This document shows, piece after piece, positions 1 to 64,000 of a stretch of DNA of 64,000 nt. Every line of letters starts with the position of its first letter. Position 1 is the stretch's first letter. Below the pieces are notes generated by a model, which saw nothing but the letters and a program-made list of their open reading frames with translations, made no database searches and was not told where the DNA came from. The DNA comes from Candidatus Omnitrophota bacterium. Its GTDB lineage: Bacteria; Omnitrophota; Gorgyraeia; B26-G9. The stretch lies in the NCBI GenBank assembly GCA_043826565.1, contig JBDRPX010000004.1:103604-167603 (forward strand), written 5' to 3'. The position numbers and the translations under genes were made by a program.

Positions 1-627
1 TCGCATAGTAATGATCTCTTAAAGTCGAAAGATTATACGGGATTTGCAGTTTTATATTCCGGATATAATATTATCGGTAAGCCCGGAGGGATCTGGGATG
101 AGATATTATGGGAGTATATTAACCTAAAAAGAGAACATCCGGTATGGGCTATTGCCGGGCTGGCTTTTGATTATCAGGGTAATTTAGAGCAAAGGTCCCG
201 GGATTTAAGGAATATGGTATTGCTTTCTGAACAGACTCCGCAAGGAGTATTGGCGGCTTTAGCTAAGGGGAAAAATTACGTTACTCGGGGTGCTCAGTCT
301 GACAATTTTATCCTGAAAGATTTTATGGTTTCCGACTATAAGACTTCCCAATCAAAGCGTATGGGGGAAACTCTTTTTTTAGAAGGTGCTTTACCGCATG
401 TAATAATTAGCGGGGGTTTTACTTCCGGCGGGGCGCAGGAGCTGAATATTTCTTTAGTGAAAAATAAGGAAATAGTGAAAAAATTTGTTGTGCCTGCTCC
501 GTTTACCGTGGAATATGCCGACGGAGATTTTGAAAAAGATGCTTATTACCGTGTGGAAATCAAGGCCAAAGATTTGCATGTGATTACTAACCCGATATTT
601 GTTAAAAAAATGAAAATTGATAATTGA
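1..627 (+). CDS. hypothetical protein, 5'-truncated by the window edge
   Basis: Reading frame 1 is open from nt 1 to the TGA at 625-627. The ORF track only shows the Met-initiated part, 214..627. I recognise no family. Confidence 0.45.
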   Translation, partial: SHSNDLLKSKDYTGFAVLYSGYNIIGKPGGIWDEILWEYINLKREHPVWAIAGLAFDYQGNLEQRSRDLRNMVLLSEQTPQGVLAALAKGKNYVTRGAQSDNFILKDFMVSDYKTSQSKRMGETLFLEGALPHVIISGGFTSGGAQELNISLVKNKEIVKKFVVPAPFTVEYADGDFEKDAYYRVEIKAKDLHVITNPIFVKKMKIDN

Positions 628-678
628 GAATTGAAAGTTGTTTTTTGTTCTTGCCAATATTCAATATTCAACTTTCAG
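608..678 (+). repeat. conserved ~80-bp intergenic inverted-heptamer element, copy A
   Basis: TGAAAATTGATAATTGAGAATTGAAAG...TTGCCAATATTCAATATTCAACTTTCAGGAG lies immediately 5' of the start codon at 688. Confidence 0.7.
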
Positions 679-687
679 GAGTTTATA

Positions 688-1383
688 ATGATTGTTTCGG
701 TCCATCAACCTCAATATTTGCCGTGGCTTGGATATTTCGATAAGATATCGAAAAGTGATTGCTTTGTTTTTTTGGATACGGTACAATATAAAATAAGAGA
801 GTTTCAGAATAGAAATAAGATTCGTATAAAAGACGGATGTATATGGCTGAGTGTTCCGGTAATGTCTAAGGGGCATTATAAGCAGAATATAGATGAAGTC
901 TGTATCGATAATGACGCTGATTGGGCTATTGAACATAAAAAAAGTTTAATGGTTTGGTATGGAAAATCAGCTTATTTTAAAAAATATTTTCCCTTTTTTG
1001 AAGATGTTTACAGTAAAAAATGGGATAAGCTGATCGATCTTAATATTTACATTATAAAGTATATTCTGGAGCAGTTAAAAATTAATACGCCTTTATATTT
1101 GGAGTCAGAGTTAGGCTCGACTAAAAAAAGTACTGAGCGTATAATTGAAATTTGTCAAAAACTTGAAGCAGATATATATCTTTCCGGTAGTGGCGGAAAA
1201 GATTACATGGATGAAGGGTTGTTTTCGCAGACAGGGATTAGTTTGCAATATCAGCAGTTTAACCACCCCTGTTATCAGCAACAGTTTATTTCCACCGCAC
1301 ACCCTTTTCACCCATATATGTCAATTATAGATTTGCTTTTTAACGAAGGCCCCAGAAGTATTAATATTATTAGAGGGCAGTAA
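688..1383 (+). CDS. WbqC-like family protein (found in LPS/O-antigen loci)
   Basis: ATG at 688 is preceded by AGGAG at 676-680. The N-terminus MIVSVHQPQYLPWLGYFDKI...DCFVFLDTVQY matches the WbqC-like signature as I recall it. The upstream in-frame ATG at 631 has no RBS and lies inside a repeat element. Confidence 0.5.
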   Translation: MIVSVHQPQYLPWLGYFDKISKSDCFVFLDTVQYKIREFQNRNKIRIKDGCIWLSVPVMSKGHYKQNIDEVCIDNDADWAIEHKKSLMVWYGKSAYFKKYFPFFEDVYSKKWDKLIDLNIYIIKYILEQLKINTPLYLESELGSTKKSTERIIEICQKLEADIYLSGSGGKDYMDEGLFSQTGISLQYQQFNHPCYQQQFISTAHPFHPYMSIIDLLFNEGPRSINIIRGQ

Positions 1384-1400
1384 AGTTAAAGATTTTTCAG

Positions 1401-1452
1401 GTTTTGATTTTTGACTTGAATTTTTGCATTTTGATTTTTGAATTTTGATTTT
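1401..1452 (+). repeat. degenerate heptamer array (TTTTGAN-like, ~7 units) upstream of the exeA-like gene
   Basis: The sequence reads GTTTTGA TTTTTGA CTTGAAT TTTTGCA TTTTGAT TTTTGAA TTTTGAT. The related array at 55625-55672 has the same flavour. Confidence 0.55.
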
Positions 1453-1468
1453 AACCTGGAAGGTTACT

Positions 1469-2284
1469 ATGTACGAACAATATTGGGGCTTAAGCGAAAA
1501 ACCTTTTGAAAACACTCCTAATCCTTATTTTCTTTATAATTCTCCGCAGCATGAAGAAGGTTTATCCAGGTTATTTTATGTTGTAAGTGAAGGTAAGGGC
1601 GCGGCTTTGGTTACCGGAGTTTTCGGCTGCGGAAAAACACTTTTAGGAAAAACCCTATTTAAAGAACTTGACCGGGATATATATAAGACCGCGTTTATTT
1701 CTAATCCTTATATGACTTATGAAGAACTGCTTATGCACATTGCTTATCATTTAGGCGCGAGAGACCTGCCGACAAAAAAGCAGGATGTGCTGGTTAATGT
1801 GGTCTTAGAGCGCTTAGGGGAAATTCTACAGAATAATATGCGTGATGGTAAAAAAACAATTGTGGTGATCGATGAGGCGCATGTTATTACCGACCGCAAG
1901 GTGTGGGAAGAAATGCGCCTGCTGCTTAATTTTCAATTGGAAAACCAGTTTTTACTTACTTTATTAATATTGGGACAGCCGGAACTTAAGGAAATAATAG
2001 ATTCCAATAAGCAGTTTTCCCAAAGAATCGCGGTGAAATTTCACTTGGGCCCGCTTAATAAAAAGGAAACTCAGGAATATATTTTGCACCGTTTGAAAAT
2101 GGCCGGAAGGACCAAGCCTGTATTTTCTCAAGGGACCTTTGAATTGATCTATAAAAAGAGCGGAGGCATTCCCCGCCGGATAAACCAGATCTGTGATATG
2201 GCCTTATTTGCCGGATTTGGCAAAAACGCGTCCATGGTAAATGAAGCAATTGTCAATGAAGTGGGCTTTGATTTGGAGGAATAA
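1469..2284 (+). CDS. ExeA/GspA-like AAA ATPase
   Basis: MYEQYWGLSEKPFENTPNPYFLY...GKGAALVTGVFGCGKTLL carries a Walker A motif and VVIDEAH is Walker B-like, matching ExeA/MshM-type ATPases. GGAAGG RBS lies 7 nt upstream of ATG 1469. Confidence 0.7.
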   Translation: MYEQYWGLSEKPFENTPNPYFLYNSPQHEEGLSRLFYVVSEGKGAALVTGVFGCGKTLLGKTLFKELDRDIYKTAFISNPYMTYEELLMHIAYHLGARDLPTKKQDVLVNVVLERLGEILQNNMRDGKKTIVVIDEAHVITDRKVWEEMRLLLNFQLENQFLLTLLILGQPELKEIIDSNKQFSQRIAVKFHLGPLNKKETQEYILHRLKMAGRTKPVFSQGTFELIYKKSGGIPRRINQICDMALFAGFGKNASMVNEAIVNEVGFDLEE

Positions 2285-2287
2285 ATA

Positions 2288-2385
2288 ATAGCGTATAGCG
2301 GTTAGCGAGTAGCGTATAGAAAAGAAAAAAAATAGTAACAAGGGTTTCCTAAACGCTAAACGCTTTACGCTGAACGCTATAATGG
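2288..2385 (+). repeat. inverted heptamer-array element of the ACGCT type, copy 1
   Basis: Left arm TAGCGTA TAGCGGT TAGCGAG TAGCGTA. A 32-nt A-rich spacer follows. Right arm AACGCTA AACGCTT TACGCTG AACGCTA TAAT, then GGAGGG and ATG 2395. Confidence 0.7.
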
Positions 2386-2394
2386 AGGGCTACT

Positions 2395-3009
2395 ATGAAT
2401 ATTCTGGCTGTAGGGTGTCATCCGGATGATATTGAATTCGGCTGCGGCGGTACTTTAATAAAGCACGCGGAAAAAAATGATGATATTTATTTGTTAGTTT
2501 TGACAGACGGCGCAGTCGGAGGAGATCCCCAGGTAAGACGTCAGGAACAGTCAGAATCCGCGAAAATGCTGGGGGTAAAAAAGGTTTTTTGGGGAGGGTT
2601 TGAAGATACTAATTTGCCGGGTGACCGGCCTTTAATCTCGGCGATTGAAGAGGTTGTCAAAGAAGTCAACCCGGATATAGTTTTTTGTAATTATTTTCAT
2701 GATGTGCATCAGGATCATCGGGCCGCGGCAAAAGCCTGTTTATCCGCGACTAGATATATCAAAGAAGTATTGTACTATGAAGTCCCGACAACTCAGCATT
2801 TTGAACCGGAGATATTTGTTGATATTGGCAGAGTGCTGGTGAAAAAATGGGATTTGCTTAAAGCTCATGGCTCTCAGGTGGATAGAACCCGGGTGGAGAA
2901 TTTGAGTATCCTGGAAAGCATAAATGCCTGCGCGACATTTCGCGGATACCAGGGCCGGGTTAAATTTGCTGAAGGGTTTAAAGCAGTAAGAATTTTAAGG
3001 GATATATAA
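2395..3009 (+). CDS. PIG-L/LmbE family N-acetylglucosaminyl deacetylase
   Basis: N-terminal AVGCHPDDIEFGCGGT motif is typical of the PIG-L family. GGAGGG RBS lies upstream. Confidence 0.75.
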   Translation: MNILAVGCHPDDIEFGCGGTLIKHAEKNDDIYLLVLTDGAVGGDPQVRRQEQSESAKMLGVKKVFWGGFEDTNLPGDRPLISAIEEVVKEVNPDIVFCNYFHDVHQDHRAAAKACLSATRYIKEVLYYEVPTTQHFEPEIFVDIGRVLVKKWDLLKAHGSQVDRTRVENLSILESINACATFRGYQGRVKFAEGFKAVRILRDI

Positions 3010-3145
3010 AAATCCTGTAGGGGCGGCGGCTTGTCCCCGCCCGAGTTAAATAAATTGATAAAAAAGAGTTTCTATTATATAATAAAAGAGTAATTCAAAG
3101 GAGGAGTTATATCCACAGCTTTATGGTGATTAAAGGATTAATTAC

Positions 3146-4192
3146 ATGAAGACATTAGTAGCTTTCGGCATATCATTTTTTACTGTACTTATCTGCACTC
3201 CTTTATTTCGCAGGATTGCGCTATATCTTAATATTCTGGATTTCCCCAGCAAAAAGAAAATACATAAAGACCCGATCCCTCTTTTAGGAGGATTGGCGAT
3301 CTATTTTGGCGTAATCATTTCTTTCCTGTTTTTTCAGCAAAGCTTCTTTGTTTTTTGGCCGATTCTCGTCGGAGCTACCATAATCATGTATATGGGCGCT
3401 CTTGATGATATGAAAGGGCTTTCCGCGCGCATACGTTTATTTATTCAGATAGCTGTGGCTTTATTTGTTGTCATGGCCGGAGTGAGAGTGAGTTTTTTAC
3501 CGAATAATATCTGGGGTAATATCGGAGAGTATATCGTAACAATATTCTGGCTGGTGGGAGTAACGAATGCTTTTAATTATCTGGATGGACTGGATGGTTT
3601 AGCTGCCGGGTCAGCAGCTTTAAATTTTTTATGTTTTTATGTAATTTTGTACAGCACCGGCCAATTTCCCCTGGGATTAACCGCAACTATATTAATGGCA
3701 GCCTGCCTGGGGTTTCTACCCTATAATTTCATGAATAAGAAAAAGATGTTCTTAGGGGATGCCGGGAGTATGTTTTTAGGTTTTTGTTTAGCCGGCATGG
3801 CGGTTATCGGGCACTGGGCCGGAGATGCGCTGGTTAAATTATTTATCCCCATATTGGTAATCGGGGTGCCGATCTTTGATATGATCTTTACGACAATTAT
3901 GCGTATCAAAGAGGAGAAAATAAGGAATATCCTGGATTGGCTTAAATATGGAGGCAAAGATCATTTTCACCATTATCTGGTGGATTTGGGTTTAGGGCAG
4001 AAGGGGGCGGTTTTATTTATATACTATCTTACAGCGTCATTAGGCTTAGGAGCGGTAATGGTAAGCAATGACAATGCGGTGGAGGGGGTTTTAACGCTTT
4101 TACAGGCTTCAATAATTTTTGGCGTCATCGGAGTTCTGATTGTTGTCGGTAAAAAACACAGGTTTGAAAAGAAAACAGGGCAGGAAGAGTAA
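3146..4192 (+). CDS. glycosyltransferase family 4, WecA/TagO/MraY-type polyprenyl-phosphate sugar-1-phosphate transferase
   Basis: Multi-pass membrane protein with DFPSKKKIHKDPIPLLGG and NAFNYLDGLDGLAAG motifs characteristic of the MraY/WecA family. At 348 aa it fits WecA better than MraY. Confidence 0.75.
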   Translation: MKTLVAFGISFFTVLICTPLFRRIALYLNILDFPSKKKIHKDPIPLLGGLAIYFGVIISFLFFQQSFFVFWPILVGATIIMYMGALDDMKGLSARIRLFIQIAVALFVVMAGVRVSFLPNNIWGNIGEYIVTIFWLVGVTNAFNYLDGLDGLAAGSAALNFLCFYVILYSTGQFPLGLTATILMAACLGFLPYNFMNKKKMFLGDAGSMFLGFCLAGMAVIGHWAGDALVKLFIPILVIGVPIFDMIFTTIMRIKEEKIRNILDWLKYGGKDHFHHYLVDLGLGQKGAVLFIYYLTASLGLGAVMVSNDNAVEGVLTLLQASIIFGVIGVLIVVGKKHRFEKKTGQEE

Positions 4193-4274
4193 CAATTTAT
4201 GTAACTGCTTTATATATTTAATGTTACAGTAGTGAATATAACTAAATGAGTAATATAAAAAGTTTTATAAAGCA

Positions 4275-4303
4275 TTGACTTATATGGGAAAATGTGGTAC
4301 ACT
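4275..4303 (+). promoter_or_regulatory. sigma70-like promoter
   Basis: TTGACT at 4275-4280 is followed by a 17-nt spacer and TACACT at 4298-4303. This places the TSS a few nt before the riboswitch aptamer. Confidence 0.4.
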
Positions 4304-4307
4304 TGTA

Positions 4308-4392
4308 TTAGTGGAAAAAGGCAAACTCGTGGTAACGCGAGGGCGCAAAGCCGTGCACCCCGAAAATTCGGGGCAGGCAGGTTGCCCGATGA
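4308..4392 (+). ncRNA. candidate c-di-GMP-I (GEMM) riboswitch aptamer
   Basis: The segment GGCAAAC-[CUCGUG GUAA CGCGAG]-GG-CGCAAAGCC-[GUGCACCCCG AAAAUU CGGGGCAGGCAGG]-UUGCCCGAUG matches the GEMM-I layout, including the hallmark GGCAAAC and CGCAAAGCC strings. The first helix is capped by a GNRA tetraloop. The 3' UUGCC pairs with the 5' GGCAA to form P1. Confidence 0.6.
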
Positions 4393-4406
4393 ATTAATTT
4401 ACGTTA

Positions 4407-4437
4407 CCCAGGCAGGAGTTTGCCTGGGATTTTTTTT
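4407..4437 (+). terminator. intrinsic terminator (riboswitch expression platform)
   Basis: Stem CCCAGGCA / TGCCTGGG with loop GGAGTT, followed by a T8 run. The 3' arm (AGTTTGCC) is also complementary to the aptamer's 5' P1 strand (GGCAAACT), which allows alternative folds. Confidence 0.65.
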
Positions 4438-4536
4438 CGGAATATTAAAAAGTGCCAGGTATGAATGGGGAAAATCAGTAAAAGTGCCAGGCATAATCAG
4501 GGATGAACGTAATATATAAAGGAGTTGGAGCGGAAA

Positions 4537-5694
4537 ATGCCCAGGTTGCCAAGAGTTTACATTGAAAATTCAGTTTATTATGTAACATGTAAGGGATTGC
4601 AAAACCAGGTAATTTTTAAAGACGCGAGGGACTACGAAATGTACTTTGAATTGTTGAAAAAATACAAAGAACAATACGCAGTCAAACTTTATGCTTATAC
4701 TTTAATGCATAATCATTTGCATTTATTAATGGAAGTTGATAAAGAAGCCAGTATTTCCACAATTATGCACGATTTGACCTCTTCTTACACAAAATATTTT
4801 AATGGCCGCTATGACCGCAAAGGCCATTTATTCCGAGAAAGATTTAAAGCCGCTGTTGTAGAAAAAAATCCGCAAATCCTTTTGGACCTTACCGCATATA
4901 TCCACCTCAATCCCAAGCGATTGAACTTAGGCATACAAGGACGTACGTATCCGTATAGCAGTTATGAGCTTTATCTGGACTATTCCCCAAAGTCCGATAG
5001 AGGGCTGGCTATAAAAAATGAAATTGAAAGTATTGTTAATAAGCTGGTTGGCGAAAATTATGTTGAGTTTATGAACCGCATGCAGGATAACGCGGAGTTC
5101 CAGAAAAATTATAAAAAACTTCAGCGTAAAGGAATGATCGGCTCAGGTGAATTTATGAGCAGAGTTAAAGAAGCTATCGAGCAGCAGCGAAGTGAGCCCG
5201 AGGAACCGGAGTTAGAAGAAAAAATATTACATTCTAAGAATGTTCTTATGAACACGGGAGTGGCGGTATTGCTTTTGAGCATAAGCGCGGGGGGCGTTTA
5301 TTTATATTTTAATTACGCAAATAAGGTATTGGATAAACCCCAGATACCTGTTGCGACAGTTGAGCTGCAGTTGAAAGACCTGAATAATACCGAGTGGCAG
5401 GTGGAAATGTTCAATATGGATGGGTCCCTGGCCCGCGCGGATATTTTAAGTTTTATGCAGGGGAAATTCAGTTCGGCATATCTTTCTCAGTTTGAATTCC
5501 CGCATATTAATTATTCTGTTGTTTTTGAAGGAAATAAAATAATTTGGGAAACAATGCAGACATCGGCAACCGGGACCGCGTCATGGCGCGGTGAAGTGGT
5601 AGACGGCGAGATGCTGGGAATGGTCAGCCTGCGGCAGGAAGGGAAAGAACCGCAGGATTTTTCTTTTAAGAGTCTAAAATACAGGAGGAGATAA
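4537..5694 (+). CDS. HUH Y1-transposase-like (IS200/RayT-like) domain protein fused to a TM helix and an uncharacterised C-terminal domain
   Basis: HNHLHLLME (the HuH motif) and AYIHLNPKR (catalytic Tyr + NP) match the IS200-like/REP-associated tyrosine transposase fold. A TM segment VLMNTGVAVLLLSISAGGVYLYF follows, then ~120 unrecognised residues. ATG 4537 lies 12 nt after AAGGAG; the track's 4525 start is a TTG adjacent to the RBS. Confidence 0.6.
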   Translation: MPRLPRVYIENSVYYVTCKGLQNQVIFKDARDYEMYFELLKKYKEQYAVKLYAYTLMHNHLHLLMEVDKEASISTIMHDLTSSYTKYFNGRYDRKGHLFRERFKAAVVEKNPQILLDLTAYIHLNPKRLNLGIQGRTYPYSSYELYLDYSPKSDRGLAIKNEIESIVNKLVGENYVEFMNRMQDNAEFQKNYKKLQRKGMIGSGEFMSRVKEAIEQQRSEPEEPELEEKILHSKNVLMNTGVAVLLLSISAGGVYLYFNYANKVLDKPQIPVATVELQLKDLNNTEWQVEMFNMDGSLARADILSFMQGKFSSAYLSQFEFPHINYSVVFEGNKIIWETMQTSATGTASWRGEVVDGEMLGMVSLRQEGKEPQDFSFKSLKYRRR

Positions 5695-5695
5695 G

Positions 5696-6133
5696 ATGAA
5701 GGTTGTTAATTTAAATAAGCTTATTACTATCGGAATGATCAGCGTTTTTTTTATCAGCTTTTTGCAGACCGCGGTGTTTGCCGAGAAAAAAGACAGGAAA
5801 AATCCGGAGCCGCTACGCACTAATTCTACTATTAATGAAGTGGTCGGAGAAGTAGCAAGTTTTGATGGAGAAATTATTGTTATTACTTACGGAGACCCTG
5901 CTCAAACCGGGGAATCTTTTGATATGTCGATCAGTATTGAACCGGAAAATTTAGAATTAAACCATATAAAAAGTTTAGATCAAATAAAAAAGTGGAATAC
6001 CGTCAGGATCAGCTATGAAGTAATCACTGAGGAGTATGCCGAAGAAAAAGTTAAAACGCGTAATGTCGCCAGGGCGATAAGCTTTATAAAGGCTGGCAAG
6101 CCGCCGGTTTATGAGCCGGAACAGGATGAATAA
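5696..6133 (+). CDS. small secreted protein of unknown function
   Basis: N-terminal signal peptide (LITIGMISVFFISFLQTAVFA) and an AGGAGG RBS. Its start is 1 nt after the upstream stop, suggesting translational coupling. Confidence 0.55.
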   Translation: MKVVNLNKLITIGMISVFFISFLQTAVFAEKKDRKNPEPLRTNSTINEVVGEVASFDGEIIVITYGDPAQTGESFDMSISIEPENLELNHIKSLDQIKKWNTVRISYEVITEEYAEEKVKTRNVARAISFIKAGKPPVYEPEQDE

Positions 6134-6193
6134 AAGAAAGGGCAAAAGCCCTCTAACACGAATAATTTAGTAATACTAACTGAGAGGTGTCGG

Positions 6194-9100
6194 ATGAAGA
6201 TGAAAAGATCAATAGTAGTTATGATGTGTATGGTTGTTTTTTTTACAATTCACTTTGCTGGTATTGATGATGCCAAAGCCTTTCAGATTAAAAGGGTGAT
6301 CAGGGGGTCCTATAGCCAGGCAATTGATGAGGAGGTAACAGTTGTTGATCTTACTTCTTTATTGGGCGGGGTGAACCTGGTTCCTGCGAAAACTATTCTT
6401 TTTTATACTATTGATCTTGATGATGAGGATGCCGAAGAGACTTTTACCAATGTAGCTTTAGACAGCCCTTCGGATCTGCTGATCAGCCGGTTTACCTCAG
6501 GTACGGGGCTTACAGTTAATTATGAACTTGTGGAGTTTGTTTCCGGGGTTAAAGTTATGCGCGGTCTTACCACTGTTCCGGAAACAGCAACGATTAAAAC
6601 TGTAACTTTACCTCAATCCATAATTGTTAATAAATCATATGTAACGGTTAATTCTAATGCTGTAAGAGGTTCTAATCTTAATGAAGAATTAAATACGTTT
6701 GCCGCGGAAATAGTTGATGAAACTACGGTCAGGTTCACAAGAACTGTTACTACTTCCCGATTTAATAATACTCTGGCTTATCAGGTTGTTTGTTTTGAAG
6801 GCCTTGATGGTTTAGGCGATGATGTCGTCTCAGTTCAGAAAGGGATAGATATTCTTCCTTCACCTGCCGGCGGGATGAGCCTTACTGTAGGTATAAATAG
6901 TGTTCAAACTGATAAATCTTTATTAATATTTTCAAGCCGGCCGGATACTCTTGCTGACGGTGATGAAGATATAATGTGTGTGGAGGGAATATTAAATGAT
7001 GCCGGCGGCGGAATGAGTGATGCGATACTTTTTAACCGTCAGGAAAATAATAATGATGATGTCACTTTATACTGGTTTGTAATTACTTTTAGTAATGAAA
7101 CTTTTGTTCAGAGTAAAACCCAAACCTTTATTTCTAATAGTAATCCCAACTTTACCATAGACACAGCAATTGTGCCCAGCCGCAGTTTTATTCAAGCATC
7201 TGTTTCGATTACCGGAGGCGGGACATCAGGTAAAGAAGAAACTACTCATGCCTTATATATTACTAATCCTACGACCATAGATACGCAGTGTTCCACAACC
7301 AGTGCTTATACTGTAAAACTTTCCTGGTTTGTAACGGAAATGCCGCCCTTAGAAGTTACTTATCCCAACGGCGAAGAAATTTTTGAAGTCGGAACAACAG
7401 AAAATATTACCTGGAATCATTCAGATGACGTTTTAAATACAGATTCAATGAGTATTGATCTTTCTATCAACAGCGGCAGTACGTATCCTTTAAATGTTAT
7501 AACCGGAGTTGACCCGACTTTAGATACATATGCCTGGAATATTCCCGCGGAAATAAGTTCAACCGGTATTATCGGAAATACCATAAGAGTTAAAATTACA
7601 GATACGACGATCAGCGCAAGAAATTTTGATACCTCAGACGCTGACTTTATAATAAAGGGAAGATTAATTATTGATCAGCCGCCGGACACCTGGCGTTTAG
7701 GCGAGACTCAAAATATAACCTGGGATGTACACGGTAGTTTAAATAGTTTACCTACAAACACTATGACGATTATGCTTTCTACGGATGGGGGCGGAAGCTT
7801 TGCTCATACTGTGAGTGCAGTGGCTGACCCGGGTGCCGGACAGTCTGATGGAAGTGCCGGCTCCGGAAGTTATGGGTGGACTATCCCATCAGATATGGAT
7901 GGTGAAAATTTAATCGGTACGGATAATCAAATAAAACTTATTCTTAATTACGACCCGGATGCGCCGAAGACAACAGTAACCAGTACAAGTTCTAATTTTG
8001 TTTTAAAAGGGCGAATTTTTAATGTTTCCCCGGCTAGTGATGAAACCTGGTTTTTGGGTGAAACAAAAAGTATTACCTGGGATAAAAATGGACACTTCGG
8101 CGCCGGTATTGCCGAGGGAACAGTAGATGTTTATTATTCCAGTAATGGCGGTTTGTCATATGGTACTATTGTTGCTGTAAGCCAACCTGCGGGGACAGAT
8201 GGTTCGGGGGGGAGTTATAATTGGACAATACCCAATAACACTCCTTTAGAAAATCCTGATTCGAAAATTAAAGTTTTTCAAACTACAGATACTTCGGTTT
8301 ATGGAGAAAGTGCTAATTTTTCTTTAATCTCATCACTTTTGCTGGATATTCCCAGCGGTACGGGAATTCTCTGGAAAGTGGGAACGGCTCATGATATTGA
8401 GTGGACAACTGCCGGTTCGGTTAGTATGGTTGACTTGCTCTATGATTCCGGCTCGGGTTATGTTTTAATTACACCTGCCGCGGGTATAGCTAATGCCGAT
8501 GTTTACAACTGGACAATTCCCGACGCTATAAGCAATAGCGTTAAGGTAAAAGTTCAGGATCACGATAATACGAATATATACGATGAGAGTGATAATTTAT
8601 TTTCCATAAAAGGATCAATAAGTGTTACCGAGCCTCATGCAACCGAAATTACACAAGTAAGTATAAATAAAGTTATTCAGTGGAATACTACGGGAAGTGT
8701 AGCCGGAACCGTAAACATTCGTTTGTCACAGAATGGCGGTTCTTCTTATGGGAGTATCATTAATTCAGTTGACGTTTCCAGCGGTTCGTATTCCTGGGCT
8801 CCGGTTGCCGGAGATATGGGTACTAATAATGTGATCAAAGTAGGGCTGCAGGGAGATGAAGACCCGGGAACCGGGACAGCCGGGGAAACAGGAGTTTTTG
8901 CCGTAGAAGCCAGTATTGACCTTACTTATCCGGATGCTTCCGGGTTAACGTATGGTATCGGAGATGAGGTTTATATCAAATGGACATCAAACCCCGCTGC
9001 GTTTGGAAACGTAAATATACGTTACTCAACGGATGGCGGATCTAATTATAATGGATTTATTGCCGACGGTGTTGCCTCAAATAATGTTCCCGGAGGAGAG

Positions 9101-12100
9101 ACAGAGATCGGATATAAGTGGACAATTCAGGATGTCGTGGGAATGGTGAGCCCGACTTGCCGTGTAAAAGTATATCAGGTTGGGAAATTAGCACAGGTGT
9201 ATAGCGAATCACAATATGATTTTAATGTTAAAGGTACTTTGAACTTAACCGCGCCGGATGGAGGAGAAACCTGGTATGTTGACCAGTTTGAAAGTATTAC
9301 CTGGACCAAAGGCGGAGATCTAGGAACTCTAAAACTTGCCTATTCAATTAACGGCGGTTCTGACGGGTATCCGGCGACGATCGCTACCAGTATAGATGCG
9401 GATGATCTTTCTTATCCTTGGCAGATCCCGGATGCTATTGGTACGCAGTTAAAAGTAAAAGCTATTCAGGAAACAGATACAACTACTAATGATGTATCCG
9501 TAGGGGTATTTACGATTAAAGGAAGATTTTCAATATCTGCTCCGGTGGGCGGCGAGACCTGGTATGTGGGAACTCAGGAAAATATTGGGTGGACCACTTA
9601 TGGCACCATTGATAAGGTAAATTTGTATTATTCTACTGACGGCGGCGGAACATTCGGTTCTACGATCGCTACCAATCTTACCAATGCCGAAGGATATCTG
9701 TGGACAATTCCGGACGCGATAGATAATGATATCAGAGTAAGAGTAGAAAGTTTCTATGATAATACAGTTGCTCATGAATCAACCGGTAACTTTACTATTA
9801 AAGGAAGAGTTTTTGTTACCGCGCCGAACGGCCCGGAAGAATGGCGGGTCGGAGCAACGGAAAATATTACCTGGACGGTGTATGGAGCTATTGGAAATGT
9901 GGAGATTCGATATTCCACTAACAGCGGTGCCAGCTATGATACAGTTATCGTAGCCAGTACTCCGGCATTGAACCAGACTTATGCCTGGACCAATATCCCG
10001 GATGAGATCGGCACAAGTTTAAAAGTGAAAATTACCAGTATCTCAGACGGTACAGTTAATGATGAGTCAGACGCTGATTTTGAATTAAAAGGGGTTTTAA
10101 CTTTAACCGCGCCTAATGGTGCTCAGATATGGAACGTTGGGAATTCCGAAAATATTACCTGGACTAAACAGGGAACTTTGGGGAATGTGGAACTGCGTTT
10201 TTCCACGGACAGCGGCGTGACTTTCCCGGTTGGCAATGTGATCGCGACCGGTGTAGCGGCAACCGCAACACCGCATCCCTGGACAATCCCGGATAAGATC
10301 GGAGATAAGCTGCGGGTAAGAGTTATGTTATTAAATGACCCGACAAATGTTTATGATGATTCTGATAATGATTTTGAGATCAAAGGTAAGTTGACATTGA
10401 CGGCACCGAACGGGCCGGAAGAGTGGGGAGTGGGGACAAGCCAGGCAATTACCTGGGCCCGTTTTGGAAGTATCGCGAATGTTAAACTGGAATATTCCAC
10501 CGACGGGGGCAATACATTTCCTAACACGATTACAGATTCAACAAGTGCTTCCGCGCAAACTTATAATTGGACGATTCCGGACGCGATCGGAACTTCTTTG
10601 CAGGTTAAGATCAGTGATGCATCAGATGGCGCGGTGAGTGATACTTCTGATGCTAGTTTTGAAATTAAAGGCCGCTTAATATTACTGCATCCGAACGGCG
10701 CGGAAACCCTGGCGGTAAATCAGCCTTATACTATTGACTGGACAACTTATGGAACGATCAATAAAGTAAATCTCTATTATTCAATTAACGGCGGAAGCAG
10801 TTATGACGCGAATATTGTTTTAGCTTTAAATAATACCGGAAGTTATGGCTGGACAATTCCGGATGCTATCGGTTCGCAATTGCGCGTAAAGATTAATAAT
10901 GATGATGATACAACAGTCGAAGATGTGTCAAACGGTGATTTTACGATCAAAGGTTCGGTAACCTTGACCGCGCCGAATGGCGGTCAAACCTGGATCGTTG
11001 ACGATTCTCAGAATATTAGTTGGAGCAAACAGGGAAGTATCGGAACGGTGCAATTGGATTATTCGACTAATGGCGGAACCAGTTATGATTTTAGTATTGC
11101 TGCCGGGGTGGCTTCCGGGGATCTAAGCAAAGCCTGGACAATCCCGAACGCGATCAGCAATAATGTGAAAGTAAAAATTACTCAGGAATCTGATACTTCA
11201 GTTAATGATGAATCAAACGCGGCGTTTGAAATTAAAGGTTCAATACTTGTTACAGCTCCCAATGGCGCGGAATCATGGTCTATCGGCGGGACTGAAGATA
11301 TTACCTGGATACGCCATGGAAGCATTGGAAATATTCAGATCCTTTATTCAACTGACAGCGGTTCGACTTATCCGTTTACAGTGACCGGTTCAACAGACTC
11401 TTCGACACAGACATACAGCTGGGTGAACATCGCGGATACTCCATCGACAACCTGCCGTGTAAAGATGACTAGTTTGTCGGATTCCTCGGTTACTGATGAC
11501 TCAAATTCTAATTTCCGGATCAGGGCAAATATTACTTTGACCGCACCGAATGGATTAGAGGAATGGATCGTCGGGACAACTGAAAATATCACCTGGACCA
11601 AAACCGGTTCAATTCCTAATGTAGCTTTGGAATATTCACTTAACAGCGGATCGACTTATCCCAAAGCGATCGTGACAACTTCCGGTGAAGCTTTAAGTTA
11701 TACATGGACGATCCCGGATGATATTAGCGGCCTGGTGAGAGTACAGATCAGAAATACATCGGATGCGACGGTATCAGATACTTCTAATGCTGATTTCAGT
11801 ATTAAAGGGTCAGTAACCATGGAAAGTCCTGACGGCGGAGAAGTCTATGTTGTCGGTTCAGCCTATGATATTGAATGGTCATATGTCGGATCAATTCCGA
11901 ATGTAAAACTGGAATATTCTATAAACGGCGGGTCGACATTTCCCTATGAGATCATCGCGTCTACTCCGGCAGTTGCTTTAGCTTATTCCTGGACTGTTCC
12001 GGATACAATTACCGGACAGTTGGTAGTGAAAGTTTCTGATGCTGTAGATTCAACAGTTGATGATGATTCTGATGCTTATGCAAAGATCAGAGGTTCTTTA

Positions 12101-15100
12101 ACAATTACTTCGCCGAATGGAACAGAATCTTGGATAATTGATGATATCCATGCGGTTACCTGGACCAGGACCGGTTCCCTGGGGAATGCAAAGCTGGAAT
12201 ATTCCACTGATGCCGGAGCAACTTATCCGAATGTAATTATCGGTACGATCGCGACGAATCTTTTAACGCATAATTGGACGGTTCCGGATGATCCTTCTAT
12301 CCAGGTTAAGGTAAAGATTACCAGTCTAGATGATTCTACGGTTACGGATTCTTCAAATGCCAATTTTACAATTAAAGGCAGTTTAAATTTAACCGCGCCG
12401 GACGGCCCGGAAACCTGGATCGTGGGTACGACCGAAGCGATTACCTGGACTAAATTAGGTTCCTTAAATCTGGTAACATTGGAATATTCAACTAATGGCG
12501 GAACAACTTATCCGAATGTAATTAATAATTCGGTATCCGCGGCAGCTTTATCTTATAATTGGCTGATCCCGGATGTGATCGGAACACAATTAAGAGTGCG
12601 GATTACCAGTAATGATAATGCGTCGGTAACAGATGTTTCCGCGGCTAATTTTGAAATTAAGGGATCTGTTACATTAACCGCGCCGAATGGTTCAGAAATT
12701 TGGTTTGTCGGTGAATCACGTAATATTACCTGGACGCATAATGGCGCGATCGGTAATGTAAGTTTGAAATATTCTACAGACGGCGGCAGTACCTATCCGA
12801 CGACAATTACTACCGGTGTAGCGGCAACAAATCTCACCTATGGCTGGACAGTTCCGGATAATATCGGTACTCAATTAAGAGTAGAGATCACTTCAGTTAA
12901 TGATTCAGCAGTAACTGATGAATCGAATAATAATTTTACGATCAAAGGAATTTTGCTCTTAACCTCTCCGAATGGCACAGAGGAATGGATCGTGGGATCT
13001 TCGCATAATATTACCTGGAACAGAACCGGATCAATTGCCAATGTGAAACTGGAATATTCAACCGACGGCGGTACTTCTTATCCGAATGAAATTATTGCCT
13101 CTACTGATGCGGCTGCTGGGAGTTATGGGTGGACTATCCCGGATTCAATTGATACGGATATTAGGGTAAGAGTTTCTGATGCTTTGGATTCTTCGGTAAA
13201 CGATTCTTCAAATGCTAATTTTACGATTAAAGGATCAGTTACACTAACTGCGCCGAATGGGGCAGAAAACTGGGTGGTTGCTTCTCATGAGAATATTACC
13301 TGGACCAAGACCGGGACGATCCCAACCGTAGAACTGCGCTATTCATTAAACGGCGGGACAAGTTATGATACAGTTATTAATGCCACGGTAACCGGATCGA
13401 ATTTAACTTATGATTGGACAATTCCGGATGATATTTCCGCTACGGTAAAATTAAAAATAACCAATAATAATGACTCAACAGTTTATGATACCTCCAATGC
13501 TAATTTCAAGATCATCGGTAATTTAGTGGTTGTCGCGCCTAATGGAACAGAAGAATGGGTTGTGGGAACATCTGAGAATATTACCTGGACAAGAACCGGA
13601 TCAATTGCCAATGTAAAGATCGATTATTCAATTAACAGCGGTTCAACATATCCGAACGCGGTAGTGGCTTCTACCGGAGCTGCGGGTTTAAGTTATGGCT
13701 GGACAATTCCGAATTCAGTATATAAAACAATTCGGGTGCGGGTTGCAGATGCCTCAGATGTAAATGTTTATGATGTTTCCAATGCTGATTTTACGATCAT
13801 GCCGGGTTTTCAAATTACCGCGCCGAATGGTTCGGAAGTATGGACTGTAGCAAATTCCGAGGATATTACCTGGATAACAACCGGTTCATGTACAAATGTA
13901 AAACTGGGATATTCAACTAATTCCGGGTCTACTTACACAGACATCATTGCTTCTACGCCCAATACAGAAACATATGGCTGGACAATTCCGGATGATTTAT
14001 CTATATCTTGTAAAGTTAAAGTTACTGATGTAGATAATGCTAATGCGCAGGATGAAACTAACGGTTTATTTAAAATTCGCGGGAACTTAACTATTACTGT
14101 GCCGAATGGTGCAGAATCCTGGGATGTGGCGGATGTCGAGAATATTACCTGGACGAGATTCGGTAGTATTGCTGCGGCAAAATTGGAATTATCCAAAGAC
14201 GGCGGAAGCACATATCCGGTTTTGATCATTGCGTCTACAGATGCTTCTTTGCTGACTTATGCGTGGACGATCCCGGATCAGTTGACAACTCAAGGAAGAA
14301 TAAAAATAACCAATACTGCGGACTCAACGGTATATGACGTATCCAATGCGAACTTTGCGATCAAGGGTGCGGTAACTTTAGCTGCGCCGAATGGCGGCCA
14401 GGATTTGGTAGTCGGCAGTGCGTATAATATTACCTGGACACGTTTCGGTTCAATTTTAAATGTAAAACTTGAATATTCAACTAATGGCGGTACAACCTAT
14501 CCGAATCTGATCATTGCGGCAACAGACGCGACTACGGAAACTTACGGCTGGGGGATCCCGGATGCTATCGGTTCGCAATTAAGAGTAAGGATAACGGACG
14601 TAGATAATTCTTTAGTGTCTGATACTTCGGATGCTAATTTTTCAATTAAAGGCGCATTGGAATTGACTGCGCCGGTTGGCGGAGAAATATGGTTTGTTAA
14701 TAATATTGAAGCTATAACCTGGACGCGTACCGGATCAATTGCTAATGTGAAACTGGAATATTCTACAGACGGCGGATCAACCTATCCGAATACAATCGCG
14801 GCAACGGTAACTGCGTCTTTACAGACTTATGCTTGGACAATCCCGGATGCTATCGGTTCTCAGTTAAGGGTAAAAATTACCGATACTTCCAATGCTACGG
14901 TAACTGATGAATCCGGCAGTAATTTCTATATTAAAGGAAAGCTGACTCTGAGTGCACCGAACGGCGGACAGACCTGGGTCGTCGGTGAATTGCGGAACAT
15001 TACCTGGGTACGTACCGGAAGTATTGCGAATGTGAAACTGGATTACTCTACTGACGCTGGCACAACTTATCCGAATGCTATTATCGCTTCTACCGATGCT

Positions 15101-18100
15101 TCTACCGGAACTTATGGCTGGACAGTAGCTGACGCGATCGGTACAAGTTTAAAGGTAAGAGTTGAAGATGCAACGGACAATACAGTAAGTGATGTGTCTG
15201 ATCTGGTATTTGAGATAAAGGGATCGTTAGTGTTGACCGCGCCCAACGGCGGTCAGTCATGGGTTGTTGATACAAGTGAAAATATCACCTGGACTAAGAC
15301 CGGAACTATTCCGCTGGTAACTTTGGAATATTCAGTGAACGGCGGATCAAGTTATGATACGGTAATTAATAATTCTGTAACCGGATCAGACTTGACTTAT
15401 GCGTGGACAATACCGGATTCGATTGGAGCAACTGTAAAGGTAAGAATAACAAATAATGATGACGGTACTGTTTATGATACCTCAAATGCAAATTTCAAGA
15501 TTATCGGTGCTTTGGCAGTAACTGCTCCGAATGGAACAGAAGAGTGGGTAGTAGGCACATCTGAGAATATAACCTGGACCAGAACCGGAAGTATTGCCAA
15601 TGTAAAAATCGATTATTCGATCAACAGCGGTGCAACATATCCGAACGCGGTTGTGGCTTCTACCGGAGCGGCCGGATTAAGTTATAGCTGGACGATCCCG
15701 AATTCAGTATATAAGACTATCAGGGTAAAAGTAGCGGACGCTTCAGATGTAAATGTTTATGATGTTTCCAACGCTGATTTTACGATCATGCCGGGTTTTG
15801 CGATTACCGCGCCTAATGGCGGAGAAGTCTGGTCAGTATCAGATTCGGAAGATATCACCTGGATAACTACCGGTTCATGTACAAATGTAAAACTGGAATA
15901 TTCGACAAACAGCGGTTCTACGTACACAGATATTATTGCTTCTACGCCCAATACAGAAACATATGGCTGGACGATCCCGGATAATTTATCCATATCCTGT
16001 AAAGTCAGGATATCCGATGTAGATAATCCTAATGCCATAGATACAACTGACGGATTATTTAAAATTCGCGGAGCTTTAACTTTGACCAGTCCGAATGGTT
16101 TTGAATCCTGGGATGTGGCCAGTGTTCATAATATTACCTGGGCCAGATTCGGTAGTGTTGCTAATGTTAAATTAGAACTATCAAAAAATTCCGGTTCAAC
16201 TTATCCTGTTTTGATTATTGGATCAACTGATGCTTCAATATTGAGTTATTCATGGACAATTCCGGATCAATTGACGACACAGGGAAGAGTTAAGATAACG
16301 GATACTTCAGATTCAACAGTATTTGACAGCTCAAATGATGATTTTGGTATTAAAGGTGCGGTAACTTTAACCGCGCCCAACGGCGGACAAGATCTAGTGG
16401 TCGGCAGTGCGTATAATATTACCTGGACACGTTTCGGTTCAGTTCTTAATGTAAAACTGGAGTATTCAACTAATGGCGGTACAACCTATCCGAATCTGAT
16501 CATTGCGGCAACAGACGCGACCACCGGAACCTATGGCTGGGGTATCCCGGATGAGATTGGTTCTCAATTAAGAGTGAAAATTACTGATGCGGCGAATTCC
16601 CTGGTTTTTGATACTTCAGATGCAAACTTTAGCATTAAAGGTAATCTGCTTTTAAATACACCTAATGGCGGAGATATTTGGTTTGTTAATAATATTGAAA
16701 ATATAACCTGGACGCGTACCGGATCAATTGCTAATGTGAAGTTGGAATATTCAACTAATGGCGGCAGTACTTATCCGAATACAATCGCGGCAACTGTAAC
16801 AGCTTCTTTACAAACTTATGCCTGGACAATCCCGGATGCGATCGGTTCTCAGTTAAGGGTAAAAATTACCGATACTTCTAATTCTACGGTAACTGATGAG
16901 TCTAATGCAGATTTTTATATTAAAGGAAAGCTGGTAGTGAATGTGCCTAATGGCGGGCAGACCTGGATCGTCGGTGAATCCCGCAATATTACCTGGACGC
17001 GGACCGGTTCAATCGCCAATGTAAAACTTGATTATTCTACTGACGCTGGCACAACGTATCCGAATGTTATTATCGCTTCTACAGATGCTTCTACCGGAAC
17101 TTATTCCTGGACTGTACCGGATGCGATTGGAGCTAATTTAAAAGTTAGAGTTGAAGATGCAACGGATAATACAGTCGTTGATGTGTCGGATGCGGTTTTT
17201 GAGATTAAAGGCTCTTTAACCTTAACCGCGCCCAATGGCGGACAGTCATGGGTTGTTGATACAAGTGAAAATATCACCTGGACTAAGACCGGAACAATTG
17301 CCAATGTGGAATTGCGATATTCAATTGACGGAGGAACAGGATATGATTATGTGATCATTGCTTCAACGCCGGGTGCTAATTTAACTTATGCTTGGACAAT
17401 TCCGGATGATATTGGAGCAACAGTAAAAGTGAAGGTTACGGATGTAAGTGATTCTTCTGTATACGATACCTCAAATGCAAATTTCAAGATCGTGGGTGCT
17501 TTGGCAGTAACTGCTCCGAATGGAACAGAAGAGTGGGTAGTAGGCACATCTGAGAATATAACCTGGACCAGAACCGGAAGTATTACCAATGTAAAAATCG
17601 ATTATTCGATCAACAGCGGGGCAACATATCCGAACGCGGTTGTCGCTTCTACCGGAGCCGCGGGATTAAGTTATAGCTGGACGATCCCGAATTCAGTATA
17701 TAAGACCGTCAGGGTAAGAGTAGCGGATGCGTCAGATGTAAATATTTATGATGTTTCCGATGCAAATTTTACAATCATGCCTTCTTTTGCGATCACCGCG
17801 CCTAACGGCGGAGAAGTCTGGGATGTTGCCTCATCGAGAGATATTGAATGGACAACTACCGGTGATTGTACAAATGTAAAACTGGAATACTCAGTTAATT
17901 CCGGGTCGACTTATACAGATATAATAGCTTTAACGCCGAATACAGAAATCTATTCCTGGACAATTCCGGATAATTTATCCATATCCTGTAAGATCAGGAT
18001 ATCTGATGTGGATAATACTAATGCCATAGATACAACTGACGGATTATTTAAAATTCGCGGAGCTTTAACCTTAACCGCACCGAATGGATTTGAATCCTGG

Positions 18101-21100
18101 GACGTGGCAGATGTAGAGAATATTACCTGGACGAGATTCGGTTCGGTAGCTAATGTTAAGCTGGAACTTTCTAAAGACAGCGGCAGTACTTATCCGGTAA
18201 TGATCATCGCTTCCACCGATGCATCTTTGCTGACCTATGCCTGGACAATTCCGGATGAGTTAACCACAACCGGACGTGTAAAAATAACCAGTACTGCGGA
18301 TTCTACGGTACTGGACAGCTCAAATAATAATTTTGCGATCAAAGGGTCATTACTTTTAACCGCGCCCAATGGAGCAGAAGAATTAGTCGTAGGTAATGCG
18401 TTTAATGTTACCTGGAACCGCTTTGGCTCGATTATGAGTGTAAAACTGGAATATTCAACTAATAGCGGAACAACTTATCCGAATCTGATTATCGCGGCTA
18501 CGGACGCGACCACCGGAACCTATGGTTGGGGCGTACCGGATGATTTAAGTATCACAGTAAGAGTAAAAGTATCGGATGTGGATAATGCGCTTGTCTATGA
18601 TACCTCAGATGCTAATTTTATAATTAAAGGCTCTTTAACCTTAACCGCGCCTAACGGCGGAAACATTTGGTTTGTTAATGATGTGCAGAATATTACCTGG
18701 ACCAAGACCGGATCAATTGCGAATGTAAAATTAGAATATTCAACTGACGCAGGCAGCACATATCCGAATACAATTGCGGCAACAGTTGATGCGGCATTAG
18801 GAACACCGTATGCGTGGACAATACCAGACGCGATTGGTTCGCAGTTAATGGTAAAAGTAACCGATACTTCTAATGCTACGGTGACTGATGTTTCCAACGG
18901 CACTTTCTATATTAAAGGAAAGCTGGTTTTAAACGCGCCTAATGGCGGGCAGGTATGGGTTGTTGGCGAATCCCGCAGTATTACCTGGACGCGGACCGGA
19001 TCAATTTCTAATGTAAAGCTGGATTACTCTACAGACGGCGGCACAACTTATCCGAATGCTATTATCGCTTCTACAGATGCTTCTACCGGAACTTATGGCT
19101 GGACAGTAGCGGATGCGATCGGAGCCAGCTTAAAGGTAAGAGTATCAGACGCGGCGGATTCAACGGTCAATGATGTAAGTGACGCGGTATTTGAAATAAA
19201 AGGATCGATATTATTGACTGCGCCTAATGGCAGTGAAGTCTGGGAAGTGAATTCCGTACAGAATATTACCTGGACCAAGACCGGTACGATTCCTACGGTT
19301 GAATTAAGATATTCGAAAAATGCCGGAACAAGTTATGACTATATTATAAACGCGTCAGTAAGCGGCGCGGCTTTAACTTATGCCTGGACTGTACCGGATG
19401 AAATCGGTGCGACTACCCGGGTGAGGATAACTAACAATGACGATACCAGCGTATACGATACTTCTAACAGCAATTTCAAGATAGTTGGTGTTCTGGTAGT
19501 CACATCGCCGAACGGCGGGCAGGAATGGGTAGTAGGTACATCGCAGAACATCACCTGGACGCGCACCGGGTCAATCGCCAACGTGAAGATCGATTATTCG
19601 ATTAACAGCGGCAGTACATTCCCGCTGGCAGTAGTGGCATCGACACCGGCTGCCGGGTTAAACTACGCTTGGACCATCCCGAATTCCGTGTACAAGACGA
19701 TTCGGATAAGAGTAGCGGATGCTTCAGACGTGAGTGTTTATGACGATTCGAATGCTGATTTTACGATAATGCCGGCATTTAACATTACGGCGCCGGACGG
19801 CGGAGAAGTATGGGATGTCGCGTCTTCTCAGGATATTACCTGGGCGACTACTGGCTCCTGTACTAATGTGAAACTGGAATACTCAGTGAATTCCGGGTCG
19901 ACATATAATGAAATAATTGCTTCCACGCCGAATACCGAATTGTACGCGTGGACTATCCCGGATAATTTGTCGATATCCTGCAAAATCAGGATCACGGATG
20001 TCGATAACCCCAACGCGCAGGACGCGACCACCGGGTTATTTAAAATTCGCGGAGCTTTAACCTTAACCGCACCGAATGGATTTGAATCCTGGGATGTGGC
20101 GAGCGTACATAATATTACCTGGACGAGATTCGGTTCAGTAGCTAATGTTAAGCTGGAACTTTCTAAAGACAGCGGCAGCACCTATCCGATAATGATAATT
20201 GCGTCAACAGATGCATCTTTGCTGACCTATGCCTGGACAATTCCGGATGAGTTAACCACAACCGGACGTGTAAAAATATCCAGTACCGCGGATTCATCGG
20301 TACTGGACAGCTCAAATAATGATTTTGCAATTAAAGGTGCGGTGACAGTAACCGCGCCCAACGGTGGACAAGATTTGGTTGTGGGCAGTGCCTATAATAT
20401 AACCTGGACCAGGTTTGGTTCAATTATGAATGTAAAACTGGAATACTCAACTAATAGCGGAACAACCTATCCGAACCTGATCATTGCGGCAACAGACGCA
20501 ACCACCGGAACCTATGGCTGGGGCGTACCGGATGATCTTTCTACTACAGTACGGATAAAGGTAACTGATGCAGGTAATGCCTTGGTTTTTGATTCTTCAG
20601 ATGCTGATTTTACGATTAAGGGTTCCTTAACTTTAACCGCGCCCAACGGCGGGAACATTTGGTTTGTTAATGATGTGCAGAATATAACCTGGACTAAGAC
20701 CGGTTCTATCCCGACCGTGAAACTGGAATACTCAATTGACGGAGGATCAACATATCCGAATATGATCGCGGCCACAGTTGACGCGGCTTTGGGAACTCCG
20801 TATGCCTGGACGATTCCGGATGCGATTGGTTCTCAATTAATGGTAAAAGTGACGGATACCTCTAATTCATCAGTAACCGATGTTTCTAATAGTACCTTCT
20901 ATATTAAAGGAAAGCTGACTTTAACTGCGCCCAACGGCGGGCAGACCTGGATAGTTGGTGAATCCCGCAGTATTACCTGGTCAAGGATTGGGTCGATTGC
21001 TAATGTAAAAATAGATTACTCCACAGATAGCGGAACAACTTTCCCGAATGCAATAGTTGCCTCTACAGATGCTTCTACTGGAACTTATTCCTGGACAGTA

Positions 21101-24100
21101 GCTGATGCGATCAGCACGACTTTGAAAATTCGGGTATCGGATGCTTCGGACAGCACGGTCTATGATGATTCCAATGCTGATTTTGAAATTAAGGGTTCCT
21201 TAACTTTGACCGTGCCTAATGGCAGTGAAGTATGGACAGTAAATTCTGTACAAAACATCACCTGGACCAAAACTGGTACAATTTCCAATGTGGAGTTAAG
21301 ATATTCAAAAGACGGCGGATCTGCGTATGATTATGTGATTATTGGCTCAACTCCAGGTGCTGATTTAAGTTATGCCTGGACCATCCCGGATGATATTTGT
21401 TCGACAACAAGAGTTAAAATTACGGATGTAAGTGACGCGGCGGTATATGATAATTCCAATTCCAACTTTAAGATCGTGGGTGCTTTTGGGGTAACTACAC
21501 CTAATGGGGGTCAGGAATGGGTTGTTGGAAAAACCGAAAGCATTGTTTGGATAAGGACCGGTTCGATTGCTAATGCCCGCATTGAATATTCGATTAATTC
21601 CGGAACTGCGTACGGCAATCTGGTAATTGCGTCTACTCCGGCAGCCGGGTTAAGTTACGGATGGACACTACCCAATGCCGTGTATAAAACGATCAGAATT
21701 AAAGTAATGGATGCATCGGATATAAGTGTGTTTGATACTTCGGATGCTGATTTTACAATTATGCCGGAATTTACAATTACTTCCCCGGATGGCGGAGAAG
21801 TATGGGATGTAAATTCATCGGAAGATATTACCTGGAGCACTACCGGTGACTGTACAAATGTAAAATTGGAATATTCGGTCAATTCCGGTTCAACATACAC
21901 AGATATAATTGCTTTGACACCGAATACGGAAACTTATGCCTGGACAATTCCGGATAATTTATCCATATCCTGTAAGATCAGGATATCTGATGTGGATAAT
22001 CCTAATGCGATAGATACAACTGACGGATTATTTAAGATCCGCGGGGCTTTAACTTTGACCAGCCCGAATGGTTTTGAATCCTGGGATGTGGCGGATATCG
22101 AGAATGTAACCTGGACGAGATTTGGTTCGGTAGCTAATGTAAAACTGGAACTTTCTAAAGACAGCGGCAGTACTTATCCGGTTCTCATAATCGCTTCTAC
22201 AGATGCGTCTTTACTGACCTATGCCTGGACGATTCCGGACCAGCTGACAATTAACGGAAGAGTGAAAGTAACCAGTACTGCGGATTCCACGGTATTTGAC
22301 CGTTCGGATGCTGATTTTGCGATCAAAGGTGCTTTGTTGTTAACCGCGCCTAATGGCGGAGAAGAATTAGAAGTAGGAGTGCCGACAACAGTTACCTGGA
22401 ATCGTTTTGGTACGATCCTTAATGTAAAGCTGGAATATTCAACTGATGCCGGTTTGACGTTCCCGGGATTAATTATCGCGGCAACTCCTGCCGGTACAGG
22501 CAGTTATGTCTGGTCAGTGCCGGATGCGCTTTCTCCGGAAGTCAGAGTTAAAGTTACTGATGTGGCTAATTCCTTAGTTTTTGATACTTCTGATGCTGAT
22601 TTGACGATCAAGGGTAAATTAACTGTGGGCGGTCCTAATGGCGGAGAAGTGTGGTTTGTTGGTGAATCACGCAATATTACCTGGATCAGAAGCGGTTCTA
22701 TTCCCACAGTAAAACTGGAATATTCAACAAACGGCGGAGCAACTTATCCGAATATGATCGCTCCATCATATGATGCGTCTTTACTGAGTTATTCCTGGAC
22801 GGTTCCGGATGCGATTAGTATTCAGATAAGAGTTAAAGTTACGGATATCGCGAATACTACGGTTGCGGATAGTTCCAATGGCGACTTTACAATTAAAGGT
22901 TCATTGATTTTAACCGCGCCCAATGGCGGAGAAGAATGGGTTGTAAACGCGGTACAGAATATAAGCTGGAACCGGACCGGAAGTATTCCGACAGTGAAAC
23001 TGGAATACTCAACTGACGCGGGTTCAACTTATCCAAATACGATTATTGCTTCGACAAGTGCTGCGACCGGCCTTTATGCCTGGACTATCCCGGATGCGAT
23101 TGGAACACAGCTTCGCGTTCGTATATCGGATACATCGGATGCTACGGTAATGGATACATCAAATCTGAATTTTATTATTCGCGGTGTATTGCTTTTGACC
23201 GCGCCTAATGGCGGAGAAGCTTGGCAGATAGCTACGAGTAAAAATATTACCTGGAGCAGAACCGGTTCAGTTGGTTTTGTTAAGCTGCAATATTCACTTG
23301 ACGGCGGAGTAACTTTTCCGACGACAATTATTGCTTCTACCGATGCTTCTACCGGAACTTATGCCTGGACTATTCCTGATAACCCCTGTACAACAACAAA
23401 AGTAAAGATTAGTGATGCTTCAGACAGTGTTGTCGCGGATATTTCTGATGTAAATTTCAAAATAATCGGTGATTTGACTCTAACTACGCCGGTTGGTACG
23501 GAACAGTGGGTAATTGGCGGTCCGCAGAGAAAAATTTCCTGGACCATGGTGGGATCAATTGCCAATGTTAAATTAGAATATTCAATTAACAGCGGAGCAA
23601 GTTATGATTACCTGATCAATGCTTCTACTCCGGCTGGTGCTTTAGAATATTACTGGACCATTCCGGATACAGCAACGACTACCGCGAGAGTAAAAATAAC
23701 CGATGCTTCAGATATTAGTGTCGGAGATACCTCGCCGGCTGATTTTAGTATTCAGGCTGATTTTACGATCACCGCGCCCAATGGCGCAGAAGTTTGGATC
23801 GTTGGAGATTCTGAAGATATTACCTGGGGAACAGTAGGATCAGTAGGCAATGTAAAACTGGCATACTCAACTGACGGCGGCGCGACTTATCCGAATGTAA
23901 TTATTGCTTCGATTGGAAATACCGGTACATACGGCTGGACAATTCCGGACGCATTATCGGCAACTGTAAGAGTGAAAGTTTCTGATGTTAATGATGCTCA
24001 GGCTTTTGATGATTCGGATGTAAACTTTAAGATCAGAGGCGACTTGGTATTAACCGCGCCTAATGGCGGAGAAACCTGGATAGTTGCTTCCAGTCACAAT

Positions 24101-27100
24101 GTGACCTGGACAAGATTGGGGAGTATTCCGACAGTAAAACTGGAATATTCGATCAATGGCGGGCTGACTTATCCAAATTCCATTATTGCTTCTATTGCCG
24201 CTTCTTTAGGTACACATAACTGGACTATCCCGGATAATATCAGTAATCAGGTCAGGGTGAAAGTAACCGATACTTCTGATTCTACGGTTTATGATGAATC
24301 TAATTCCAATATGTTTATTAAAGGATCATTGACCTTAACTGTGCCCAATGGCGCGGAGGAATGGGTTGTCGGTACCGGAGAGAATATAACCTGGGCCAGA
24401 GTCGGTTCCATCGCTAATGTAAAACTGGAATATTCAACTAACTCCGGCGGTACTTATCCCAACACGATAATCGCTTCCACAGATGCATCCACCGGTTCTT
24501 ATGCTTGGCCGATCCCGGATGTTTTAAGTACAACATTGAGAGTCAGAGTATCAGATGTTACTGATGTTGCGGTTAATGATACTTCGAATGCAAACTTTAT
24601 GATCAAAGGTGATCTGGAACTTAATTCACCTAATGGCGGAGAGATCTGGTATGTCGGGCAGTCACGCAGTGTGACCTGGACCCGCACCGGAAGTATTGCG
24701 TCGGTGAAGCTGGAATATTCAACGGATAGCGGAACAACATTCCCGAATACAATTATTTCTTCGACAGACGCGTCCACCGGAACATATGCCTGGTCAGTTC
24801 CGGATGCGATAAGTGAAAATTTAAGAGTGAGAGTTACAGATACTTCAAATGCCACGGTATTTGATGATTCTAATCTGGATTTCACAGTTAAAGGTGTATT
24901 GTTATTGAATGCGCCCAATGGCGGAGAAACCTGGGTTGTGGCGGCCAGTCAGAATATTACCTGGACACCGACCGGAACAATTTCTAATGTAAAACTGGAA
25001 TATTCAACTGATGGCGGAAATACTTATCCGAATACGATAATCGCTTCTACTCCGGGTATGGTTGGTACATATGCCTGGACAGTTGCCGATTCAATCGGTG
25101 CGAATGCTAAGGTTAGAGTATCTGATGCTGCGGATGCGAGTGTATATGATGTATCCAATGCTACGTTTACGATTAAAGGATCATTAGTTGTAACCAGTCC
25201 GAACGGAGCGGAAGTTTGGGGAGTCGCGACAGCTCATAATATTACCTGGAGCCGCACTGGTTCAATTTCTACGGTTAAGATAGAGTATTCCACGGACGGC
25301 GGTTCAACATATCCGAATACAATTGCCGCGACAGCTGATGCCGCAACCGGAAGCTATGGCTGGACAATTCCGGATGATATTTCCAGTCAGGTTAGGGTTA
25401 AGATCACGGATAATAGCGATGCTACGGTTTTCGATGCTTCGAATGTTAACTTCAAGATCGTGGGTATTCTTGATCTTATTTCTCCGGATGGCGGAGAAAT
25501 GTGGGAAGTAAATACAAACCATAATATTACCTGGACCAGAGTCGGTTCCATAGCTAATGTGCGCTTGGATTACTCGGTTAATAGCGGAGCAACCTATCCG
25601 AATGCGATTGTTGCTTCTACACCGGCCGGAGCATTAAGCTTTACCTGGACGATCCCGGACGCAGTATCAAAAACCGTGAGAGTGCGGATTGCCGATGCTT
25701 TGGATATCAATGTGTTTGATGCTTCGACTGCGGATATGACGATTATGGCGCAGTTTAATATTACCGCGCCGGATGGCGGCGAAGTATGGACTGTAGCATC
25801 TTCGCATGATATTACCTGGGGTACGACAGGAACCGTTACCACTGTTGTTCTTGATTATTCCACGGACGGCGGGGCTACTTATCCAAATAATATTACCGGG
25901 TCCGCGGCAAATACCGGATCATTCCCCTGGACTATCCCGGATGCGATTTCTTCTCAGGTAAAGGTAAGGGTAAGTGATTATAATAATGTTGACGCGTCCG
26001 GAGCTTCTGATGCTAATTTCAAGATCAGAGGAGGTGTTACCGTAACTTCGCCGAATGGCAGTGAATCCTGGATGGTGGGGAATAGTCAAAACATTACCTG
26101 GTCAATTATTGGTTCTATTGCTAATGTTAAACTTGAGTATTCCACAGACGGCGGAGCAACATATCCGTTTACAATTATCGGTTCTGTAGACGCAACTTCA
26201 GGTACCTATGCCTGGATCATACCGGATAATATCAGTACTTCCGCAAGAGTAAAAGTTACTGATGCGACGGATTCGACAGTTTATGATACATCTAACAACA
26301 ACTTTATTATCCGCGGCGGATTGATTGTTAATATCCCGAACGGCGCTGAGGATTGGCAGATCGAATCTGTTCAGAATATTACCTGGATGCGCACCGGTTC
26401 AATTCAGAATATTAAGATAGAGTATTCAACTAATGGCGGTTCTACGTATCCAAATGTAATTGTTAATAGTTTTGATGCTTCTTTAGCGACATATCCCTGG
26501 ATGATTCCGGATACAATTACTAATCTGGCCCGAGTAAGAATAACTGATGTGGATAATGCTGCTGTATATGATACATCGGATAATAATTTCAAGATCAAAG
26601 GCGCCTTGGTAGTTAATACTCCTAATGGCGCAGAGGTATGGGAAGTAACAACCAGTCACGCGATTACCTGGTCAAGAACCGGCTCAATATCTAATATCCG
26701 GCTGGATTATTCAACTGATTCCGGAGCAACATTCCCGAATGCAATTGCGGCATCGCTTAATGCTGCTTTAGGCACCTATGCCTGGACTATCCCGGATAAT
26801 ATTTCTTCTGCGGTCCGCGTAAGGGCAACCAATATTTCTGATGCCTTGGTTTATGATGATTCTGATGCTGATTTCAAGATCGTCGGACAGCTGTTATTAA
26901 GCTCACCGGATGGCGGAGAAGTGTGGCCCGTAGGTTCTTCGCAATCGGTAATCTGGTCACCGATCGGATCGATCGTGAATGTGAAGTTAGATTTATCCAC
27001 AAACGGCGGAGTATCTTTTCCGACTGTGATCGCGGCTTCTTTGACTGCCAGTGACGGTTCATATAACTGGACTGTTCCGGATACAATTTCACAAACCGCA

Positions 27101-30100
27101 AGAATAAAAGTATCGGATGTTTCTGAGCCGTCGATTGTTTTTGATACTTCCGACGGTAATTTTAAGATTCGCGGAGATCTGTTACTTACATCACCGAATG
27201 GCAGTGAAGTATGGCTGATCAATTCTAATCACAATATTACCTGGACCAGATTCGGTTCTATAACTAATGCCCGGTTGGAATATTCCAAGGATTCCGGAAC
27301 AACCTTCCCGAACCTTATTGTCGGTTCAGTAGATGCTTCTTTGCAAACTTATAACTGGCTTACTCCGGATGATGCTGGTATTCAACTCCGGGTAAGAGTT
27401 TCGGATGCGGCGGATTCTACGGTATATGATATTTCCGACGGTAATTTCATTATCCGCGGCGGTTTTAGCCTTACCGCACCGAATGGTGCTGAGCGCTGGG
27501 CAGTAGGAACAGAACATGATATTACCTGGAGCACATTTGGCACGATTGTTAATGTCCGCTTGACCTATTCAAGTAATAATGGCTCTACATGGACAAGTAT
27601 TATTGGTTCTACTCCGAACACGGATATGTATCCGTGGACAATCCCGGATAGAATTTCCAGTCAATGTCTGGTTAAAGTAGCGGATGTTGTCGATGCTGAT
27701 GCTAATGACCAGTCTGATGCGGTATTTACGATTCACGGAGCATTGACAGTGACCGCGCCTAATGGCGGAGAGGCTTGGCAGGTAGCTTCCGGAAAGACGA
27801 TTACCTGGACCAGAACCGGAGCAGTAGTAAACGTTAAACTTGAATATTCAACTAACGGAGGTTCTACATATCCGAATTTAATTGTTGCTTCTACTTCCGG
27901 AGCCGCGGGAACATATGCGTGGACAGTTCCGGATGCAATTACCGATTCGGTGCGTGTGCGTATTAGTGACGCGGATGATGCTTTAGTAATTGATACTTCC
28001 GACGGCAATTTTAAAATTGTTGCCGGATTCAGTATAACTGCGCCGAATGGCGGAGAAACTTTAGTTGTGGCTGCTTCGGAAAATATAACCTGGACAACTT
28101 TAGGGACAGTAGGAAATGTCCGTCTGGATTATTCAACGAATGCGGGCACAAGCTGGACGATAATTACCGCTACGACAATTAATGCCGAAACATATCCTTG
28201 GACAGTTCCGGATGCGATATCTGAGCAGTGCCGGGTAAGGGTTATGGATGTTACAGATTCAAGCGCTTTTGATATTTCCAATAACAACTTTAAAATTCGC
28301 GGGAATCTGACGCTTACCAGCCCGAATGGCGGCGAAGAATGGGCTGTGGGTACTAATCAGCTGATAACCTGGAGTCGTGTGGGTTCAATTTCCACGGTAA
28401 TGTTGGAGTATTCGGATAATGCCGGCGGAATATATGTTCCGATAACTAATAATGCTTTGAATACCGGTTCGTATTCATGGGCAGTGCCGGATGCGATTAC
28501 AACGCAGGCTTTAGTACGCATTACCAATGTGGCGGATCTTTCAGTGACGGATGTTTCCGATGGTCAGTTTAAAATTCAAGGCAGTTTTACTTTGACCTCG
28601 CCTAATGGCGGAGAAGCCTGGTTCGTGGGCAGCAGCCAGAATATAAACTGGACCTGGAATGGAACTGTGCCGTTCATTAAACTGGAGCTTTCCACAAACG
28701 GCGGTTCAACATATAATTTAGTATCCGATAACGTGGCAAATATCGGAACATATGCCTGGACAATTCCGGACCAGGTTTCCGGTACTTGCCGTATCATGAT
28801 TTCTGATGCGACAGATGCTGACGCGAATGATACTTCTAATGGTAATTTCAGAATACGCTGTAAATTTACTATTGCTAACCCGAATGGATCGGAACAATGG
28901 AGGGTCGGCCAGACCAGAGCGATCAATTGGTCTAATGTCGGGACTTCTTCAACGGTAAATCTGGCTTATTCACGTGATGGTTTTGGCGCGGATAGCCAAA
29001 CTATTGCCACGGGGATTGTAAATGCCGGTACGCATAATTGGACCATACCGGATTCTATTTCTGAAACAGTCAGAGTTAGAGTGTCTGATCCTACGGATGC
29101 GGGTGCTTATGATGATTCTAATAATGATTTCCGGATTACCGGTGATTTTACAGTTACTTCTCCGAATGGCGGGGAAATGTGGGATGTTAATTCCGCGCAT
29201 GATATTACCTGGACCTGGCAGGGGACAATGCCGCAGGTTAGAATTGAATATTCCACTGACGGCGGAGCAAGTTATCCGAATATTATTACGGCCACTGACA
29301 ATGACGGAACCTATGAATGGACCGTGCCGGATAGTATTACCGCTCAGATGAGAGTAAGAGTCAGTGACTTGGCTGATTTAACAGCTGCGGATAATTCCAA
29401 TAGCAATGCGAAGATAAAAGCGCAGTTCTTGCTGATCGAGCCTAATGGCGGAGAGATATTTACTGTTAGCGATACCACGGATATCACCTGGACCAGTGTG
29501 GGAACAGTGCCGAATGTAAACTTACAGTATTCAACTAATGGATTCATAACTCCGGTGAGCATTATCAGCGCCACAGCTAATGATGGAAGTTATACGTGGA
29601 CGATACCGGACGCGATTTCCACTAATGTGACTGTAAGAGTAATGAGTTCTACGGATAATGATGCTTATGATATTTCTAACGCGGCGTTTAAAATTCAGGG
29701 AGATCTGGCCATTACCGCACCTAATGGCGGCGAGCAATGGGCAATTAATCAGGTTAATAACATTACCTGGAATACTACCGGATCAATTGCCAATGTGCAG
29801 ATTCTCTATTCAATTAACTCCGGTGTTTCCTATCCGTATTCCATAACTGCCAGCGTAGCGAATACTAATAGTTATGGTTGGACTGTTCCGGATACAGCAA
29901 CAGCTAATGCTAGAATCAGGATTATTGATGTTGCTGATGCTACAATATCTGATGATTCTGATGCTAATTTCCGGATTCAGGGTTACTTTAGCGTTACATC
30001 TCCGAATGGAGCAGAATCCTGGATTGTTAATGATGTTCACAATATTACCTGGAACTGGGGCGGCACATTGCCGTTTGTGCATTTAAGCTATTCCACAGAC

Positions 30101-33013
30101 AGCGGCACGACTTATCCGAACGTGATTAACGCGTCTGCTCCAAATGGTGCCGGTGGTGCGGGAAGTTACAGCTATGCCTGGACCATTCCGGATGATATTT
30201 CACAAACAGTTCGGGTAAAAGTTGAAGATCCTAATGACAATACCGTGTTTGATATTTCTAATGCTAATTTGAAGATCCGGGGTAATCTGACTTTGACTTC
30301 TCCGAGTGGAGGAGAACGCTGGGTAACCAGAGAAGATAGAAATATTACCTGGACTACAGTTGGTTCTATTGCGAATGTAAGGCTAGAATATTCTATCAAT
30401 AGCGGAGCAACCTATCCGTTTGTAATCGCGGTTTCCACGATAAACGCTGATTTTTACACTTGGTCAGTTCCGGATAACCGTTATCCTACAGTAAGAGTCA
30501 GACTTGAAGACGCCAGCGATGATACAGTAGCTGATGAATCAAATGCTGATTTTACGATTGATTACTACTCAGTTACCTGGGAACTTCGTGATTTGTTGAC
30601 CAATGAACATATTAGTCAGCTTGTAGTCGATGGTAGTTCAACTAAAGGTGATGGATGGGCAACTGACAATATGCCGGGTAATCCGGGTGTGCCGCTTGGT
30701 TCTCCGGTAACGGTGGAATTGCCGTATGGTTTGTGGACCATGGTCTGGACATGTGTAGGGTATGGTGATAAGCAGTATACGTTTGAGCTTAATGCTGATA
30801 AGGTATTAGATCCGCTGTATATGGAAACTACGGTAATCCATATCTGGCGTGCATATTCAGAGTTTACCTATGAAACAGGAACCGATACTTTGAAAGTGAC
30901 TTCCTGGCTGGAACGTGACGGATATGTAGTATCAGGTGCGGAACATGTGGATCTGTTTATTTATGAGGAAACCGGTGATTTGATCAACCGGGTCACTCGT
31001 AACTACATAGATAAAGATGGTGTGCCGCAGACTGTAAATTGTACGATGACTTCCTCAACTCCGAACACTGCGGGATTTTTCAACCTTAATTGGGCAAGTT
31101 GCGGTTTGCAGGATCAGAAAGTATATTCAGTAGTAACGTATATTACCAATGCCAGCGGCGCGCTGTTTAAAACGCCAACATCGTTCAGTATTACTGCGAC
31201 TAAGCAGTTGAAAGAAACGCAGGATGCAATGACAACTTTGACCGGAACGACATTCCCGGGTTTCCAGACATCAATTGAAAATACGATCAATACAGCCACG
31301 GCCCAGCAGACGGCAACGATCAATGCCGCTACAGCAGCCCAAAAGCAAACTTTAGAAACCGGTATTGATGAGCAGAAGACAATGATTGAGACTAAGATGA
31401 ACCAGCAGACAGAATTGATCGATACAAAGACCGATGAAATGCAGGCATCCATGGATGCGACGCTGACTAGTTTTGAAGAAAGAACCGATGAAACTGTTAA
31501 GCAGCTGCAGACTGGTGCGGATACGGCAATTAAGGCCGGTCAGGAACTCGAAGCAACGGCTAAACGTCAGTCCGGTGAATTAATCCTGCCGAATACTGTA
31601 TTGGCTGGTGATAGAGTAGAAATCCGCTATCGTAACGATTCCCGGCTGATGCCGTTAATGGATATTATCACTTATGACGGAACCTTGGTTTACAATGCTC
31701 AGCCGTTGATGGAGTCTGCGACAACTGCCGGTTTGTATGGGTTTGACCTTCTTGCCGATGGAAAAACATTCAAGTCGGGAAAAGCGGTTACCGTAGTGGT
31801 AAGAGAAATTAAAACAGGGAATTTGGAAGCCGGATCATTCATGGTAGAGGCAACATCATTAACATCGATTGAAGGTCTGCTGGCAATGAATCCGCAGATG
31901 AAATCCGATGTGCAGGAAGCTTTGAGTTCTATTCAGTCGGTTCAGGGTTCCTTGGCTACCGGCGGTGATGTGGGTAAGGCCTTGAATCAATTACAGCAGA
32001 CAATGGATGATCTGCCGGCTATCCTTGCCGATGAAGTATTCTCCGAAGGCACTGCCGGCGGTGAGATGGTTACTAATATCAATGCCATGGTCGAAAAATT
32101 GATCGGCTTAGCTAGTGAAGAAGGCTATGACATAAGCGGACTGGTAGAAGATGCTTTAAGTAATTCGCCGACGATTAAGGAGATCAGAGAGAAGACAGAA
32201 AAGATCAAGAGCGCGGTTAAATTCCTGCAGGCTTTGTTTGAGCATAAATTCGGCGGTATGGAAGATGAGCCGATTGTTTCGACATCAATGTCCAGCGGCA
32301 GCATCATCCTGAATGTTGTGGCGGCTAATCCGTCCAGCGCGAAACCGCAAAATACAAAAGTAAAAGTATATCTGCCGCAGGAGGTAACGCCTAAAGATAT
32401 TATGGATACCGGCGGATTAGATGTGGAATTTGATGCGACTAAATCTATCTACTATGTATACAAAGATAATATACAACTTGCAGAAAAAGAAATAAGAGTG
32501 TATAAAGTAGAAATAGAAGATATCTGGATGATTTCGCAGTCGACACTTGATATCCTGAAACTAAGATCCGTGAAGTTAGCAGAAGCTTTTGCTAAGACCG
32601 AACATGCCGAACAGATAAGTGAATTAGCAGACCGGATTGCTTCTCAGTTAGAGGATATTAGTGTATCGCAGGCAGATGCTAATGTCAGCAGAGAGCGCCA
32701 TATCGGGATCTATCGTACCAATATGCAGACAATTGAAAGCATAAAGGAAGAACTTACCGATATGGAAAAACTCTCTGTTCAGAAACCGGGAGAAGTCGGA
32801 GCACTGACAAAGTCGATGACGGTGAAGATCATTCTGACGGTAATAGTGTTTATCGCCTTATTGGCCGGTGTATTCTTCTTTACCTGGAATAGAGCCGCGA
32901 GCGCGACAAAAGGGACTTTAGATAAAGCGAAACAGTTTTCTTTCCCCGGAGGTGAAGAGGAGGCTGAAGACGCAGATTCCGACAGAGAAGTTAAAAAGAA
33001 AAAAAGAAAATAG
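6194..33013 (+). CDS. giant repetitive surface protein (8,939 aa): signal peptide, unique N-terminal domain, ~80 tandem beta-sandwich-like modules, coiled-coil domain, C-terminal TM anchor with a charged tail
   Basis: A single uninterrupted ORF of 26,820 nt with a GAGAGGTG RBS. N-terminus MKMKRSIVVMMCMVVFFTIHFAG is a signal peptide. The repeat consensus is TAPNGGExWxVGxxxNITWTxTGSIxNVKLEYSTDGGxTYPNxIxASTxAxxxTYxWTIPDxIGxxLRVKVTDxxDxxVxDxSxxNFxIKG. C-terminal TM is ILTVIVFIALLAGVFFFTW, followed by EEEAEDADSDREVKKKKRK. Confidence 0.8.
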   Translation: MKMKRSIVVMMCMVVFFTIHFAGIDDAKAFQIKRVIRGSYSQAIDEEVTVVDLTSLLGGVNLVPAKTILFYTIDLDDEDAEETFTNVALDSPSDLLISRFTSGTGLTVNYELVEFVSGVKVMRGLTTVPETATIKTVTLPQSIIVNKSYVTVNSNAVRGSNLNEELNTFAAEIVDETTVRFTRTVTTSRFNNTLAYQVVCFEGLDGLGDDVVSVQKGIDILPSPAGGMSLTVGINSVQTDKSLLIFSSRPDTLADGDEDIMCVEGILNDAGGGMSDAILFNRQENNNDDVTLYWFVITFSNETFVQSKTQTFISNSNPNFTIDTAIVPSRSFIQASVSITGGGTSGKEETTHALYITNPTTIDTQCSTTSAYTVKLSWFVTEMPPLEVTYPNGEEIFEVGTTENITWNHSDDVLNTDSMSIDLSINSGSTYPLNVITGVDPTLDTYAWNIPAEISSTGIIGNTIRVKITDTTISARNFDTSDADFIIKGRLIIDQPPDTWRLGETQNITWDVHGSLNSLPTNTMTIMLSTDGGGSFAHTVSAVADPGAGQSDGSAGSGSYGWTIPSDMDGENLIGTDNQIKLILNYDPDAPKTTVTSTSSNFVLKGRIFNVSPASDETWFLGETKSITWDKNGHFGAGIAEGTVDVYYSSNGGLSYGTIVAVSQPAGTDGSGGSYNWTIPNNTPLENPDSKIKVFQTTDTSVYGESANFSLISSLLLDIPSGTGILWKVGTAHDIEWTTAGSVSMVDLLYDSGSGYVLITPAAGIANADVYNWTIPDAISNSVKVKVQDHDNTNIYDESDNLFSIKGSISVTEPHATEITQVSINKVIQWNTTGSVAGTVNIRLSQNGGSSYGSIINSVDVSSGSYSWAPVAGDMGTNNVIKVGLQGDEDPGTGTAGETGVFAVEASIDLTYPDASGLTYGIGDEVYIKWTSNPAAFGNVNIRYSTDGGSNYNGFIADGVASNNVPGGETEIGYKWTIQDVVGMVSPTCRVKVYQVGKLAQVYSESQYDFNVKGTLNLTAPDGGETWYVDQFESITWTKGGDLGTLKLAYSINGGSDGYPATIATSIDADDLSYPWQIPDAIGTQLKVKAIQETDTTTNDVSVGVFTIKGRFSISAPVGGETWYVGTQENIGWTTYGTIDKVNLYYSTDGGGTFGSTIATNLTNAEGYLWTIPDAIDNDIRVRVESFYDNTVAHESTGNFTIKGRVFVTAPNGPEEWRVGATENITWTVYGAIGNVEIRYSTNSGASYDTVIVASTPALNQTYAWTNIPDEIGTSLKVKITSISDGTVNDESDADFELKGVLTLTAPNGAQIWNVGNSENITWTKQGTLGNVELRFSTDSGVTFPVGNVIATGVAATATPHPWTIPDKIGDKLRVRVMLLNDPTNVYDDSDNDFEIKGKLTLTAPNGPEEWGVGTSQAITWARFGSIANVKLEYSTDGGNTFPNTITDSTSASAQTYNWTIPDAIGTSLQVKISDASDGAVSDTSDASFEIKGRLILLHPNGAETLAVNQPYTIDWTTYGTINKVNLYYSINGGSSYDANIVLALNNTGSYGWTIPDAIGSQLRVKINNDDDTTVEDVSNGDFTIKGSVTLTAPNGGQTWIVDDSQNISWSKQGSIGTVQLDYSTNGGTSYDFSIAAGVASGDLSKAWTIPNAISNNVKVKITQESDTSVNDESNAAFEIKGSILVTAPNGAESWSIGGTEDITWIRHGSIGNIQILYSTDSGSTYPFTVTGSTDSSTQTYSWVNIADTPSTTCRVKMTSLSDSSVTDDSNSNFRIRANITLTAPNGLEEWIVGTTENITWTKTGSIPNVALEYSLNSGSTYPKAIVTTSGEALSYTWTIPDDISGLVRVQIRNTSDATVSDTSNADFSIKGSVTMESPDGGEVYVVGSAYDIEWSYVGSIPNVKLEYSINGGSTFPYEIIASTPAVALAYSWTVPDTITGQLVVKVSDAVDSTVDDDSDAYAKIRGSLTITSPNGTESWIIDDIHAVTWTRTGSLGNAKLEYSTDAGATYPNVIIGTIATNLLTHNWTVPDDPSIQVKVKITSLDDSTVTDSSNANFTIKGSLNLTAPDGPETWIVGTTEAITWTKLGSLNLVTLEYSTNGGTTYPNVINNSVSAAALSYNWLIPDVIGTQLRVRITSNDNASVTDVSAANFEIKGSVTLTAPNGSEIWFVGESRNITWTHNGAIGNVSLKYSTDGGSTYPTTITTGVAATNLTYGWTVPDNIGTQLRVEITSVNDSAVTDESNNNFTIKGILLLTSPNGTEEWIVGSSHNITWNRTGSIANVKLEYSTDGGTSYPNEIIASTDAAAGSYGWTIPDSIDTDIRVRVSDALDSSVNDSSNANFTIKGSVTLTAPNGAENWVVASHENITWTKTGTIPTVELRYSLNGGTSYDTVINATVTGSNLTYDWTIPDDISATVKLKITNNNDSTVYDTSNANFKIIGNLVVVAPNGTEEWVVGTSENITWTRTGSIANVKIDYSINSGSTYPNAVVASTGAAGLSYGWTIPNSVYKTIRVRVADASDVNVYDVSNADFTIMPGFQITAPNGSEVWTVANSEDITWITTGSCTNVKLGYSTNSGSTYTDIIASTPNTETYGWTIPDDLSISCKVKVTDVDNANAQDETNGLFKIRGNLTITVPNGAESWDVADVENITWTRFGSIAAAKLELSKDGGSTYPVLIIASTDASLLTYAWTIPDQLTTQGRIKITNTADSTVYDVSNANFAIKGAVTLAAPNGGQDLVVGSAYNITWTRFGSILNVKLEYSTNGGTTYPNLIIAATDATTETYGWGIPDAIGSQLRVRITDVDNSLVSDTSDANFSIKGALELTAPVGGEIWFVNNIEAITWTRTGSIANVKLEYSTDGGSTYPNTIAATVTASLQTYAWTIPDAIGSQLRVKITDTSNATVTDESGSNFYIKGKLTLSAPNGGQTWVVGELRNITWVRTGSIANVKLDYSTDAGTTYPNAIIASTDASTGTYGWTVADAIGTSLKVRVEDATDNTVSDVSDLVFEIKGSLVLTAPNGGQSWVVDTSENITWTKTGTIPLVTLEYSVNGGSSYDTVINNSVTGSDLTYAWTIPDSIGATVKVRITNNDDGTVYDTSNANFKIIGALAVTAPNGTEEWVVGTSENITWTRTGSIANVKIDYSINSGATYPNAVVASTGAAGLSYSWTIPNSVYKTIRVKVADASDVNVYDVSNADFTIMPGFAITAPNGGEVWSVSDSEDITWITTGSCTNVKLEYSTNSGSTYTDIIASTPNTETYGWTIPDNLSISCKVRISDVDNPNAIDTTDGLFKIRGALTLTSPNGFESWDVASVHNITWARFGSVANVKLELSKNSGSTYPVLIIGSTDASILSYSWTIPDQLTTQGRVKITDTSDSTVFDSSNDDFGIKGAVTLTAPNGGQDLVVGSAYNITWTRFGSVLNVKLEYSTNGGTTYPNLIIAATDATTGTYGWGIPDEIGSQLRVKITDAANSLVFDTSDANFSIKGNLLLNTPNGGDIWFVNNIENITWTRTGSIANVKLEYSTNGGSTYPNTIAATVTASLQTYAWTIPDAIGSQLRVKITDTSNSTVTDESNADFYIKGKLVVNVPNGGQTWIVGESRNITWTRTGSIANVKLDYSTDAGTTYPNVIIASTDASTGTYSWTVPDAIGANLKVRVEDATDNTVVDVSDAVFEIKGSLTLTAPNGGQSWVVDTSENITWTKTGTIANVELRYSIDGGTGYDYVIIASTPGANLTYAWTIPDDIGATVKVKVTDVSDSSVYDTSNANFKIVGALAVTAPNGTEEWVVGTSENITWTRTGSITNVKIDYSINSGATYPNAVVASTGAAGLSYSWTIPNSVYKTVRVRVADASDVNIYDVSDANFTIMPSFAITAPNGGEVWDVASSRDIEWTTTGDCTNVKLEYSVNSGSTYTDIIALTPNTEIYSWTIPDNLSISCKIRISDVDNTNAIDTTDGLFKIRGALTLTAPNGFESWDVADVENITWTRFGSVANVKLELSKDSGSTYPVMIIASTDASLLTYAWTIPDELTTTGRVKITSTADSTVLDSSNNNFAIKGSLLLTAPNGAEELVVGNAFNVTWNRFGSIMSVKLEYSTNSGTTYPNLIIAATDATTGTYGWGVPDDLSITVRVKVSDVDNALVYDTSDANFIIKGSLTLTAPNGGNIWFVNDVQNITWTKTGSIANVKLEYSTDAGSTYPNTIAATVDAALGTPYAWTIPDAIGSQLMVKVTDTSNATVTDVSNGTFYIKGKLVLNAPNGGQVWVVGESRSITWTRTGSISNVKLDYSTDGGTTYPNAIIASTDASTGTYGWTVADAIGASLKVRVSDAADSTVNDVSDAVFEIKGSILLTAPNGSEVWEVNSVQNITWTKTGTIPTVELRYSKNAGTSYDYIINASVSGAALTYAWTVPDEIGATTRVRITNNDDTSVYDTSNSNFKIVGVLVVTSPNGGQEWVVGTSQNITWTRTGSIANVKIDYSINSGSTFPLAVVASTPAAGLNYAWTIPNSVYKTIRIRVADASDVSVYDDSNADFTIMPAFNITAPDGGEVWDVASSQDITWATTGSCTNVKLEYSVNSGSTYNEIIASTPNTELYAWTIPDNLSISCKIRITDVDNPNAQDATTGLFKIRGALTLTAPNGFESWDVASVHNITWTRFGSVANVKLELSKDSGSTYPIMIIASTDASLLTYAWTIPDELTTTGRVKISSTADSSVLDSSNNDFAIKGAVTVTAPNGGQDLVVGSAYNITWTRFGSIMNVKLEYSTNSGTTYPNLIIAATDATTGTYGWGVPDDLSTTVRIKVTDAGNALVFDSSDADFTIKGSLTLTAPNGGNIWFVNDVQNITWTKTGSIPTVKLEYSIDGGSTYPNMIAATVDAALGTPYAWTIPDAIGSQLMVKVTDTSNSSVTDVSNSTFYIKGKLTLTAPNGGQTWIVGESRSITWSRIGSIANVKIDYSTDSGTTFPNAIVASTDASTGTYSWTVADAISTTLKIRVSDASDSTVYDDSNADFEIKGSLTLTVPNGSEVWTVNSVQNITWTKTGTISNVELRYSKDGGSAYDYVIIGSTPGADLSYAWTIPDDICSTTRVKITDVSDAAVYDNSNSNFKIVGAFGVTTPNGGQEWVVGKTESIVWIRTGSIANARIEYSINSGTAYGNLVIASTPAAGLSYGWTLPNAVYKTIRIKVMDASDISVFDTSDADFTIMPEFTITSPDGGEVWDVNSSEDITWSTTGDCTNVKLEYSVNSGSTYTDIIALTPNTETYAWTIPDNLSISCKIRISDVDNPNAIDTTDGLFKIRGALTLTSPNGFESWDVADIENVTWTRFGSVANVKLELSKDSGSTYPVLIIASTDASLLTYAWTIPDQLTINGRVKVTSTADSTVFDRSDADFAIKGALLLTAPNGGEELEVGVPTTVTWNRFGTILNVKLEYSTDAGLTFPGLIIAATPAGTGSYVWSVPDALSPEVRVKVTDVANSLVFDTSDADLTIKGKLTVGGPNGGEVWFVGESRNITWIRSGSIPTVKLEYSTNGGATYPNMIAPSYDASLLSYSWTVPDAISIQIRVKVTDIANTTVADSSNGDFTIKGSLILTAPNGGEEWVVNAVQNISWNRTGSIPTVKLEYSTDAGSTYPNTIIASTSAATGLYAWTIPDAIGTQLRVRISDTSDATVMDTSNLNFIIRGVLLLTAPNGGEAWQIATSKNITWSRTGSVGFVKLQYSLDGGVTFPTTIIASTDASTGTYAWTIPDNPCTTTKVKISDASDSVVADISDVNFKIIGDLTLTTPVGTEQWVIGGPQRKISWTMVGSIANVKLEYSINSGASYDYLINASTPAGALEYYWTIPDTATTTARVKITDASDISVGDTSPADFSIQADFTITAPNGAEVWIVGDSEDITWGTVGSVGNVKLAYSTDGGATYPNVIIASIGNTGTYGWTIPDALSATVRVKVSDVNDAQAFDDSDVNFKIRGDLVLTAPNGGETWIVASSHNVTWTRLGSIPTVKLEYSINGGLTYPNSIIASIAASLGTHNWTIPDNISNQVRVKVTDTSDSTVYDESNSNMFIKGSLTLTVPNGAEEWVVGTGENITWARVGSIANVKLEYSTNSGGTYPNTIIASTDASTGSYAWPIPDVLSTTLRVRVSDVTDVAVNDTSNANFMIKGDLELNSPNGGEIWYVGQSRSVTWTRTGSIASVKLEYSTDSGTTFPNTIISSTDASTGTYAWSVPDAISENLRVRVTDTSNATVFDDSNLDFTVKGVLLLNAPNGGETWVVAASQNITWTPTGTISNVKLEYSTDGGNTYPNTIIASTPGMVGTYAWTVADSIGANAKVRVSDAADASVYDVSNATFTIKGSLVVTSPNGAEVWGVATAHNITWSRTGSISTVKIEYSTDGGSTYPNTIAATADAATGSYGWTIPDDISSQVRVKITDNSDATVFDASNVNFKIVGILDLISPDGGEMWEVNTNHNITWTRVGSIANVRLDYSVNSGATYPNAIVASTPAGALSFTWTIPDAVSKTVRVRIADALDINVFDASTADMTIMAQFNITAPDGGEVWTVASSHDITWGTTGTVTTVVLDYSTDGGATYPNNITGSAANTGSFPWTIPDAISSQVKVRVSDYNNVDASGASDANFKIRGGVTVTSPNGSESWMVGNSQNITWSIIGSIANVKLEYSTDGGATYPFTIIGSVDATSGTYAWIIPDNISTSARVKVTDATDSTVYDTSNNNFIIRGGLIVNIPNGAEDWQIESVQNITWMRTGSIQNIKIEYSTNGGSTYPNVIVNSFDASLATYPWMIPDTITNLARVRITDVDNAAVYDTSDNNFKIKGALVVNTPNGAEVWEVTTSHAITWSRTGSISNIRLDYSTDSGATFPNAIAASLNAALGTYAWTIPDNISSAVRVRATNISDALVYDDSDADFKIVGQLLLSSPDGGEVWPVGSSQSVIWSPIGSIVNVKLDLSTNGGVSFPTVIAASLTASDGSYNWTVPDTISQTARIKVSDVSEPSIVFDTSDGNFKIRGDLLLTSPNGSEVWLINSNHNITWTRFGSITNARLEYSKDSGTTFPNLIVGSVDASLQTYNWLTPDDAGIQLRVRVSDAADSTVYDISDGNFIIRGGFSLTAPNGAERWAVGTEHDITWSTFGTIVNVRLTYSSNNGSTWTSIIGSTPNTDMYPWTIPDRISSQCLVKVADVVDADANDQSDAVFTIHGALTVTAPNGGEAWQVASGKTITWTRTGAVVNVKLEYSTNGGSTYPNLIVASTSGAAGTYAWTVPDAITDSVRVRISDADDALVIDTSDGNFKIVAGFSITAPNGGETLVVAASENITWTTLGTVGNVRLDYSTNAGTSWTIITATTINAETYPWTVPDAISEQCRVRVMDVTDSSAFDISNNNFKIRGNLTLTSPNGGEEWAVGTNQLITWSRVGSISTVMLEYSDNAGGIYVPITNNALNTGSYSWAVPDAITTQALVRITNVADLSVTDVSDGQFKIQGSFTLTSPNGGEAWFVGSSQNINWTWNGTVPFIKLELSTNGGSTYNLVSDNVANIGTYAWTIPDQVSGTCRIMISDATDADANDTSNGNFRIRCKFTIANPNGSEQWRVGQTRAINWSNVGTSSTVNLAYSRDGFGADSQTIATGIVNAGTHNWTIPDSISETVRVRVSDPTDAGAYDDSNNDFRITGDFTVTSPNGGEMWDVNSAHDITWTWQGTMPQVRIEYSTDGGASYPNIITATDNDGTYEWTVPDSITAQMRVRVSDLADLTAADNSNSNAKIKAQFLLIEPNGGEIFTVSDTTDITWTSVGTVPNVNLQYSTNGFITPVSIISATANDGSYTWTIPDAISTNVTVRVMSSTDNDAYDISNAAFKIQGDLAITAPNGGEQWAINQVNNITWNTTGSIANVQILYSINSGVSYPYSITASVANTNSYGWTVPDTATANARIRIIDVADATISDDSDANFRIQGYFSVTSPNGAESWIVNDVHNITWNWGGTLPFVHLSYSTDSGTTYPNVINASAPNGAGGAGSYSYAWTIPDDISQTVRVKVEDPNDNTVFDISNANLKIRGNLTLTSPSGGERWVTREDRNITWTTVGSIANVRLEYSINSGATYPFVIAVSTINADFYTWSVPDNRYPTVRVRLEDASDDTVADESNADFTIDYYSVTWELRDLLTNEHISQLVVDGSSTKGDGWATDNMPGNPGVPLGSPVTVELPYGLWTMVWTCVGYGDKQYTFELNADKVLDPLYMETTVIHIWRAYSEFTYETGTDTLKVTSWLERDGYVVSGAEHVDLFIYEETGDLINRVTRNYIDKDGVPQTVNCTMTSSTPNTAGFFNLNWASCGLQDQKVYSVVTYITNASGALFKTPTSFSITATKQLKETQDAMTTLTGTTFPGFQTSIENTINTATAQQTATINAATAAQKQTLETGIDEQKTMIETKMNQQTELIDTKTDEMQASMDATLTSFEERTDETVKQLQTGADTAIKAGQELEATAKRQSGELILPNTVLAGDRVEIRYRNDSRLMPLMDIITYDGTLVYNAQPLMESATTAGLYGFDLLADGKTFKSGKAVTVVVREIKTGNLEAGSFMVEATSLTSIEGLLAMNPQMKSDVQEALSSIQSVQGSLATGGDVGKALNQLQQTMDDLPAILADEVFSEGTAGGEMVTNINAMVEKLIGLASEEGYDISGLVEDALSNSPTIKEIREKTEKIKSAVKFLQALFEHKFGGMEDEPIVSTSMSSGSIILNVVAANPSSAKPQNTKVKVYLPQEVTPKDIMDTGGLDVEFDATKSIYYVYKDNIQLAEKEIRVYKVEIEDIWMISQSTLDILKLRSVKLAEAFAKTEHAEQISELADRIASQLEDISVSQADANVSRERHIGIYRTNMQTIESIKEELTDMEKLSVQKPGEVGALTKSMTVKIILTVIVFIALLAGVFFFTWNRAASATKGTLDKAKQFSFPGGEEEAEDADSDREVKKKKRK
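7340..30550 (+). repeat. intragenic tandem repeat array, ~285-nt (95-aa) unit in ~80 copies, with a ~1.99-kb (7-unit) super-repeat present ~5 times between ~13.5 and 23.4 kb
   Basis: Direct reading shows the same 95-aa module recurring. Blocks starting near 13500, 15480, 17465, 19450 and 21440 are nearly identical at the nucleotide level. Confidence 0.85.
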
Positions 33014-33198
33014 GATTTGATGTTAAGCAAGGAGGCGGACCATTGTCAGGATTAAGATGGCAGAGGGCAGATGACAGGAGTCAGTATTCAGAAAGTATAG
33101 TTCAGATATTTGGAAGCAAATGTTTGAAAAATATATTCTGTCTACTGGCTTCTTTTTTTCTGACTTCTGTTTTCTGATTTCTGTCTTCCGTAAAAAAT

Positions 33199-33450
33199 AT
33201 GGAAGCAAAATTACTAAGTGTTACTGTTTTAAGTCCGGAGAAGATTGTCTTTAAGGGGAAAGCTAAACGAGTTATCCTTCCGGGAGAAAAAGGAGTTTTT
33301 GAAATCCTGCCTTTTCACAAGCGGCTATTAAGCCGTTTACTTTCCGGAACGGTTATTATTGATGAACTAATGATTTCTATTTATCGCGGAGTAGTGCAGG
33401 TCGGAGAAAACAACGTGATGGTGATCATGGAGAATGAAAGAAAAGAATGA
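33199..33450 (+). CDS. atpC: F-type ATPase epsilon subunit, short form lacking the C-terminal helical hairpin
   Basis: LSVTVLSPEKIVFKGKAKRVILPGEKGVFEILPFHKRLLSRL is the epsilon N-terminal beta-sandwich. The product is only 83 aa. Confidence 0.55.
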   Translation: MEAKLLSVTVLSPEKIVFKGKAKRVILPGEKGVFEILPFHKRLLSRLLSGTVIIDELMISIYRGVVQVGENNVMVIMENERKE

Positions 33451-33457
33451 AAAACAG

Positions 33458-33545
33458 CGCATAGCGGGCAGCGTTTAGCGGATAGAAAAAGCAAAAAAAT
33501 AATATTAACTATACGCTATCCGCTCTACGCTAAACGCTATAAACG
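33458..33545 (+). repeat. inverted heptamer-array element of the ACGCT type, copy 2
   Basis: Left arm ATAGCGG GCAGCGT TTAGCGG ATAG, then an A-rich spacer. Right arm CTATACG CTATCCG CTCTACG CTAAACG CTATAAA, then CGGAGTG and ATG 33556. Confidence 0.7.
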
Positions 33546-33555
33546 GAGTGAATTT

Positions 33556-33774
33556 ATGGCCCGGCAAATAATATTACTATTTATTTTCATGCTTTGTATT
33601 TTAGGCCCCTCAGGCGTAATGGCTATTGCCGCTTTTGCCAGTATCTCGGCCCTGGGCCGGAATCCTTCGGCCGCGCCGAAAATTTTTACGGCGATGACAA
33701 TTACCTTAGTTTTTGCGGAAGCGCTGGCAATTGTGGCAATGCTGATAGTTTATCAGCTGTTTATGATGGGGTAA
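33556..33774 (+). CDS. atpE: F-type ATPase c subunit
   Basis: A 72-aa two-helix hairpin with a GRNP loop and a conserved carboxylate in helix 2 (VFAEALAIVAML). GGAGTG RBS lies upstream. Confidence 0.7.
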   Translation: MARQIILLFIFMLCILGPSGVMAIAAFASISALGRNPSAAPKIFTAMTITLVFAEALAIVAMLIVYQLFMMG

Positions 33775-33904
33775 ACAGGTCGCAGGTTGCAGGTTTCAAG
33801 ATATACTGTAACAGTCATAGTTTTTGAGACTTGTGACATGAGACTTGAGACATGAAGAGTGACTTTTTGTGTAATTATAGGTATAATAAGGACATAAGTA
33901 TAAA

Positions 33905-33990
33905 AAATGAGAATTGATAATTGAAAATTGTAAAAGCCAGTCAGTGATTTTCCAATATTCAACATTCAATACTCAATTTTCAAACTCGAT
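33905..33990 (+). repeat. conserved ~80-bp intergenic inverted-heptamer element, copy B
   Basis: TGAGAATTGATAATTGAAAATTGTAAAAG...TTTTCCAATATTCAACATTCAATACTCAATTTTCAAACTCG lies immediately 5' of the atpF-like start at 34001. Confidence 0.7.
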
Positions 33991-34000
33991 GAGGTGATAT

Positions 34001-34732
34001 ATGGTAGTAGTAAGTATGATATTATTACAGGTTATTATCTTCGGCGGACTGATATTTCTTTTAAGGCATCTTCTTACCCGTAATGTTACGGATGCGACCT
34101 CACATATGCAGGGAATGATCAAAGGGTACTCGGAAAAAGAGGACCAGATAAAAATTAAACTTGAAGAGGCAGAGAAATATTATGCAGAAAAAATAAAAAA
34201 CGCGGATAAAGAAATTGAAAAATTGAAAGATGAATGCAAGAAGCAGATTGATGAAGAAAAAGTGCAGGTATTGGCCCAGGCGCATAAAGAGAGTGAGACG
34301 GTGATAAACAAGGCCAGGCTTACCTGCGAGGCAATAGAAAATGAATTGGAAAGTAAAATTAATCAGAGAGGAATAGAAAAAGCCGGAGAGCTTATTTGCC
34401 AGGTGCTTTCGCCGGAACTTTGCCAGATAATTCATACGACCTGGGTAGAATCATTAATTGAAAGCGGATTCGCCACAATGGAGTGGCTGAAGGTACCGGA
34501 AGCTGTAAACGTGGCCAAGGTTTCCACGGCATTTGCTTTAACTAAAACACAGAAAGAGACTTTACAGAAAAAACTTGATATCAAATTAGAGAGAGAAATT
34601 AAAATAGAAGAAAAGGTAAGTGAAAAGCTTGTTGCCGGGATGATTATTAATCTGGGCAGCTTGGTTTTAGACGGGAGTTTTGTTTCCAAGATCCGGGAGG
34701 TTGTGCGTGAGTCTACAGCAGATGAAAGTTAA
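34001..34732 (+). CDS. F-type ATPase b-like subunit with a delta(OSCP)-like C-terminal motif (possible b/delta fusion)
   Basis: N-terminal TM helix, then a long Lys/Glu-rich coiled coil. The C-terminus VAGMIINLGSLVLDGSFVSKIREVV resembles the delta-subunit C-terminal motif. GAGGTG RBS lies upstream. Confidence 0.45.
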   Translation: MVVVSMILLQVIIFGGLIFLLRHLLTRNVTDATSHMQGMIKGYSEKEDQIKIKLEEAEKYYAEKIKNADKEIEKLKDECKKQIDEEKVQVLAQAHKESETVINKARLTCEAIENELESKINQRGIEKAGELICQVLSPELCQIIHTTWVESLIESGFATMEWLKVPEAVNVAKVSTAFALTKTQKETLQKKLDIKLEREIKIEEKVSEKLVAGMIINLGSLVLDGSFVSKIREVVRESTADES

Positions 34733-36188
34733 GCTAGCTCAAGAAATAAAATTTAATGTCCGGGAAATCGGCAAGGTTAAATCTGTTCGTGAATTTATTG
34801 TCCGGGCAATAGATATGCCCTCATGTATAAACGGACAGATTGTTGAGTTTGATAACGGATTGCCCGGAATGGTGATGGGGTTTACGGAAAATGAGGTTCA
34901 GATTTTAGTGCTGGGGCCTAAAGCTCAGATCCGGGCCGGTGATCGGGTGTATAGTAAAGGCCGGTTTCTTGCTCTTCCGGTAGGAGATGCTTTTGTCGGA
35001 AGAATCGTAAATGCTTTGTGTGAACCGGTCGATAATAAAGGACCGATAAATGCGCGGGAAAATTATCCGGTATTTAGAGAGGCCCCCGGAGTTATGGAAA
35101 GGCTTCCGGTAGAAAGGACATTAGAATCCGGAACACGTCTTATTGATACAATGATTCCTTTGGCCAAGGGACAGCGTCAGCTTTTAATCGGAGACCGGCA
35201 GACCGGCAAGACAACAATTGCGATAGACGCGATATTAAATCAAAAGGACAAAGATGTAATTTGTATCTATTGCTCGATCGGAAAAACATATTCCAGCCTG
35301 GAGAAATTAGTTGCTTTATTGCGTGAAAAAGGCGCTATGGATTACTCAATTGTTGTCAGCGGGATAGCCTCTGCTTCGGTGGGAGAACAGTATTTAGCGC
35401 CGTATACGGCTTGTATGCTTGGTGAGTATTTTATGTTTAACGGCAAAGATGTATTAGTTGTTTTTGATGACCTGACCAGGCATGCCTGGACTTACCGGCA
35501 GATATCCCTGCTTATGGATAGAGCTCCGGGAAGAGAAGCGTATCCCGGAGATATCTTTTATACGCATTCCCAGCTTATGGAAAGAGCCGGACAGATGAAT
35601 GAAGCTTTAAGCGGCGGTTCAATGTCTTTTTTTCCGATAGTGGAAACTTTACAAGGTGATGTTACCGGTTATATACCGACTAATCTCATATCTATGACTG
35701 ACGGGCAGATTTATTTAAGCACCGCTTTGGTAAACAAAGGATTTATGCCGGCGGTTGATGTCGGTCTTTCGGTTTCGCGTATTGGCAGTAAATCGCAATG
35801 GCCGGCTTTGAAGGAACCCAGCCGCAGCCTGCGGCTTGATTTTTTGCAATATCAAAAATTGCAGGAGATGACGCAGTTAAGAACCAGTGATCTTTCTGAA
35901 GATGCGGCGAGAAAATTAAAAAGAGGCGCGGCCATAACACAATTGCTGATCCAGGATAAGAATGATCCGGTGACCATGGAAAGAGAAGTTTGTGAAATGT
36001 ATGCGTTTGTCCGGGGAGTTCTGGATGACTTTACTCCTTTGGAAATAGATAAGTTTAAAGAAGAGTTTTATAAAAAAATTGTAGAAGTAGCTCCGGATCT
36101 GCCGAAACGTTTGCGCGAAACACAGGTGCTCATGGATGAGAGTATGATGAATTTGGAAGAGGGGATTGGTATTTACTTCCCCAGCTAG
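34722..36188 (+). CDS. atpA: F-type ATPase alpha subunit
   Basis: GDRQTGKTT P-loop and alpha-specific regions (LLIGDRQTGKTTIAIDAILNQK, AYPGDIFYTHSQLMERA). It overlaps the preceding gene by 11 nt. Confidence 0.85.
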   Translation: MKVKLAQEIKFNVREIGKVKSVREFIVRAIDMPSCINGQIVEFDNGLPGMVMGFTENEVQILVLGPKAQIRAGDRVYSKGRFLALPVGDAFVGRIVNALCEPVDNKGPINARENYPVFREAPGVMERLPVERTLESGTRLIDTMIPLAKGQRQLLIGDRQTGKTTIAIDAILNQKDKDVICIYCSIGKTYSSLEKLVALLREKGAMDYSIVVSGIASASVGEQYLAPYTACMLGEYFMFNGKDVLVVFDDLTRHAWTYRQISLLMDRAPGREAYPGDIFYTHSQLMERAGQMNEALSGGSMSFFPIVETLQGDVTGYIPTNLISMTDGQIYLSTALVNKGFMPAVDVGLSVSRIGSKSQWPALKEPSRSLRLDFLQYQKLQEMTQLRTSDLSEDAARKLKRGAAITQLLIQDKNDPVTMEREVCEMYAFVRGVLDDFTPLEIDKFKEEFYKKIVEVAPDLPKRLRETQVLMDESMMNLEEGIGIYFPS

Positions 36189-36393
36189 TATTATGAGTAA
36201 AAAGATTTTTTAAATTACAATATACAATTTTCAAATTAAAAATAAGTAGAATCTTTAGGATGTTTTATTACACTTTGTGGAATTATTTAAGTGATTTTGA
36301 TTTGTATATTGGAATTTGGTTGTAATTTGAGATTTGTAATTTTTGTTTATTCTTCTTACTTGGGATGTACTGTTATTTAAGGGGCTAATTAGA

Positions 36394-37236
36394 ATGGGTG
36401 CGATAGCAAAGCTCAAAGATGATATGAATTTTTATCGGTCCTTAGGAGGACTTATCGAGCTTTTGAAAATGATCGCGATCACCCATTATCATAATTTGGA
36501 AAAAAAACTGGAAACTTATGAGGAATATCTTAAGGTGATCGCCGGGTTTTTCTCCTGGCTGGATATGCAAAAGACAAGCCATCCCTTTATGCGCAGCTCG
36601 GATAAACCTACCGGGATTGTGGCGATCACTTCTGACGGCGGGCTTTTAGGCGGTTATAATGCGCTGATTATGAACGAAGCTATGCGTCAGAGACAGGAAG
36701 AAGACGGTAAACTGATTATTGTCGGTAAACGCGGTAAGCTTTATGTTGAAAAACAGAAAATAGTGTATGCTGTTTTTCCCGGGATAACTAATGCTGGCCG
36801 TTTAGAGCAGGCATTAAAATTAAGGGATTATCTGGTAGAGCAGGCATTAAAAGGGAATTTGGGGAAAATAAAAATTGTTTTTTCTAACCCCATTTCTTTT
36901 ACTTTACAGCGTGTGGAAACGATACAGCTTTTACCTTTTGTGCAGAAAATTCGGAGACCGCCTAAATTAGAGGTCAAAGATGTTATTTTTGAGTCGGACT
37001 TTGCCGGATTGGCAGAATATTTGATACATTTATGGATGGGGCAGAGAGTTTTTGAAATCCTTGGCTTAAGTCAGTTGTCCGAGCAGGCCGCGCGGTTTAT
37101 GCATTTGGAGGTTTGTACCCAAAGGATAAAGGAAATGGATCAAAAGCTTAAATTTAAATATTTTCGGGCGCGGCATGAGATTGTTGACCAGAATATGCGG
37201 GAGCTTTTTTCCGCGAGGATTATGAATGCGCAATAA
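36394..37236 (+). CDS. atpG: F-type ATPase gamma subunit (divergent)
   Basis: Its position between alpha and beta and its size fit gamma; the N-terminal helix is IAKLKDDMNFYRSLGGLIELLKMIAITHY. The longer ORF from 36343 adds a hydrophobic prefix with no RBS. Confidence 0.55.
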   Translation: MGAIAKLKDDMNFYRSLGGLIELLKMIAITHYHNLEKKLETYEEYLKVIAGFFSWLDMQKTSHPFMRSSDKPTGIVAITSDGGLLGGYNALIMNEAMRQRQEEDGKLIIVGKRGKLYVEKQKIVYAVFPGITNAGRLEQALKLRDYLVEQALKGNLGKIKIVFSNPISFTLQRVETIQLLPFVQKIRRPPKLEVKDVIFESDFAGLAEYLIHLWMGQRVFEILGLSQLSEQAARFMHLEVCTQRIKEMDQKLKFKYFRARHEIVDQNMRELFSARIMNAQ

Positions 37237-38641
37237 AATAAAAAATAAAGATGATAAAAAAAACACGGTTGGAAAAGTGATCTCCGTGCAGGGGCCGGTT
37301 GTGGATATAAAGTTTCCCCAACAGGAAGATGTTCCGAATGTTTTTGATCTTATTATCACCTATACTGTTGACGGACAAAAGGTGAGTTTGGAAGTTGCCG
37401 AACATTTGATTGGAAATGTCGCCCGGTGTATTTCCCTTAATTCGACTTTGAACATTCAAAGACATGCCGACGCGTTTGTGCCCGGCGGCGGGATTGAGGT
37501 TCCGGTCGGCGATGAGATGTATTCCCGGCTTATTAATGTTGTCGGCGAGCCGATAGATAAAAAGGGGCCGATTAATTCCACGGAAACAAGGCCGATTCGC
37601 ACAGCGTCCGCAGGAACAAAGATCAGTAAAAACAGTGACGAGCGAGGAACAGAACTTTTAGAAACCGGGATTAAGATTATTGACCTTTTATTTCCTTTGG
37701 TAAAGGGAAGTAAAAACGGGATTCTCGGCGGTGCGGCTATGGGGAAAAGTGTTCTTACTCTGGAAATAATCCAGCATATTGTTAAACGTCATCAGGGTTC
37801 TTGTGTGTTTACCGGAGCCGGAGAGCGTATTCGTGAAGGTAATGAATTATATTTCGAATTGGAGAAGCATAATATTCTGCCGAAAATGAAAATGGTTTTT
37901 GGACAGATGAATGAACCTCCCGGAGCTCGTTATGCAGTAGCGATGACCGGGATAACCTTAGCCGAAAGTATTCAGCGTCAAAACAAAGATGTACTTTTAT
38001 TCATTGATAATGTATTTCGTTTTCTTCAGGCCGGGCAGGAAATATCTACGCTGCTGGGCCGGGTTCCGTCGGAAACCGGATATCAGCCGACATTGTTTTC
38101 CGAAGCTGCGGATTTTCATGAACGTATACGTTCACAACAGGAATACGGCGGGTCGATTACCTCGATTGAAGCCGTATATGTTCCGGCAGATGACTTAACT
38201 GATCCGGCGGTAGTTGCGATATTTAGTTTTCTGGATTCGCTTATTGTTCTTTCTCGTGAACGGGTACAGATGGGGCTGTATCCGGCAATAGATCCGCTTC
38301 TATCAGCGTGTAATAACCTGGATACCGATATTGTCGGGAAATATCATTATGGAATTGCTCAGGATGTATTGCGTGTTTTTCAGCGTTATGAAGAACTTAG
38401 AAAGATAGTATTAGTTGTCGGTATTGATGAGCTTTCTTCTGCGGACCGTTTGACCTATGAACGAGCGCTTAAACTTCAGAATTTTCTTACCCAGCCGTTT
38501 TCTGTCGCGGAATCTTATACCGGAAGAAGAGGGGTGTATGTTACGGTTGACCAGACACTGAGCGGGTGCAAAAGAATCATGTCCGGAGATTTTGATAAAC
38601 AGAATGAAGGGGATTTTTATATGATGGGAGCATTGGCCTGA
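37226..38641 (+). CDS. atpD: F-type ATPase beta subunit
   Basis: Beta-subunit architecture with a divergent P-loop GGAAMGKSV (canonical GGAGVGKTV). The DELSEED region is replaced by DELSSAD. It overlaps atpG by 11 nt. Confidence 0.8.
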   Translation: MRNKIKNKDDKKNTVGKVISVQGPVVDIKFPQQEDVPNVFDLIITYTVDGQKVSLEVAEHLIGNVARCISLNSTLNIQRHADAFVPGGGIEVPVGDEMYSRLINVVGEPIDKKGPINSTETRPIRTASAGTKISKNSDERGTELLETGIKIIDLLFPLVKGSKNGILGGAAMGKSVLTLEIIQHIVKRHQGSCVFTGAGERIREGNELYFELEKHNILPKMKMVFGQMNEPPGARYAVAMTGITLAESIQRQNKDVLLFIDNVFRFLQAGQEISTLLGRVPSETGYQPTLFSEAADFHERIRSQQEYGGSITSIEAVYVPADDLTDPAVVAIFSFLDSLIVLSRERVQMGLYPAIDPLLSACNNLDTDIVGKYHYGIAQDVLRVFQRYEELRKIVLVVGIDELSSADRLTYERALKLQNFLTQPFSVAESYTGRRGVYVTVDQTLSGCKRIMSGDFDKQNEGDFYMMGALA

Positions 38642-38648
38642 TCTCAGA

Positions 38649-38677
38649 TTGACAAAATTATTTATCAATGCAATAAT
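38649..38677 (+). promoter_or_regulatory. possible sigma70 promoter for the gspE-pilZ operon
   Basis: TTGACA at 38649-38654, a 17-nt spacer, then AATAAT at 38672-38677 preceded by TGC (extended -10-like). Confidence 0.3.
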
Positions 38678-38749
38678 AAAAACAAAGTTAAAAATAGTTT
38701 AGTTAACATAATGACGCATAAATTTCTCGAATTTTACAGGTAGAATATT

Positions 38750-40933
38750 ATGGGTAAAAATACTGATGCAATGGTTGTTCAATTGTTAATTGAGCATGAA
38801 ATTCTGGATAAGAAAGAGATTCAGGCTTGTTTTAAGGAAGCTGAAAAAAAGAATAGTTCACCGATACATATTATCGCCGCCCGCAGTAAAACCCCGGAAA
38901 AAAAGCTTTTAGAAATTATTGCTAAAAAACTTCAAATAGAATGTATAAATTTGAAAACCATAGAAATAGATGCCAATGCGCTTAAAAAGGTTCCGGTCAA
39001 AGTTTCCTCCTATTATAAATTTGTTCCGATTCGTTTAGAAAATCGTGTATTGACCATTGCCGTAGCTTACCCGCTGGAGGTAAGGATGCTGGATGAAATC
39101 AGAACGCATCTGGGATTTAATATTGAAATGGTATTGGTTCGGGAAGAAGACGTTCTGGAAATGCTCAAAAATTACTATGGGTTAGGCGCGGAAACAGTTG
39201 AAAAGATTATTGCCCAAAAGACGTATGATTCTCCGACGGAGAAAGTAAAGGAAGATGTTGTCGATGACCTGGAAGCTCTTAGCGGTGCCGCGTCGGTAAT
39301 TCAGCTGGTAAATCAGATTATTTTAGAGTCCTATAAAAAAAGAGCGACAGATATTCACATTGAACCGTACCGGAATAAAGTGCGGTTAAGATACCGTATT
39401 GACGGCGTGCTTTATGAATCTAAGGTTTCTCCGGAAGTTAAGAATTTTCTTACTCCCATACTTTCCCGAATTAAATTGATGTCTAATTTAAATATTGTCG
39501 AGCGGCGTTTGCCGCAGGACGGACGGGCAGTAGTAAAAGTCCAGGATCAGACTCTTGACTTGAGAGTATCGTTTATCCCGACACCTTATGGGGAAAGCGT
39601 GGTCATTAGAATATTACCGGCGGCAATGCTTTTTGGATTGGAGAGGCTGGGGCTTACGGAGTCTGAACATGAGTGTTTAAACGAATTAATTCAAAAGCCG
39701 AATGGTATTGTTTTTCTGACCGGGCCGACCGGAAGCGGAAAGACGACTACATTATATGCTTGTCTTTCATGTATTAATACCGATAAACGTAAAATAATCA
39801 CCATTGAAGATCCCATAGAGTATGAACTTGAAGGCATAACTCAAATACAGATAGCTCAGGCGGTCGGGCTTGATTTTGCGCGGGGATTGCGCAGTATGCT
39901 GCGCCATGATCCCGATGTCATGATGGTTGGGGAGGTTCGGGATCTAGAAACTGCGGAAATTGCGATCAGGGTTGCGCTTACCGGACATTTAGTATTTTCC
40001 ACATTACATACTAATGATGCGGCCAGCGGTATTACCAGACTTGTGGATATCGGTGTTGAGCCGTATCTTGTAGCTTCCAGTGTCGAGGCTTTTATCGCGC
40101 AGCGTTTAGTAAGAATGATTTGTCCTGCTTGCCGGGAGGAAGATTTAGAGATTGCCGATAGTATAAGGAGACAGATCTCCCAGGATTTGGGATATGATAA
40201 TTCTCAAGAAATTAAAGTTTTTCGCGGTAAGGGTTGTCAGGAATGTAATTTTAGCGGGTATTACGGCCGAACCGCTATTTATGAAATACTAATGCTTAAT
40301 GAGGCGCTAAGGGAATTGGTTTTGCATAAATCTTCCAGTGATGAGATCAAGAGGATGGCGATGGCTAATGGAATGAGGACATTGCGCCAGAGCGGCTGGT
40401 TAAAGGTGCTTGAAGGAGTAACCACTCCGGAGGAAATATTGCGGGTTACTCAAGCAGATAAATCTGTTTCTAAAAAAATATCAGAAAAGAAAACTTCCGC
40501 CAGTGAGATTATGGAAATTGCTAAAGAGACATTACAAAAACATATTGCTCCCAAAAAAAAGGAATTTAATCCCGCGGATAGACGTGTGTATGAGCGCCTG
40601 GATAACAGAGTGTATGTGCGCTATACAATATTTAAAGCCGAAAAGAAAAAAAATGTCGAAGGTGAGTATGAAGCAGTACAAGTGGCAGTAACAAGTAATA
40701 TCAGTGCTGGAGGATTACTATTTAACGCGGTGGAAAATCTAGCGATAGGGCTGATAATTGACCTTACGCTGGAATTGCCTGATGAGGGTCCGGTGCAATG
40801 TCTGTCCCGGGTGGTTCGGGTTGAGGAAAGAGTGCCTAATAAAGATTATGAGATCGCGATATGTTTTCTTGATCTGCCCAGCTCGGAACGGGCACGTCTT
40901 AATAGGTTTGTTTTACGCGACATAAAAAAATGA
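38750..40933 (+). CDS. gspE: GspE/PilB-family secretion ATPase with a C-terminal PilZ domain
   Basis: N-terminal GSPII_E N-domain; Walker A LTGPTGSGKTTT; tetracysteine CPACREED...GKGCQECNFSGY. The C-terminal ~120 aa carry the PilZ motifs RRVYER and NISAGG. Confidence 0.8.
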   Translation: MGKNTDAMVVQLLIEHEILDKKEIQACFKEAEKKNSSPIHIIAARSKTPEKKLLEIIAKKLQIECINLKTIEIDANALKKVPVKVSSYYKFVPIRLENRVLTIAVAYPLEVRMLDEIRTHLGFNIEMVLVREEDVLEMLKNYYGLGAETVEKIIAQKTYDSPTEKVKEDVVDDLEALSGAASVIQLVNQIILESYKKRATDIHIEPYRNKVRLRYRIDGVLYESKVSPEVKNFLTPILSRIKLMSNLNIVERRLPQDGRAVVKVQDQTLDLRVSFIPTPYGESVVIRILPAAMLFGLERLGLTESEHECLNELIQKPNGIVFLTGPTGSGKTTTLYACLSCINTDKRKIITIEDPIEYELEGITQIQIAQAVGLDFARGLRSMLRHDPDVMMVGEVRDLETAEIAIRVALTGHLVFSTLHTNDAASGITRLVDIGVEPYLVASSVEAFIAQRLVRMICPACREEDLEIADSIRRQISQDLGYDNSQEIKVFRGKGCQECNFSGYYGRTAIYEILMLNEALRELVLHKSSSDEIKRMAMANGMRTLRQSGWLKVLEGVTTPEEILRVTQADKSVSKKISEKKTSASEIMEIAKETLQKHIAPKKKEFNPADRRVYERLDNRVYVRYTIFKAEKKKNVEGEYEAVQVAVTSNISAGGLLFNAVENLAIGLIIDLTLELPDEGPVQCLSRVVRVEERVPNKDYEIAICFLDLPSSERARLNRFVLRDIKK

Positions 40934-40956
40934 TTTTTAATCAGTAAGAAAGAATT

Positions 40957-42180
40957 ATGGGTGTATTTAAATATCGAGCTAAAAGAGGACCTAAAGATAT
41001 TGTGGAATCGGTAATTAGCGCTGATTCCAAAGAGGAAGCTATTGAAAAAATCAGCCAGATGGGATATTTGCCCATAAAAGTAGAACCTTCAGATGCTTCG
41101 GCTGCTGGGGAGACTGCAAGAAGCCGGTTTTCTTTTAAAGGAATCTCTTCAAAGCGCTTGACCATACTGACACGGCAATTGTCTATTTTACTTAAGTCCG
41201 GAGTACCGATATTAAACGGATTGATGATCCTTGCCGACCAGGCGGAAAATGCTTATATGAAGTCAGTGTTTACGGAAATTTATGATGAAATAAAAAAAGG
41301 AAAAACATTATCCGGGGCCTTGGATTGTTATCCGCGCTTATTCTCTCCTTTATATGTAGCGCTTGTCCGTGCCGGAGAAGACAGCGGAACATTGGAAGAG
41401 GCCTTGTTAAGGATTGCCAGTTACCGGTATAAGCAGGAACAGATCATTTCTTCGGTAAAAACAGCACTTACTTATCCTATCCTCATGGCGATTGTCGGTG
41501 CGGGTACGGTTATATTTATGCTTACATTTGTCATGCCTAAGCTTCTGACTATTTTTACGCGGTTAGGACAGAATTTGCCTTTACCGACAAAAGTACTTAT
41601 ATCTATAAGTACTTTTTTAAGACAGGGTTGGTTTTGGGTATTGTTTTTTCTTTTGTGTGTGGGGATCGTACTTTTTTTTAAATACGGAATGCGCTCAAAG
41701 AGAGAAAAAATTATTTTAAGCGCGGTGAAACTGCGCCTGCCTATTTTTGGAAAAATTTTTTTAAAAACGGAATTAGCCCGCTTTAGCCGAACTCTGGAGA
41801 TTTTATTAAAAAGCGGGATTCAGCTGCTGCCGTCAATAAGGATCAGTATCCCTACTTTAGATAACGAGGTTATCCGGGAAGAATTAAGGAAAGGTTATAA
41901 AGATATTGAGCGGGGAGAATCAGTGGGCGCGACAATGAAGCGTTCTAAAGTATTCCCTCAGTTTATGGGTAATTTAATCAGTGTCGGCGAACAATCCGGC
42001 AGGTTAGAAGAAGTATTGCAGGAATTAGCCGATAGTTATGAAAACGAGACCGATGAAGCCGTAAAGATAATGACTAATCTTTTAGAGCCGATGATGATCC
42101 TGCTGATGGGAATAGTTATCGGGGGAATAATCATCTCTATGCTTCTGCCGGTATTTCAGATCAATATGATGATTCAGTAG
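40957..42180 (+). CDS. gspF: GspF/PilC-family inner-membrane platform protein
   Basis: Two T2SSF repeats with the expected TM pattern (SGVPILNGL..., LEPMMILLMGIVIGGIIISM). Confidence 0.8.
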   Translation: MGVFKYRAKRGPKDIVESVISADSKEEAIEKISQMGYLPIKVEPSDASAAGETARSRFSFKGISSKRLTILTRQLSILLKSGVPILNGLMILADQAENAYMKSVFTEIYDEIKKGKTLSGALDCYPRLFSPLYVALVRAGEDSGTLEEALLRIASYRYKQEQIISSVKTALTYPILMAIVGAGTVIFMLTFVMPKLLTIFTRLGQNLPLPTKVLISISTFLRQGWFWVLFFLLCVGIVLFFKYGMRSKREKIILSAVKLRLPIFGKIFLKTELARFSRTLEILLKSGIQLLPSIRISIPTLDNEVIREELRKGYKDIERGESVGATMKRSKVFPQFMGNLISVGEQSGRLEEVLQELADSYENETDEAVKIMTNLLEPMMILLMGIVIGGIIISMLLPVFQINMMIQ

Positions 42181-42244
42181 CGAAGTTACAGGTTACAAGT
42201 GACAGGTGACAAGTTGTAATAAATAAATCAAGAAAAAATCAATA

Positions 42245-43099
42245 ATGCGAATTAAATTGTTCGAATATATTTCTTTTGGAGTGATACTATTTTTATTCAC
42301 ATGTTCTTTGGCAGGAGCGGAAGAATGGGCGGAGGTAAAAGGGGATCATTTTATTGTCTATTTCCAAGGTCCGAATAAAAATTTTGCCAGCCAGGCTGCC
42401 CGAAAAGCTGAGGAATACTACCTGTCTATAGCGCAAGACCTGGGATATGTACGGTATTCCGGTTTTTGGAAATGGGAGAACAGAGTAAGAATTTTTATTT
42501 ATCCGGACCGCGATAAATATTTGGAATCTACCGGCCGGCCGCAGTGGTCCCGCGGTATGGCTGATTATACGAAAAAGCAGATAGTAAGTTATATGTGGAG
42601 CGAGAATTTTTTGGAAGTTCTTTTAGCTCACGAGATCGGTCATTTGATTTTTCGTGACTTTGTCGGTTTTAAAGGAGAAGTTCCTCTTTGGCTTGATGAA
42701 GGCGTCGCGCAATGGGAAGAAAAACAATTTCGGATTCCCCGAAAAATGGCCATGAAAAATATGCTTGAAGAAAACAAAATGTTTTCTTTTTTGGATATGA
42801 TGAAACTTGAAATCAAAAATATCGATGAAGAAGATCCGATATTTATTACCTCATCATTTAACGGGAAGAATGAAGTTAAAATTGTCGAGGGTAAAACACT
42901 TATTGAGATGTACTATTTGCAGTCATTCTCATTAGTGGGATTTCTGATGGAAGAATATCGCGGAGAAAAATTCATCGCTTTTTGCCGGCAGTTAAGAGAC
43001 GGAAAATCTGTGCAGGAGGCTTTGGGGCATACTTACCCTACCGATTTGAGGACATTTGAAGATTTAGAAGAAAAGTGGAGAAAATACATACTAAAATAA
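42245..43099 (+). CDS. secreted peptidase-MA-like (HExxH...EG..Q.E) domain protein
   Basis: Signal peptide ISFGVILFLFTCSLAGA. AHEIGH followed by WLDEGVAQWEE resembles the zinc-binding signature of the Peptidase_MA_2/DUF1570 family. Confidence 0.5.
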   Translation: MRIKLFEYISFGVILFLFTCSLAGAEEWAEVKGDHFIVYFQGPNKNFASQAARKAEEYYLSIAQDLGYVRYSGFWKWENRVRIFIYPDRDKYLESTGRPQWSRGMADYTKKQIVSYMWSENFLEVLLAHEIGHLIFRDFVGFKGEVPLWLDEGVAQWEEKQFRIPRKMAMKNMLEENKMFSFLDMMKLEIKNIDEEDPIFITSSFNGKNEVKIVEGKTLIEMYYLQSFSLVGFLMEEYRGEKFIAFCRQLRDGKSVQEALGHTYPTDLRTFEDLEEKWRKYILK

Positions 43100-43165
43100 A
43101 TCAAAAATCAAAAGTCAAAAGGCAAAATTACAATGCAAAATTCAAAAATAAAAAGATAAATGATA
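43093..43165 (+). repeat. degenerate heptamer array (AANTCAA-like, ~10 units) upstream of gspG
   Basis: The sequence reads AAATCAA AAATCAA AAGTCAA AAGGCAA AATTACA ATGCAAA ATTCAAA AATAAAA AGATAAA TGATAAA. Confidence 0.55.
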
Positions 43166-43184
43166 AAAAGACTGGAGGAAAGTC

Positions 43185-43589
43185 ATGAAGAGAAATAAGG
43201 GATTTACATTAATTGAGTTGATGCTGGTGGTAATAATAATCAGTGCGCTTGCGGCCATGGTTCTGCCGCGCTTAGCGGGCCGTTCAGAACAGGCTCGGAT
43301 AGCGGCGGCCAGTGCCGATGTGCGGGCTAATATCGCTACCGGGTTAAAACTCTTTGAATTGGATAATGGGGGATTTCCGACGACTTCCGAAGGCTTGCAG
43401 GCGCTTTTGACCAAACCTTCATCGGGAATAAACTGGAGCGGGCCTTATCTGGAAAAAGAGCCGGTTGATCCCTGGGGCAGGCTTTATGAGTATAAATCTC
43501 CGGGAGAACACAGACCCCAGGATTATGATTTATATTCTTTGGGAAAAGACGGCGTTGAAAGCGCGGATGATGTTAATAATTGGGAGTAA
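43185..43589 (+). CDS. gspG: T2SS major pseudopilin GspG
   Basis: Prepilin leader MKRNKG|FTLIELM with Glu at +5. The C-terminal signature is DPWGRLYEYKSPGEHRPQDYDLYSLGKDG. GGAGGA RBS lies upstream. Confidence 0.8.
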   Translation: MKRNKGFTLIELMLVVIIISALAAMVLPRLAGRSEQARIAAASADVRANIATGLKLFELDNGGFPTTSEGLQALLTKPSSGINWSGPYLEKEPVDPWGRLYEYKSPGEHRPQDYDLYSLGKDGVESADDVNNWE

Positions 43590-44061
43590 AAACAGAAGTC
43601 AGAGGTCAGAAATCAGAGGTCAGAAGAAAAAAAATCTGTCATCTGTTATCTGTCATCCGACGTCTGGTTTTACCTTAGTCGAGGTGCTGGTTGCGGTGGT
43701 GGTTTTGTCCGTAGGATTAGTCATTATATATGAATCATTCTTAATGTCGCTCGATGTCATAAATTTGTTCTTCAATCGGTTAAATGCGCAGTTTTTCATA
43801 AGTGAAAAAATTGCTCAGGTTCAGCATGGATTCGACCAGCCGGCGGGAACTTTTTTCTCTCCAAATCAAAACGGAATAGTTACTTTAAATAACCGTCTGT
43901 TTAATTGGCAAATAGATATGAATTTGCTTGATGTCCGAGGGGAACTTTATAAGCTTGATACTGTTGTTTCCTGGAAAGAGGGATCTAAAGATAGTGTGAT
44001 CCGCCGGTCTACGCTGGTTAAAAAATATTTTTCTAATTCCTGCCCGGAGAAAAAAAGGTAA
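43567..44061 (+). CDS. minor pseudopilin (GspH/I-like); start uncertain
   Basis: Class III signal G|FTLVEVLVAVVVLSVGLVII. The only in-frame ATGs are at 43567/43570, overlapping the gspG 3' end. That start implies a 34-aa basic leader encoded through a heptamer repeat. The track's start at 43465 would overlap gspG by 125 nt. Confidence 0.45.
   Translation: MMLIIGSKNRSQRSEIRGQKKKNLSSVICHPTSGFTLVEVLVAVVVLSVGLVIIYESFLMSLDVINLFFNRLNAQFFISEKIAQVQHGFDQPAGTFFSPNQNGIVTLNNRLFNWQIDMNLLDVRGELYKLDTVVSWKEGSKDSVIRRSTLVKKYFSNSCPEKKR
43591..43672 (+). repeat. inverted heptamer arrays (CAGARNT x5, an A-run, then TCTGTYA x3-5) at the gspG / minor-pseudopilin junction
   Basis: The sequence reads CAGAAGT CAGAGGT CAGAAAT CAGAGGT CAGAAGA AAAAAAA TCTGTCA TCTGTTA TCTGTCA TCCGACG TCTGGTT. 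Confidence 0.6.
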
Positions 44062-44069
44062 TCGTGTTT

Positions 44070-44690
44070 ATGGGAATAAATAATAAAAAAGGTTTTACTT
44101 TTCTGGAAATGCTCATGTCCGCGGCCATGACCGCGGTTTTAGCCGTGACTTTATATGGAATGCTGGCTAATGGTTTAAAAGTATGGACTGTAGTTAATCG
44201 AGAGTCTCCGCAATTAGATAGAAGTTTATTTTTTGAAAGTATTACGGAAGAATTAAGTAATAGTTTTGAGTTTGCCGGTATCGAATTTACGGGAGATCAA
44301 ATCAGTTTTTCTTTTCCTGCTTTGATGAAGGTTTCGGGAAGAGAAGACGGATTTTATGAAGAAATAGGTTTGGTTAGATATTTTTATGATAAGAATGATA
44401 AAAATATAAACAAACAGCAAGTCAGTTATCAGCAATTACACCAAATGAAGAAGACAGAGTCCCGGGAAAAAATGAAGGAAGTTGAGTCTTTTTCCTTAAG
44501 CTATTATTTTTATGACAAAGAAAAAGATACATTTTTCTGGTCTTCCGTATGGCCTCCGGAGATGCCGGAACCAACTAAAACTATAGGCCTTCCTCAGGCG
44601 GTGCATATAGAGATGTCTTTTAAAGACGGAGTCAAAATTGAGAAGTGCAGCAGGATTATTACGATTCCTTCCGGAGGATTGGTTGGTTGA
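44070..44690 (+). CDS. minor pseudopilin (GspJ-like)
   Basis: Leader MGINNKKG|FTFLEMLMSAAMTAVLAV with Glu at +5. ATG 44070 is preferred over GTG 44064. Confidence 0.55.
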   Translation: MGINNKKGFTFLEMLMSAAMTAVLAVTLYGMLANGLKVWTVVNRESPQLDRSLFFESITEELSNSFEFAGIEFTGDQISFSFPALMKVSGREDGFYEEIGLVRYFYDKNDKNINKQQVSYQQLHQMKKTESREKMKEVESFSLSYYFYDKEKDTFFWSSVWPPEMPEPTKTIGLPQAVHIEMSFKDGVKIEKCSRIITIPSGGLVG

Positions 44691-44770
44691 AATGATGATT
44701 ATTGAGAGTTGATAATTGAAAATTGTAAAAATATTTGATGTTTTTCCAATAGACAACACTCAACGGTCAA
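44688..44770 (+). repeat. conserved ~80-bp intergenic inverted-heptamer element, copy C
   Basis: TGAGAGTTGATAATTGAAAATTGTAAAAAT...TTTTTCCAATAGACAACACTCAACGGTCAATTTTC lies upstream of the gspK-like start at 44810. Confidence 0.65.
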
Positions 44771-44809
44771 TTTTCTTATTAACTATTTTAGGAAAAATTA
44801 TTTAAGCAT

Positions 44810-45910
44810 ATGAAAAGGTTACAGTTTAACGATAATGGTAGCGTACTAATATTAGTGTTATGGATGCTTGGACTTTTAACGGTTTTTGCGGTATACTTAG
44901 GAATTGGTGTCAGGCAAAAGTTAGACTTTCTAAATCGCTTGGAAACGCGGAATAAGCTGAGTTTGATCGCGGAAGCCGGGGTCAAAAAAGCGATTGCCGA
45001 GATCGGGAATATGGATGTCGAACGTTCGGTCATATCACTAGGTGAGCCGATCTTTAATAATGAAGCAGTTTTTTCGCAAAGTAAGATCGCAGAAGGATGG
45101 TTTACCGTAGGATATAATTGTCGTCCGGATGATTTTCATGCTTATGGCAGTGTGGGCGATGAGAAGGAAATGATGTTCGGGGTGCGGGATGCGGCCGGAA
45201 ATATAAATCTCAATTTTGCGAATCGTAATGAACTTATCCGGTTATTACAGTCAGCGGCGGGAGTGGAAGCGTATATGGCTGATCAAATCGCTTCCAGTAT
45301 TGTTGACTGGAGAGATAGAGACAGTATGTCCGCGCCTAATGGGGCAGAGGATAATTATTATCAAGGGTTAAAAGAACCTTATGATTGTAAAGATGATTTA
45401 TTTACAACACAGGAAGAATTGTGTTATGTCCGGGGGATGACCCGGGGAATTTTTGAAAAAATTGAACCGTATATTACGGTTTTTGGTTCCGGGCAGGTGA
45501 ATATTAATACCGCGCCGAAAATAGTGCTTAACAGTTTAGGCTTAAGTAATAGACTGGTGACAAAGATTCTGTTGTTCCGCTGCGGTGAGGATAAGATTCC
45601 GGCAACTGCTGATGACCGTGTTTTTAACAGCTCTTCTTCGGTTATGGCCGAACTAAGTCAGATGTATTCTCTGACTCCGAGCGAAGCGGCAGAACTAAGT
45701 AATTTGGTTTCTCAAGGGAGAATTACGGTAAATTCAGGTGTTTTTTTGATTCAAAGCACAGCTTTTCTTGAACGCAAAAATGGCAAATGTAAAATTGATT
45801 GTGTTCTTGAAAAAAATCTGGTACCGGAAACTATAAGAGCAGGCTGGATTTTAAGTTGGCGCATAAGGTATTTAAATCAAGAGGAAACTTACAAACTGGA
45901 TAATATATGA
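44810..45910 (+). CDS. GspK-like minor pseudopilin
   Basis: N-terminal GSVLILVLWMLGLLTVFA has no Glu at +5, as in GspK. Two NINxN.A helix-hairpin-helix-like segments (NINLNFANRNELIRLLQ, NINTAPKIVLNSLGL). Confidence 0.55.
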   Translation: MKRLQFNDNGSVLILVLWMLGLLTVFAVYLGIGVRQKLDFLNRLETRNKLSLIAEAGVKKAIAEIGNMDVERSVISLGEPIFNNEAVFSQSKIAEGWFTVGYNCRPDDFHAYGSVGDEKEMMFGVRDAAGNINLNFANRNELIRLLQSAAGVEAYMADQIASSIVDWRDRDSMSAPNGAEDNYYQGLKEPYDCKDDLFTTQEELCYVRGMTRGIFEKIEPYITVFGSGQVNINTAPKIVLNSLGLSNRLVTKILLFRCGEDKIPATADDRVFNSSSSVMAELSQMYSLTPSEAAELSNLVSQGRITVNSGVFLIQSTAFLERKNGKCKIDCVLEKNLVPETIRAGWILSWRIRYLNQEETYKLDNI

Positions 45911-47340
45911 TTAGACAATCAGATATAGTTGGATTTGATATCAGCGGAGATGAATTGGTTTTTTGTTATGTGAAAAATTCCGGTACAAAAAAAGAAATCC
46001 TTAGCCTGCTGACATATAATATAAAGGAATCATCTTCTGATGATATCGCCGGAATGGTAAAAAAGATTTTTAAGGATCTAAAAATAAAAAATCCTTATCT
46101 TGTCAATGTTATTCCCCTTAATCTGGCGATTACAAAAAATTTGGAAATTCCTTCGCTGGACCCTAAAGAAATAAAGGAAATTGTGGATTTACAGTCCGGA
46201 CGGCAGACGCCGTATGCACGGGAAGAGATCATTGTCGATTATATAAATCATGGTGAGTACCGTCAAAGCTATACAAAGATACTATTGGTGATTGTTCCCC
46301 GGGAGGCGATAAAAAAGCAATTTGAAGTGATGACTAAAGCCGGAGTTAATATCGAAAAGATCCTGTTTGCTCCGGAAGGCTTAAGCGCGGTATGTACGCA
46401 GCAGATAAAAGCAGAGATACAGGATAACCCGATAGGGATTATTCATATCGATACGAATTTTACTGATTTTATTATTTCCCTAAAAGGTGTTCCGATTTTT
46501 ACCCGAAGTATTCCCATAGAATCCGGACAAATAATCAATGAAAAGGAAAAATTCGTGGAAGAGTTAAAAAAATCGGTGGAGACATATTATTCCGAAGATA
46601 TAGATAAATCACCGCATGTGCTGATCTTGACGGGTATTACCGAGCAATCAAAGGAATTGGAAATTTCCTTGACCACGCAATTGCATATCCCGGTAAAAAC
46701 TATCCCATATTTTAGCCAATTACCTCTTAATGCTAATATTTCCACGATGCCTTCAATAGCGCGGCATCTTTCATTTTTTAATGTTGCTTCGGTGCTTTTG
46801 TTCCCGCAAGATATGAAAGTCAATCTTATCCCTGAAGAAATAAAATTGAAACGTTCTTTTGAGGAGAGGGCTTATGAATTGATAAAAATGGGCGTATATG
46901 TAATTTGTCTGCTGATTATGGTTGGCGGGTTCTTTCTGGGGAGGGTATATTTTAGGGGCAGATATCTCGAGCGCCTGAAGGAGCAGTATCAGACGACTAA
47001 TCAGGAAGCCCAGGTTTTAGAGAAATCAATGGAGAAGATCCGGATGATTAAACATTATCTTAAAAGCCGGGGGTATCCATTGCAGGTTTTGGCGGCTGTC
47101 TATGATGTGCTGCCCAACCGGATTTTACTTGATAGTATTAAGATGGATAAAGATGGTAATCTATATTTAAAAGGCACGGCCAGAGCAATGTCGGATGTAT
47201 TTGCTTTTGTGGTTGCTTTAGAAGATTCTTCTCATTTTAGTAATGTGCAGACTAACTATACGACTTCCCGAAAAGAAGACGGCGAGGATTGGGCGGATTT
47301 CGGTATTGTCTGTCTTTTGGAACAAAATATTATTAACTGA
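45907..47340 (+). CDS. GspL-like assembly protein (PilM-like cytoplasmic domain + TM + PilN-like periplasmic domain)
   Basis: Actin-like N-domain (IVGFDISGDELVFCYV), a single TM helix (MGVYVICLLIMVGGFFLG) and a periplasmic C-domain. A 4-nt ATGA overlap links it to the upstream gene. Confidence 0.5.
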   Translation: MIRQSDIVGFDISGDELVFCYVKNSGTKKEILSLLTYNIKESSSDDIAGMVKKIFKDLKIKNPYLVNVIPLNLAITKNLEIPSLDPKEIKEIVDLQSGRQTPYAREEIIVDYINHGEYRQSYTKILLVIVPREAIKKQFEVMTKAGVNIEKILFAPEGLSAVCTQQIKAEIQDNPIGIIHIDTNFTDFIISLKGVPIFTRSIPIESGQIINEKEKFVEELKKSVETYYSEDIDKSPHVLILTGITEQSKELEISLTTQLHIPVKTIPYFSQLPLNANISTMPSIARHLSFFNVASVLLFPQDMKVNLIPEEIKLKRSFEERAYELIKMGVYVICLLIMVGGFFLGRVYFRGRYLERLKEQYQTTNQEAQVLEKSMEKIRMIKHYLKSRGYPLQVLAAVYDVLPNRILLDSIKMDKDGNLYLKGTARAMSDVFAFVVALEDSSHFSNVQTNYTTSRKEDGEDWADFGIVCLLEQNIIN

Positions 47341-47357
47341 TGTAAACCGAGGAAGAG

Positions 47358-47900
47358 ATGATTAAGGGATTTATTTCCAGGCTATCAAAAAGAGAAAAGA
47401 CAGTATTATATGTTTCTCTGGGGTTTGCACTGCTGGCCTTAATGGATCGGGCGGTGGTTGGCCCGATTATCGGCAAGCTGAATTCTTTGGAAAAAGAGAT
47501 TCAGGAGACCGAGCACCAGATCAAAAAAAATCTGATCATTAAATCTCAGCAGAAGCGTATAAATGAGGAAGAAAAGCAATACGCGACGTTTTCTGTGGAA
47601 GCCGGGTCCGGAGAAGAGGAAACAGCTTCTTTATTAAAGGATATCGAAAACCTGGCTACGGAATTTTCGATTTATCTAATTGATATGAAACCGCTTACTG
47701 TGGTTTCCGGAGGAGGAATTAAGAAATACGTGGTATCCTTAAGCTGTGAGGCGGAGATGAAAGCAATGGTTACTTTTTTATATGCCATGGAAAATGCCGA
47801 TAAACTTCTACAAATAGGAGCGTTTAATATTACTCCGAAGAATAAGCAGTCAAGTGTCGGACGATGTGAATTATTAGTATATAAGATAGTTATCCCGTGA
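47358..47900 (+). CDS. GspM/PilO-like bitopic membrane protein
   Basis: Single N-terminal TM helix (VLYVSLGFALLALM) then a coiled coil. Its position after the gspL-like gene supports the call. Confidence 0.4.
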   Translation: MIKGFISRLSKREKTVLYVSLGFALLALMDRAVVGPIIGKLNSLEKEIQETEHQIKKNLIIKSQQKRINEEEKQYATFSVEAGSGEEETASLLKDIENLATEFSIYLIDMKPLTVVSGGGIKKYVVSLSCEAEMKAMVTFLYAMENADKLLQIGAFNITPKNKQSSVGRCELLVYKIVIP

Positions 47901-47916
47901 ATTTCTCCCCCCTCTA

Positions 47917-47945
47917 TTGCCAAAGCCTTTTTACAGTGGTATAAT
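47917..47945 (+). promoter_or_regulatory. sigma70 promoter with extended -10, upstream of pgk
   Basis: TTGCCA at 47917-47922, a 17-nt spacer, then TGGTATAAT with TATAAT at 47940-47945. Confidence 0.5.
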
Positions 47946-48103
47946 AATTCTCTGATACAAAAAGATAAAAAAGAGTTTACCGTTACTCCTGCCCGCCAAT
48001 CTTTATGGCGGAAAGATTGGCGAGGTTTAATTCGCAGACGGACAAACCCCTATGATTTGCAATTCTGCAAATCATCTGCTCATTAAAGAAAGAGATTAAC
48101 AAA

Positions 48104-49285
48104 ATGAACAAAATGACTGTAAAAGATGTTGATTTAAAGGACAAAAAGGTATTGATGCGGGTGGATTTTAATGTTCCGCTGGATGAAAACCAAAATATAA
48201 CCGATGAACTTCGGATAGTTTCCGCACTACCGACAATTAAATATTGTTTGGAAAATCAGGCTAAAAAGATTGTCCTGATGAGCCACCTGGGCCGGCCTAA
48301 AGGAAAAGTCGTCGATACAATGAGCCTGGCTCCGGTTGCAAAAAGATTAAGCGAATTGCTTAATCTTCCGGTAAAAAAGCTCAATGATTGTGTGGGGAAA
48401 GAGATTGAGCAGGCAGTTGATTCTGCTTCTGAGAAGGTTATTTTGCTGGAAAACCTGCGTTTTCATGCGCAAGAAACAAAAAATGATGAAGATTTTGCCA
48501 AGCAATTATCCCGCATGGGTGAAATATTTATTAATGATGCTTTTGGTACGGCGCATCGCGCGCATGCTTCGACAGAAGGAGTAACCCATTATTTACCTTC
48601 ATATGCCGGACTTCTATTAGAAAAGGAAATCGCTTATTTAGGTAATATAGTTCAGGATCCGGAGCATCCTTTTGTTACGATCTTAGGCGGAGCAAAAGTA
48701 TCCGACAAGATCAAGATGATCGAAAATATTATGGATAAAGTAGATTGTTTTTTAATTGGCGGCGGTATGGCCTATACATTTTTAAAAGCGCAGGGAAAAG
48801 CTATTGGCAATTCTAAGCTGGAGGAAGATAGCATTGAACTGGCGCGTTCGATTTTAGAAAAAGCAGCGGCTAATAACGTAGACATTGTCCTTCCTGTTGA
48901 CAATGTTGTTGCCGATGAATTTAAGGAGGATGCTAATATCCTTAATGTCGGGGAAGATATCCCCGATGGTTATATGGGGCTGGATGTGGGCCTGAAAACA
49001 ATTGAGCTTTATAAAGAAAAATTAAAAAGCGCAAAAACAATTGTCTGGAATGGACCAGTAGGTGTTTTTGAAATGCCCTCTTTTGCTAAAGGTACGCAAG
49101 CGATTGCTGAATTTATCGCCACGCTTGATGCGACCAGTGTTATCGGCGGAGGAGATACTGCCAGTGCGGTGCGTAAATTTAATGTTGTCGACAAAATGAG
49201 CCATGTTTCTACCGGCGGCGGAGCCAGTCTGGAATTTCTGGAAGGGCTGGAATTGCCGGGAATCGCGGCTTTAAAAGACAAATAA
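48104..49285 (+). CDS. pgk: phosphoglycerate kinase
   Basis: Conserved PGK N- and C-domains over the full length ([24 protein letters not shown]). Confidence 0.9.
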
Positions 49286-49320
49286 TTTTAAAATTAACAA
49301 TGCAAAGTTAGCAATTTAAA

Positions 49321-49788
49321 ATGAAAATAAGAACTAAAATAAAAAAAGGATTTTCACTTGTTGAGCTTTTAGTTGTTATCGCGGTATTGGCGGTACTTAT
49401 CGGATTGCTGGCAGGCGGAGGCTCAACAGCGCGGAAAAAAGGAAAAATTTACAGTACCAAGGCAATGATTGCTTCCCTGGAAACAGCATTGGCAATGTAT
49501 CATTCTGATTATGGACAATATCCTGTGTCGGGAAATCAGAATTTAGTTAATCGTTTAGCTGATGAGGCAACGTACGGGCAGGGTGGCACCGCGCCGGAAG
49601 CTGATTGGAAAGGCCCATACATAAGTTTTAAGAATGAAGATTTGAATGGATCAATACCCGCGGCTAAGGTAATCGATGCCTGGGATAAAGATTTTCAATA
49701 TACACTTAATGTTAATAAATACTCAATTGTTTCCGGAGGGCCGGATGGTGATATTGGGACAACGGGAGATAATATAACTAGTGAGTAA
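49321..49788 (+). CDS. type IV pilin / GspG-like prepilin
   Basis: Leader MKIRTKIKKG|FSLVELLVVIAVLAVLIGLL with Glu at +5. Confidence 0.7.
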   Translation: MKIRTKIKKGFSLVELLVVIAVLAVLIGLLAGGGSTARKKGKIYSTKAMIASLETALAMYHSDYGQYPVSGNQNLVNRLADEATYGQGGTAPEADWKGPYISFKNEDLNGSIPAAKVIDAWDKDFQYTLNVNKYSIVSGGPDGDIGTTGDNITSE

Positions 49789-49846
49789 AGACCTCTCACC
49801 CCTAAAGGGTTCGAGGTTAATTTGCTAACGCAAATTAAGGAGAAAA

Positions 49847-50614
49847 ATGAGAAAGACTATAATTGCCGGAAACTGGAAGATGAATAAAACAATAACCGAA
49901 TCTTTAGATCTTGTTCGTGAACTAAGCATGGAGTTAAAGGATATAAGGGATGTTGATGTCGTTGTGTTTCCGGTTTTCACAGCTTTATACAGCGTGAGCC
50001 ATGAGATCGAAGGATCAAATATAAAATTAGGAGCCCAAAATCTGTTTTGGGAAGAGAAGGGCGCTTTTACCGGAGAAGTTTCTCCGGCAATGATTAAAGA
50101 TGCTAATTGTGAATATGTAATAATCGGACATTCGGAACGCCGCAGTATTTTTAAAGAAACAAATGAATTTGTGAACAAAAAACTTAAAGCGGCATTAAAA
50201 GCGGGATTATTGCCGATTGTCTGCGTGGGAGAGCGTTTGGAAGAACGGCAGAAAAATCAGACGTTTGATGTTATTCGAGATCATATAACCGGTGCTTTTG
50301 AAGGATTAAGCGCCGATGATTTAAAAAATGTTATTATTGCCTATGAACCGGTATGGGCGATCGGTACCGGACAGGTGGCCACCCCGGAGCAGGCGCAGGA
50401 AGTACATGTGTTTATCCGTAAGCTTATTGAAGATAATTTCGGCGCGCAGGCAGCTGCGGCAATGATAATTCAGTACGGCGGAAGTGTGACCCCGGATAAT
50501 ATAAAGGCCTTGATATCTCAGCCGGATATTGATGGAGCCTTAGTCGGTGGAGCGGCTTTAAAAGCAGGGTCTTTTTTAGGGATCATCAAACAATGTTTGC
50601 CTGCGGAAGTATAA
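49847..50614 (+). CDS. tpiA: triosephosphate isomerase
   Basis: IAGNWKMNK, IIGHSERR and AYEPVWAIGTG motifs. Confidence 0.9.
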   Translation: MRKTIIAGNWKMNKTITESLDLVRELSMELKDIRDVDVVVFPVFTALYSVSHEIEGSNIKLGAQNLFWEEKGAFTGEVSPAMIKDANCEYVIIGHSERRSIFKETNEFVNKKLKAALKAGLLPIVCVGERLEERQKNQTFDVIRDHITGAFEGLSADDLKNVIIAYEPVWAIGTGQVATPEQAQEVHVFIRKLIEDNFGAQAAAAMIIQYGGSVTPDNIKALISQPDIDGALVGGAALKAGSFLGIIKQCLPAEV

Positions 50615-50721
50615 TTGATCTCGTAGGGAACGGGACTGCCCGTTCCTAGGATGGCATATAAATTTTATAATATCAAAAATACGGTTCAGGCAGGCCTGAA
50701 CCCTACAGGTTCTAAAAAACC

Positions 50722-52380
50722 ATGCTGAATAAACAGAAAATTATCAGCGAGTTTCTAACCGCTAAAGGTATAATTACAATTGACCAATTGCAGCAGGTCA
50801 AACAGCTGCAGGACCGTACTCAAGAAAGCATTAAAAGTGTTTTTAAAAAACTTAATATTTTTTGTGATAATCAGTTGGGCAATCTAATCATCGAAGAATT
50901 AGGTCTTTCCTTTATCGACCCTTTCACATTTACTTTTAAGCCGGCAATGCTGGAACTTACAGAATCTTTTTTTGCTAACCGTTTTCGGGTTATGCCGCTT
51001 GATATCCAAGGGGATGAGTTGACGATAGCGCTGGATAATCCTCTTAATTTTATTTTACTGGAATATTTCTCTAAAGTTTTAGGCTGTAAAATTAATGGTG
51101 AAATGATCCGGGTAGAAGCTATGGACGAACTGCTGAAAAAGTATTACCCCATAGCTTCGGAAGATATGGTTGCGCCTTCTCCGGAAGAGACCACAGATAG
51201 CGAGGGACATATAGCGGATGATGCTCCCGTAGTCCAGCTGGTAAGCATGCTGATTTCTGACGCGTATAGAAGAAGAGCCAGTGATATTCATATAGAGCCG
51301 TTACAGGAAACATTACGTATTCGTTACCGTATTGACGGGGTATTGCAGCAGGTCCAATCCCCGGTAAAGAAATTACAGGCTTCTGTAGCCAGCCGGATTA
51401 AATTAATGGCGGGAATGAATATCGCCGAGAAACGATTGCCTCAAGATGGAAGGATCCGTACGATTGTTGATAATCGGGAATTTGATTTAAGAGTTTCCAC
51501 TCTTCCGTCGCATTATGGGGAAAGTGTAGTTCTGCGTATTTTAGATAAAAGAGTTATGAATGTTGAAGAATTAGGGTTTTCCGATTTACAGCAGGAGGTT
51601 TTTAAAAATATTGCTAATTTCCCCAATGGAATCATTCTGGTTACCGGCCCGACCGGAAGCGGTAAAAGCACTACTCTTTATGCGGTGCTAAGTAGTATTA
51701 ATCGGGCGCAAAGAAAGATTCTAACGGTAGAAGATCCGGTAGAATATCAGATCTCCGGTATTAATCAGGTACAGGTAAAACCTACAATCGGACTTTCTTT
51801 TGCGATGGTCTTGCGGTCTATGCTTCGGCAGGCTCCGGACATTATAATGGTCGGTGAAATCAGAGATTTAGAAACCGCAAGTATTTCCGTGCAGTCGGCT
51901 TTGACCGGACATTTGATCTTTAGTACATTGCACACAAACGATGCCTCCAGTGCGATAACCAGGCTTGTGGATATGGGGATTAAACCATATCTTGCGGCAG
52001 CAACATTGCGGGCGGTTTTGGCCCAGCGGCTTATCCGTCTTTTATGCCCGCATTGTAAAGAAGCTTATAATCCTCCGAAAGATGAGGTGAAAATTTTAGA
52101 GATTGATTTGACGGATAAAGATGTGGTTTTATACCGGGCGAAAGGATGCAGCCAATGTTCTCATTCCGGTTATCTGGGACGCACGGGAATTTTTGAACTA
52201 TTGGTATTTGATGATGATATTCGGCAATTAACACATAAGCGTTTTCCGAGTACGAAAATTAGAGAAAGAGCCCGTTCGCGGGGTATGATCACCTTGAAAG
52301 AACATGCGACCGAAAAAGTCCTGAGCGGATTGACCAGTTTTCAGGAATTAGTGAGAGTTACGCAAAGTGATGTGGACTAG
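50722..52380 (+). CDS. pilB: type IV pilus assembly ATPase PilB
   Basis: N-terminal GSPII_E N-domain; VTGPTGSGKSTT; tetracysteine CPHCKEAY...GCSQCSHSGY. Confidence 0.85.
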   Translation: MLNKQKIISEFLTAKGIITIDQLQQVKQLQDRTQESIKSVFKKLNIFCDNQLGNLIIEELGLSFIDPFTFTFKPAMLELTESFFANRFRVMPLDIQGDELTIALDNPLNFILLEYFSKVLGCKINGEMIRVEAMDELLKKYYPIASEDMVAPSPEETTDSEGHIADDAPVVQLVSMLISDAYRRRASDIHIEPLQETLRIRYRIDGVLQQVQSPVKKLQASVASRIKLMAGMNIAEKRLPQDGRIRTIVDNREFDLRVSTLPSHYGESVVLRILDKRVMNVEELGFSDLQQEVFKNIANFPNGIILVTGPTGSGKSTTLYAVLSSINRAQRKILTVEDPVEYQISGINQVQVKPTIGLSFAMVLRSMLRQAPDIIMVGEIRDLETASISVQSALTGHLIFSTLHTNDASSAITRLVDMGIKPYLAAATLRAVLAQRLIRLLCPHCKEAYNPPKDEVKILEIDLTDKDVVLYRAKGCSQCSHSGYLGRTGIFELLVFDDDIRQLTHKRFPSTKIRERARSRGMITLKEHATEKVLSGLTSFQELVRVTQSDVD

Positions 52381-52557
52381 AAAATAAGGCTCAGAGCCTT
52401 ATTTTGAAATCACAATAAACAAATAACAGATTCCAAACAAATGACAATAACCAAAATTCAAATGACAAAAAATAGATTATAATATGCTTGGTGATTGATT
52501 TTTAAATATTGGAATTTGGAAATTGTAATTTGGAATTTAAAAAAATGGGGGTAGAAT

Positions 52558-53625
52558 ATGGCAGATATAGGAGAACTGTTACAGCTTTGTATTAATCAGA
52601 ATGCTTCTGATTTACACTTGACCGTAGGAAAGCCGCCGACGATTCGGGTTGACGGGTCGTTAATGAGCATGAATTATGAGCCGCTGGCGCATGAAGATAC
52701 GGAAATCCTTATGAAATCTATTACCAGCAGTGAAAATCAACGCAGGGTTCAGGAGGTCGGAGGAGTTGATTTTGGTTTTGCTTTTGAAAAAGTAGCGCGT
52801 TTTCGTGTTTCAGTGTATAAACAAAAAGGCCATTATGGGATGACCTTGCGGTTAATCCCGACTCATTTGCTTAGTTTTCAGGAAATTGGTTTGCCGACGG
52901 TAATCCGTGATTTGCTTTATCGTCCGAGAGGACTTGTTCTGGTAACCGGGCCGACCGGAAGCGGTAAAACAACGACATTAGCAACGATGACTGATTTTGT
53001 TAATACCGAAAGAGACTGTCATATAATTACGATTGAAGATCCGATAGAGTATTATCATACTCATAAGAAGGGGATTGTTACGCAAAGAGAAATCGGGGTT
53101 GATGTCCCGACATTTAGTGAAGGGTTAATAAGAGGATTGCGTCAGGATCCGGATCTGATACTTGTTGGTGAAATGAGAGATTTGGCGACGATTGAAGCGG
53201 CAATACTTGCCGCGGAAACCGGGCATTTGGTTTTGGCAACCTTGCATACAACAAGTGCCGCGGCTACCGTAGATCGTATTATTGATGTTTTTCCTCCTTC
53301 ACAGCAGGAACAGATCAGGACACAGCTTTCTACTTCTATTTTAGCGGTAATATCACAGCAGCTGATCGTCAAAGCTACCGGACGGGGCAGGGTTGGTGCT
53401 TTTGAGATCATGATAAGTACGTCTTCAATCCAGAATCTTATTCGTGAAAAGAAGACTTATCGCATTCCCTCTGATTTACAAACCGGAGCAAAATATGGTA
53501 TGAAACCGTTTGATACCTCGTTATTTGAGTTATATTCACAGGGGTTAATCCGGGCCGAAGATGCGGTGGCTAAAGCTTTTGATAAAGAGAGTATGCAGAA
53601 AAAAGTACAGGGAGAGTATAAATAA
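52558..53625 (+). CDS. pilT: twitching-motility retraction ATPase PilT
   Basis: 355 aa with ASDLHL, VTGPTGSGKTTT and SIQNLIRE, and no N-terminal extension. Confidence 0.85.
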   Translation: MADIGELLQLCINQNASDLHLTVGKPPTIRVDGSLMSMNYEPLAHEDTEILMKSITSSENQRRVQEVGGVDFGFAFEKVARFRVSVYKQKGHYGMTLRLIPTHLLSFQEIGLPTVIRDLLYRPRGLVLVTGPTGSGKTTTLATMTDFVNTERDCHIITIEDPIEYYHTHKKGIVTQREIGVDVPTFSEGLIRGLRQDPDLILVGEMRDLATIEAAILAAETGHLVLATLHTTSAAATVDRIIDVFPPSQQEQIRTQLSTSILAVISQQLIVKATGRGRVGAFEIMISTSSIQNLIREKKTYRIPSDLQTGAKYGMKPFDTSLFELYSQGLIRAEDAVAKAFDKESMQKKVQGEYK

Positions 53626-55332
53626 GTGAGAGTGGGATTAAGATTTAAAACAATAGGTGATGTCTTAAAAGAGCGCGGTTTGATTGCGGAAGAAGAATTG
53701 CGCGAGGGGCTTGAACATCAAAAAGTGAGCGGCCTTTCTTTAGGGCGCATTCTGATTAATCTGGGATATATTACCGAAAGGGATCTCTTAAATGCTTTAG
53801 GAGTCCAGGCGAATATGGATCCGATTGATCCTGCTCATATACAGATACCGAAGGAAGTCCTTGATAAAATTCCCGGGGCAATTGCTAAACTATATAACAT
53901 CGTACCGGTTGCTTTTGAGGGGAATACTTTGGTTATTGCAACTTCCGAACCGCTGAATTTCAGTATCTTTGATGATTTAAGGTTTATGTTCAACTTTAAT
54001 ATCAAAGGTAAGGTGGCTACTTATACAAATATTTCCCGGGCGATCAAAAAATATTACGGCAGTGAAGCGGATAGTGTAGACGAAATATTTTCCGAGATCA
54101 GTAAAAAAATCCCTAACCTGCTTGAAGGCGATGAAAAAATTGAAAGTATCGAGGAAATATCTTCGCAGCTTCCGATCGTTAAGCTTATTAACATTATTCT
54201 TATTCAGGCAATAAAAAAGAAAGCTTCCGATATCCATTTTGAACCTTTTCAGGATGAATTTAAGATCAGGTATCGGCTTGACGGGATGCTCTATGATATT
54301 GTATCGCCTCCGAAAAAACTGCATCTGGCGATTACTTCCCGAATTAAGGTCATGGCTAATTTAAATATAGCGGAAACGCGTCTTCCCCAGGACGGCAGGA
54401 TATTTGTGCGTATTGGCGGAAGAATGGTTGACCTGAGAGTTTCTACTTTGCCGACTATCTTTGGAGAAAGCGTAGTTATCCGCATTTTAGATAAAGCGAC
54501 GGTTCAGCTTTCTTTGCATGATTTAGGATTTGAGAATGATGTGCGGAAGAAAGTAGAAGGGCTGATAAAAAAGCCGTACGGGATTATTTTGAGTACCGGG
54601 CCTACCGGCTGCGGAAAAACCACGACACAGTATTCCTGTTTAAGTAGTATAAATAATGTTGCGCTGAAAATTATCACGGTTGAGGACCCGGTGGAATTTG
54701 ATTTGTCGGGGCTGGTGCAGGTTTCTGTGCGGCCGAAGATCGATCTTACTTTTCCGGTTGTGCTGCGGCACATTCTCCGGCAAGATCCGGATATTATAAT
54801 GGTCGGGGAAATAAGAGATGCGGAGACCGTACAAATGGCGATCCATGCTTCTTTAACCGGCCATCTGGTTTTTTCTACTCTACACACAAATGACGCGCCC
54901 AGTGCGGTTACCCGTCTTATTGATATGGGAGTTGAACCTTTTCTGATCGCTTCTGCGGTGGAAGCTATTTTGGCGCAGCGTTTGGTAAGGGTTATTTGCC
55001 CGGATTGCAAAAAAGAATATACGCCTACTCAAAAAGAGATAGAGGAATTGAATCTGACAACGGAATTCTGGAAGGGGAAAGCATTTTATTCGGGAACAGG
55101 TTGCGAGAAATGTAATAATACGGGATATAAAGGAAGATCAGGAATTTTTGAACTGATGGTTTTGGATGAAGATATCCGTTCCTTGATTTTAGACAGGGCG
55201 TCTGTGTCGGATCTAAGGAACCAGGCAATTAAAAACGGCATGCGTACTTTACGCGAAGACGGATTGTTGAAAGTTTTTCAGGGGATAACAACTTTAGAAG
55301 AATTAATAAATGTAACGACGGGATACGCATGA
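53626..55332 (+). CDS. second PilB/GspE-family assembly ATPase
   Basis: GTG start abutting the pilT stop. STGPTGCGKTTT; tetracysteine CPDCKKEY...GCEKCNNTGY. Confidence 0.8.
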   Translation: MRVGLRFKTIGDVLKERGLIAEEELREGLEHQKVSGLSLGRILINLGYITERDLLNALGVQANMDPIDPAHIQIPKEVLDKIPGAIAKLYNIVPVAFEGNTLVIATSEPLNFSIFDDLRFMFNFNIKGKVATYTNISRAIKKYYGSEADSVDEIFSEISKKIPNLLEGDEKIESIEEISSQLPIVKLINIILIQAIKKKASDIHFEPFQDEFKIRYRLDGMLYDIVSPPKKLHLAITSRIKVMANLNIAETRLPQDGRIFVRIGGRMVDLRVSTLPTIFGESVVIRILDKATVQLSLHDLGFENDVRKKVEGLIKKPYGIILSTGPTGCGKTTTQYSCLSSINNVALKIITVEDPVEFDLSGLVQVSVRPKIDLTFPVVLRHILRQDPDIIMVGEIRDAETVQMAIHASLTGHLVFSTLHTNDAPSAVTRLIDMGVEPFLIASAVEAILAQRLVRVICPDCKKEYTPTQKEIEELNLTTEFWKGKAFYSGTGCEKCNNTGYKGRSGIFELMVLDEDIRSLILDRASVSDLRNQAIKNGMRTLREDGLLKVFQGITTLEELINVTTGYA

Positions 55333-55697
55333 AAATAAGTCAAAACTTAAAAGAGTAATACAAAACAAAAAAGTATTTTTTAATAATTTAGAAATATTGT
55401 ACTTTAATAAAGTGATATTTGTATATTTTGTTAACTATATATTTTCTCATAACGGCACAATTTTCCCGTACCGGGCGCGAAAAATCAGCTAAAAATCACC
55501 TCCCGGACTGACGGGCTCGGCAATTTTCTTAACGCTAATTTTTTGCTAAAATTGTGAGTTGTTCAAAACCATATAGATTAACAACTCGGTTAACACATCT
55601 TTGTTATATTACAGTAATATTTTTTAATTTTGATTTGTCATTTTGACTTTTGCTTTTTGAATTTTGAATTAGTTAATAATAGGATATTTATAAAATT

Positions 55698-56942
55698 ATG
55701 TCATTATTCGATTATACGGCAATTAATAAAGAAGGCAAAGAAGTTACCGGAGAGCTCGAAGCTGTTTCTGTTTCCGAGGTTGTGGGGGTTTTACGTTCAA
55801 AACATCTTTTTTCCGTTGAAGTTGTTCCCGCGGGTACAGCAAATAAAAAGAAGAGGTTGTTGTCCGGATTTATCAGTAGGTTAAAATTGTTTTCTAAATC
55901 GCGCCGGATAAAACCGCAGGATCTTGTTATTTTCACCCGGCAGCTTGCCGTATTGATTGATGCCGGATTACCTTTAGTGCAGGCATTGTATACTTTGCAG
56001 CGGCAGGCACGTTTTCAGGAGATGAGTGAACTTATTGCTGAGTTGATTGACGCTATTGAATCAGGAAGAACTTTAAGTGACGCATTATCGATTTATCCGG
56101 AATCCTTTTCAAAAGTGTATATAAATATTGTAAAAGCCGGAGAGACCGGAGGTGCTTTGGATGTTGTATTGAAGCGTTTAGCTGATTATCTGGAAAGGAA
56201 TCTGCGGTTGCAGCAGCGTATTCATTCCGCTCTGATCTATCCGGCACTGGTATTGGTTATCGCCGTAATAATTTTAACGATTATTATTACTTTTGTTATT
56301 CCCAGCTTTATGGCTTTATTCGAAGATACGGGAATCCCATTGCCTTTATTAACGCAGGCAATCTTAAATATTACAACGTTTTTGCGGATGCGCTGGTATT
56401 TGTTTGCCGGGTTTTTGGTAATAGTTGTTTTTGGATATAATATATTATTGCAGAATCTTAAGTTTAAGTATTTAAAAGATAAAGTTAAACTTAATTTACC
56501 TGTTTTCGGAGCGCTGACAAGTAAAATAATTGCGGCCCGTTTTTCACGGACTCTGGCAACACTGATGAGCGGAGGTGTGCATATCTTACGTGCTTTAGAG
56601 CTAACCAAAGAAGTTAGCGGAAATTTAGTTATGGAAAAGGAAATTGATACGGTCTATGACAGTGTCCGGGAAGGCGGTTTTATTGCCAAGGTTCTGGAGA
56701 ACAGCGGAGTTTTTCCTCAGCTTATGGTTGATATGATTTCTGTGGGAGAAGAAAGCGGATCTCTGGATAAAATGCTTTCTAAAGTTGCGGATACTTTTGA
56801 GGAGGAGGTTGAAATTACGGCCAGTAGTTTAACTTCATTGCTTGAACCGGCGCTTATTGTGATCATGGGTGGTATTGTCGGCCTTATAGTTCTGGCCATG
56901 TTCTTACCTCTTATAAGTTTAATAAAATCGTTAACCATATGA
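55698..56942 (+). CDS. pilC: PilC/GspF-family platform protein
   Basis: Two T2SSF repeats (AGLPLVQAL..., LEPALIVIMGGIVGLIVLAMF). Confidence 0.8.
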   Translation: MSLFDYTAINKEGKEVTGELEAVSVSEVVGVLRSKHLFSVEVVPAGTANKKKRLLSGFISRLKLFSKSRRIKPQDLVIFTRQLAVLIDAGLPLVQALYTLQRQARFQEMSELIAELIDAIESGRTLSDALSIYPESFSKVYINIVKAGETGGALDVVLKRLADYLERNLRLQQRIHSALIYPALVLVIAVIILTIIITFVIPSFMALFEDTGIPLPLLTQAILNITTFLRMRWYLFAGFLVIVVFGYNILLQNLKFKYLKDKVKLNLPVFGALTSKIIAARFSRTLATLMSGGVHILRALELTKEVSGNLVMEKEIDTVYDSVREGGFIAKVLENSGVFPQLMVDMISVGEESGSLDKMLSKVADTFEEEVEITASSLTSLLEPALIVIMGGIVGLIVLAMFLPLISLIKSLTI

Positions 56943-57015
56943 AAATATTATAGTTACGAATTCCGATATACTTAAAATATTAGCTTTTAAATTCATTGGT
57001 TTGCGCGGGTTGCTA

Positions 57016-57044
57016 TTGACAAAATCATATAAATATGATATAAC
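57016..57044 (+). promoter_or_regulatory. near-consensus sigma70 promoter upstream of the pilM operon
   Basis: TTGACA at 57016-57021, a 17-nt spacer, then TATAAC at 57039-57044. This leaves a ~175-nt 5' leader containing a hairpin AGAACTG/CAGTTCT. Confidence 0.5.
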
Positions 57045-57219
57045 ATAACATATACATTTTGAGTGAGTTAGAACTGGCCAGCAGTTCTAAGCAAAGAAGT
57101 CTTACCTTTAAACACCCTTTCAAGGAAGAGGGGGGAAGGAACTTAAAGGATTAGGCCATGTATAAATTTTTTGGCTTACCTATAAAATAATCAGGAAGGA
57201 TTTTCACTATAGGTGTAAT

Positions 57220-58818
57220 ATGTCTATTTCAGGAAAGCACTTATTTTTAGGAGTTGATATCGGGGCAAGTGCCGTTAAAATTTGCCTATTGAGCAAAGAG
57301 CCGGGAGGGCGTTTAAAACTGCTCAAAGCTGTCTGTGAAGAATACGGCAGTTCCTCAGACACCCTACCGCAATATCAGCCGGCAATGCTGGGGTATATTC
57401 TTAAAAAATTCCTGAGCAAAGAGAAAGTATTAAAAAATATCAAGACGGGAATTTCTATTGCCGGGCAAGCGGCTTTTGTCCGTTTAGTGGATATTCCGGT
57501 TACCGCGCCCAAAAAGCTGCGTCAGATAGTACTTTATGAAACTCAGCAGCAAATCCCTTTTCCGATAAAAGATGTTGTCTGGGATTTTCAGATCTGCGGC
57601 AAAGATAATAATCAGCTTAGTGTGCTCTTAGCCGCAGTTAAAAAAGAACTTATTACATCTATTCTTGATATTACTGAGGAATGCGGGCTGGATGTGGAAT
57701 TTGTTGATGTAAGCAACTTATCTGTATACAATAGTGTTCAATATTTTTCCCGAAATTTGCAGAATACGCTGATTTTAGACTGTGGGGCCAAAACAACTAA
57801 TATTATTGTTGTGGATTCTCAGAAAATATGGACAAGAAGCTTACCGATTGGCGGAGAGGATATTACCGAAGCCATTGCTTCTTCTCTGAATATGGATCGG
57901 ATAACTGCCGAAAGAATAAAAAAGGAAAAAGGCAAAATCCTGATGCTCTATTATGGTAAAGAGAACTACGAATCCGAAGAAGAAGGGAAAATTGCCGAGA
58001 CGATTACGAATGTCCTTACGGACTTAACAAATGAAATTGTAAATACACTTAATTTTTATCGTTCCCAAGCTGATTCTCCGATGGATTTCAGGAAAGTATT
58101 ACTTACCGGGGGAGTCAGCAAACTTGAAAATATTGATAAGTTTTTTGAAAACAGCTTATCTATTCCGGCAGAGAAAGTTGATTTTTTTAGTGTCTTAAAT
58201 GTTCATCCCGATGTGGATGTCCAGAAAAATGAGTTTTTAGGCGGAGCGATCGGCGCGGCTTTAAGGGGCATGGGCCGTTCTGCGGTAAACATCAATCTCC
58301 TGCCGCAAGAGCAATTGCGGATTAACCGGTTTGCTAAGAAAAAACCGTTTATTATTGCTTCGGTTGTATTTTTGTTATTAATTTTAGTAAGTTCTAATAT
58401 TTTTATTTTTAAAAAGTATTTTTTAAATAGAAGATATTTTGATAAAGTTGAGCTTGCCGTTACTCAATATCAGCGCAATGAAAAAAATCAGGAACAGATC
58501 CAGGCAGAGATCAGTGGTTATAATAAAAGAGTGGAGGATATGTCGCGGGCATTTGTGAATAAATATTCGGCGGTTAATACGATTGAGAGTTTAGCGCAAG
58601 CTATGCCGGATTCTATTTGGATAAAAAGTTTAACTGCGAACTGGGAAAAGGACAGCTTGGAATTACACGGATACTGCGAGGGGCCATTGGTAGAAATCGG
58701 AACATTCCAGGAGAGCCTAAAACAGAAAGATAATATTCTAGACGCTAGTATTGTAACTGTAGGTAAAGAAGAGGCCGGTAAGATTGGTTTTTCCATGAGA
58801 GTATCTTTGAGGAAATAA
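57220..58818 (+). CDS. PilM-PilN fusion (actin-like ATPase domain + TM + PilN-like domain)
   Basis: PilM-like N-terminus LFLGVDIGASAVKICL, an internal TM helix (FIIASVVFLLLILVSSNIFIF) and a coiled-coil periplasmic tail. Confidence 0.6.
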   Translation: MSISGKHLFLGVDIGASAVKICLLSKEPGGRLKLLKAVCEEYGSSSDTLPQYQPAMLGYILKKFLSKEKVLKNIKTGISIAGQAAFVRLVDIPVTAPKKLRQIVLYETQQQIPFPIKDVVWDFQICGKDNNQLSVLLAAVKKELITSILDITEECGLDVEFVDVSNLSVYNSVQYFSRNLQNTLILDCGAKTTNIIVVDSQKIWTRSLPIGGEDITEAIASSLNMDRITAERIKKEKGKILMLYYGKENYESEEEGKIAETITNVLTDLTNEIVNTLNFYRSQADSPMDFRKVLLTGGVSKLENIDKFFENSLSIPAEKVDFFSVLNVHPDVDVQKNEFLGGAIGAALRGMGRSAVNINLLPQEQLRINRFAKKKPFIIASVVFLLLILVSSNIFIFKKYFLNRRYFDKVELAVTQYQRNEKNQEQIQAEISGYNKRVEDMSRAFVNKYSAVNTIESLAQAMPDSIWIKSLTANWEKDSLELHGYCEGPLVEIGTFQESLKQKDNILDASIVTVGKEEAGKIGFSMRVSLRK

Positions 58819-59552
58819 TGATAAAAGATAAATTGTTTTACAATAAATTCAGAAATACACTGGTTTTGATCACGGTATTAAGCATTGCGTGTATCAGTAT
58901 GGCCATACTGATACTAATGGGTTTATATATGAATCACTGTGTAACATTAAATACCGCGGGTATTGAAAAAGACCTACAAAAATATGTTAATGCTTACGGG
59001 GTTGCTCCGGATGAAGTTGTGGAAAAACAGGAATTTATAAAAAAAGATTTAAAACAAAAGTATGACGAGTATGCGGCAATATTTAGTTCTCAGGCCGAAT
59101 CAGAGCAGGTTATAAGTCCTCTGGTGTTTAAAGAGAGGCTTTTTGGGTACGAGGACAGAGTCCGGTCAAAAGCAGCCAAGAATGGAGTTCTCCTGCCGGC
59201 GTCTTTAGGATTTAAGGAATTTGAACTGGAGGTTCCCCCACAGTCTCAGTCTTTGATTTTAAGCCGGGAGCTTTTTGCCGCGGAAGAACTTTTGTTGTTA
59301 TTAATTAAAGATGGAATTTCTGCGATTAATAAGATAGAACTCGTCCATGAACTAAAGCAGTCGATCATAAGTACATTTCCGGTCAAGATGTCTTTTGATG
59401 CGGATTTTGAGGTAATAAACAAATTTTTTAAAGACCTTTCTGATTTAAATACAGTATATATAGTAAAAGAGATGACGATAGAACAGAAAGAAGATCATCC
59501 GAAACTGCTTACGGTTGGTCTGGAACTTGAGTATAACGAAATTCGGAAATGA
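58818..59552 (+). CDS. PilO-like bitopic membrane protein
   Basis: N-terminal TM helix (LVLITVLSIACISMAILILMGLY). A 1-nt TAATG overlap with the upstream gene indicates translational coupling. Confidence 0.4.
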   Translation: MIKDKLFYNKFRNTLVLITVLSIACISMAILILMGLYMNHCVTLNTAGIEKDLQKYVNAYGVAPDEVVEKQEFIKKDLKQKYDEYAAIFSSQAESEQVISPLVFKERLFGYEDRVRSKAAKNGVLLPASLGFKEFELEVPPQSQSLILSRELFAAEELLLLLIKDGISAINKIELVHELKQSIISTFPVKMSFDADFEVINKFFKDLSDLNTVYIVKEMTIEQKEDHPKLLTVGLELEYNEIRK

Positions 59553-59553
59553 C

Positions 59554-60279
59554 ATGAAAACTATATTAAATAAAGATTGGGAAAAAATTAGTTTTATTAT
59601 TATGTTCCTGCTGATGATTGTGGTGATAACCTCATGCGCCCGGGCCGGAACTACTTATAAATTACATATTGATAAAAAAGAATCATTGCTCGGTAAAAAT
59701 GGCTTTGACTTTAATGATTGGCAAAAAGAGTATTTAGATACATCTCCGAGAGGACTAGAGCTTATTAAAGAGTCGATGCTTAAGCAGAGTGCTGAAGGTC
59801 TCAAAAGAAATATATTTACTAAGTTTGAAAAGCCCAAGGAAGTAGTTACAGATATTTCCGAACTAAACGGTCCGATATTTGAGCTTTTGGAAACCGGTTA
59901 CCAGATATTAGGTATTTATTATTGGGGAAGAGTAATTTTTGACGGCGGAGAGATTATTGCCCAGGTTAATTTTAAAGACCGTACTTATTTGGTTAAAGTA
60001 GGCTCTAAGGTTGGGCCTTATTCAGTGACTGCGCTTGAATATAATAGTATTATTTTAGAAGATGAGAATGCTAATATTATTGAGATTGAATATCGGAAAA
60101 CAGCATATAGCCAAAGCCGCATGGCTAAAATAAAAGAATATAATTCTCAGCGTACACTTGTCGTTAATAAAGATAGTGAATTGTTTGGATATAAGGTGCT
60201 TGACATCCAGGAAGATTATGTGTTAGTATCTGACCAAGTAGAGCACCTGAAGTTAGAGAAAGGAATGGTGCATAAATGA
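59554..60279 (+). CDS. PilP-like lipoprotein
   Basis: Lipobox VVITS|C after a signal helix. ATG 59554 directly follows the pilO-like stop. It sits between the pilO-like gene and the secretin. Confidence 0.4.
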   Translation: MKTILNKDWEKISFIIMFLLMIVVITSCARAGTTYKLHIDKKESLLGKNGFDFNDWQKEYLDTSPRGLELIKESMLKQSAEGLKRNIFTKFEKPKEVVTDISELNGPIFELLETGYQILGIYYWGRVIFDGGEIIAQVNFKDRTYLVKVGSKVGPYSVTALEYNSIILEDENANIIEIEYRKTAYSQSRMAKIKEYNSQRTLVVNKDSELFGYKVLDIQEDYVLVSDQVEHLKLEKGMVHK

Positions 60280-62105
60280 AACGATTTATCTTCATATTAA
60301 TCCTCTTGTCCTTGTTCTTCGGTTTGCAAAATTTTGCTTTTTCCCAAGGAGATTTAAGCGGTTTTGATCGTGAACAGGCTTGTGCTATTGCGCAGGAAAT
60401 CGCCCAGGAAAAAGCTTTTGAGCAGGAGCAGGACGGAGCTCAGACAAGCTATACCAGTGCGAAAAATTATACTTTGGGTTCAGACCGGAAAGTTGAAATA
60501 TTAAAAGAAGCGCAGCGCCGGGCGGATTTAGACAAAAAAGTTATTCAGCAAAAGAGAGTTCTGGATGTAGAAAAAGCATGGTTAGTCGATGAACCCGGGG
60601 TGACAACAACTTATACTCTTGAACGCAAAACATCGAGCCTGCTTAAAGAAAAAGCTCAGATAAAAATTGTTAGTATCGATTTTAGTGATGCTCAGCTTAA
60701 AAAAGTATTTGAGTATTTGTCTGATGCCAGCGGTATAAATATAATTTTTGATGAAGCTGCGGTAAACCGAGCCGGAAGTATTAGTATTCATGTTAAGAAT
60801 GTAACCGTAATTAAAGCCCTGGAGATGATTATCCGGACTAAAGGTTTGGGCTATCGTTTTGAAGAAGACTATATCTGGATCACCTCAAAAGATGGTATTA
60901 AAAATGAAAATATGGTTACTAAAATTTTTAGTCTTTCCCAGGGGTTAGCGACATTTACGACTTTTACGACTTTTGATACGGTAACAGTAAAAGCCTTGCG
61001 TTCAGATGGAAGAATTGTTATGCCGGGTGAGGAGAATGGGGAGGATTATCGGGGTAACGGTAAGGGCGTAAATACCTATGAAGGAGTAAAAATCGGCGGT
61101 TCCGGAGGAGTTGACGGAAAATTATCTCTAACGGTTAAAGATGTTTTAAAAGAAATCATTCCCTGGCCCGAAGGCAGCAGTATATTTTTAGACCATCGTA
61201 CCAGTACATTAATTGTGCGTAATACACCTACGAACTTATCTATGATCGATCAGGCTTTAGAAGTTCTTGACGTAGCTCCTCCTCAGGTTATGATCGAAGC
61301 GCGGTTTGTGGAGATCGGAGATGATGACCTGTTTTCTTTAGGGTTAAAGCTTTCTTCAGAAGTTAGCGCAACGGGTGCTAAACAACCGAATTCTTATCCG
61401 TTTAATAGGAATGAAAGTAATAAGTTGGTTAGCCCTTTTCCCGCGGCAAATGCAGAAGATTTTTCTTTTGGTACTTTAGATTTTTCTCAATTCCAAGCGG
61501 TATTATCGGCAATAGAACAGAATGATAGCAGTAATACTTTGTCTTCACCGAAAATTACTACGATCAGCGGACAGGAAGCGATTATTAAAATTGTCAAAGA
61601 ATATCGTTATCCGACGAAATATGACCTTCAGTCATTTGACATTGTGGTTAACGGAGAATCCCGGACCCAGTATCTTTCTGTACCGGCGGATTTTAAGACC
61701 AGAGATATCGGGATCATTTTAAAAGTTACTCCAAATATTGGAACTGACGGAAAAACAATTAATTTGACCTTAGTTCCGGAAGTAAGTGAGTTTGATATTA
61801 CCGCGGATATGTACAATTATGGGACCGCGGATAATCCTTATTTACAGCCGTTTTTTTCCGTACGCAATTGTACTGCCAGCATTGTGGTCAATAACAATGA
61901 TACGGTCGTTATGGGCGGTTTAATGAGAGAAGTAGAAGAAAATACGATTGACCGTGTGCCGATTTTAGGCAGTCTGCCGCTAATCGGCAAATTATTCAGC
62001 CGAAAATATGAAAATAAGCAGAAGAGAAATCTGCTGATATTTGTTACTGCGCGGGTTATGGCGCCTACCGGCGAAACCGTGCAGAGTGCTAAGAATGTCA
62101 GATAA
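60276..62105 (+). CDS. pilQ: type IV pilus / T2SS secretin (PilQ/GspD family)
   Basis: Signal peptide, then the C-terminal secretin motif VPILGSLPLIGKLFSRKYENKQKRNLLIFVTARV. Confidence 0.8.
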   Translation: MKRFIFILILLSLFFGLQNFAFSQGDLSGFDREQACAIAQEIAQEKAFEQEQDGAQTSYTSAKNYTLGSDRKVEILKEAQRRADLDKKVIQQKRVLDVEKAWLVDEPGVTTTYTLERKTSSLLKEKAQIKIVSIDFSDAQLKKVFEYLSDASGINIIFDEAAVNRAGSISIHVKNVTVIKALEMIIRTKGLGYRFEEDYIWITSKDGIKNENMVTKIFSLSQGLATFTTFTTFDTVTVKALRSDGRIVMPGEENGEDYRGNGKGVNTYEGVKIGGSGGVDGKLSLTVKDVLKEIIPWPEGSSIFLDHRTSTLIVRNTPTNLSMIDQALEVLDVAPPQVMIEARFVEIGDDDLFSLGLKLSSEVSATGAKQPNSYPFNRNESNKLVSPFPAANAEDFSFGTLDFSQFQAVLSAIEQNDSSNTLSSPKITTISGQEAIIKIVKEYRYPTKYDLQSFDIVVNGESRTQYLSVPADFKTRDIGIILKVTPNIGTDGKTINLTLVPEVSEFDITADMYNYGTADNPYLQPFFSVRNCTASIVVNNNDTVVMGGLMREVEENTIDRVPILGSLPLIGKLFSRKYENKQKRNLLIFVTARVMAPTGETVQSAKNVR

Positions 62106-62190
62106 TTATCGCAGAATCCGGAATCTAAATGGGGGCTCACGCCGTTAAAAATTAATCCTCTTAGCTAAAGAGACAACTATTCCCTGGTTA

Positions 62191-64000
62191 ATGCAAAGAA
62201 AAACATTATATCTTGTTGATGGAAACTCATACTGCTACCGCGCTTTTTATGCGATAGGGGATTTGCGTACTTCCGATGGCCGGCCTACCGGTGCTGTATT
62301 CGGGTTCGTGAATATGATTAATAAGCTTAAAAATGATGTGCGCCCGGATTATTTGGCGATTTGTTTTGATTTAAAAGGTCCGACGTTTCGGCATGAAAAA
62401 TTTGAGGCTTATAAGGCGCACCGAAAACCGATGCCGGATGATTTGGTTGCGCAGATGGGGATAATTAAGGAAGTTGTTACTGCTTACGGTATTCCGATTT
62501 TTGAATTAGACGGCTATGAGGCTGATGATGTTATTGCCAGCCTGGCGGTGAAGTTTAAAAAGAGTGTTGATGTGTATATTGTTACCGGTGATAAAGATAT
62601 GTTGCAACTGGTGGATGAATATGTTAAAATTTATAATCCGCAGAAAGAAAATACAGTTGTTGATGAAGATAAGGTCCAAGAGCTTTTTAGCGTCAAACCC
62701 AGCCAAATCACTGATTTTTTAGCTTTAGCCGGCGATAGTGCTGACAATATCCCCGGGGTTCCGGGTATCGGGAAAAAAACAGCCATTGAGTTAATCGGAA
62801 AATTTGGGAGTTTGGATGAAATTCTTGAAAATACAGATCAGATCCCTCAGCAAAAAAGACGGGAATTATTGGAAGAATATTCTGAACAGGCTCGTTTAAG
62901 TAAAGATCTCGCTTGTGTGATTACCGATGTTTTTGTGGCGGATACCATAGACGAGTTAAAAACAGAAGATATAGATACGAACAAACTGCGTGAGATATTC
63001 CGTGACCTGGAGTTTAAAAATCTGCTAAAAACATTATTTCATAATAATTCGGTTAATTCTTCTCCGGTTCCCCTAAAGATTATCCAGAGCGCGGTAGAAT
63101 TAAGCCAATTATGTAAAGAGTTTAACTCGGTAAAGGAATACTCTTTTTACGTATCTGTAAATGAAGAAAACAATAAGGCAATTGATTTTATCGACATTAG
63201 CCGCGATCTGAAAAATATTTATCGAATTATTCCCGGGAATTCTTTGGGATTTGAAGTAATAAAAAAAGAATTAGCGCCGGTTTTAAGTAATCCCGATATC
63301 CTGAAAATAAGTTATGATGTAAAATCTGCCGGGGTTGCTTTAGCTGATAAAGGCTTATTTCTTGAGGAACCGTTTTTTGATATTATGGTTGCCGCTTATT
63401 TACTTCAACCGAGTGAGGGTACTTTAAAAATAGAGGATATCGCACAGGCTTATCTTGATAAGAATATCTATACTGATACCCGTGCGGCCGAACAGATGCA
63501 ATTAAAGAAGAAACTTCTTCATGAGCTTAAAGAAAAAGAACTGGAGAAGTTGTTTTCAAAAGTAGAGATGCCTTTGGTTAGAGTTTTATCTTCCATGCAG
63601 CAGGTCGGGATTTGTGTCGACCGGAAGCTGCTGATTTCCACGGGCAAACAGCTGGATAAAAAACTAAATGAGTTAATCCAAAAAATTTATAAAATAAGCG
63701 GCTGTGAGTTTAATATAAATTCTACAAAACAATTAAGAGAAGTGCTCTTTGACCAGCTTAAATTGCCGGTTATAAAAAAAGGTAAAACCGGTCCTTCGAC
63801 TGATGCGGAGGTGCTGATGAGATTATCGGCGCAGCATGCGCTGCCGCAGAGTATTTTAGAATATCGGGAACTGGCTAAATTGAAATCTACATATGTTGAT
63901 GGAATGCTTGGCTTGATAGACCAGCAGACAAACAGACTTCATACATCTTTTAATCAGGCGGTTACCGCGACCGGACGTTTAAGTTCCAGCGCGCCGAATT
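62191..64000 (+). CDS. polA: DNA polymerase I, 3'-truncated by the window edge
   Basis: 5'-3' exonuclease N-terminus (LYLVDGNSYCYRAFYA, GYEADDVIASLA), then 3'-5' exonuclease-like and polymerase regions. The ORF is open to the end of the window. Confidence 0.85.
   Translation, partial: MQRKTLYLVDGNSYCYRAFYAIGDLRTSDGRPTGAVFGFVNMINKLKNDVRPDYLAICFDLKGPTFRHEKFEAYKAHRKPMPDDLVAQMGIIKEVVTAYGIPIFELDGYEADDVIASLAVKFKKSVDVYIVTGDKDMLQLVDEYVKIYNPQKENTVVDEDKVQELFSVKPSQITDFLALAGDSADNIPGVPGIGKKTAIELIGKFGSLDEILENTDQIPQQKRRELLEEYSEQARLSKDLACVITDVFVADTIDELKTEDIDTNKLREIFRDLEFKNLLKTLFHNNSVNSSPVPLKIIQSAVELSQLCKEFNSVKEYSFYVSVNEENNKAIDFIDISRDLKNIYRIIPGNSLGFEVIKKELAPVLSNPDILKISYDVKSAGVALADKGLFLEEPFFDIMVAAYLLQPSEGTLKIEDIAQAYLDKNIYTDTRAAEQMQLKKKLLHELKEKELEKLFSKVEMPLVRVLSSMQQVGICVDRKLLISTGKQLDKKLNELIQKIYKISGCEFNINSTKQLREVLFDQLKLPVIKKGKTGPSTDAEVLMRLSAQHALPQSILEYRELAKLKSTYVDGMLGLIDQQTNRLHTSFNQAVTATGRLSSSAPN

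What the first reader, a model, noticed from the sequence alone, without database searches (positions are those of the whole stretch)
13500..23450. ~1.99-kb super-repeats (7 modules each), ~5 copies with near-identical DNA
Blocks beginning near 13500, 15480, 17465, 19450 and 21440 repeat the same ordered set of seven module subtypes. One subtype carries two conserved Cys (GSCTNVK...SISCKV). The 15.5-kb and 17.5-kb copies are almost identical at the nucleotide level over hundreds of bp, whereas flanking modules are only protein-similar. This pattern implies recent unequal-crossover expansion and likely copy-number polymorphism within the population. Short-read assemblies will collapse or mis-size it.
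Basis: seen in the sequence. Interest (0 to 1): 0.55.

Follow-up and report, generated by a model that had tools for sequence, protein, structure and literature searches.

The report
Old seven-domain super-repeat in giant surface protein
The ~2-kb repeats are real: they are blocks of seven Ig-like domains duplicated inside the stalk of an 8,939-residue membrane-anchored surface fibre of an Omnitrophota bacterium, but the copies are old and well diverged rather than recently expanded, so this is an ordinary (if elegant) example of how giant repeat proteins grow.

Summary
Observation confirmed, with corrections. One intact ORF (6194-33013, 8,939 aa) encodes a signal peptide, a 360-aa head, 81 contiguous ~95-aa Ig-like modules (Pfam Kre9_KNH), a helix-rich C-terminal region and one C-terminal TM helix. 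Modules 22-56 form five ordered seven-module units of 1,989-1,992 nt. One subtype carries the conserved Cys pair. The period fades but is still detectable from ~11.5 to ~27.5 kb.

"Near-identical DNA" is overstated. Mean identity between neighbouring units is 77%. The best tract is 294 nt at 95% (15476-15769 vs 17465-17758). The longest exact repeat is 90 nt.

"Recent expansion" is not supported. The youngest unit pair has dS about 0.64, and other pairs have dS 1.1-1.7 with dN/dS about 0.1-0.2. This is as old as, or older than, a species split among relatives.

The same ~2-kb period, subtype order and Cys pair occur in syntenic orthologues from other Omnitrophota. Complete orthologue arrays have 38, 56 and 81 modules. 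Core copies cluster by genome, and short low-dS patches indicate gene conversion, so in-register unequal exchange is real but slow.

Short-read fragmentation is demonstrated. Population copy-number polymorphism remains untested. This is a new member of a known kind, and interest is low to moderate.

The parts
6194..33013 (+). Single intact ORF of 8,939 aa: a giant cell-surface fibre protein
   Evidence: ORF list. Translation has no internal stop. Only two hydrophobic segments, aa 3-27 and 8868-8902.
6194..6280 (+). N-terminal signal peptide (MKMKRSIVVMMCMVVFFTIHFAGIDDAKA)
   Evidence: Sequence. Hydropathy peak at aa 3-27. The cleavage site is inferred from the AKA motif and was not predicted by a dedicated tool.
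6281..7354 (+). N-terminal 'head' (aa 30-387): no Pfam match, fast-evolving distal tip
   Evidence: No Pfam hit at E<=1. 173 representative homologues, almost all at the N-terminus of long proteins, and three of the four scanned are followed by Kre9_KNH modules. Only about 26% identical to syntenic orthologues, against 65-86% for stalk modules.
7355..30571 (+). Stalk: 81 contiguous Ig-like modules of about 95 aa (Pfam PF10342 Kre9_KNH type)
   Evidence: Self-built HMM segmentation. Pfam Kre9_KNH at 124 bits against a cut-off of 24.6. The AlphaFold2 model of modules 29-35 has pLDDT 94 and shows seven beta-sandwich domains. Foldseek hits are Ig/FN3/macroglobulin-domain strings.
11537..13528 (+). 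Faded 5' super-repeat period (modules 15-21), one-to-one orthologous with relatives
   Evidence: +7 DNA identity is 0.52-0.72 against a background of 0.55-0.57. These modules form orthologue clades with L013/L015.
13529..15517 (+). Core super-repeat copy 1 (modules 22-28, subtypes a-g)
15518..17506 (+). Core super-repeat copy 2 (modules 29-35)
   Evidence: This unit was modelled by AlphaFold2.
17507..19498 (+). Core super-repeat copy 3 (modules 36-42)
19499..21490 (+). Core super-repeat copy 4 (modules 43-49)
21491..23479 (+). Core super-repeat copy 5 (modules 50-56). Its 3' modules (53-56) already have one-to-one orthologues in relatives.
23480..27469 (+). Two faded 3' periods (modules 57-70), one-to-one orthologous with relatives
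   Evidence: +7 DNA identity is 0.55-0.66. Orthologue clades with L004/L005/L007/L008.
15476..15769 (+). High-identity tract, copy A (95.2% to 17465-17758). Includes the longest exact repeat (90 nt, 15506-15595). Probable gene-conversion patch.
   Evidence: dS is 0.18 here against 0.5-1.2 in the rest of the unit pair. Binomial P = 4e-12 against the unit-wide mismatch rate.
17465..17758 (+). High-identity tract, copy B
13814..14092 (+). Subtype-b module with conserved Cys pair (first of five; the others start at 15803, 17792, 19784 and 21776)
   Evidence: The Cys pair sits at the same positions in every complete core-type b module aligned from relatives L004, L005, L006, L007, L008 and L015, and is absent from flank b modules.
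30572..32824 (+). C-terminal non-repeat region: beta domains alternating with long helices (coiled-coil-like)
   Evidence: 10 homologues, mostly Omnitrophota partial proteins. The AlphaFold2 model is low-confidence (pLDDT 59) and includes a helix of about 106 residues. No Pfam family.
32825..33010 (+). C-terminal TM helix (aa ~8878-8900) plus charged tail ending in KKKKRK
   Evidence: Sequence. Hydropathy peak of 2.89 at aa 8868-8902.

Best explanation
The region is the central part of the stalk of a giant (8,939 aa) Sec-exported cell-surface fibre of an Omnitrophota bacterium. The fibre is anchored by a C-terminal TM helix. The stalk is a string of 81 Ig-like beta-sandwich modules.

An ancestral block of seven already-different modules (subtypes a-g) was amplified as a unit. 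Modules of the same subtype are the most similar DNA available, so later unequal crossovers and gene conversions occurred in register, at multiples of about 1.99 kb. This preserved a seven-module higher-order repeat.

Turnover is concentrated in the centre of the array. Five core units there are 65-93% identical in DNA and cluster by genome. The array edges have drifted into unique modules with one-to-one orthologues in relatives.

The process is slow. The youngest whole-unit pair has dS about 0.64 and the rest have dS above 1, all under purifying selection. Only short patches, such as 294 nt at 95%, reflect later gene conversion.

Inferred function: the array is a spacer that projects the fast-evolving N-terminal head away from the cell. 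I estimate roughly 0.3 um, from 81 domains at about 4 nm each. Block duplication lengthens the stalk while keeping neighbouring domains only about 49% identical.

Shown here: architecture, periodicity, divergence levels, orthology pattern and assembly fragmentation. Inferred: surface exposure, the spacer/adhesin role and the recombination mechanism.
For: ARCHITECTURE.
- Single ORF with a signal peptide and one C-terminal TM helix.
- 81 modules.
- Pfam Kre9_KNH.
- AlphaFold2 pLDDT 94 with seven beta-sandwiches and Ig-string fold matches.

PERIODICITY.
- BLASTN off-diagonals at 1-6 x 1989 nt.
- Identity peaks only at module offsets +7, +14 and +21.

AGE.
- Per-module dS is 0.18 to >2 and dN/dS is 0.05-0.37.
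- Pooled dS is 0.64 for U1/U2 and 1.1-1.7 for the other core pairs.
- For comparison, dS is 0.59 between L004 and L005 orthologues and 1.5-1.8 between the window and its relatives.

UNIT DUPLICATION PLUS CONVERSION.
- Largely congruent trees, ((U1,U2),(U3,U4),U5).
- Significant heterogeneity of synonymous divergence along unit pairs (p = 1.7e-5 and 2.5e-8), and the 294-nt tract (P = 4e-12).

CENTRE-BIASED TURNOVER.
- Modules 1-20 and 53-81 map colinearly one-to-one onto relatives. Core modules map many-to-few.
- Core copies cluster by genome. W43, W50, W23 and W44 branch deeper, so a multi-copy core predates the split.

OLD FAMILY TRAIT.
- A period of 1989-2103 nt is the top or a near-top self-match in L004-L008, L010, L011, L021-L023, L026 and L028.
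- The a-g order and the Cys pair are conserved in L006.
- Synteny Y1-Tnp-like, giant gene, atpH-atpA in all relatives.
- Complete arrays of 38 (L028), 56 (L022) and 81 modules.

LITERATURE.
- The Omnitrophota survey concludes that its long-gene repeats are not recent tandem expansions (10.64898/2026.06.07.730766).
- Multidomain proteins usually keep neighbouring domains below 50% identical (PMC8201768).
Against: - No experimental or read-level data: expression, surface exposure and actual fibre length are inferred.
- dS estimates above about 1 are close to saturation, so the relative ages of the older units are imprecise.
- Clustering of core copies by genome cannot by itself separate lineage-specific duplication from concerted evolution.
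- The tree ((U1,U2),(U3,U4),U5) has only moderate bootstrap support for subtypes f and g.
- How an inner-membrane-anchored 8,900-aa ectodomain would pass an outer membrane, if there is one, is unexplained.
- The head has no recognisable adhesive domain, so 'adhesin' is an analogy.
- A few extra, more similar copies could have been collapsed in the window's own assembly. This cannot be excluded without reads.
Confidence: 0.8

Rival explanations
1. The super-repeats are a recent unequal-crossover expansion whose copy number is polymorphic in the population. This would be a 'periscope-protein'-like variable-length stalk.
For: - An in-register period, and genome-specific clustering of core copies.
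- A 294-nt tract at 95% identity and exact repeats of 31-90 nt. From my own knowledge of E. coli work, such lengths exceed the minimal length for RecA-dependent recombination.
- Array length differs among orthologues: 38, 56 and 81 modules.
- Relatives' MEGAHIT/SPAdes contigs break in the core. This might reflect more similar copies or strain heterogeneity there.
Against: - Whole-unit dS is 0.64-1.7 and mean DNA identity is 77%.
- Adjacent modules are only 57% identical in DNA and 49% in protein. Periscope proteins rely on high DNA identity between tandem repeats (PMC8201768).
- L004 and L005 (dS 0.59) are colinear over 13 kb with no unit indel in the assembled part.
- No variant junctions or second assemblies were found.
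Confidence: 0.1
2. The seven-domain period is a selected structural ruler, like titin and nebulin super-repeats. It would match a periodic partner such as a surface lattice, a sheath or a partner filament. It would not simply be a by-product of how duplication proceeds.
For: - The roughly seven-module period persists in many lineages, even at about 65% DNA identity.
- Subtype identities, order and a subtype-specific Cys pair are conserved under purifying selection.
Against: - Inheritance from one amplified ancestral unit, plus homology-guided in-register exchange, explains all of this without a partner.
- Total module numbers (38, 56, 81) are not all multiples of seven.
- L006 shows a unit lacking a and b.
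- No candidate periodic partner was identified in the conserved neighbourhood.
Confidence: 0.06
3. Assembly artefact: the repeat number or order in the window is a mis-join or chimera of strain variants.
For: Repeats fragment short-read assemblies here and in relatives. I could not verify the core with reads.
Against: - Every unit is distinct. Whole units differ from one another by about 18% or more in DNA, and the most similar single module pair differs by 7%. None can be a duplicated artefact.
- The 26.8-kb frame is open, with perfectly regular module boundaries.
- An independent k=31 assembly is 100% identical up to the first long repeat, and again downstream of the gene.
- The longest exact repeat is only 90 nt, which is resolvable by ordinary reads.
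- Relatives show the same period and order.
Confidence: 0.04

Closest known systems
Fibrillar adhesins / 'Periscope Proteins' (SasG, Aap, Rib/alpha C, Sgo_0707, Esp, CdrA; PMC8201768, PMC8286594, PMC9210967)
   Same: Same overall layout: an N-terminal functional head, a long rod of tandem Ig-like domains and a C-terminal anchor. The stalk grows and shrinks by intragenic recombination. The repeats break short-read assemblies.
   Different: - Periscope stalks have highly identical adjacent repeats and documented strain-to-strain length variation.
- Here neighbours are 49% identical in protein and 57% in DNA. Similarity appears only at +7 modules (mean 77% DNA), and the copies are old (dS 0.64 or more).
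- The anchor is a TM helix, not LPXTG or a T1SS retention module.
- No known adhesive domain is present.
- The host is an uncultured Omnitrophota bacterium.
Titin (7- and 11-domain) and nebulin (7-module) super-repeats (my own knowledge; titin I65-I70, PDB 3b43, is among the fold hits)
   Same: An ordered set of distinct Ig-like domain subtypes is repeated as a block. Identity is far higher between equivalent positions of different blocks than between neighbours. The most recent homogenisation is in the centre of the array.
   Different: - Titin and nebulin periods match a known partner lattice (thick or thin filament). No partner is known here.
- The domain family is different (Kre9_KNH-type).
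- This protein is bacterial and extracytoplasmic.
Omnitrophota giant proteins: 'tandem-repeat scaffold' class, Dockerin-type and Archaeovorins (10.1101/2023.11.21.568195; 10.64898/2026.06.07.730766)
   Same: - Same phylum.
- Signal peptide plus TM topology.
- A repeat scaffold whose nucleotide repeats have largely decayed.
- Pilus/T2SS-like genes nearby.
- Assemblies fragment at the repeats.
   Different: - At 8,939 aa it is well below the 30,000-aa or larger proteins that the 2023 preprint treats as giant.
- The dominant Pfam is Kre9_KNH. It is not named among the repeat-scaffold families in the passages I read (TSP3, ConA-like, NHL, PATR, WD, HEAT, TPR).
- No dockerin, TSP3, HEAT, SecA or enzymatic domains.
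- A seven-module higher-order period was not mentioned in the passages I read.
Higher-order repeats of alpha-satellite DNA (my own knowledge; DNA-level analogy only)
   Same: A multi-monomer unit is homogenised in register by unequal exchange. The array centre is homogeneous and the edges are diverged.
   Different: This is coding sequence under purifying selection. Identity is far lower and turnover far slower.

Membership tests
Pfam PF10342 (Kre9/KNH-like N-terminal Ig-like domain) repeat proteins | Significant match to the PF10342 HMM above its gathering score | tested here: met
   75-124 bits against a cut-off of 24.6 in three segments of the protein. Homologues carry the same Pfam.
Pfam PF10342 (Kre9/KNH-like N-terminal Ig-like domain) repeat proteins | Ig-like beta-sandwich fold | tested here: met
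   AlphaFold2 pLDDT 94, seven all-beta domains. Foldseek top hits are Ig/FN3/MG-domain strings.
Fibrillar adhesin | Stalk of tandem repeated folded domains | tested here: met
   81 contiguous modules.
Fibrillar adhesin | Export signal and cell-surface anchor | tested here: inconclusive
   A signal-peptide-like N-terminus and a single C-terminal TM helix with a basic tail. No LPXTG, T1SS, T5SS or T9SS signal was seen by Pfam. Passage beyond the cytoplasmic membrane is not shown.
Fibrillar adhesin | Recognised adhesive (ligand-binding) domain | tested here: not met
   The head (aa 30-387) has no Pfam match at E<=1. It belongs to an uncharacterised N-terminal domain family. Binding function is not testable here.
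Periscope proteins | Tandemly arrayed domains with high sequence identity, especially at DNA level, between repeats | tested here: not met
   Adjacent modules are 57% identical in DNA and 49% in protein. At +7 modules the mean is 77% DNA. The longest exact repeat is 90 nt. The criterion comes from PMC8201768.
Periscope proteins | Repeat-number variation between closely related strains | not testable with these tools
   No reads or same-species assemblies were found. Only deep between-lineage differences are seen: 38, 56 and 81 modules.
Titin/nebulin-type super-repeat | Ordered set of distinct domain subtypes repeated as a block, with higher identity between blocks than within them | tested here: met
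Titin/nebulin-type super-repeat | Period matched to a periodic binding partner | not testable with these tools
   No partner was identified in the conserved neighbourhood.
Omnitrophota Archaeovorin / Dockerin-type giant proteins (West-Roberts et al. 2023) | Length of 30,000 aa or more, with HEAT/SecA-like/enzymatic domains (Archaeovorin) or dockerin plus TSP3 repeats (Dockerin-type) | tested here: not met
   8,939 aa. Pfam finds only Kre9_KNH and overlapping weak Ig-like families.

The most novel reading that the evidence does not exclude
The seven-domain super-repeat, with its conserved subtype order and subtype-specific disulfide, is a selected structural period of a fibre longer than the cell. 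In this reading the fibre uses a hypervariable N-terminal head to recognise specific host or prey cells, and the period matches a periodic partner or sets discrete length steps of about 28 nm. It would be a bacterial counterpart of titin/nebulin rulers in an episymbiotic or predatory nanobacterium. The evidence (conserved period, order and Cys pair in many lineages; head about 26% identical against stalk 65-86%) does not exclude this. Simple inheritance plus in-register recombination explains the same facts.
Probability: 0.08. Interest if true: 0.65.

Novelty: new member of a known kind. Interest (0 to 1): 0.3.

Why it matters
- It is a clean, quantified example of how a giant bacterial surface protein grows. 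Duplication occurs in multi-domain blocks, which keeps neighbouring domains dissimilar. In-register exchange then maintains a higher-order repeat for a very long time.
- It corrects a tempting inference: a visible ~2-kb DNA periodicity does not mean recent expansion or population polymorphism.
- It shows concretely where k-mer assemblies break: at the first exact repeat of length k or more.
- It defines a conserved syntenic locus (Y1-transposase-like gene, giant fibre gene, F-ATPase operon) in an Omnitrophota clade. The head is fast-evolving and the stalk ranges from 38 to 81 modules, which may bear on host attachment in these largely uncultured, possibly episymbiotic bacteria.

Tried and rejected
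1. Tandem Repeats Finder found nothing in the array, because its maximum period is 500 and identity is too low. Self-BLASTN and HMM segmentation were needed instead.
2. A search for same-population fragments with alternative unit junctions failed. The protein database returned only hits at 60% identity or less. An exact 40-mer scan of JGI metagenomes returned 0 hits. A guessed 3' Logan gene fragment (23336-33013) is not on record.
3. A PDB sequence search with two modules gave no significant hit.
4. The head and the C-terminal region have no Pfam family.
5. The AlphaFold2 model of the C-terminal 813 aa was low-confidence (pLDDT 59). Its Foldseek matches are generic Ig-like hits with TM-scores of 0.3 or below, so I treat them as uninformative.
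6. The head was not modelled, because only one admissible homologue (P0131) was available.
7. I considered and rejected pseudogene or frameshift, because the ORF is intact.
8. I considered and rejected membership of the Archaeovorin or Dockerin-type giants, because the defining domains are absent.
9. I considered and rejected a mobile-element origin for the upstream IS200-like ORF, because it is syntenic across all relatives.
10. Contig ends of split MAG genes were tested for overlap to bound the copy number. L015 vs L004 is 77% identical, and L013 vs L007 has no near-identical overlap. These are therefore different copies, and the relatives' core copy number stays unknown.

Full report
WHAT IS THERE

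The finding lies inside one intact ORF, 6194-33013 (+), of 8,939 aa. The translation has no internal stop. The protein begins with a signal-peptide-like segment (MKMKRSIVVMMCMVVFFTIHFAGIDDAKA). It ends with a single hydrophobic helix (aa ~8878-8900) followed by a charged tail ending in KKKKRK. A hydropathy scan finds no other TM-like segment in the whole protein.

An HMM built iteratively from the protein itself finds 81 contiguous modules of about 95 aa, from aa 388 to 8123 (nt 7355-30571), separated by 3-4 residues. Pfam assigns them to PF10342 (Kre9/KNH-like N-terminal Ig-like domain), with 124 bits against a cut-off of 24.6. Weaker overlapping hits include Reelin_subrepeat-B and Tli3.

An AlphaFold2 model of modules 29-35 is confident (mean pLDDT 94) and shows seven all-beta sandwich domains. 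Foldseek against the PDB returns strings of Ig/FN3/macroglobulin-type domains, including titin I65-I70. The 360-aa head and the 813-aa C-terminal region have no Pfam family.

The window is ~41% GC. All genes are co-directional and GC skew is positive throughout. Homologues are overwhelmingly from Omnitrophota MAGs.

CHECKING THE OBSERVATION

- Self-BLASTN of the gene gives off-diagonals at 1989, 3978, 5970, 7962, 9951 and 11949 nt. The first covers 12.4 kb at 72% identity.
- At module resolution, identity peaks only at offsets +7, +14 and +21.
- In the core (modules 21-54), the +7 offset gives a mean of 80% protein and 77% DNA identity. Every other offset gives about 49% and 57%.
- The Cys motif G[SD]CTNVK...SISCK[VI] is present in exactly the five core 'b' modules.

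1. The period extends beyond the stated coordinates. A fading +7 signal covers modules 15-21 and 57-70, about 11.5-27.5 kb.
2. 'Near-identical' applies to one tract only: 294 nt at 95.2% (15476-15769 vs 17465-17758), with a sharp left edge. Elsewhere, same-subtype modules are 65-89% identical in DNA.
3. The longest exact repeat in the gene is 90 nt. Only 20 exact repeats reach 31 nt or more.

HOW OLD ARE THE COPIES?

Nei-Gojobori estimates between same-subtype modules give dS from 0.18 (modules 29/36) to saturation. dN/dS is 0.05-0.37.

| Comparison (pooled) | dS | dN |
|---|---|---|
| U1/U2, youngest unit pair | 0.64 | 0.11 |
| U3/U4 | 1.13 | 0.13 |
| Other core unit pairs | 1.1-1.7 | 0.15-0.30 |
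| L004 vs L005 orthologous flank modules (87% DNA identity over 13 kb) | 0.59 | 0.04 |
| Window vs nearest relatives, orthologous flank modules | 1.5-1.8 | 0.18-0.22 |
| Neighbouring, non-equivalent modules (saturation level) | ~2.0 | 0.44 |

Units are phased b..g,a, which is the phase that makes the trees congruent.

Even the youngest whole-unit duplication is therefore about as old as a species-level split. The older ones approach the age of the split from the nearest sampled relatives. 'Recent' is not supported. This agrees with the general conclusion of a 2026 survey of Omnitrophota long genes: substitutions have accumulated between copies, and the repeat architecture is not a product of recent tandem expansion (10.64898/2026.06.07.730766).

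HOW DID THE PATTERN ARISE?

With the unit phased b..g,a, bootstrap NJ trees of the five core copies mostly agree on ((U1,U2),(U3,U4),U5). Support is good for subtypes a-e and weaker for f and g. This fits tandem duplication or homogenisation of whole units between neighbours.

Synonymous divergence is significantly heterogeneous along a given unit pair: U1-U2 p = 1.7e-5 and U3-U4 p = 2.5e-8. The 294-nt tract is far too similar for its unit pair (P = 4e-12). This indicates short gene-conversion patches laid over the older duplications.

COMPARATIVE EVIDENCE

Scans of GTDB genomes and JGI metagenomes returned 28 related loci. These are true orthologues. The order Y1-transposase-like gene, giant gene, atpH-atpA is conserved throughout.

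- In the closest relatives, modules 1-20 and 53-81 map colinearly one-to-one onto the window at 60-86% aa identity. The core maps many-to-few.
- In per-subtype trees, flank modules form clean orthologue clades, whereas core copies cluster mostly by genome. Some window copies (W43, W50, W23, W44) branch outside the relatives' clade, so a multi-copy core predates the split.
- The ~2-kb period is the top or a near-top self-match in many relatives. It is 1989-1992 nt in L004-L008, and 2010-2103 nt in L010, L011, L021-L023, L026 and L028.
- L006 repeats the same a-g order. The Cys pair sits at identical positions in every complete core-type b module aligned from relatives, and in no flank b module.
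- Complete arrays have 38 modules (L028, a complete 4,918-aa ORF inside a 600-kb contig), 56 (L022) and 81 (this window).

The higher-order repeat is thus an old family trait. Slow, centre-biased, in-register turnover changes stalk length between lineages.

ASSEMBLY BEHAVIOUR

Three Logan contigs from run SRR26275510 are 100% identical to the window. The one that enters the gene (L003 = window 655-13975) ends exactly where the first exact repeat of 31 nt or more begins: 38 nt at 13946 = 15935. This is what a k=31 de Bruijn assembly would do; that Logan uses k=31 is my own knowledge.

In the GTDB loci, the array runs off a contig end in essentially every case. Genes are split over two contigs in at least three MAGs. 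Those contig ends do not overlap. Fragmentation is therefore demonstrated.

Collapse or mis-sizing is not demonstrated. With a longest exact repeat of 90 nt, the window's own copies are resolvable by ordinary reads or large k.

WHAT IT MOST LIKELY DOES (INFERENCE)

The layout is signal peptide, head, long Ig-like rod, helix-rich base and TM anchor. This is the layout of fibrillar adhesins (PMC8286594, PMC9210967) with a TM anchor.

The head is the fast-evolving part. It is about 26% identical between syntenic orthologues, against 65-86% for stalk modules, 55-59% for the anchor region and 67-78% for neighbouring genes. It belongs to an uncharacterised family of 173 representatives, found almost always at the N-terminus of long proteins. 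Three of the four representatives scanned carry Kre9_KNH modules downstream of the head.

The stalk would then be a spacer of roughly 0.3 um. That figure is my estimate from 81 domains at about 4 nm each, and it was not measured.

Block duplication of seven dissimilar modules lengthens the rod while keeping neighbours about 49% identical. This is in the range thought to limit inter-domain misfolding (discussed in PMC8201768). Whether that is selected or incidental is unknown.

COMPARISON WITH KNOWN SYSTEMS

- It works like a fibrillar-adhesin or periscope stalk. It fails the periscope criterion of high DNA identity between adjacent repeats, and strain-level length variation could not be tested.
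- It formally resembles titin/nebulin super-repeats, but no periodic partner is known.
- It belongs to the broad 'tandem-repeat scaffold' kind of Omnitrophota long proteins. It is not an Archaeovorin or a Dockerin-type giant.

VERDICT

The mechanism (in-register unequal exchange) is supported. 'Recent' is contradicted. Population polymorphism is untested and less likely than claimed. The assembly warning is borne out as fragmentation. I rate it a new member of a known kind, with interest about 0.3.

Noticed in passing
window 6281-7354 (aa 30-387 of the giant protein): The N-terminal head is hypervariable. It is about 26% identical to the heads of syntenic orthologues (L015, L014, L011, L025-L027), while the stalk, the anchor and neighbouring genes are 55-86% identical. 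It has no Pfam family, but 173 representative homologues exist, almost always at the N-terminus of long proteins.
   Followed up: partly
window 4525-5694 (+): A 389-aa ORF with an N-terminal IS200-like Y1 transposase domain, a TM segment and a C-terminal domain. It sits immediately upstream of the giant gene in relatives whose 5' flank was recovered: L013, L015 and L025-L029, at 30-69% identity. It looks like a conserved, domesticated partner gene rather than a mobile element. Its function is unknown.
   Followed up: partly
window 5696-6133 (+): A small 145-aa ORF with a signal-peptide-like N-terminus lies between the Y1-like gene and the giant gene. Only L026 gave a weak tblastn match (29% identity).
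   Followed up: partly
window 1402-1452, 33136-33188, 33825-33855, 42183-42214, 43593-43625: Short tandem repeats with a 14-nt (7+7) period occur in several intergenic regions. Two of them lie in the unusually long (~1 kb) non-coding gap between the giant gene and atpH (33014-34000). They may be regulatory or may be a genome-wide repeat class.
   Followed up: no
window 38750-47900 (+): A type IV pilus / T2SS-like cluster lies about 6 kb downstream of the giant gene. It includes a PilB-like ATPase with MshEN and PilZ domains, a PilC-like protein, pseudopilins and PilM/PilN. This echoes reports that Omnitrophota giant genes sit near T2SS/pilus loci (10.1101/2023.11.21.568195; 10.64898/2026.06.07.730766).
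   Followed up: no
L010 17478-18202; L021 14208-15013; L023 18107-18831: In three relatives, the match to the C-terminal anchor region lies just beyond the end of the longest open frame that carries the array. The gene is either split there, or the assemblies carry a frameshift.
   Followed up: no
L006, L010, L012, L016 (GTDB records): Contigs carrying this Omnitrophota-type gene are filed under MAGs labelled Planctomycetota, Planctomycetales, Thermoplasmata archaeon and Fibrobacterota. L010 also carries the atpH-atpA synteny. This probably reflects binning contamination or mislabelling rather than true distribution.
   Followed up: no
window 33922 (start of Logan contig L002) and 36300-36326 (L002/L001 junction): The k=31 Logan assembly also breaks at 33922 and near 36300, where the window has no internal repeat of 31 nt or more. 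Only a 22-nt repeat (33914 = 44709) lies nearby. The cause is unknown; possibilities include repeats elsewhere in the genome, strain variation or coverage.
   Followed up: no

Follow-up and report, generated by a model that had tools for sequence, protein, structure and literature searches.

A C-terminal PilZ domain on a GspE/PilB-class ATPase with a degenerate MshEN motif in Candidatus Omnitrophota

Introduction

To our knowledge, the sensing of c-di-GMP by secretion and pilus motors has so far been understood only by way of an N-terminal MshEN domain or of PilZ/FimX partners acting in trans. The c-di-GMP-binding secretion ATPases of the MshEN type are represented by MshE, PilB and PA14_29490 (Roelofs 2015, PMC4624772; Wang 2016, PMC5013675), and their receptor signature consists of two tandem 24-residue motifs, RLGxxL(L/V/I)xxG(L/V/I/F)(L/V/I)xxxxLxxxLxxQ, separated by a 5-residue spacer (Wang et al. 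2016). In X. citri, a PilZ-fold protein contacts ND0/ND1 of PilB (PMC8389850); this PilZ is a separate protein without c-di-GMP motifs, sits on the N-domain, and relays the signal of the FimX EAL domain. PilZ domains that occur in fusion proteins invariably keep c-di-GMP binding, and the C-terminal helix of the PilZ domain is a prime protein-interaction surface (Galperin and Chou, 10.1101/814665). The reviews of PilZ architectures that we covered do not list a secretion ATPase among the fusion partners. In the literature that we searched, which left subscription journals mostly outside so that absence is no proof, complexes of PilB with PilZ were described in trans only, and a PilZ domain fused to such an ATPase was not found.

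The Omnitrophota are uncultured, ultra-small bacteria that are suspected to be predatory or host-dependent. Their giant-gene loci encode giant surface proteins along with T2SS-like and small pilZ genes; stand-alone small pilZ genes follow the giant genes, and a gspD/E/F locus is described (West-Roberts et al., 10.1101/2023.11.21.568195). That preprint makes no mention of a PilZ domain on the ATPase or of a degenerate MshEN motif, and the terms 'c-di-GMP' and 'riboswitch' have 0 occurrences in it. The 64-kb stretch of Omnitrophota DNA analyzed here (the window) shows the same association of a giant protein with a T2SS-like machine in the same phylum, and carries the gene for a fusion ATPase, E1.

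E1 is of the same ATPase class as MshE, PilB and PA14_29490, has their MshEN_N-MshEN_C-N2D-CTD layout and, like them, is predicted to sense c-di-GMP directly as a type IV filament assembly motor; unlike them, its 2 x 24-residue motif is degenerate and a PilZ beta-barrel has been added at the opposite end. With the X. citri PilB-PilZ-FimX system it shares a PilZ-fold module and a PilB-class ATPase with an ND0 that lacks the c-di-GMP motif, and in both cases c-di-GMP information ultimately reaches the motor (by prediction for E1), but in E1 the PilZ domain is covalently joined to the C-terminus with its binding motifs intact, which would make a FimX-like relay unnecessary. No Xanthomonas-type relay of a separate PilZ and FimX (GGDEF-EAL) was found within the 64-kb window. 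E1 resembles BcsA, Alg44 and YcgR/MotI in its canonical PilZ domain, in which an inter-domain linker leads up to RxxxR, the C-terminus forms a helix and the fold matches, and in the predicted role of that domain, which would regulate in cis a machine for the delivery of surface structures; the output domain of E1 differs in being a hexameric secretion ATPase. E1 is a real, new architectural variant among the c-di-GMP-controlled secretion ATPases, with its control by c-di-GMP being a prediction.

Results and Discussion

Domain organization of E1

The E1 protein is 100% identical to an NCBI entry annotated as 'MAG: ATPase, T2SS/T4P/T4SS family [Candidatus Omnitrophota bacterium]'. Its features are as follows, the short motifs being read from the E1 sequence.

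38750..40933, + strand: E1, MshEN-T2SSE-PilZ fusion ATPase (complete ORF, 727 aa, ATG to TGA)
38771..38929, + strand: ND0/MshEN_N sub-domain of four helices, aa 8-60, in which the double c-di-GMP motif is degenerate (HMMER register, AF2)
38933..39187, + strand: MshEN_C/ND1 sub-domain, aa 62-146 (Pfam MshEN, PF05157, 59.9 bits; PDB matches to PilB N-domains)
39284..40444, + strand: T2SSE motor (N2D and CTD), aa 179-565 (Pfam PF00437, 435.4 bits, full profile, 4-370/370)
39722-39745, + strand: Walker A, GPTGSGKT, aa 325-332
39794-39826, + strand: Asp box, IITIEDPIEYE, aa 349-359
39908-39943, + strand: Walker B, DPDVMMVGEVRD, aa 387-398
39983-40015, + strand: His box, GHLVFSTLHTN, aa 412-422
40121-40246, + strand: tetracysteine, CPAC...CQEC, aa 458-499
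40445..40579, + strand: Lys-rich, poorly conserved linker, aa 566-610 (family consensus all 'x'; low AF2 pLDDT)
40580..40915, + strand: canonical PilZ domain, aa 611-722 (Pfam, motif conservation, AF2, Foldseek)
40580-40597, + strand: RRVYER (RxxxR motif), aa 611-616
40697-40714, + strand: NISAGG ((D/N)xSxxG motif), aa 650-655
40880-40930, + strand: PilZ C-terminal helix (AF2 model)

The catalytic residues of the motor are invariant across the family in the homolog alignment, as are the four cysteines (C458, C461, C496 and C499) in an alignment of 64 homologs, and computationally the motor is predicted to be catalytically complete. When compared by sequence with solved structures in the PDB, E1 matches PilB (5zfr, 450 bits) and GspE (4pht, 373 bits). 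The first-pass annotation had named the protein GspE; a GspE/PilB-class ATPase with Walker boxes and a tetracysteine it is, but the name is too specific, as the scores fall below the cutoffs of both NCBIfam equivalogs, those for GspE (TIGR02533; 569 bits, cutoff 630 (630.25)) and for the T4aP ATPase PilB (TIGR02538; 557 bits, cutoff 675 (675.65)). The best solved relatives are PilB proteins, yet the operon encodes T2SS-type pseudopilins.

In the AF2 model of full-length E1, residues 574-608 of the linker have pLDDT values <50 while the PilZ domain and ND0 stay confident, and the pTM of 0.53 fits no fixed inter-domain arrangement. By this computed model, the linker of ~45 residues is predicted to be disordered and to run straight into the RRxxxR loop.

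The C-terminal PilZ domain

The proposal that E1 carries a C-terminal PilZ domain is borne out by the profile match, the conservation of its motifs, the predicted fold and a conserved architecture. The Pfam profile (PF07238) scores 42.8 bits against a gathering cutoff of 22.5 (E 7.3e-11, profile 2-101/102). Among 120 homologs, the RxxxR motif retains R612 in all 120 and R616 in 119, and the (D/N)xSxxG motif retains N/D650 in 119/120, one of I/L/V/M at the next position in 120/120, S652 in 116/120 and G655 in 120/120; a single substitution in one of the two motifs is seen in 6/120 members. As computed for a family with 54-72% identity, this conservation is far above chance and indicates strong purifying selection. 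Both motifs had been recognized earlier as RRxxxR and NISAGG, and both are present, although the second is canonically (D/N)xSxxG and not [DN]xSxGG as had been given (NISAGG fits either form).

The AF2 model of the PilZ domain (pLDDT 85.1, pTM 0.72, with the barrel at pLDDT >90) consists of six strands (E33-38, 55-62, 66-71, 80-86, 93-106 and 110-117) followed by a helix (H122-137). When this model was compared with the PDB by Foldseek, the best ~44 matches were all PilZ domains, mostly c-di-GMP-bound, and included MotI, YcgR, Alg44, BcsA, MrkH and MapZ (probability 1.00, TM-score <=0.78, target-length normalised). A sequence-only search of the PDB with the C-terminal 165 aa of E1 gave nothing meaningful, and PilZ structures were found by the fold search only. 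The C-terminal helix is conserved and basic (R714, R716, L717, N718, K/R719 and Y/F720).

PilZ-fold proteins that regulate PilB without binding c-di-GMP are well documented, and the domain of E1 could be such a ligand-independent adaptor ('type II' PilZ of Xanthomonas/Pseudomonas), held in cis so as to bring in a partner, FimX-like or other. XC1028 (3dsg) ranks no higher than 50th among the fold matches, which are led by ligand-bound canonical domains. In PilZ proteins that do not bind, RxxxR and (D/N)xSxxG are missing and the N-terminus is rearranged, whereas both motifs are near-invariant in the E1 family, and we consider an adaptor role very unlikely.

The degenerate N-terminal MshEN domain

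ATPases with N-terminal MshEN domains had previously been set in contrast to E1. E1 itself, however, has an MshEN-type N-domain, and what stands of the contrast is that its c-di-GMP motif is degenerate. The N-domain matches PilB N-domains in the PDB by sequence, including that of X. citri (7lkm), and it also matches 5htl (at E 0.069); in the AF2 model ND0 forms four helices (pLDDT ~88-93) that are followed by an alpha/beta unit, which is the MshEN/T2SSE_N fold. The register of the motifs was set by HMMER alignment to M. xanthus PilB (3jc8). In this register the positions corresponding to R1, G3 and Q24 are occupied by I/L/V, S/Y/A and A in motif 1, and by L/P, Q/S/P and K/E in motif 2, and the double motif was found in 0/120 family members with either a strict or a relaxed pattern. 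The NCBIfam profile NF053729 gave no match to E1 at E<=10, while contrast proteins scored well above its cutoff of 38 bits, with 55.0 bits for a stand-alone MshEN protein at a related locus (L003), and 57.3 and 61.5 bits for the paralog of E1 encoded in the same window, which makes the latter a plausible true member of the MshE/PilB/PA14_29490 type.

53626..55332, + strand: E3, PilB-like ATPase without PilZ, with the MshE-type c-di-GMP motif intact (NF053729 at residues 10-61)

These comparisons indicate, computationally, that Arg, Gly and Gln, the signature residues of the ancestral MshEN_N ligand site, have been lost in the E1 family. As the N-terminal motif is degenerate, the PilZ domain looks to be a substitute for the former sensor and not a supplement to it, and it seems that it has taken the place of the N-terminal site usual in this ATPase family. 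Sensing at two sites, with the MshEN and PilZ domains both binding c-di-GMP at two affinities or cooperatively, is in our view unlikely. It would be in keeping with the four-helix bundle of ND0, which is kept at high model confidence and retains its hydrophobic heptad pattern; MshEN binding rests largely on hydrophobic contacts (PMC5013675), and a degenerate ND0 could bind nucleotide non-canonically. Against this, the residues shown to be pivotal in MshE (Arg and Gln in either half-motif, together with the Gly positions) are replaced family-wide, the profile that detects E3 and the stand-alone MshEN protein does not detect E1, and the similarly degenerate XpsE and Xanthomonas PilB do not bind.

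Distribution of the fusion

The 120 best homologs of E1 are 707-761 aa long and all have the same three Pfam domains, and every one of them that has an organism name is from Candidatus Omnitrophota. The arrangement had been called unusual, which is true relative to the literature, but within the Omnitrophota it is the rule, being found in 120/120 of the best homologs and in conserved synteny. A merger of adjacent gspE and small pilZ genes, through an error in sequencing or the loss of a stop codon in the metagenome-assembled genome, might be thought of because small PilZ genes lie directly 3' of gspE in two related loci (L001 and L004). However, both loci have the small PilZ gene in addition to the fusion, and such an artefact is effectively refuted by the continuous ORF, with its three domains and uniform length, in independent assemblies from NCBI, JGI, ENA and Logan that amount to >120 clusters at 90% identity.

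When the PilZ domain was searched by itself, most of the matches were fragments and small PilZ proteins; of the 150 best, 32 had T2SSE similarity and 4 were full-length fusions, the only named one being from Omnitrophota. These four, which are more divergent (47-50% identity), likewise keep both RxxxR and (D/N)xSxxG. In a scan of contigs with the single C-terminal sequence of E1, the only true relative found was L001, also from Omnitrophota; a match in Synechococcus (L002) proved spurious, being a 51-residue alignment to the tail of the ATPase. The gene order of giant surface protein, F-ATPase and E1 cluster is conserved, and this synteny is kept in four other loci.

The T2SS-like operon

The E1 gene is the head of a T2SS-like operon, which comprises the following features.

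38649..38677, + strand: promoter-like site between atpD and gspE, TTGACA-17-AATAAT, its -10 preceded by TG, ~73 nt from the downstream ATG (consensus match only)
40957..42180, + strand: GspF/PilC-type platform protein (Pfam T2SSF, 205 bits; NCBIfam GspF, 368 bits where the cutoff is 424)
42245..43099, + strand: Peptidase_MA_2 protein with a signal-like N-terminus (Pfam; same position in L001, L003 and L004)
43185-43589, + strand: GspG, major pseudopilin (NCBIfam equivalog, 132.2 bits against a cutoff of 88.85)
43465-44061, + strand: GspI-like pseudopilin (NCBIfam best match, below cutoff)
44064-44690, + strand: GspJ-like pseudopilin (NCBIfam best match, below cutoff)
44810-45910, + strand: GspK-like pseudopilin (NCBIfam best match, below cutoff; Pfam T2SSK_1st, 71 bits)
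45907-47340, + strand: PilM-PilN fusion (profile matches)
47358-47900, + strand: PilO/GspM-like protein (profile matches)
47994..48022, + strand: hairpin resembling a terminator, behind the final gene of the cluster (11-pair stem, longest in the region; consensus match only)

The pseudopilin set (43185..45910, +) is covered by the Pfam families T2SSG, N_methyl, T2SSJ and T2SSK_1st. The promoter-like site has an 11/12 match and is among the three best in 17.7 kb, in a region where such sites are not strongly enriched overall (58, against 43.7 +/- 6.3 in shuffled sequences). Neither the secretin GspD nor GspC was found between 38750 and 48022; the sole secretin of the 64-kb window (60276-62105) lies within a T4P-like cluster.

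The machine could instead be a T4P-like pilus on the cell surface that serves adhesion or contact with prey, with the PilZ domain gating extension and not protein export, although we hold this to be less likely than not. The solved structures closest to E1 are PilB ahead of GspE (450 and 373 bits), ND0 is present in E1 and absent from Vibrio GspE, and the cluster has a PilM-PilN fusion in place of GspL and is without GspC or GspD. On the other hand, GspG exceeds its equivalog cutoff, the GspI/J/K-like pseudopilins and a GspM-like protein are present, and a separate cluster, 3 kb downstream, contains PilT, PilC, PilMNO and a secretin. A surface pilus would alter the output and not the sensing mechanism, and so would be compatible with the explanation that we prefer, a T2SS-like machine gated by the PilZ domain.

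Other c-di-GMP elements in the window

The riboswitch reported in the first-pass annotation at 4308 is real, although its score (60.1 bits) is barely above the Rfam gathering score (59).

4311..4390, + strand: aptamer of a c-di-GMP-I-GGC riboswitch, located 5' of the giant-gene operon (Rfam RF03167)

The match is full-length and to the GGC variant, with the ligand being predicted, and a hairpin with a U-run can be read from the sequence after it, at about 4400-4434. The giant ORF specifies 8,939 aa and lies 5.7 kb upstream of E1. None of the genes in the 64-kb window encodes a GGDEF, EAL or HD-GYP protein. The earlier suggestion that c-di-GMP acts as a master signal is plausible, and it gains support from the presence of a third type of receptor in the window, E3, in which the MshE-type motif is intact.

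Proposed mechanism and significance

Our preferred explanation, to which we assign a probability of about 0.7, is that E1 is a T2SS-like type IV filament assembly ATPase that is gated by c-di-GMP via its cis C-terminal PilZ domain, as judged from sequence and structural models. The parts of the machine would be E1, GspF, GspG, the GspI/J/K-like pseudopilins, the PilM-N fusion and the PilO/GspM-like protein. The nucleotide is predicted to bind between the RRxxxR loop and the barrel, probably as an intercalated dimer of the kind known from structural work on PilZ domains, given that 103/120 family members have Arg or Lys at position 611. On binding, the loop that ends the tether would become ordered, and the barrel and its basic C-terminal helix would change position against the hexamer or against a partner. 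This partner might be GspF, PilM-N or the degenerate ND0/ND1 of E1 itself, the last of which would parallel the contact between PilZ and PilB in Xanthomonas. The outcome would be altered ATPase activity or altered engagement of the platform, and by analogy with MshE/PilB, BcsA and Alg44, we considered activation at high c-di-GMP to be about twice as likely as inhibition.

If E1 is gated in this way, secretion or pseudopilus assembly would share its messenger with the giant surface-protein operon, probably through the riboswitch, and with E3 through its MshEN motif. With E1, a T2SS-like machine in synteny with the giant surface proteins of Omnitrophota is predicted to come under the control of c-di-GMP, which makes c-di-GMP a candidate for a signal that may trigger attachment or attack. 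The phylum-wide E1 family, with its degenerate MshEN site and a canonical PilZ domain tethered to the C-terminus of the motor, also represents a natural experiment in how a ligand signal may pass to the ATPase ring from either end of the hexamer, and E1 offers a compact, single-polypeptide system for structural work, for example on hexamers with and without ligand.

A broader reading combines the sensor swap, the giant-protein apparatus, three layers of c-di-GMP control and a set of modulator mini-proteins, and taken as a whole we regard it as doubtful. In it, the MshEN site would have decayed in the Omnitrophota and the cis C-terminal PilZ domain would have taken over, and the PilZ-gated machine would be dedicated to deploying or secreting the giant surface protein encoded next to it. 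The locus would then be a conserved supra-operon for predation or attachment, its three layers being the riboswitch (giant-gene operon), the PilZ domain (E1) and the MshEN motif (T4P motor). The small PilZ proteins of relatives have a putative GspF-N-like segment by blastp-short, and these GspF-N::PilZ mini-proteins might be extra c-di-GMP-dependent modulators of the contact between ATPase and platform.

Domain organization and conservation of the fusion ATPase

The gene of the fusion ATPase E1 (38750-40933, + strand) has an ATG start and a TGA stop, and encodes a 727 aa protein with the following domains and motifs (residue numbers of E1):

62-146, MshEN domain (Pfam, 59.9 bits)
179-565, complete T2SSE ATPase core (Pfam, 435 bits)
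325-332, Walker A, GPTGSGKT (read from sequence)
458-499, tetracysteine, CPAC...CQEC (read from sequence)
611-722, PilZ domain (Pfam, 42.8 bits, gathering score 22.5, E 7e-11)
611-616, RRVYER (read from sequence)
650-655, NISAGG (read from sequence)

The Asp box, Walker B and His box were likewise read from the sequence, and by these features the motor is catalytically complete. E1 belongs to both the PilZ and the T2SSE family, and the first-pass annotation, which had described a GspE/PilB layout with an extra C-terminal PilZ domain and proposed the Pfam check, was accurate; both of its PilZ motifs are present, and its only slip was the form of the second, (D/N)xSxxG in the canonical notation.

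Among 5.8 billion proteins searched, an NCBI entry from a Candidatus Omnitrophota MAG is identical to E1, and clusters made at 90% identity, at least 120 in number and 707–761 aa long, share 54–72% identity with it. PF05157, PF00437 and PF07238 occur in all of these clusters. In a MAFFT alignment of 120 homologues (54–72% identity), the RxxxR residues R612 (120/120) and R616 (119/120) and the (D/N)xSxxG residues N/D650 (119/120), S652 (116/120) and G655 (120/120) are almost invariant; six homologues fail the combined pattern, each by one substitution, and the linker preceding PilZ is not conserved at all. Both motifs are also kept in four more divergent full-length fusions (47–50% identity).

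No solved relative of the C-terminal region was found by sequence search alone. In the AlphaFold2 model for residues 590-727, which used the alignment of the 120 homologues (pLDDT 85.1, and >90 over the barrel), six strands precede a long helix that is conserved and basic in the family. The top 44 or so Foldseek matches of the model in the PDB are PilZ domains, most of the PilZ structures matched having been solved with c-di-GMP; they include MotI/DgrA, YcgR, Alg44, BcsA, MrkH, MapZ, PA0012 and PlzA, and the non-binding Xanthomonas PilZ protein XC1028 does not come up until rank 50. Two cysteines on adjacent barrel strands, C684 (40799-40801) and C705 (40862-40864), are kept in 118/120 and 112/120 homologues. 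To our knowledge, such a near-invariant pair is not a general PilZ feature; the cysteines might serve a structural or redox function, or bind metal.

The MshEN site and other putative c-di-GMP receptors

The MshEN-type N-domain is the known route of c-di-GMP binding in this ATPase family (PMC5013675, PMC4624772), and E1 also carries one, which had gone unnoticed in the first-pass annotation. The motif consists of 24-residue half-motifs with an Arg, Gly, Gln signature; its register in the E1 family was taken from a HMMER alignment to Myxococcus xanthus PilB, and the signature positions are occupied as follows:

Half-motif 1: Arg position, I/L/V; Gly position, S/Y/A; Gln position, A
Half-motif 2: Arg position, L/P; Gly position, Q/S/P; Gln position, K/E

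The hydrophobic heptad pattern is still kept, but E1 fails the test that defines the MshEN receptor class, as none of the 120 family members matches the c-di-GMP motif even in a relaxed form. NF053729, the NCBIfam model curated for the motif (cutoff 38 bits), gave these results:

E1 N-domain: no match, even at E<=10
50722-52380, second ATPase (E2): 15 bits
53626-55332 (+), PilZ-less PilB-like paralog (E3): 57–61 bits
Stand-alone 152-aa MshEN protein without an ATPase domain, directly upstream of the fusion gene of relative L003 (9538-9996): 55 bits

E3 (568 aa), encoded in a T4P-like cluster, has a near-canonical double MshE motif, TIGDVLKERGLIAEEELREGLEHQ, spacer KVSGL, SLGRILINLGYITERDLLNALGVQ, and is a PilB-like motor with an apparently functional MshEN site. 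Because the same window encodes E3 with the site and E1 without it, we infer a sensor replacement in E1, in which the MshEN site would have decayed and PilZ is present instead, although its N-terminal sub-domain ND0 might still bind in a non-canonical manner. As E3 scores above the NF053729 cutoff, the window therefore holds three unlike putative c-di-GMP receptor types: riboswitch, PilZ and MshEN site. Within the window, neither a diguanylate cyclase nor a phosphodiesterase came to light. The riboswitch and the genes that follow it are:

4311-4390 (+), c-di-GMP-I-GGC variant riboswitch upstream of the giant ORF (60.1 bits, gathering score 59)
About 4400-4434, GC-rich hairpin and U-run
4525-5694, first downstream ORF, 389 aa, IS200-like Y1 transposase domain
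5696-6133, ORF of 145 aa, no Pfam match
6194-33013 (+), giant ORF, 8,939 aa

The E1 architecture is already present in public protein databases, domain-annotated under generic names, and no paper describing or discussing it was found in the searched literature, which excludes most subscription-journal papers. Since PilZ promiscuity and c-di-GMP control of this ATPase family are known, the fusion is not conceptually unexpected. It would resemble the MshE/PilB class as a messenger-sensing assembly motor, and BcsA, Alg44 and YcgR as a machine gated by a PilZ domain in cis, whereas the PilZ protein of the Xanthomonas system acts in trans. E1 is a neat example, open to testing, of a presumed exchange of sensor modules on a secretion motor; the fusion is kept across an uncultured phylum and is associated with giant surface proteins.

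Possible mode of control

A segment of about 35–45 residues between the C-terminal part of the motor (CTD) and PilZ is predicted to be disordered (pLDDT <50 for 574-608), and joins the CTD straight to the RRxxxR loop of a canonical PilZ domain. In all solved canonical PilZ complexes that we know of, c-di-GMP clamps this loop onto the barrel. By analogy, c-di-GMP would clamp the loop of E1, making the tether shorter and more ordered; the barrel and helix might then be exposed, or repositioned toward the hexamer or a partner, and ATPase activity or platform engagement altered. In X. citri, PilZ binds the N-terminal sub-domains ND0/ND1 of PilB (PMC8389850), and the PilZ C-terminal helix is an interaction surface in MapZ and MrkH (10.1101/814665); on these precedents, the degenerate ND0/ND1 of E1, GspF and PilM-N are candidate partners. 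With MshE/PilB, BcsA and Alg44 taken as guides, high c-di-GMP is more likely to activate E1 than to inhibit it.

Identity of the associated machine

E1 scores below the cutoffs of both the GspE (569 bits versus 630) and PilB (557 versus 675) equivalogs, and the solved proteins closest to it are PilB (450 bits), followed by GspE (373 bits). It is followed by genes for a GspF-type platform, Peptidase_MA_2, pseudopilins, a PilM-PilN fusion and a PilO/GspM-like protein. The major pseudopilin scores above the GspG equivalog cutoff (132 bits versus 89), the minor ones are GspI-, GspJ- and GspK-like, and neither a secretin nor GspC is encoded within the cluster. The label 'T2SS-like type IV filament machine' is defensible. 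Consensus matches alone mark the following sites:

38649-38677, strong promoter-like site in the 108-bp gap upstream of E1
47994-48022, best terminator-like hairpin, just past the last operon gene

The Peptidase_MA_2 protein (42245-43099, +) is zincin-like, with HExxH and a signal-like N-terminus, and its gene also lies between gspF and gspG in L001, L003 and L004. It is an unusual part for a T2SS or T4P operon, and could be cargo or a processing enzyme.

Downstream, an extra GspG-like pseudopilin gene (49321-49788) lies between genes for phosphoglycerate kinase (PGK) and triose-phosphate isomerase (TIM) (48104-50614, +, for all three), an arrangement between two filament clusters that is also kept in L004 (19737-22187). 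E2 then opens the T4P-like cluster, which also contains PilT, E3, PilC, PilMN, PilO and a secretin.

Conserved synteny in relatives

Fusions of roughly 47–61% identity occur in four other loci, three from named Omnitrophota (L001, L003, L004) and one on a MAG contig (L005). In L003 and L004, the gene order is giant Kre9_KNH-repeat protein, F-type ATPase operon, fusion, GspF, Peptidase_MA, pseudopilins, PilMN and PilO. L001 and L005 end before the giant-gene position upstream, and their covered part agrees with this order, with Peptidase_MA absent from L005.

The F-type ATPase operon (window 33199-38641, +; L003 4609-9530; L004 4675-9842; 55–61% identity) runs epsilon, c, b/delta fusion, alpha, gamma, beta, and a gene for the a subunit is absent from the cluster. 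In L003 and L004, too, the operon separates the giant gene from the T2SS-like operon; in L001 and L005 ATPase genes lie directly upstream of the fusion, and the covered part is too short to show the whole operon. The giant ORF of the window has repeats of about 90 aa, a signal-like N-terminus and a C-terminal hydrophobic anchor; neither the first 500 nor the last 1,099 residues gave a Pfam match, and Kre9_KNH matches in the homologous giant genes of relatives are faint. A preprint on Omnitrophota giant genes describes T2SS-like loci, as well as small pilZ genes, in their vicinity, with no mention of the ATPase PilZ, c-di-GMP riboswitches or the MshEN motif.

In L003, a PAS-PAS-HisKA-HATPase_c sensor kinase gene (14223-16187) lies between the Peptidase_MA gene and gspG, which suggests an extra regulatory input in that lineage. 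Some relatives carry a gene for a protein of about 160 aa between the fusion and gspF (L004 12193-12681; L001 4659-5144; also database proteins P0133, P0138, P0145 and P0153); it is missing from the window, where the E1-gspF gap is 23 bp (40934-40956). Its first 44 residues are 40–52% identical to the GspF N-terminus (blastp-short E 1e-7 to 1e-11), and the remainder is a canonical PilZ domain (Pfam, about 45 bits), 35–41% identical to the fused one. We are not aware of a published description of this architecture. Just such a chimera would arise from a tandem duplication that covers the 3' part of gspE encoding PilZ together with about the first 45 codons of gspF.
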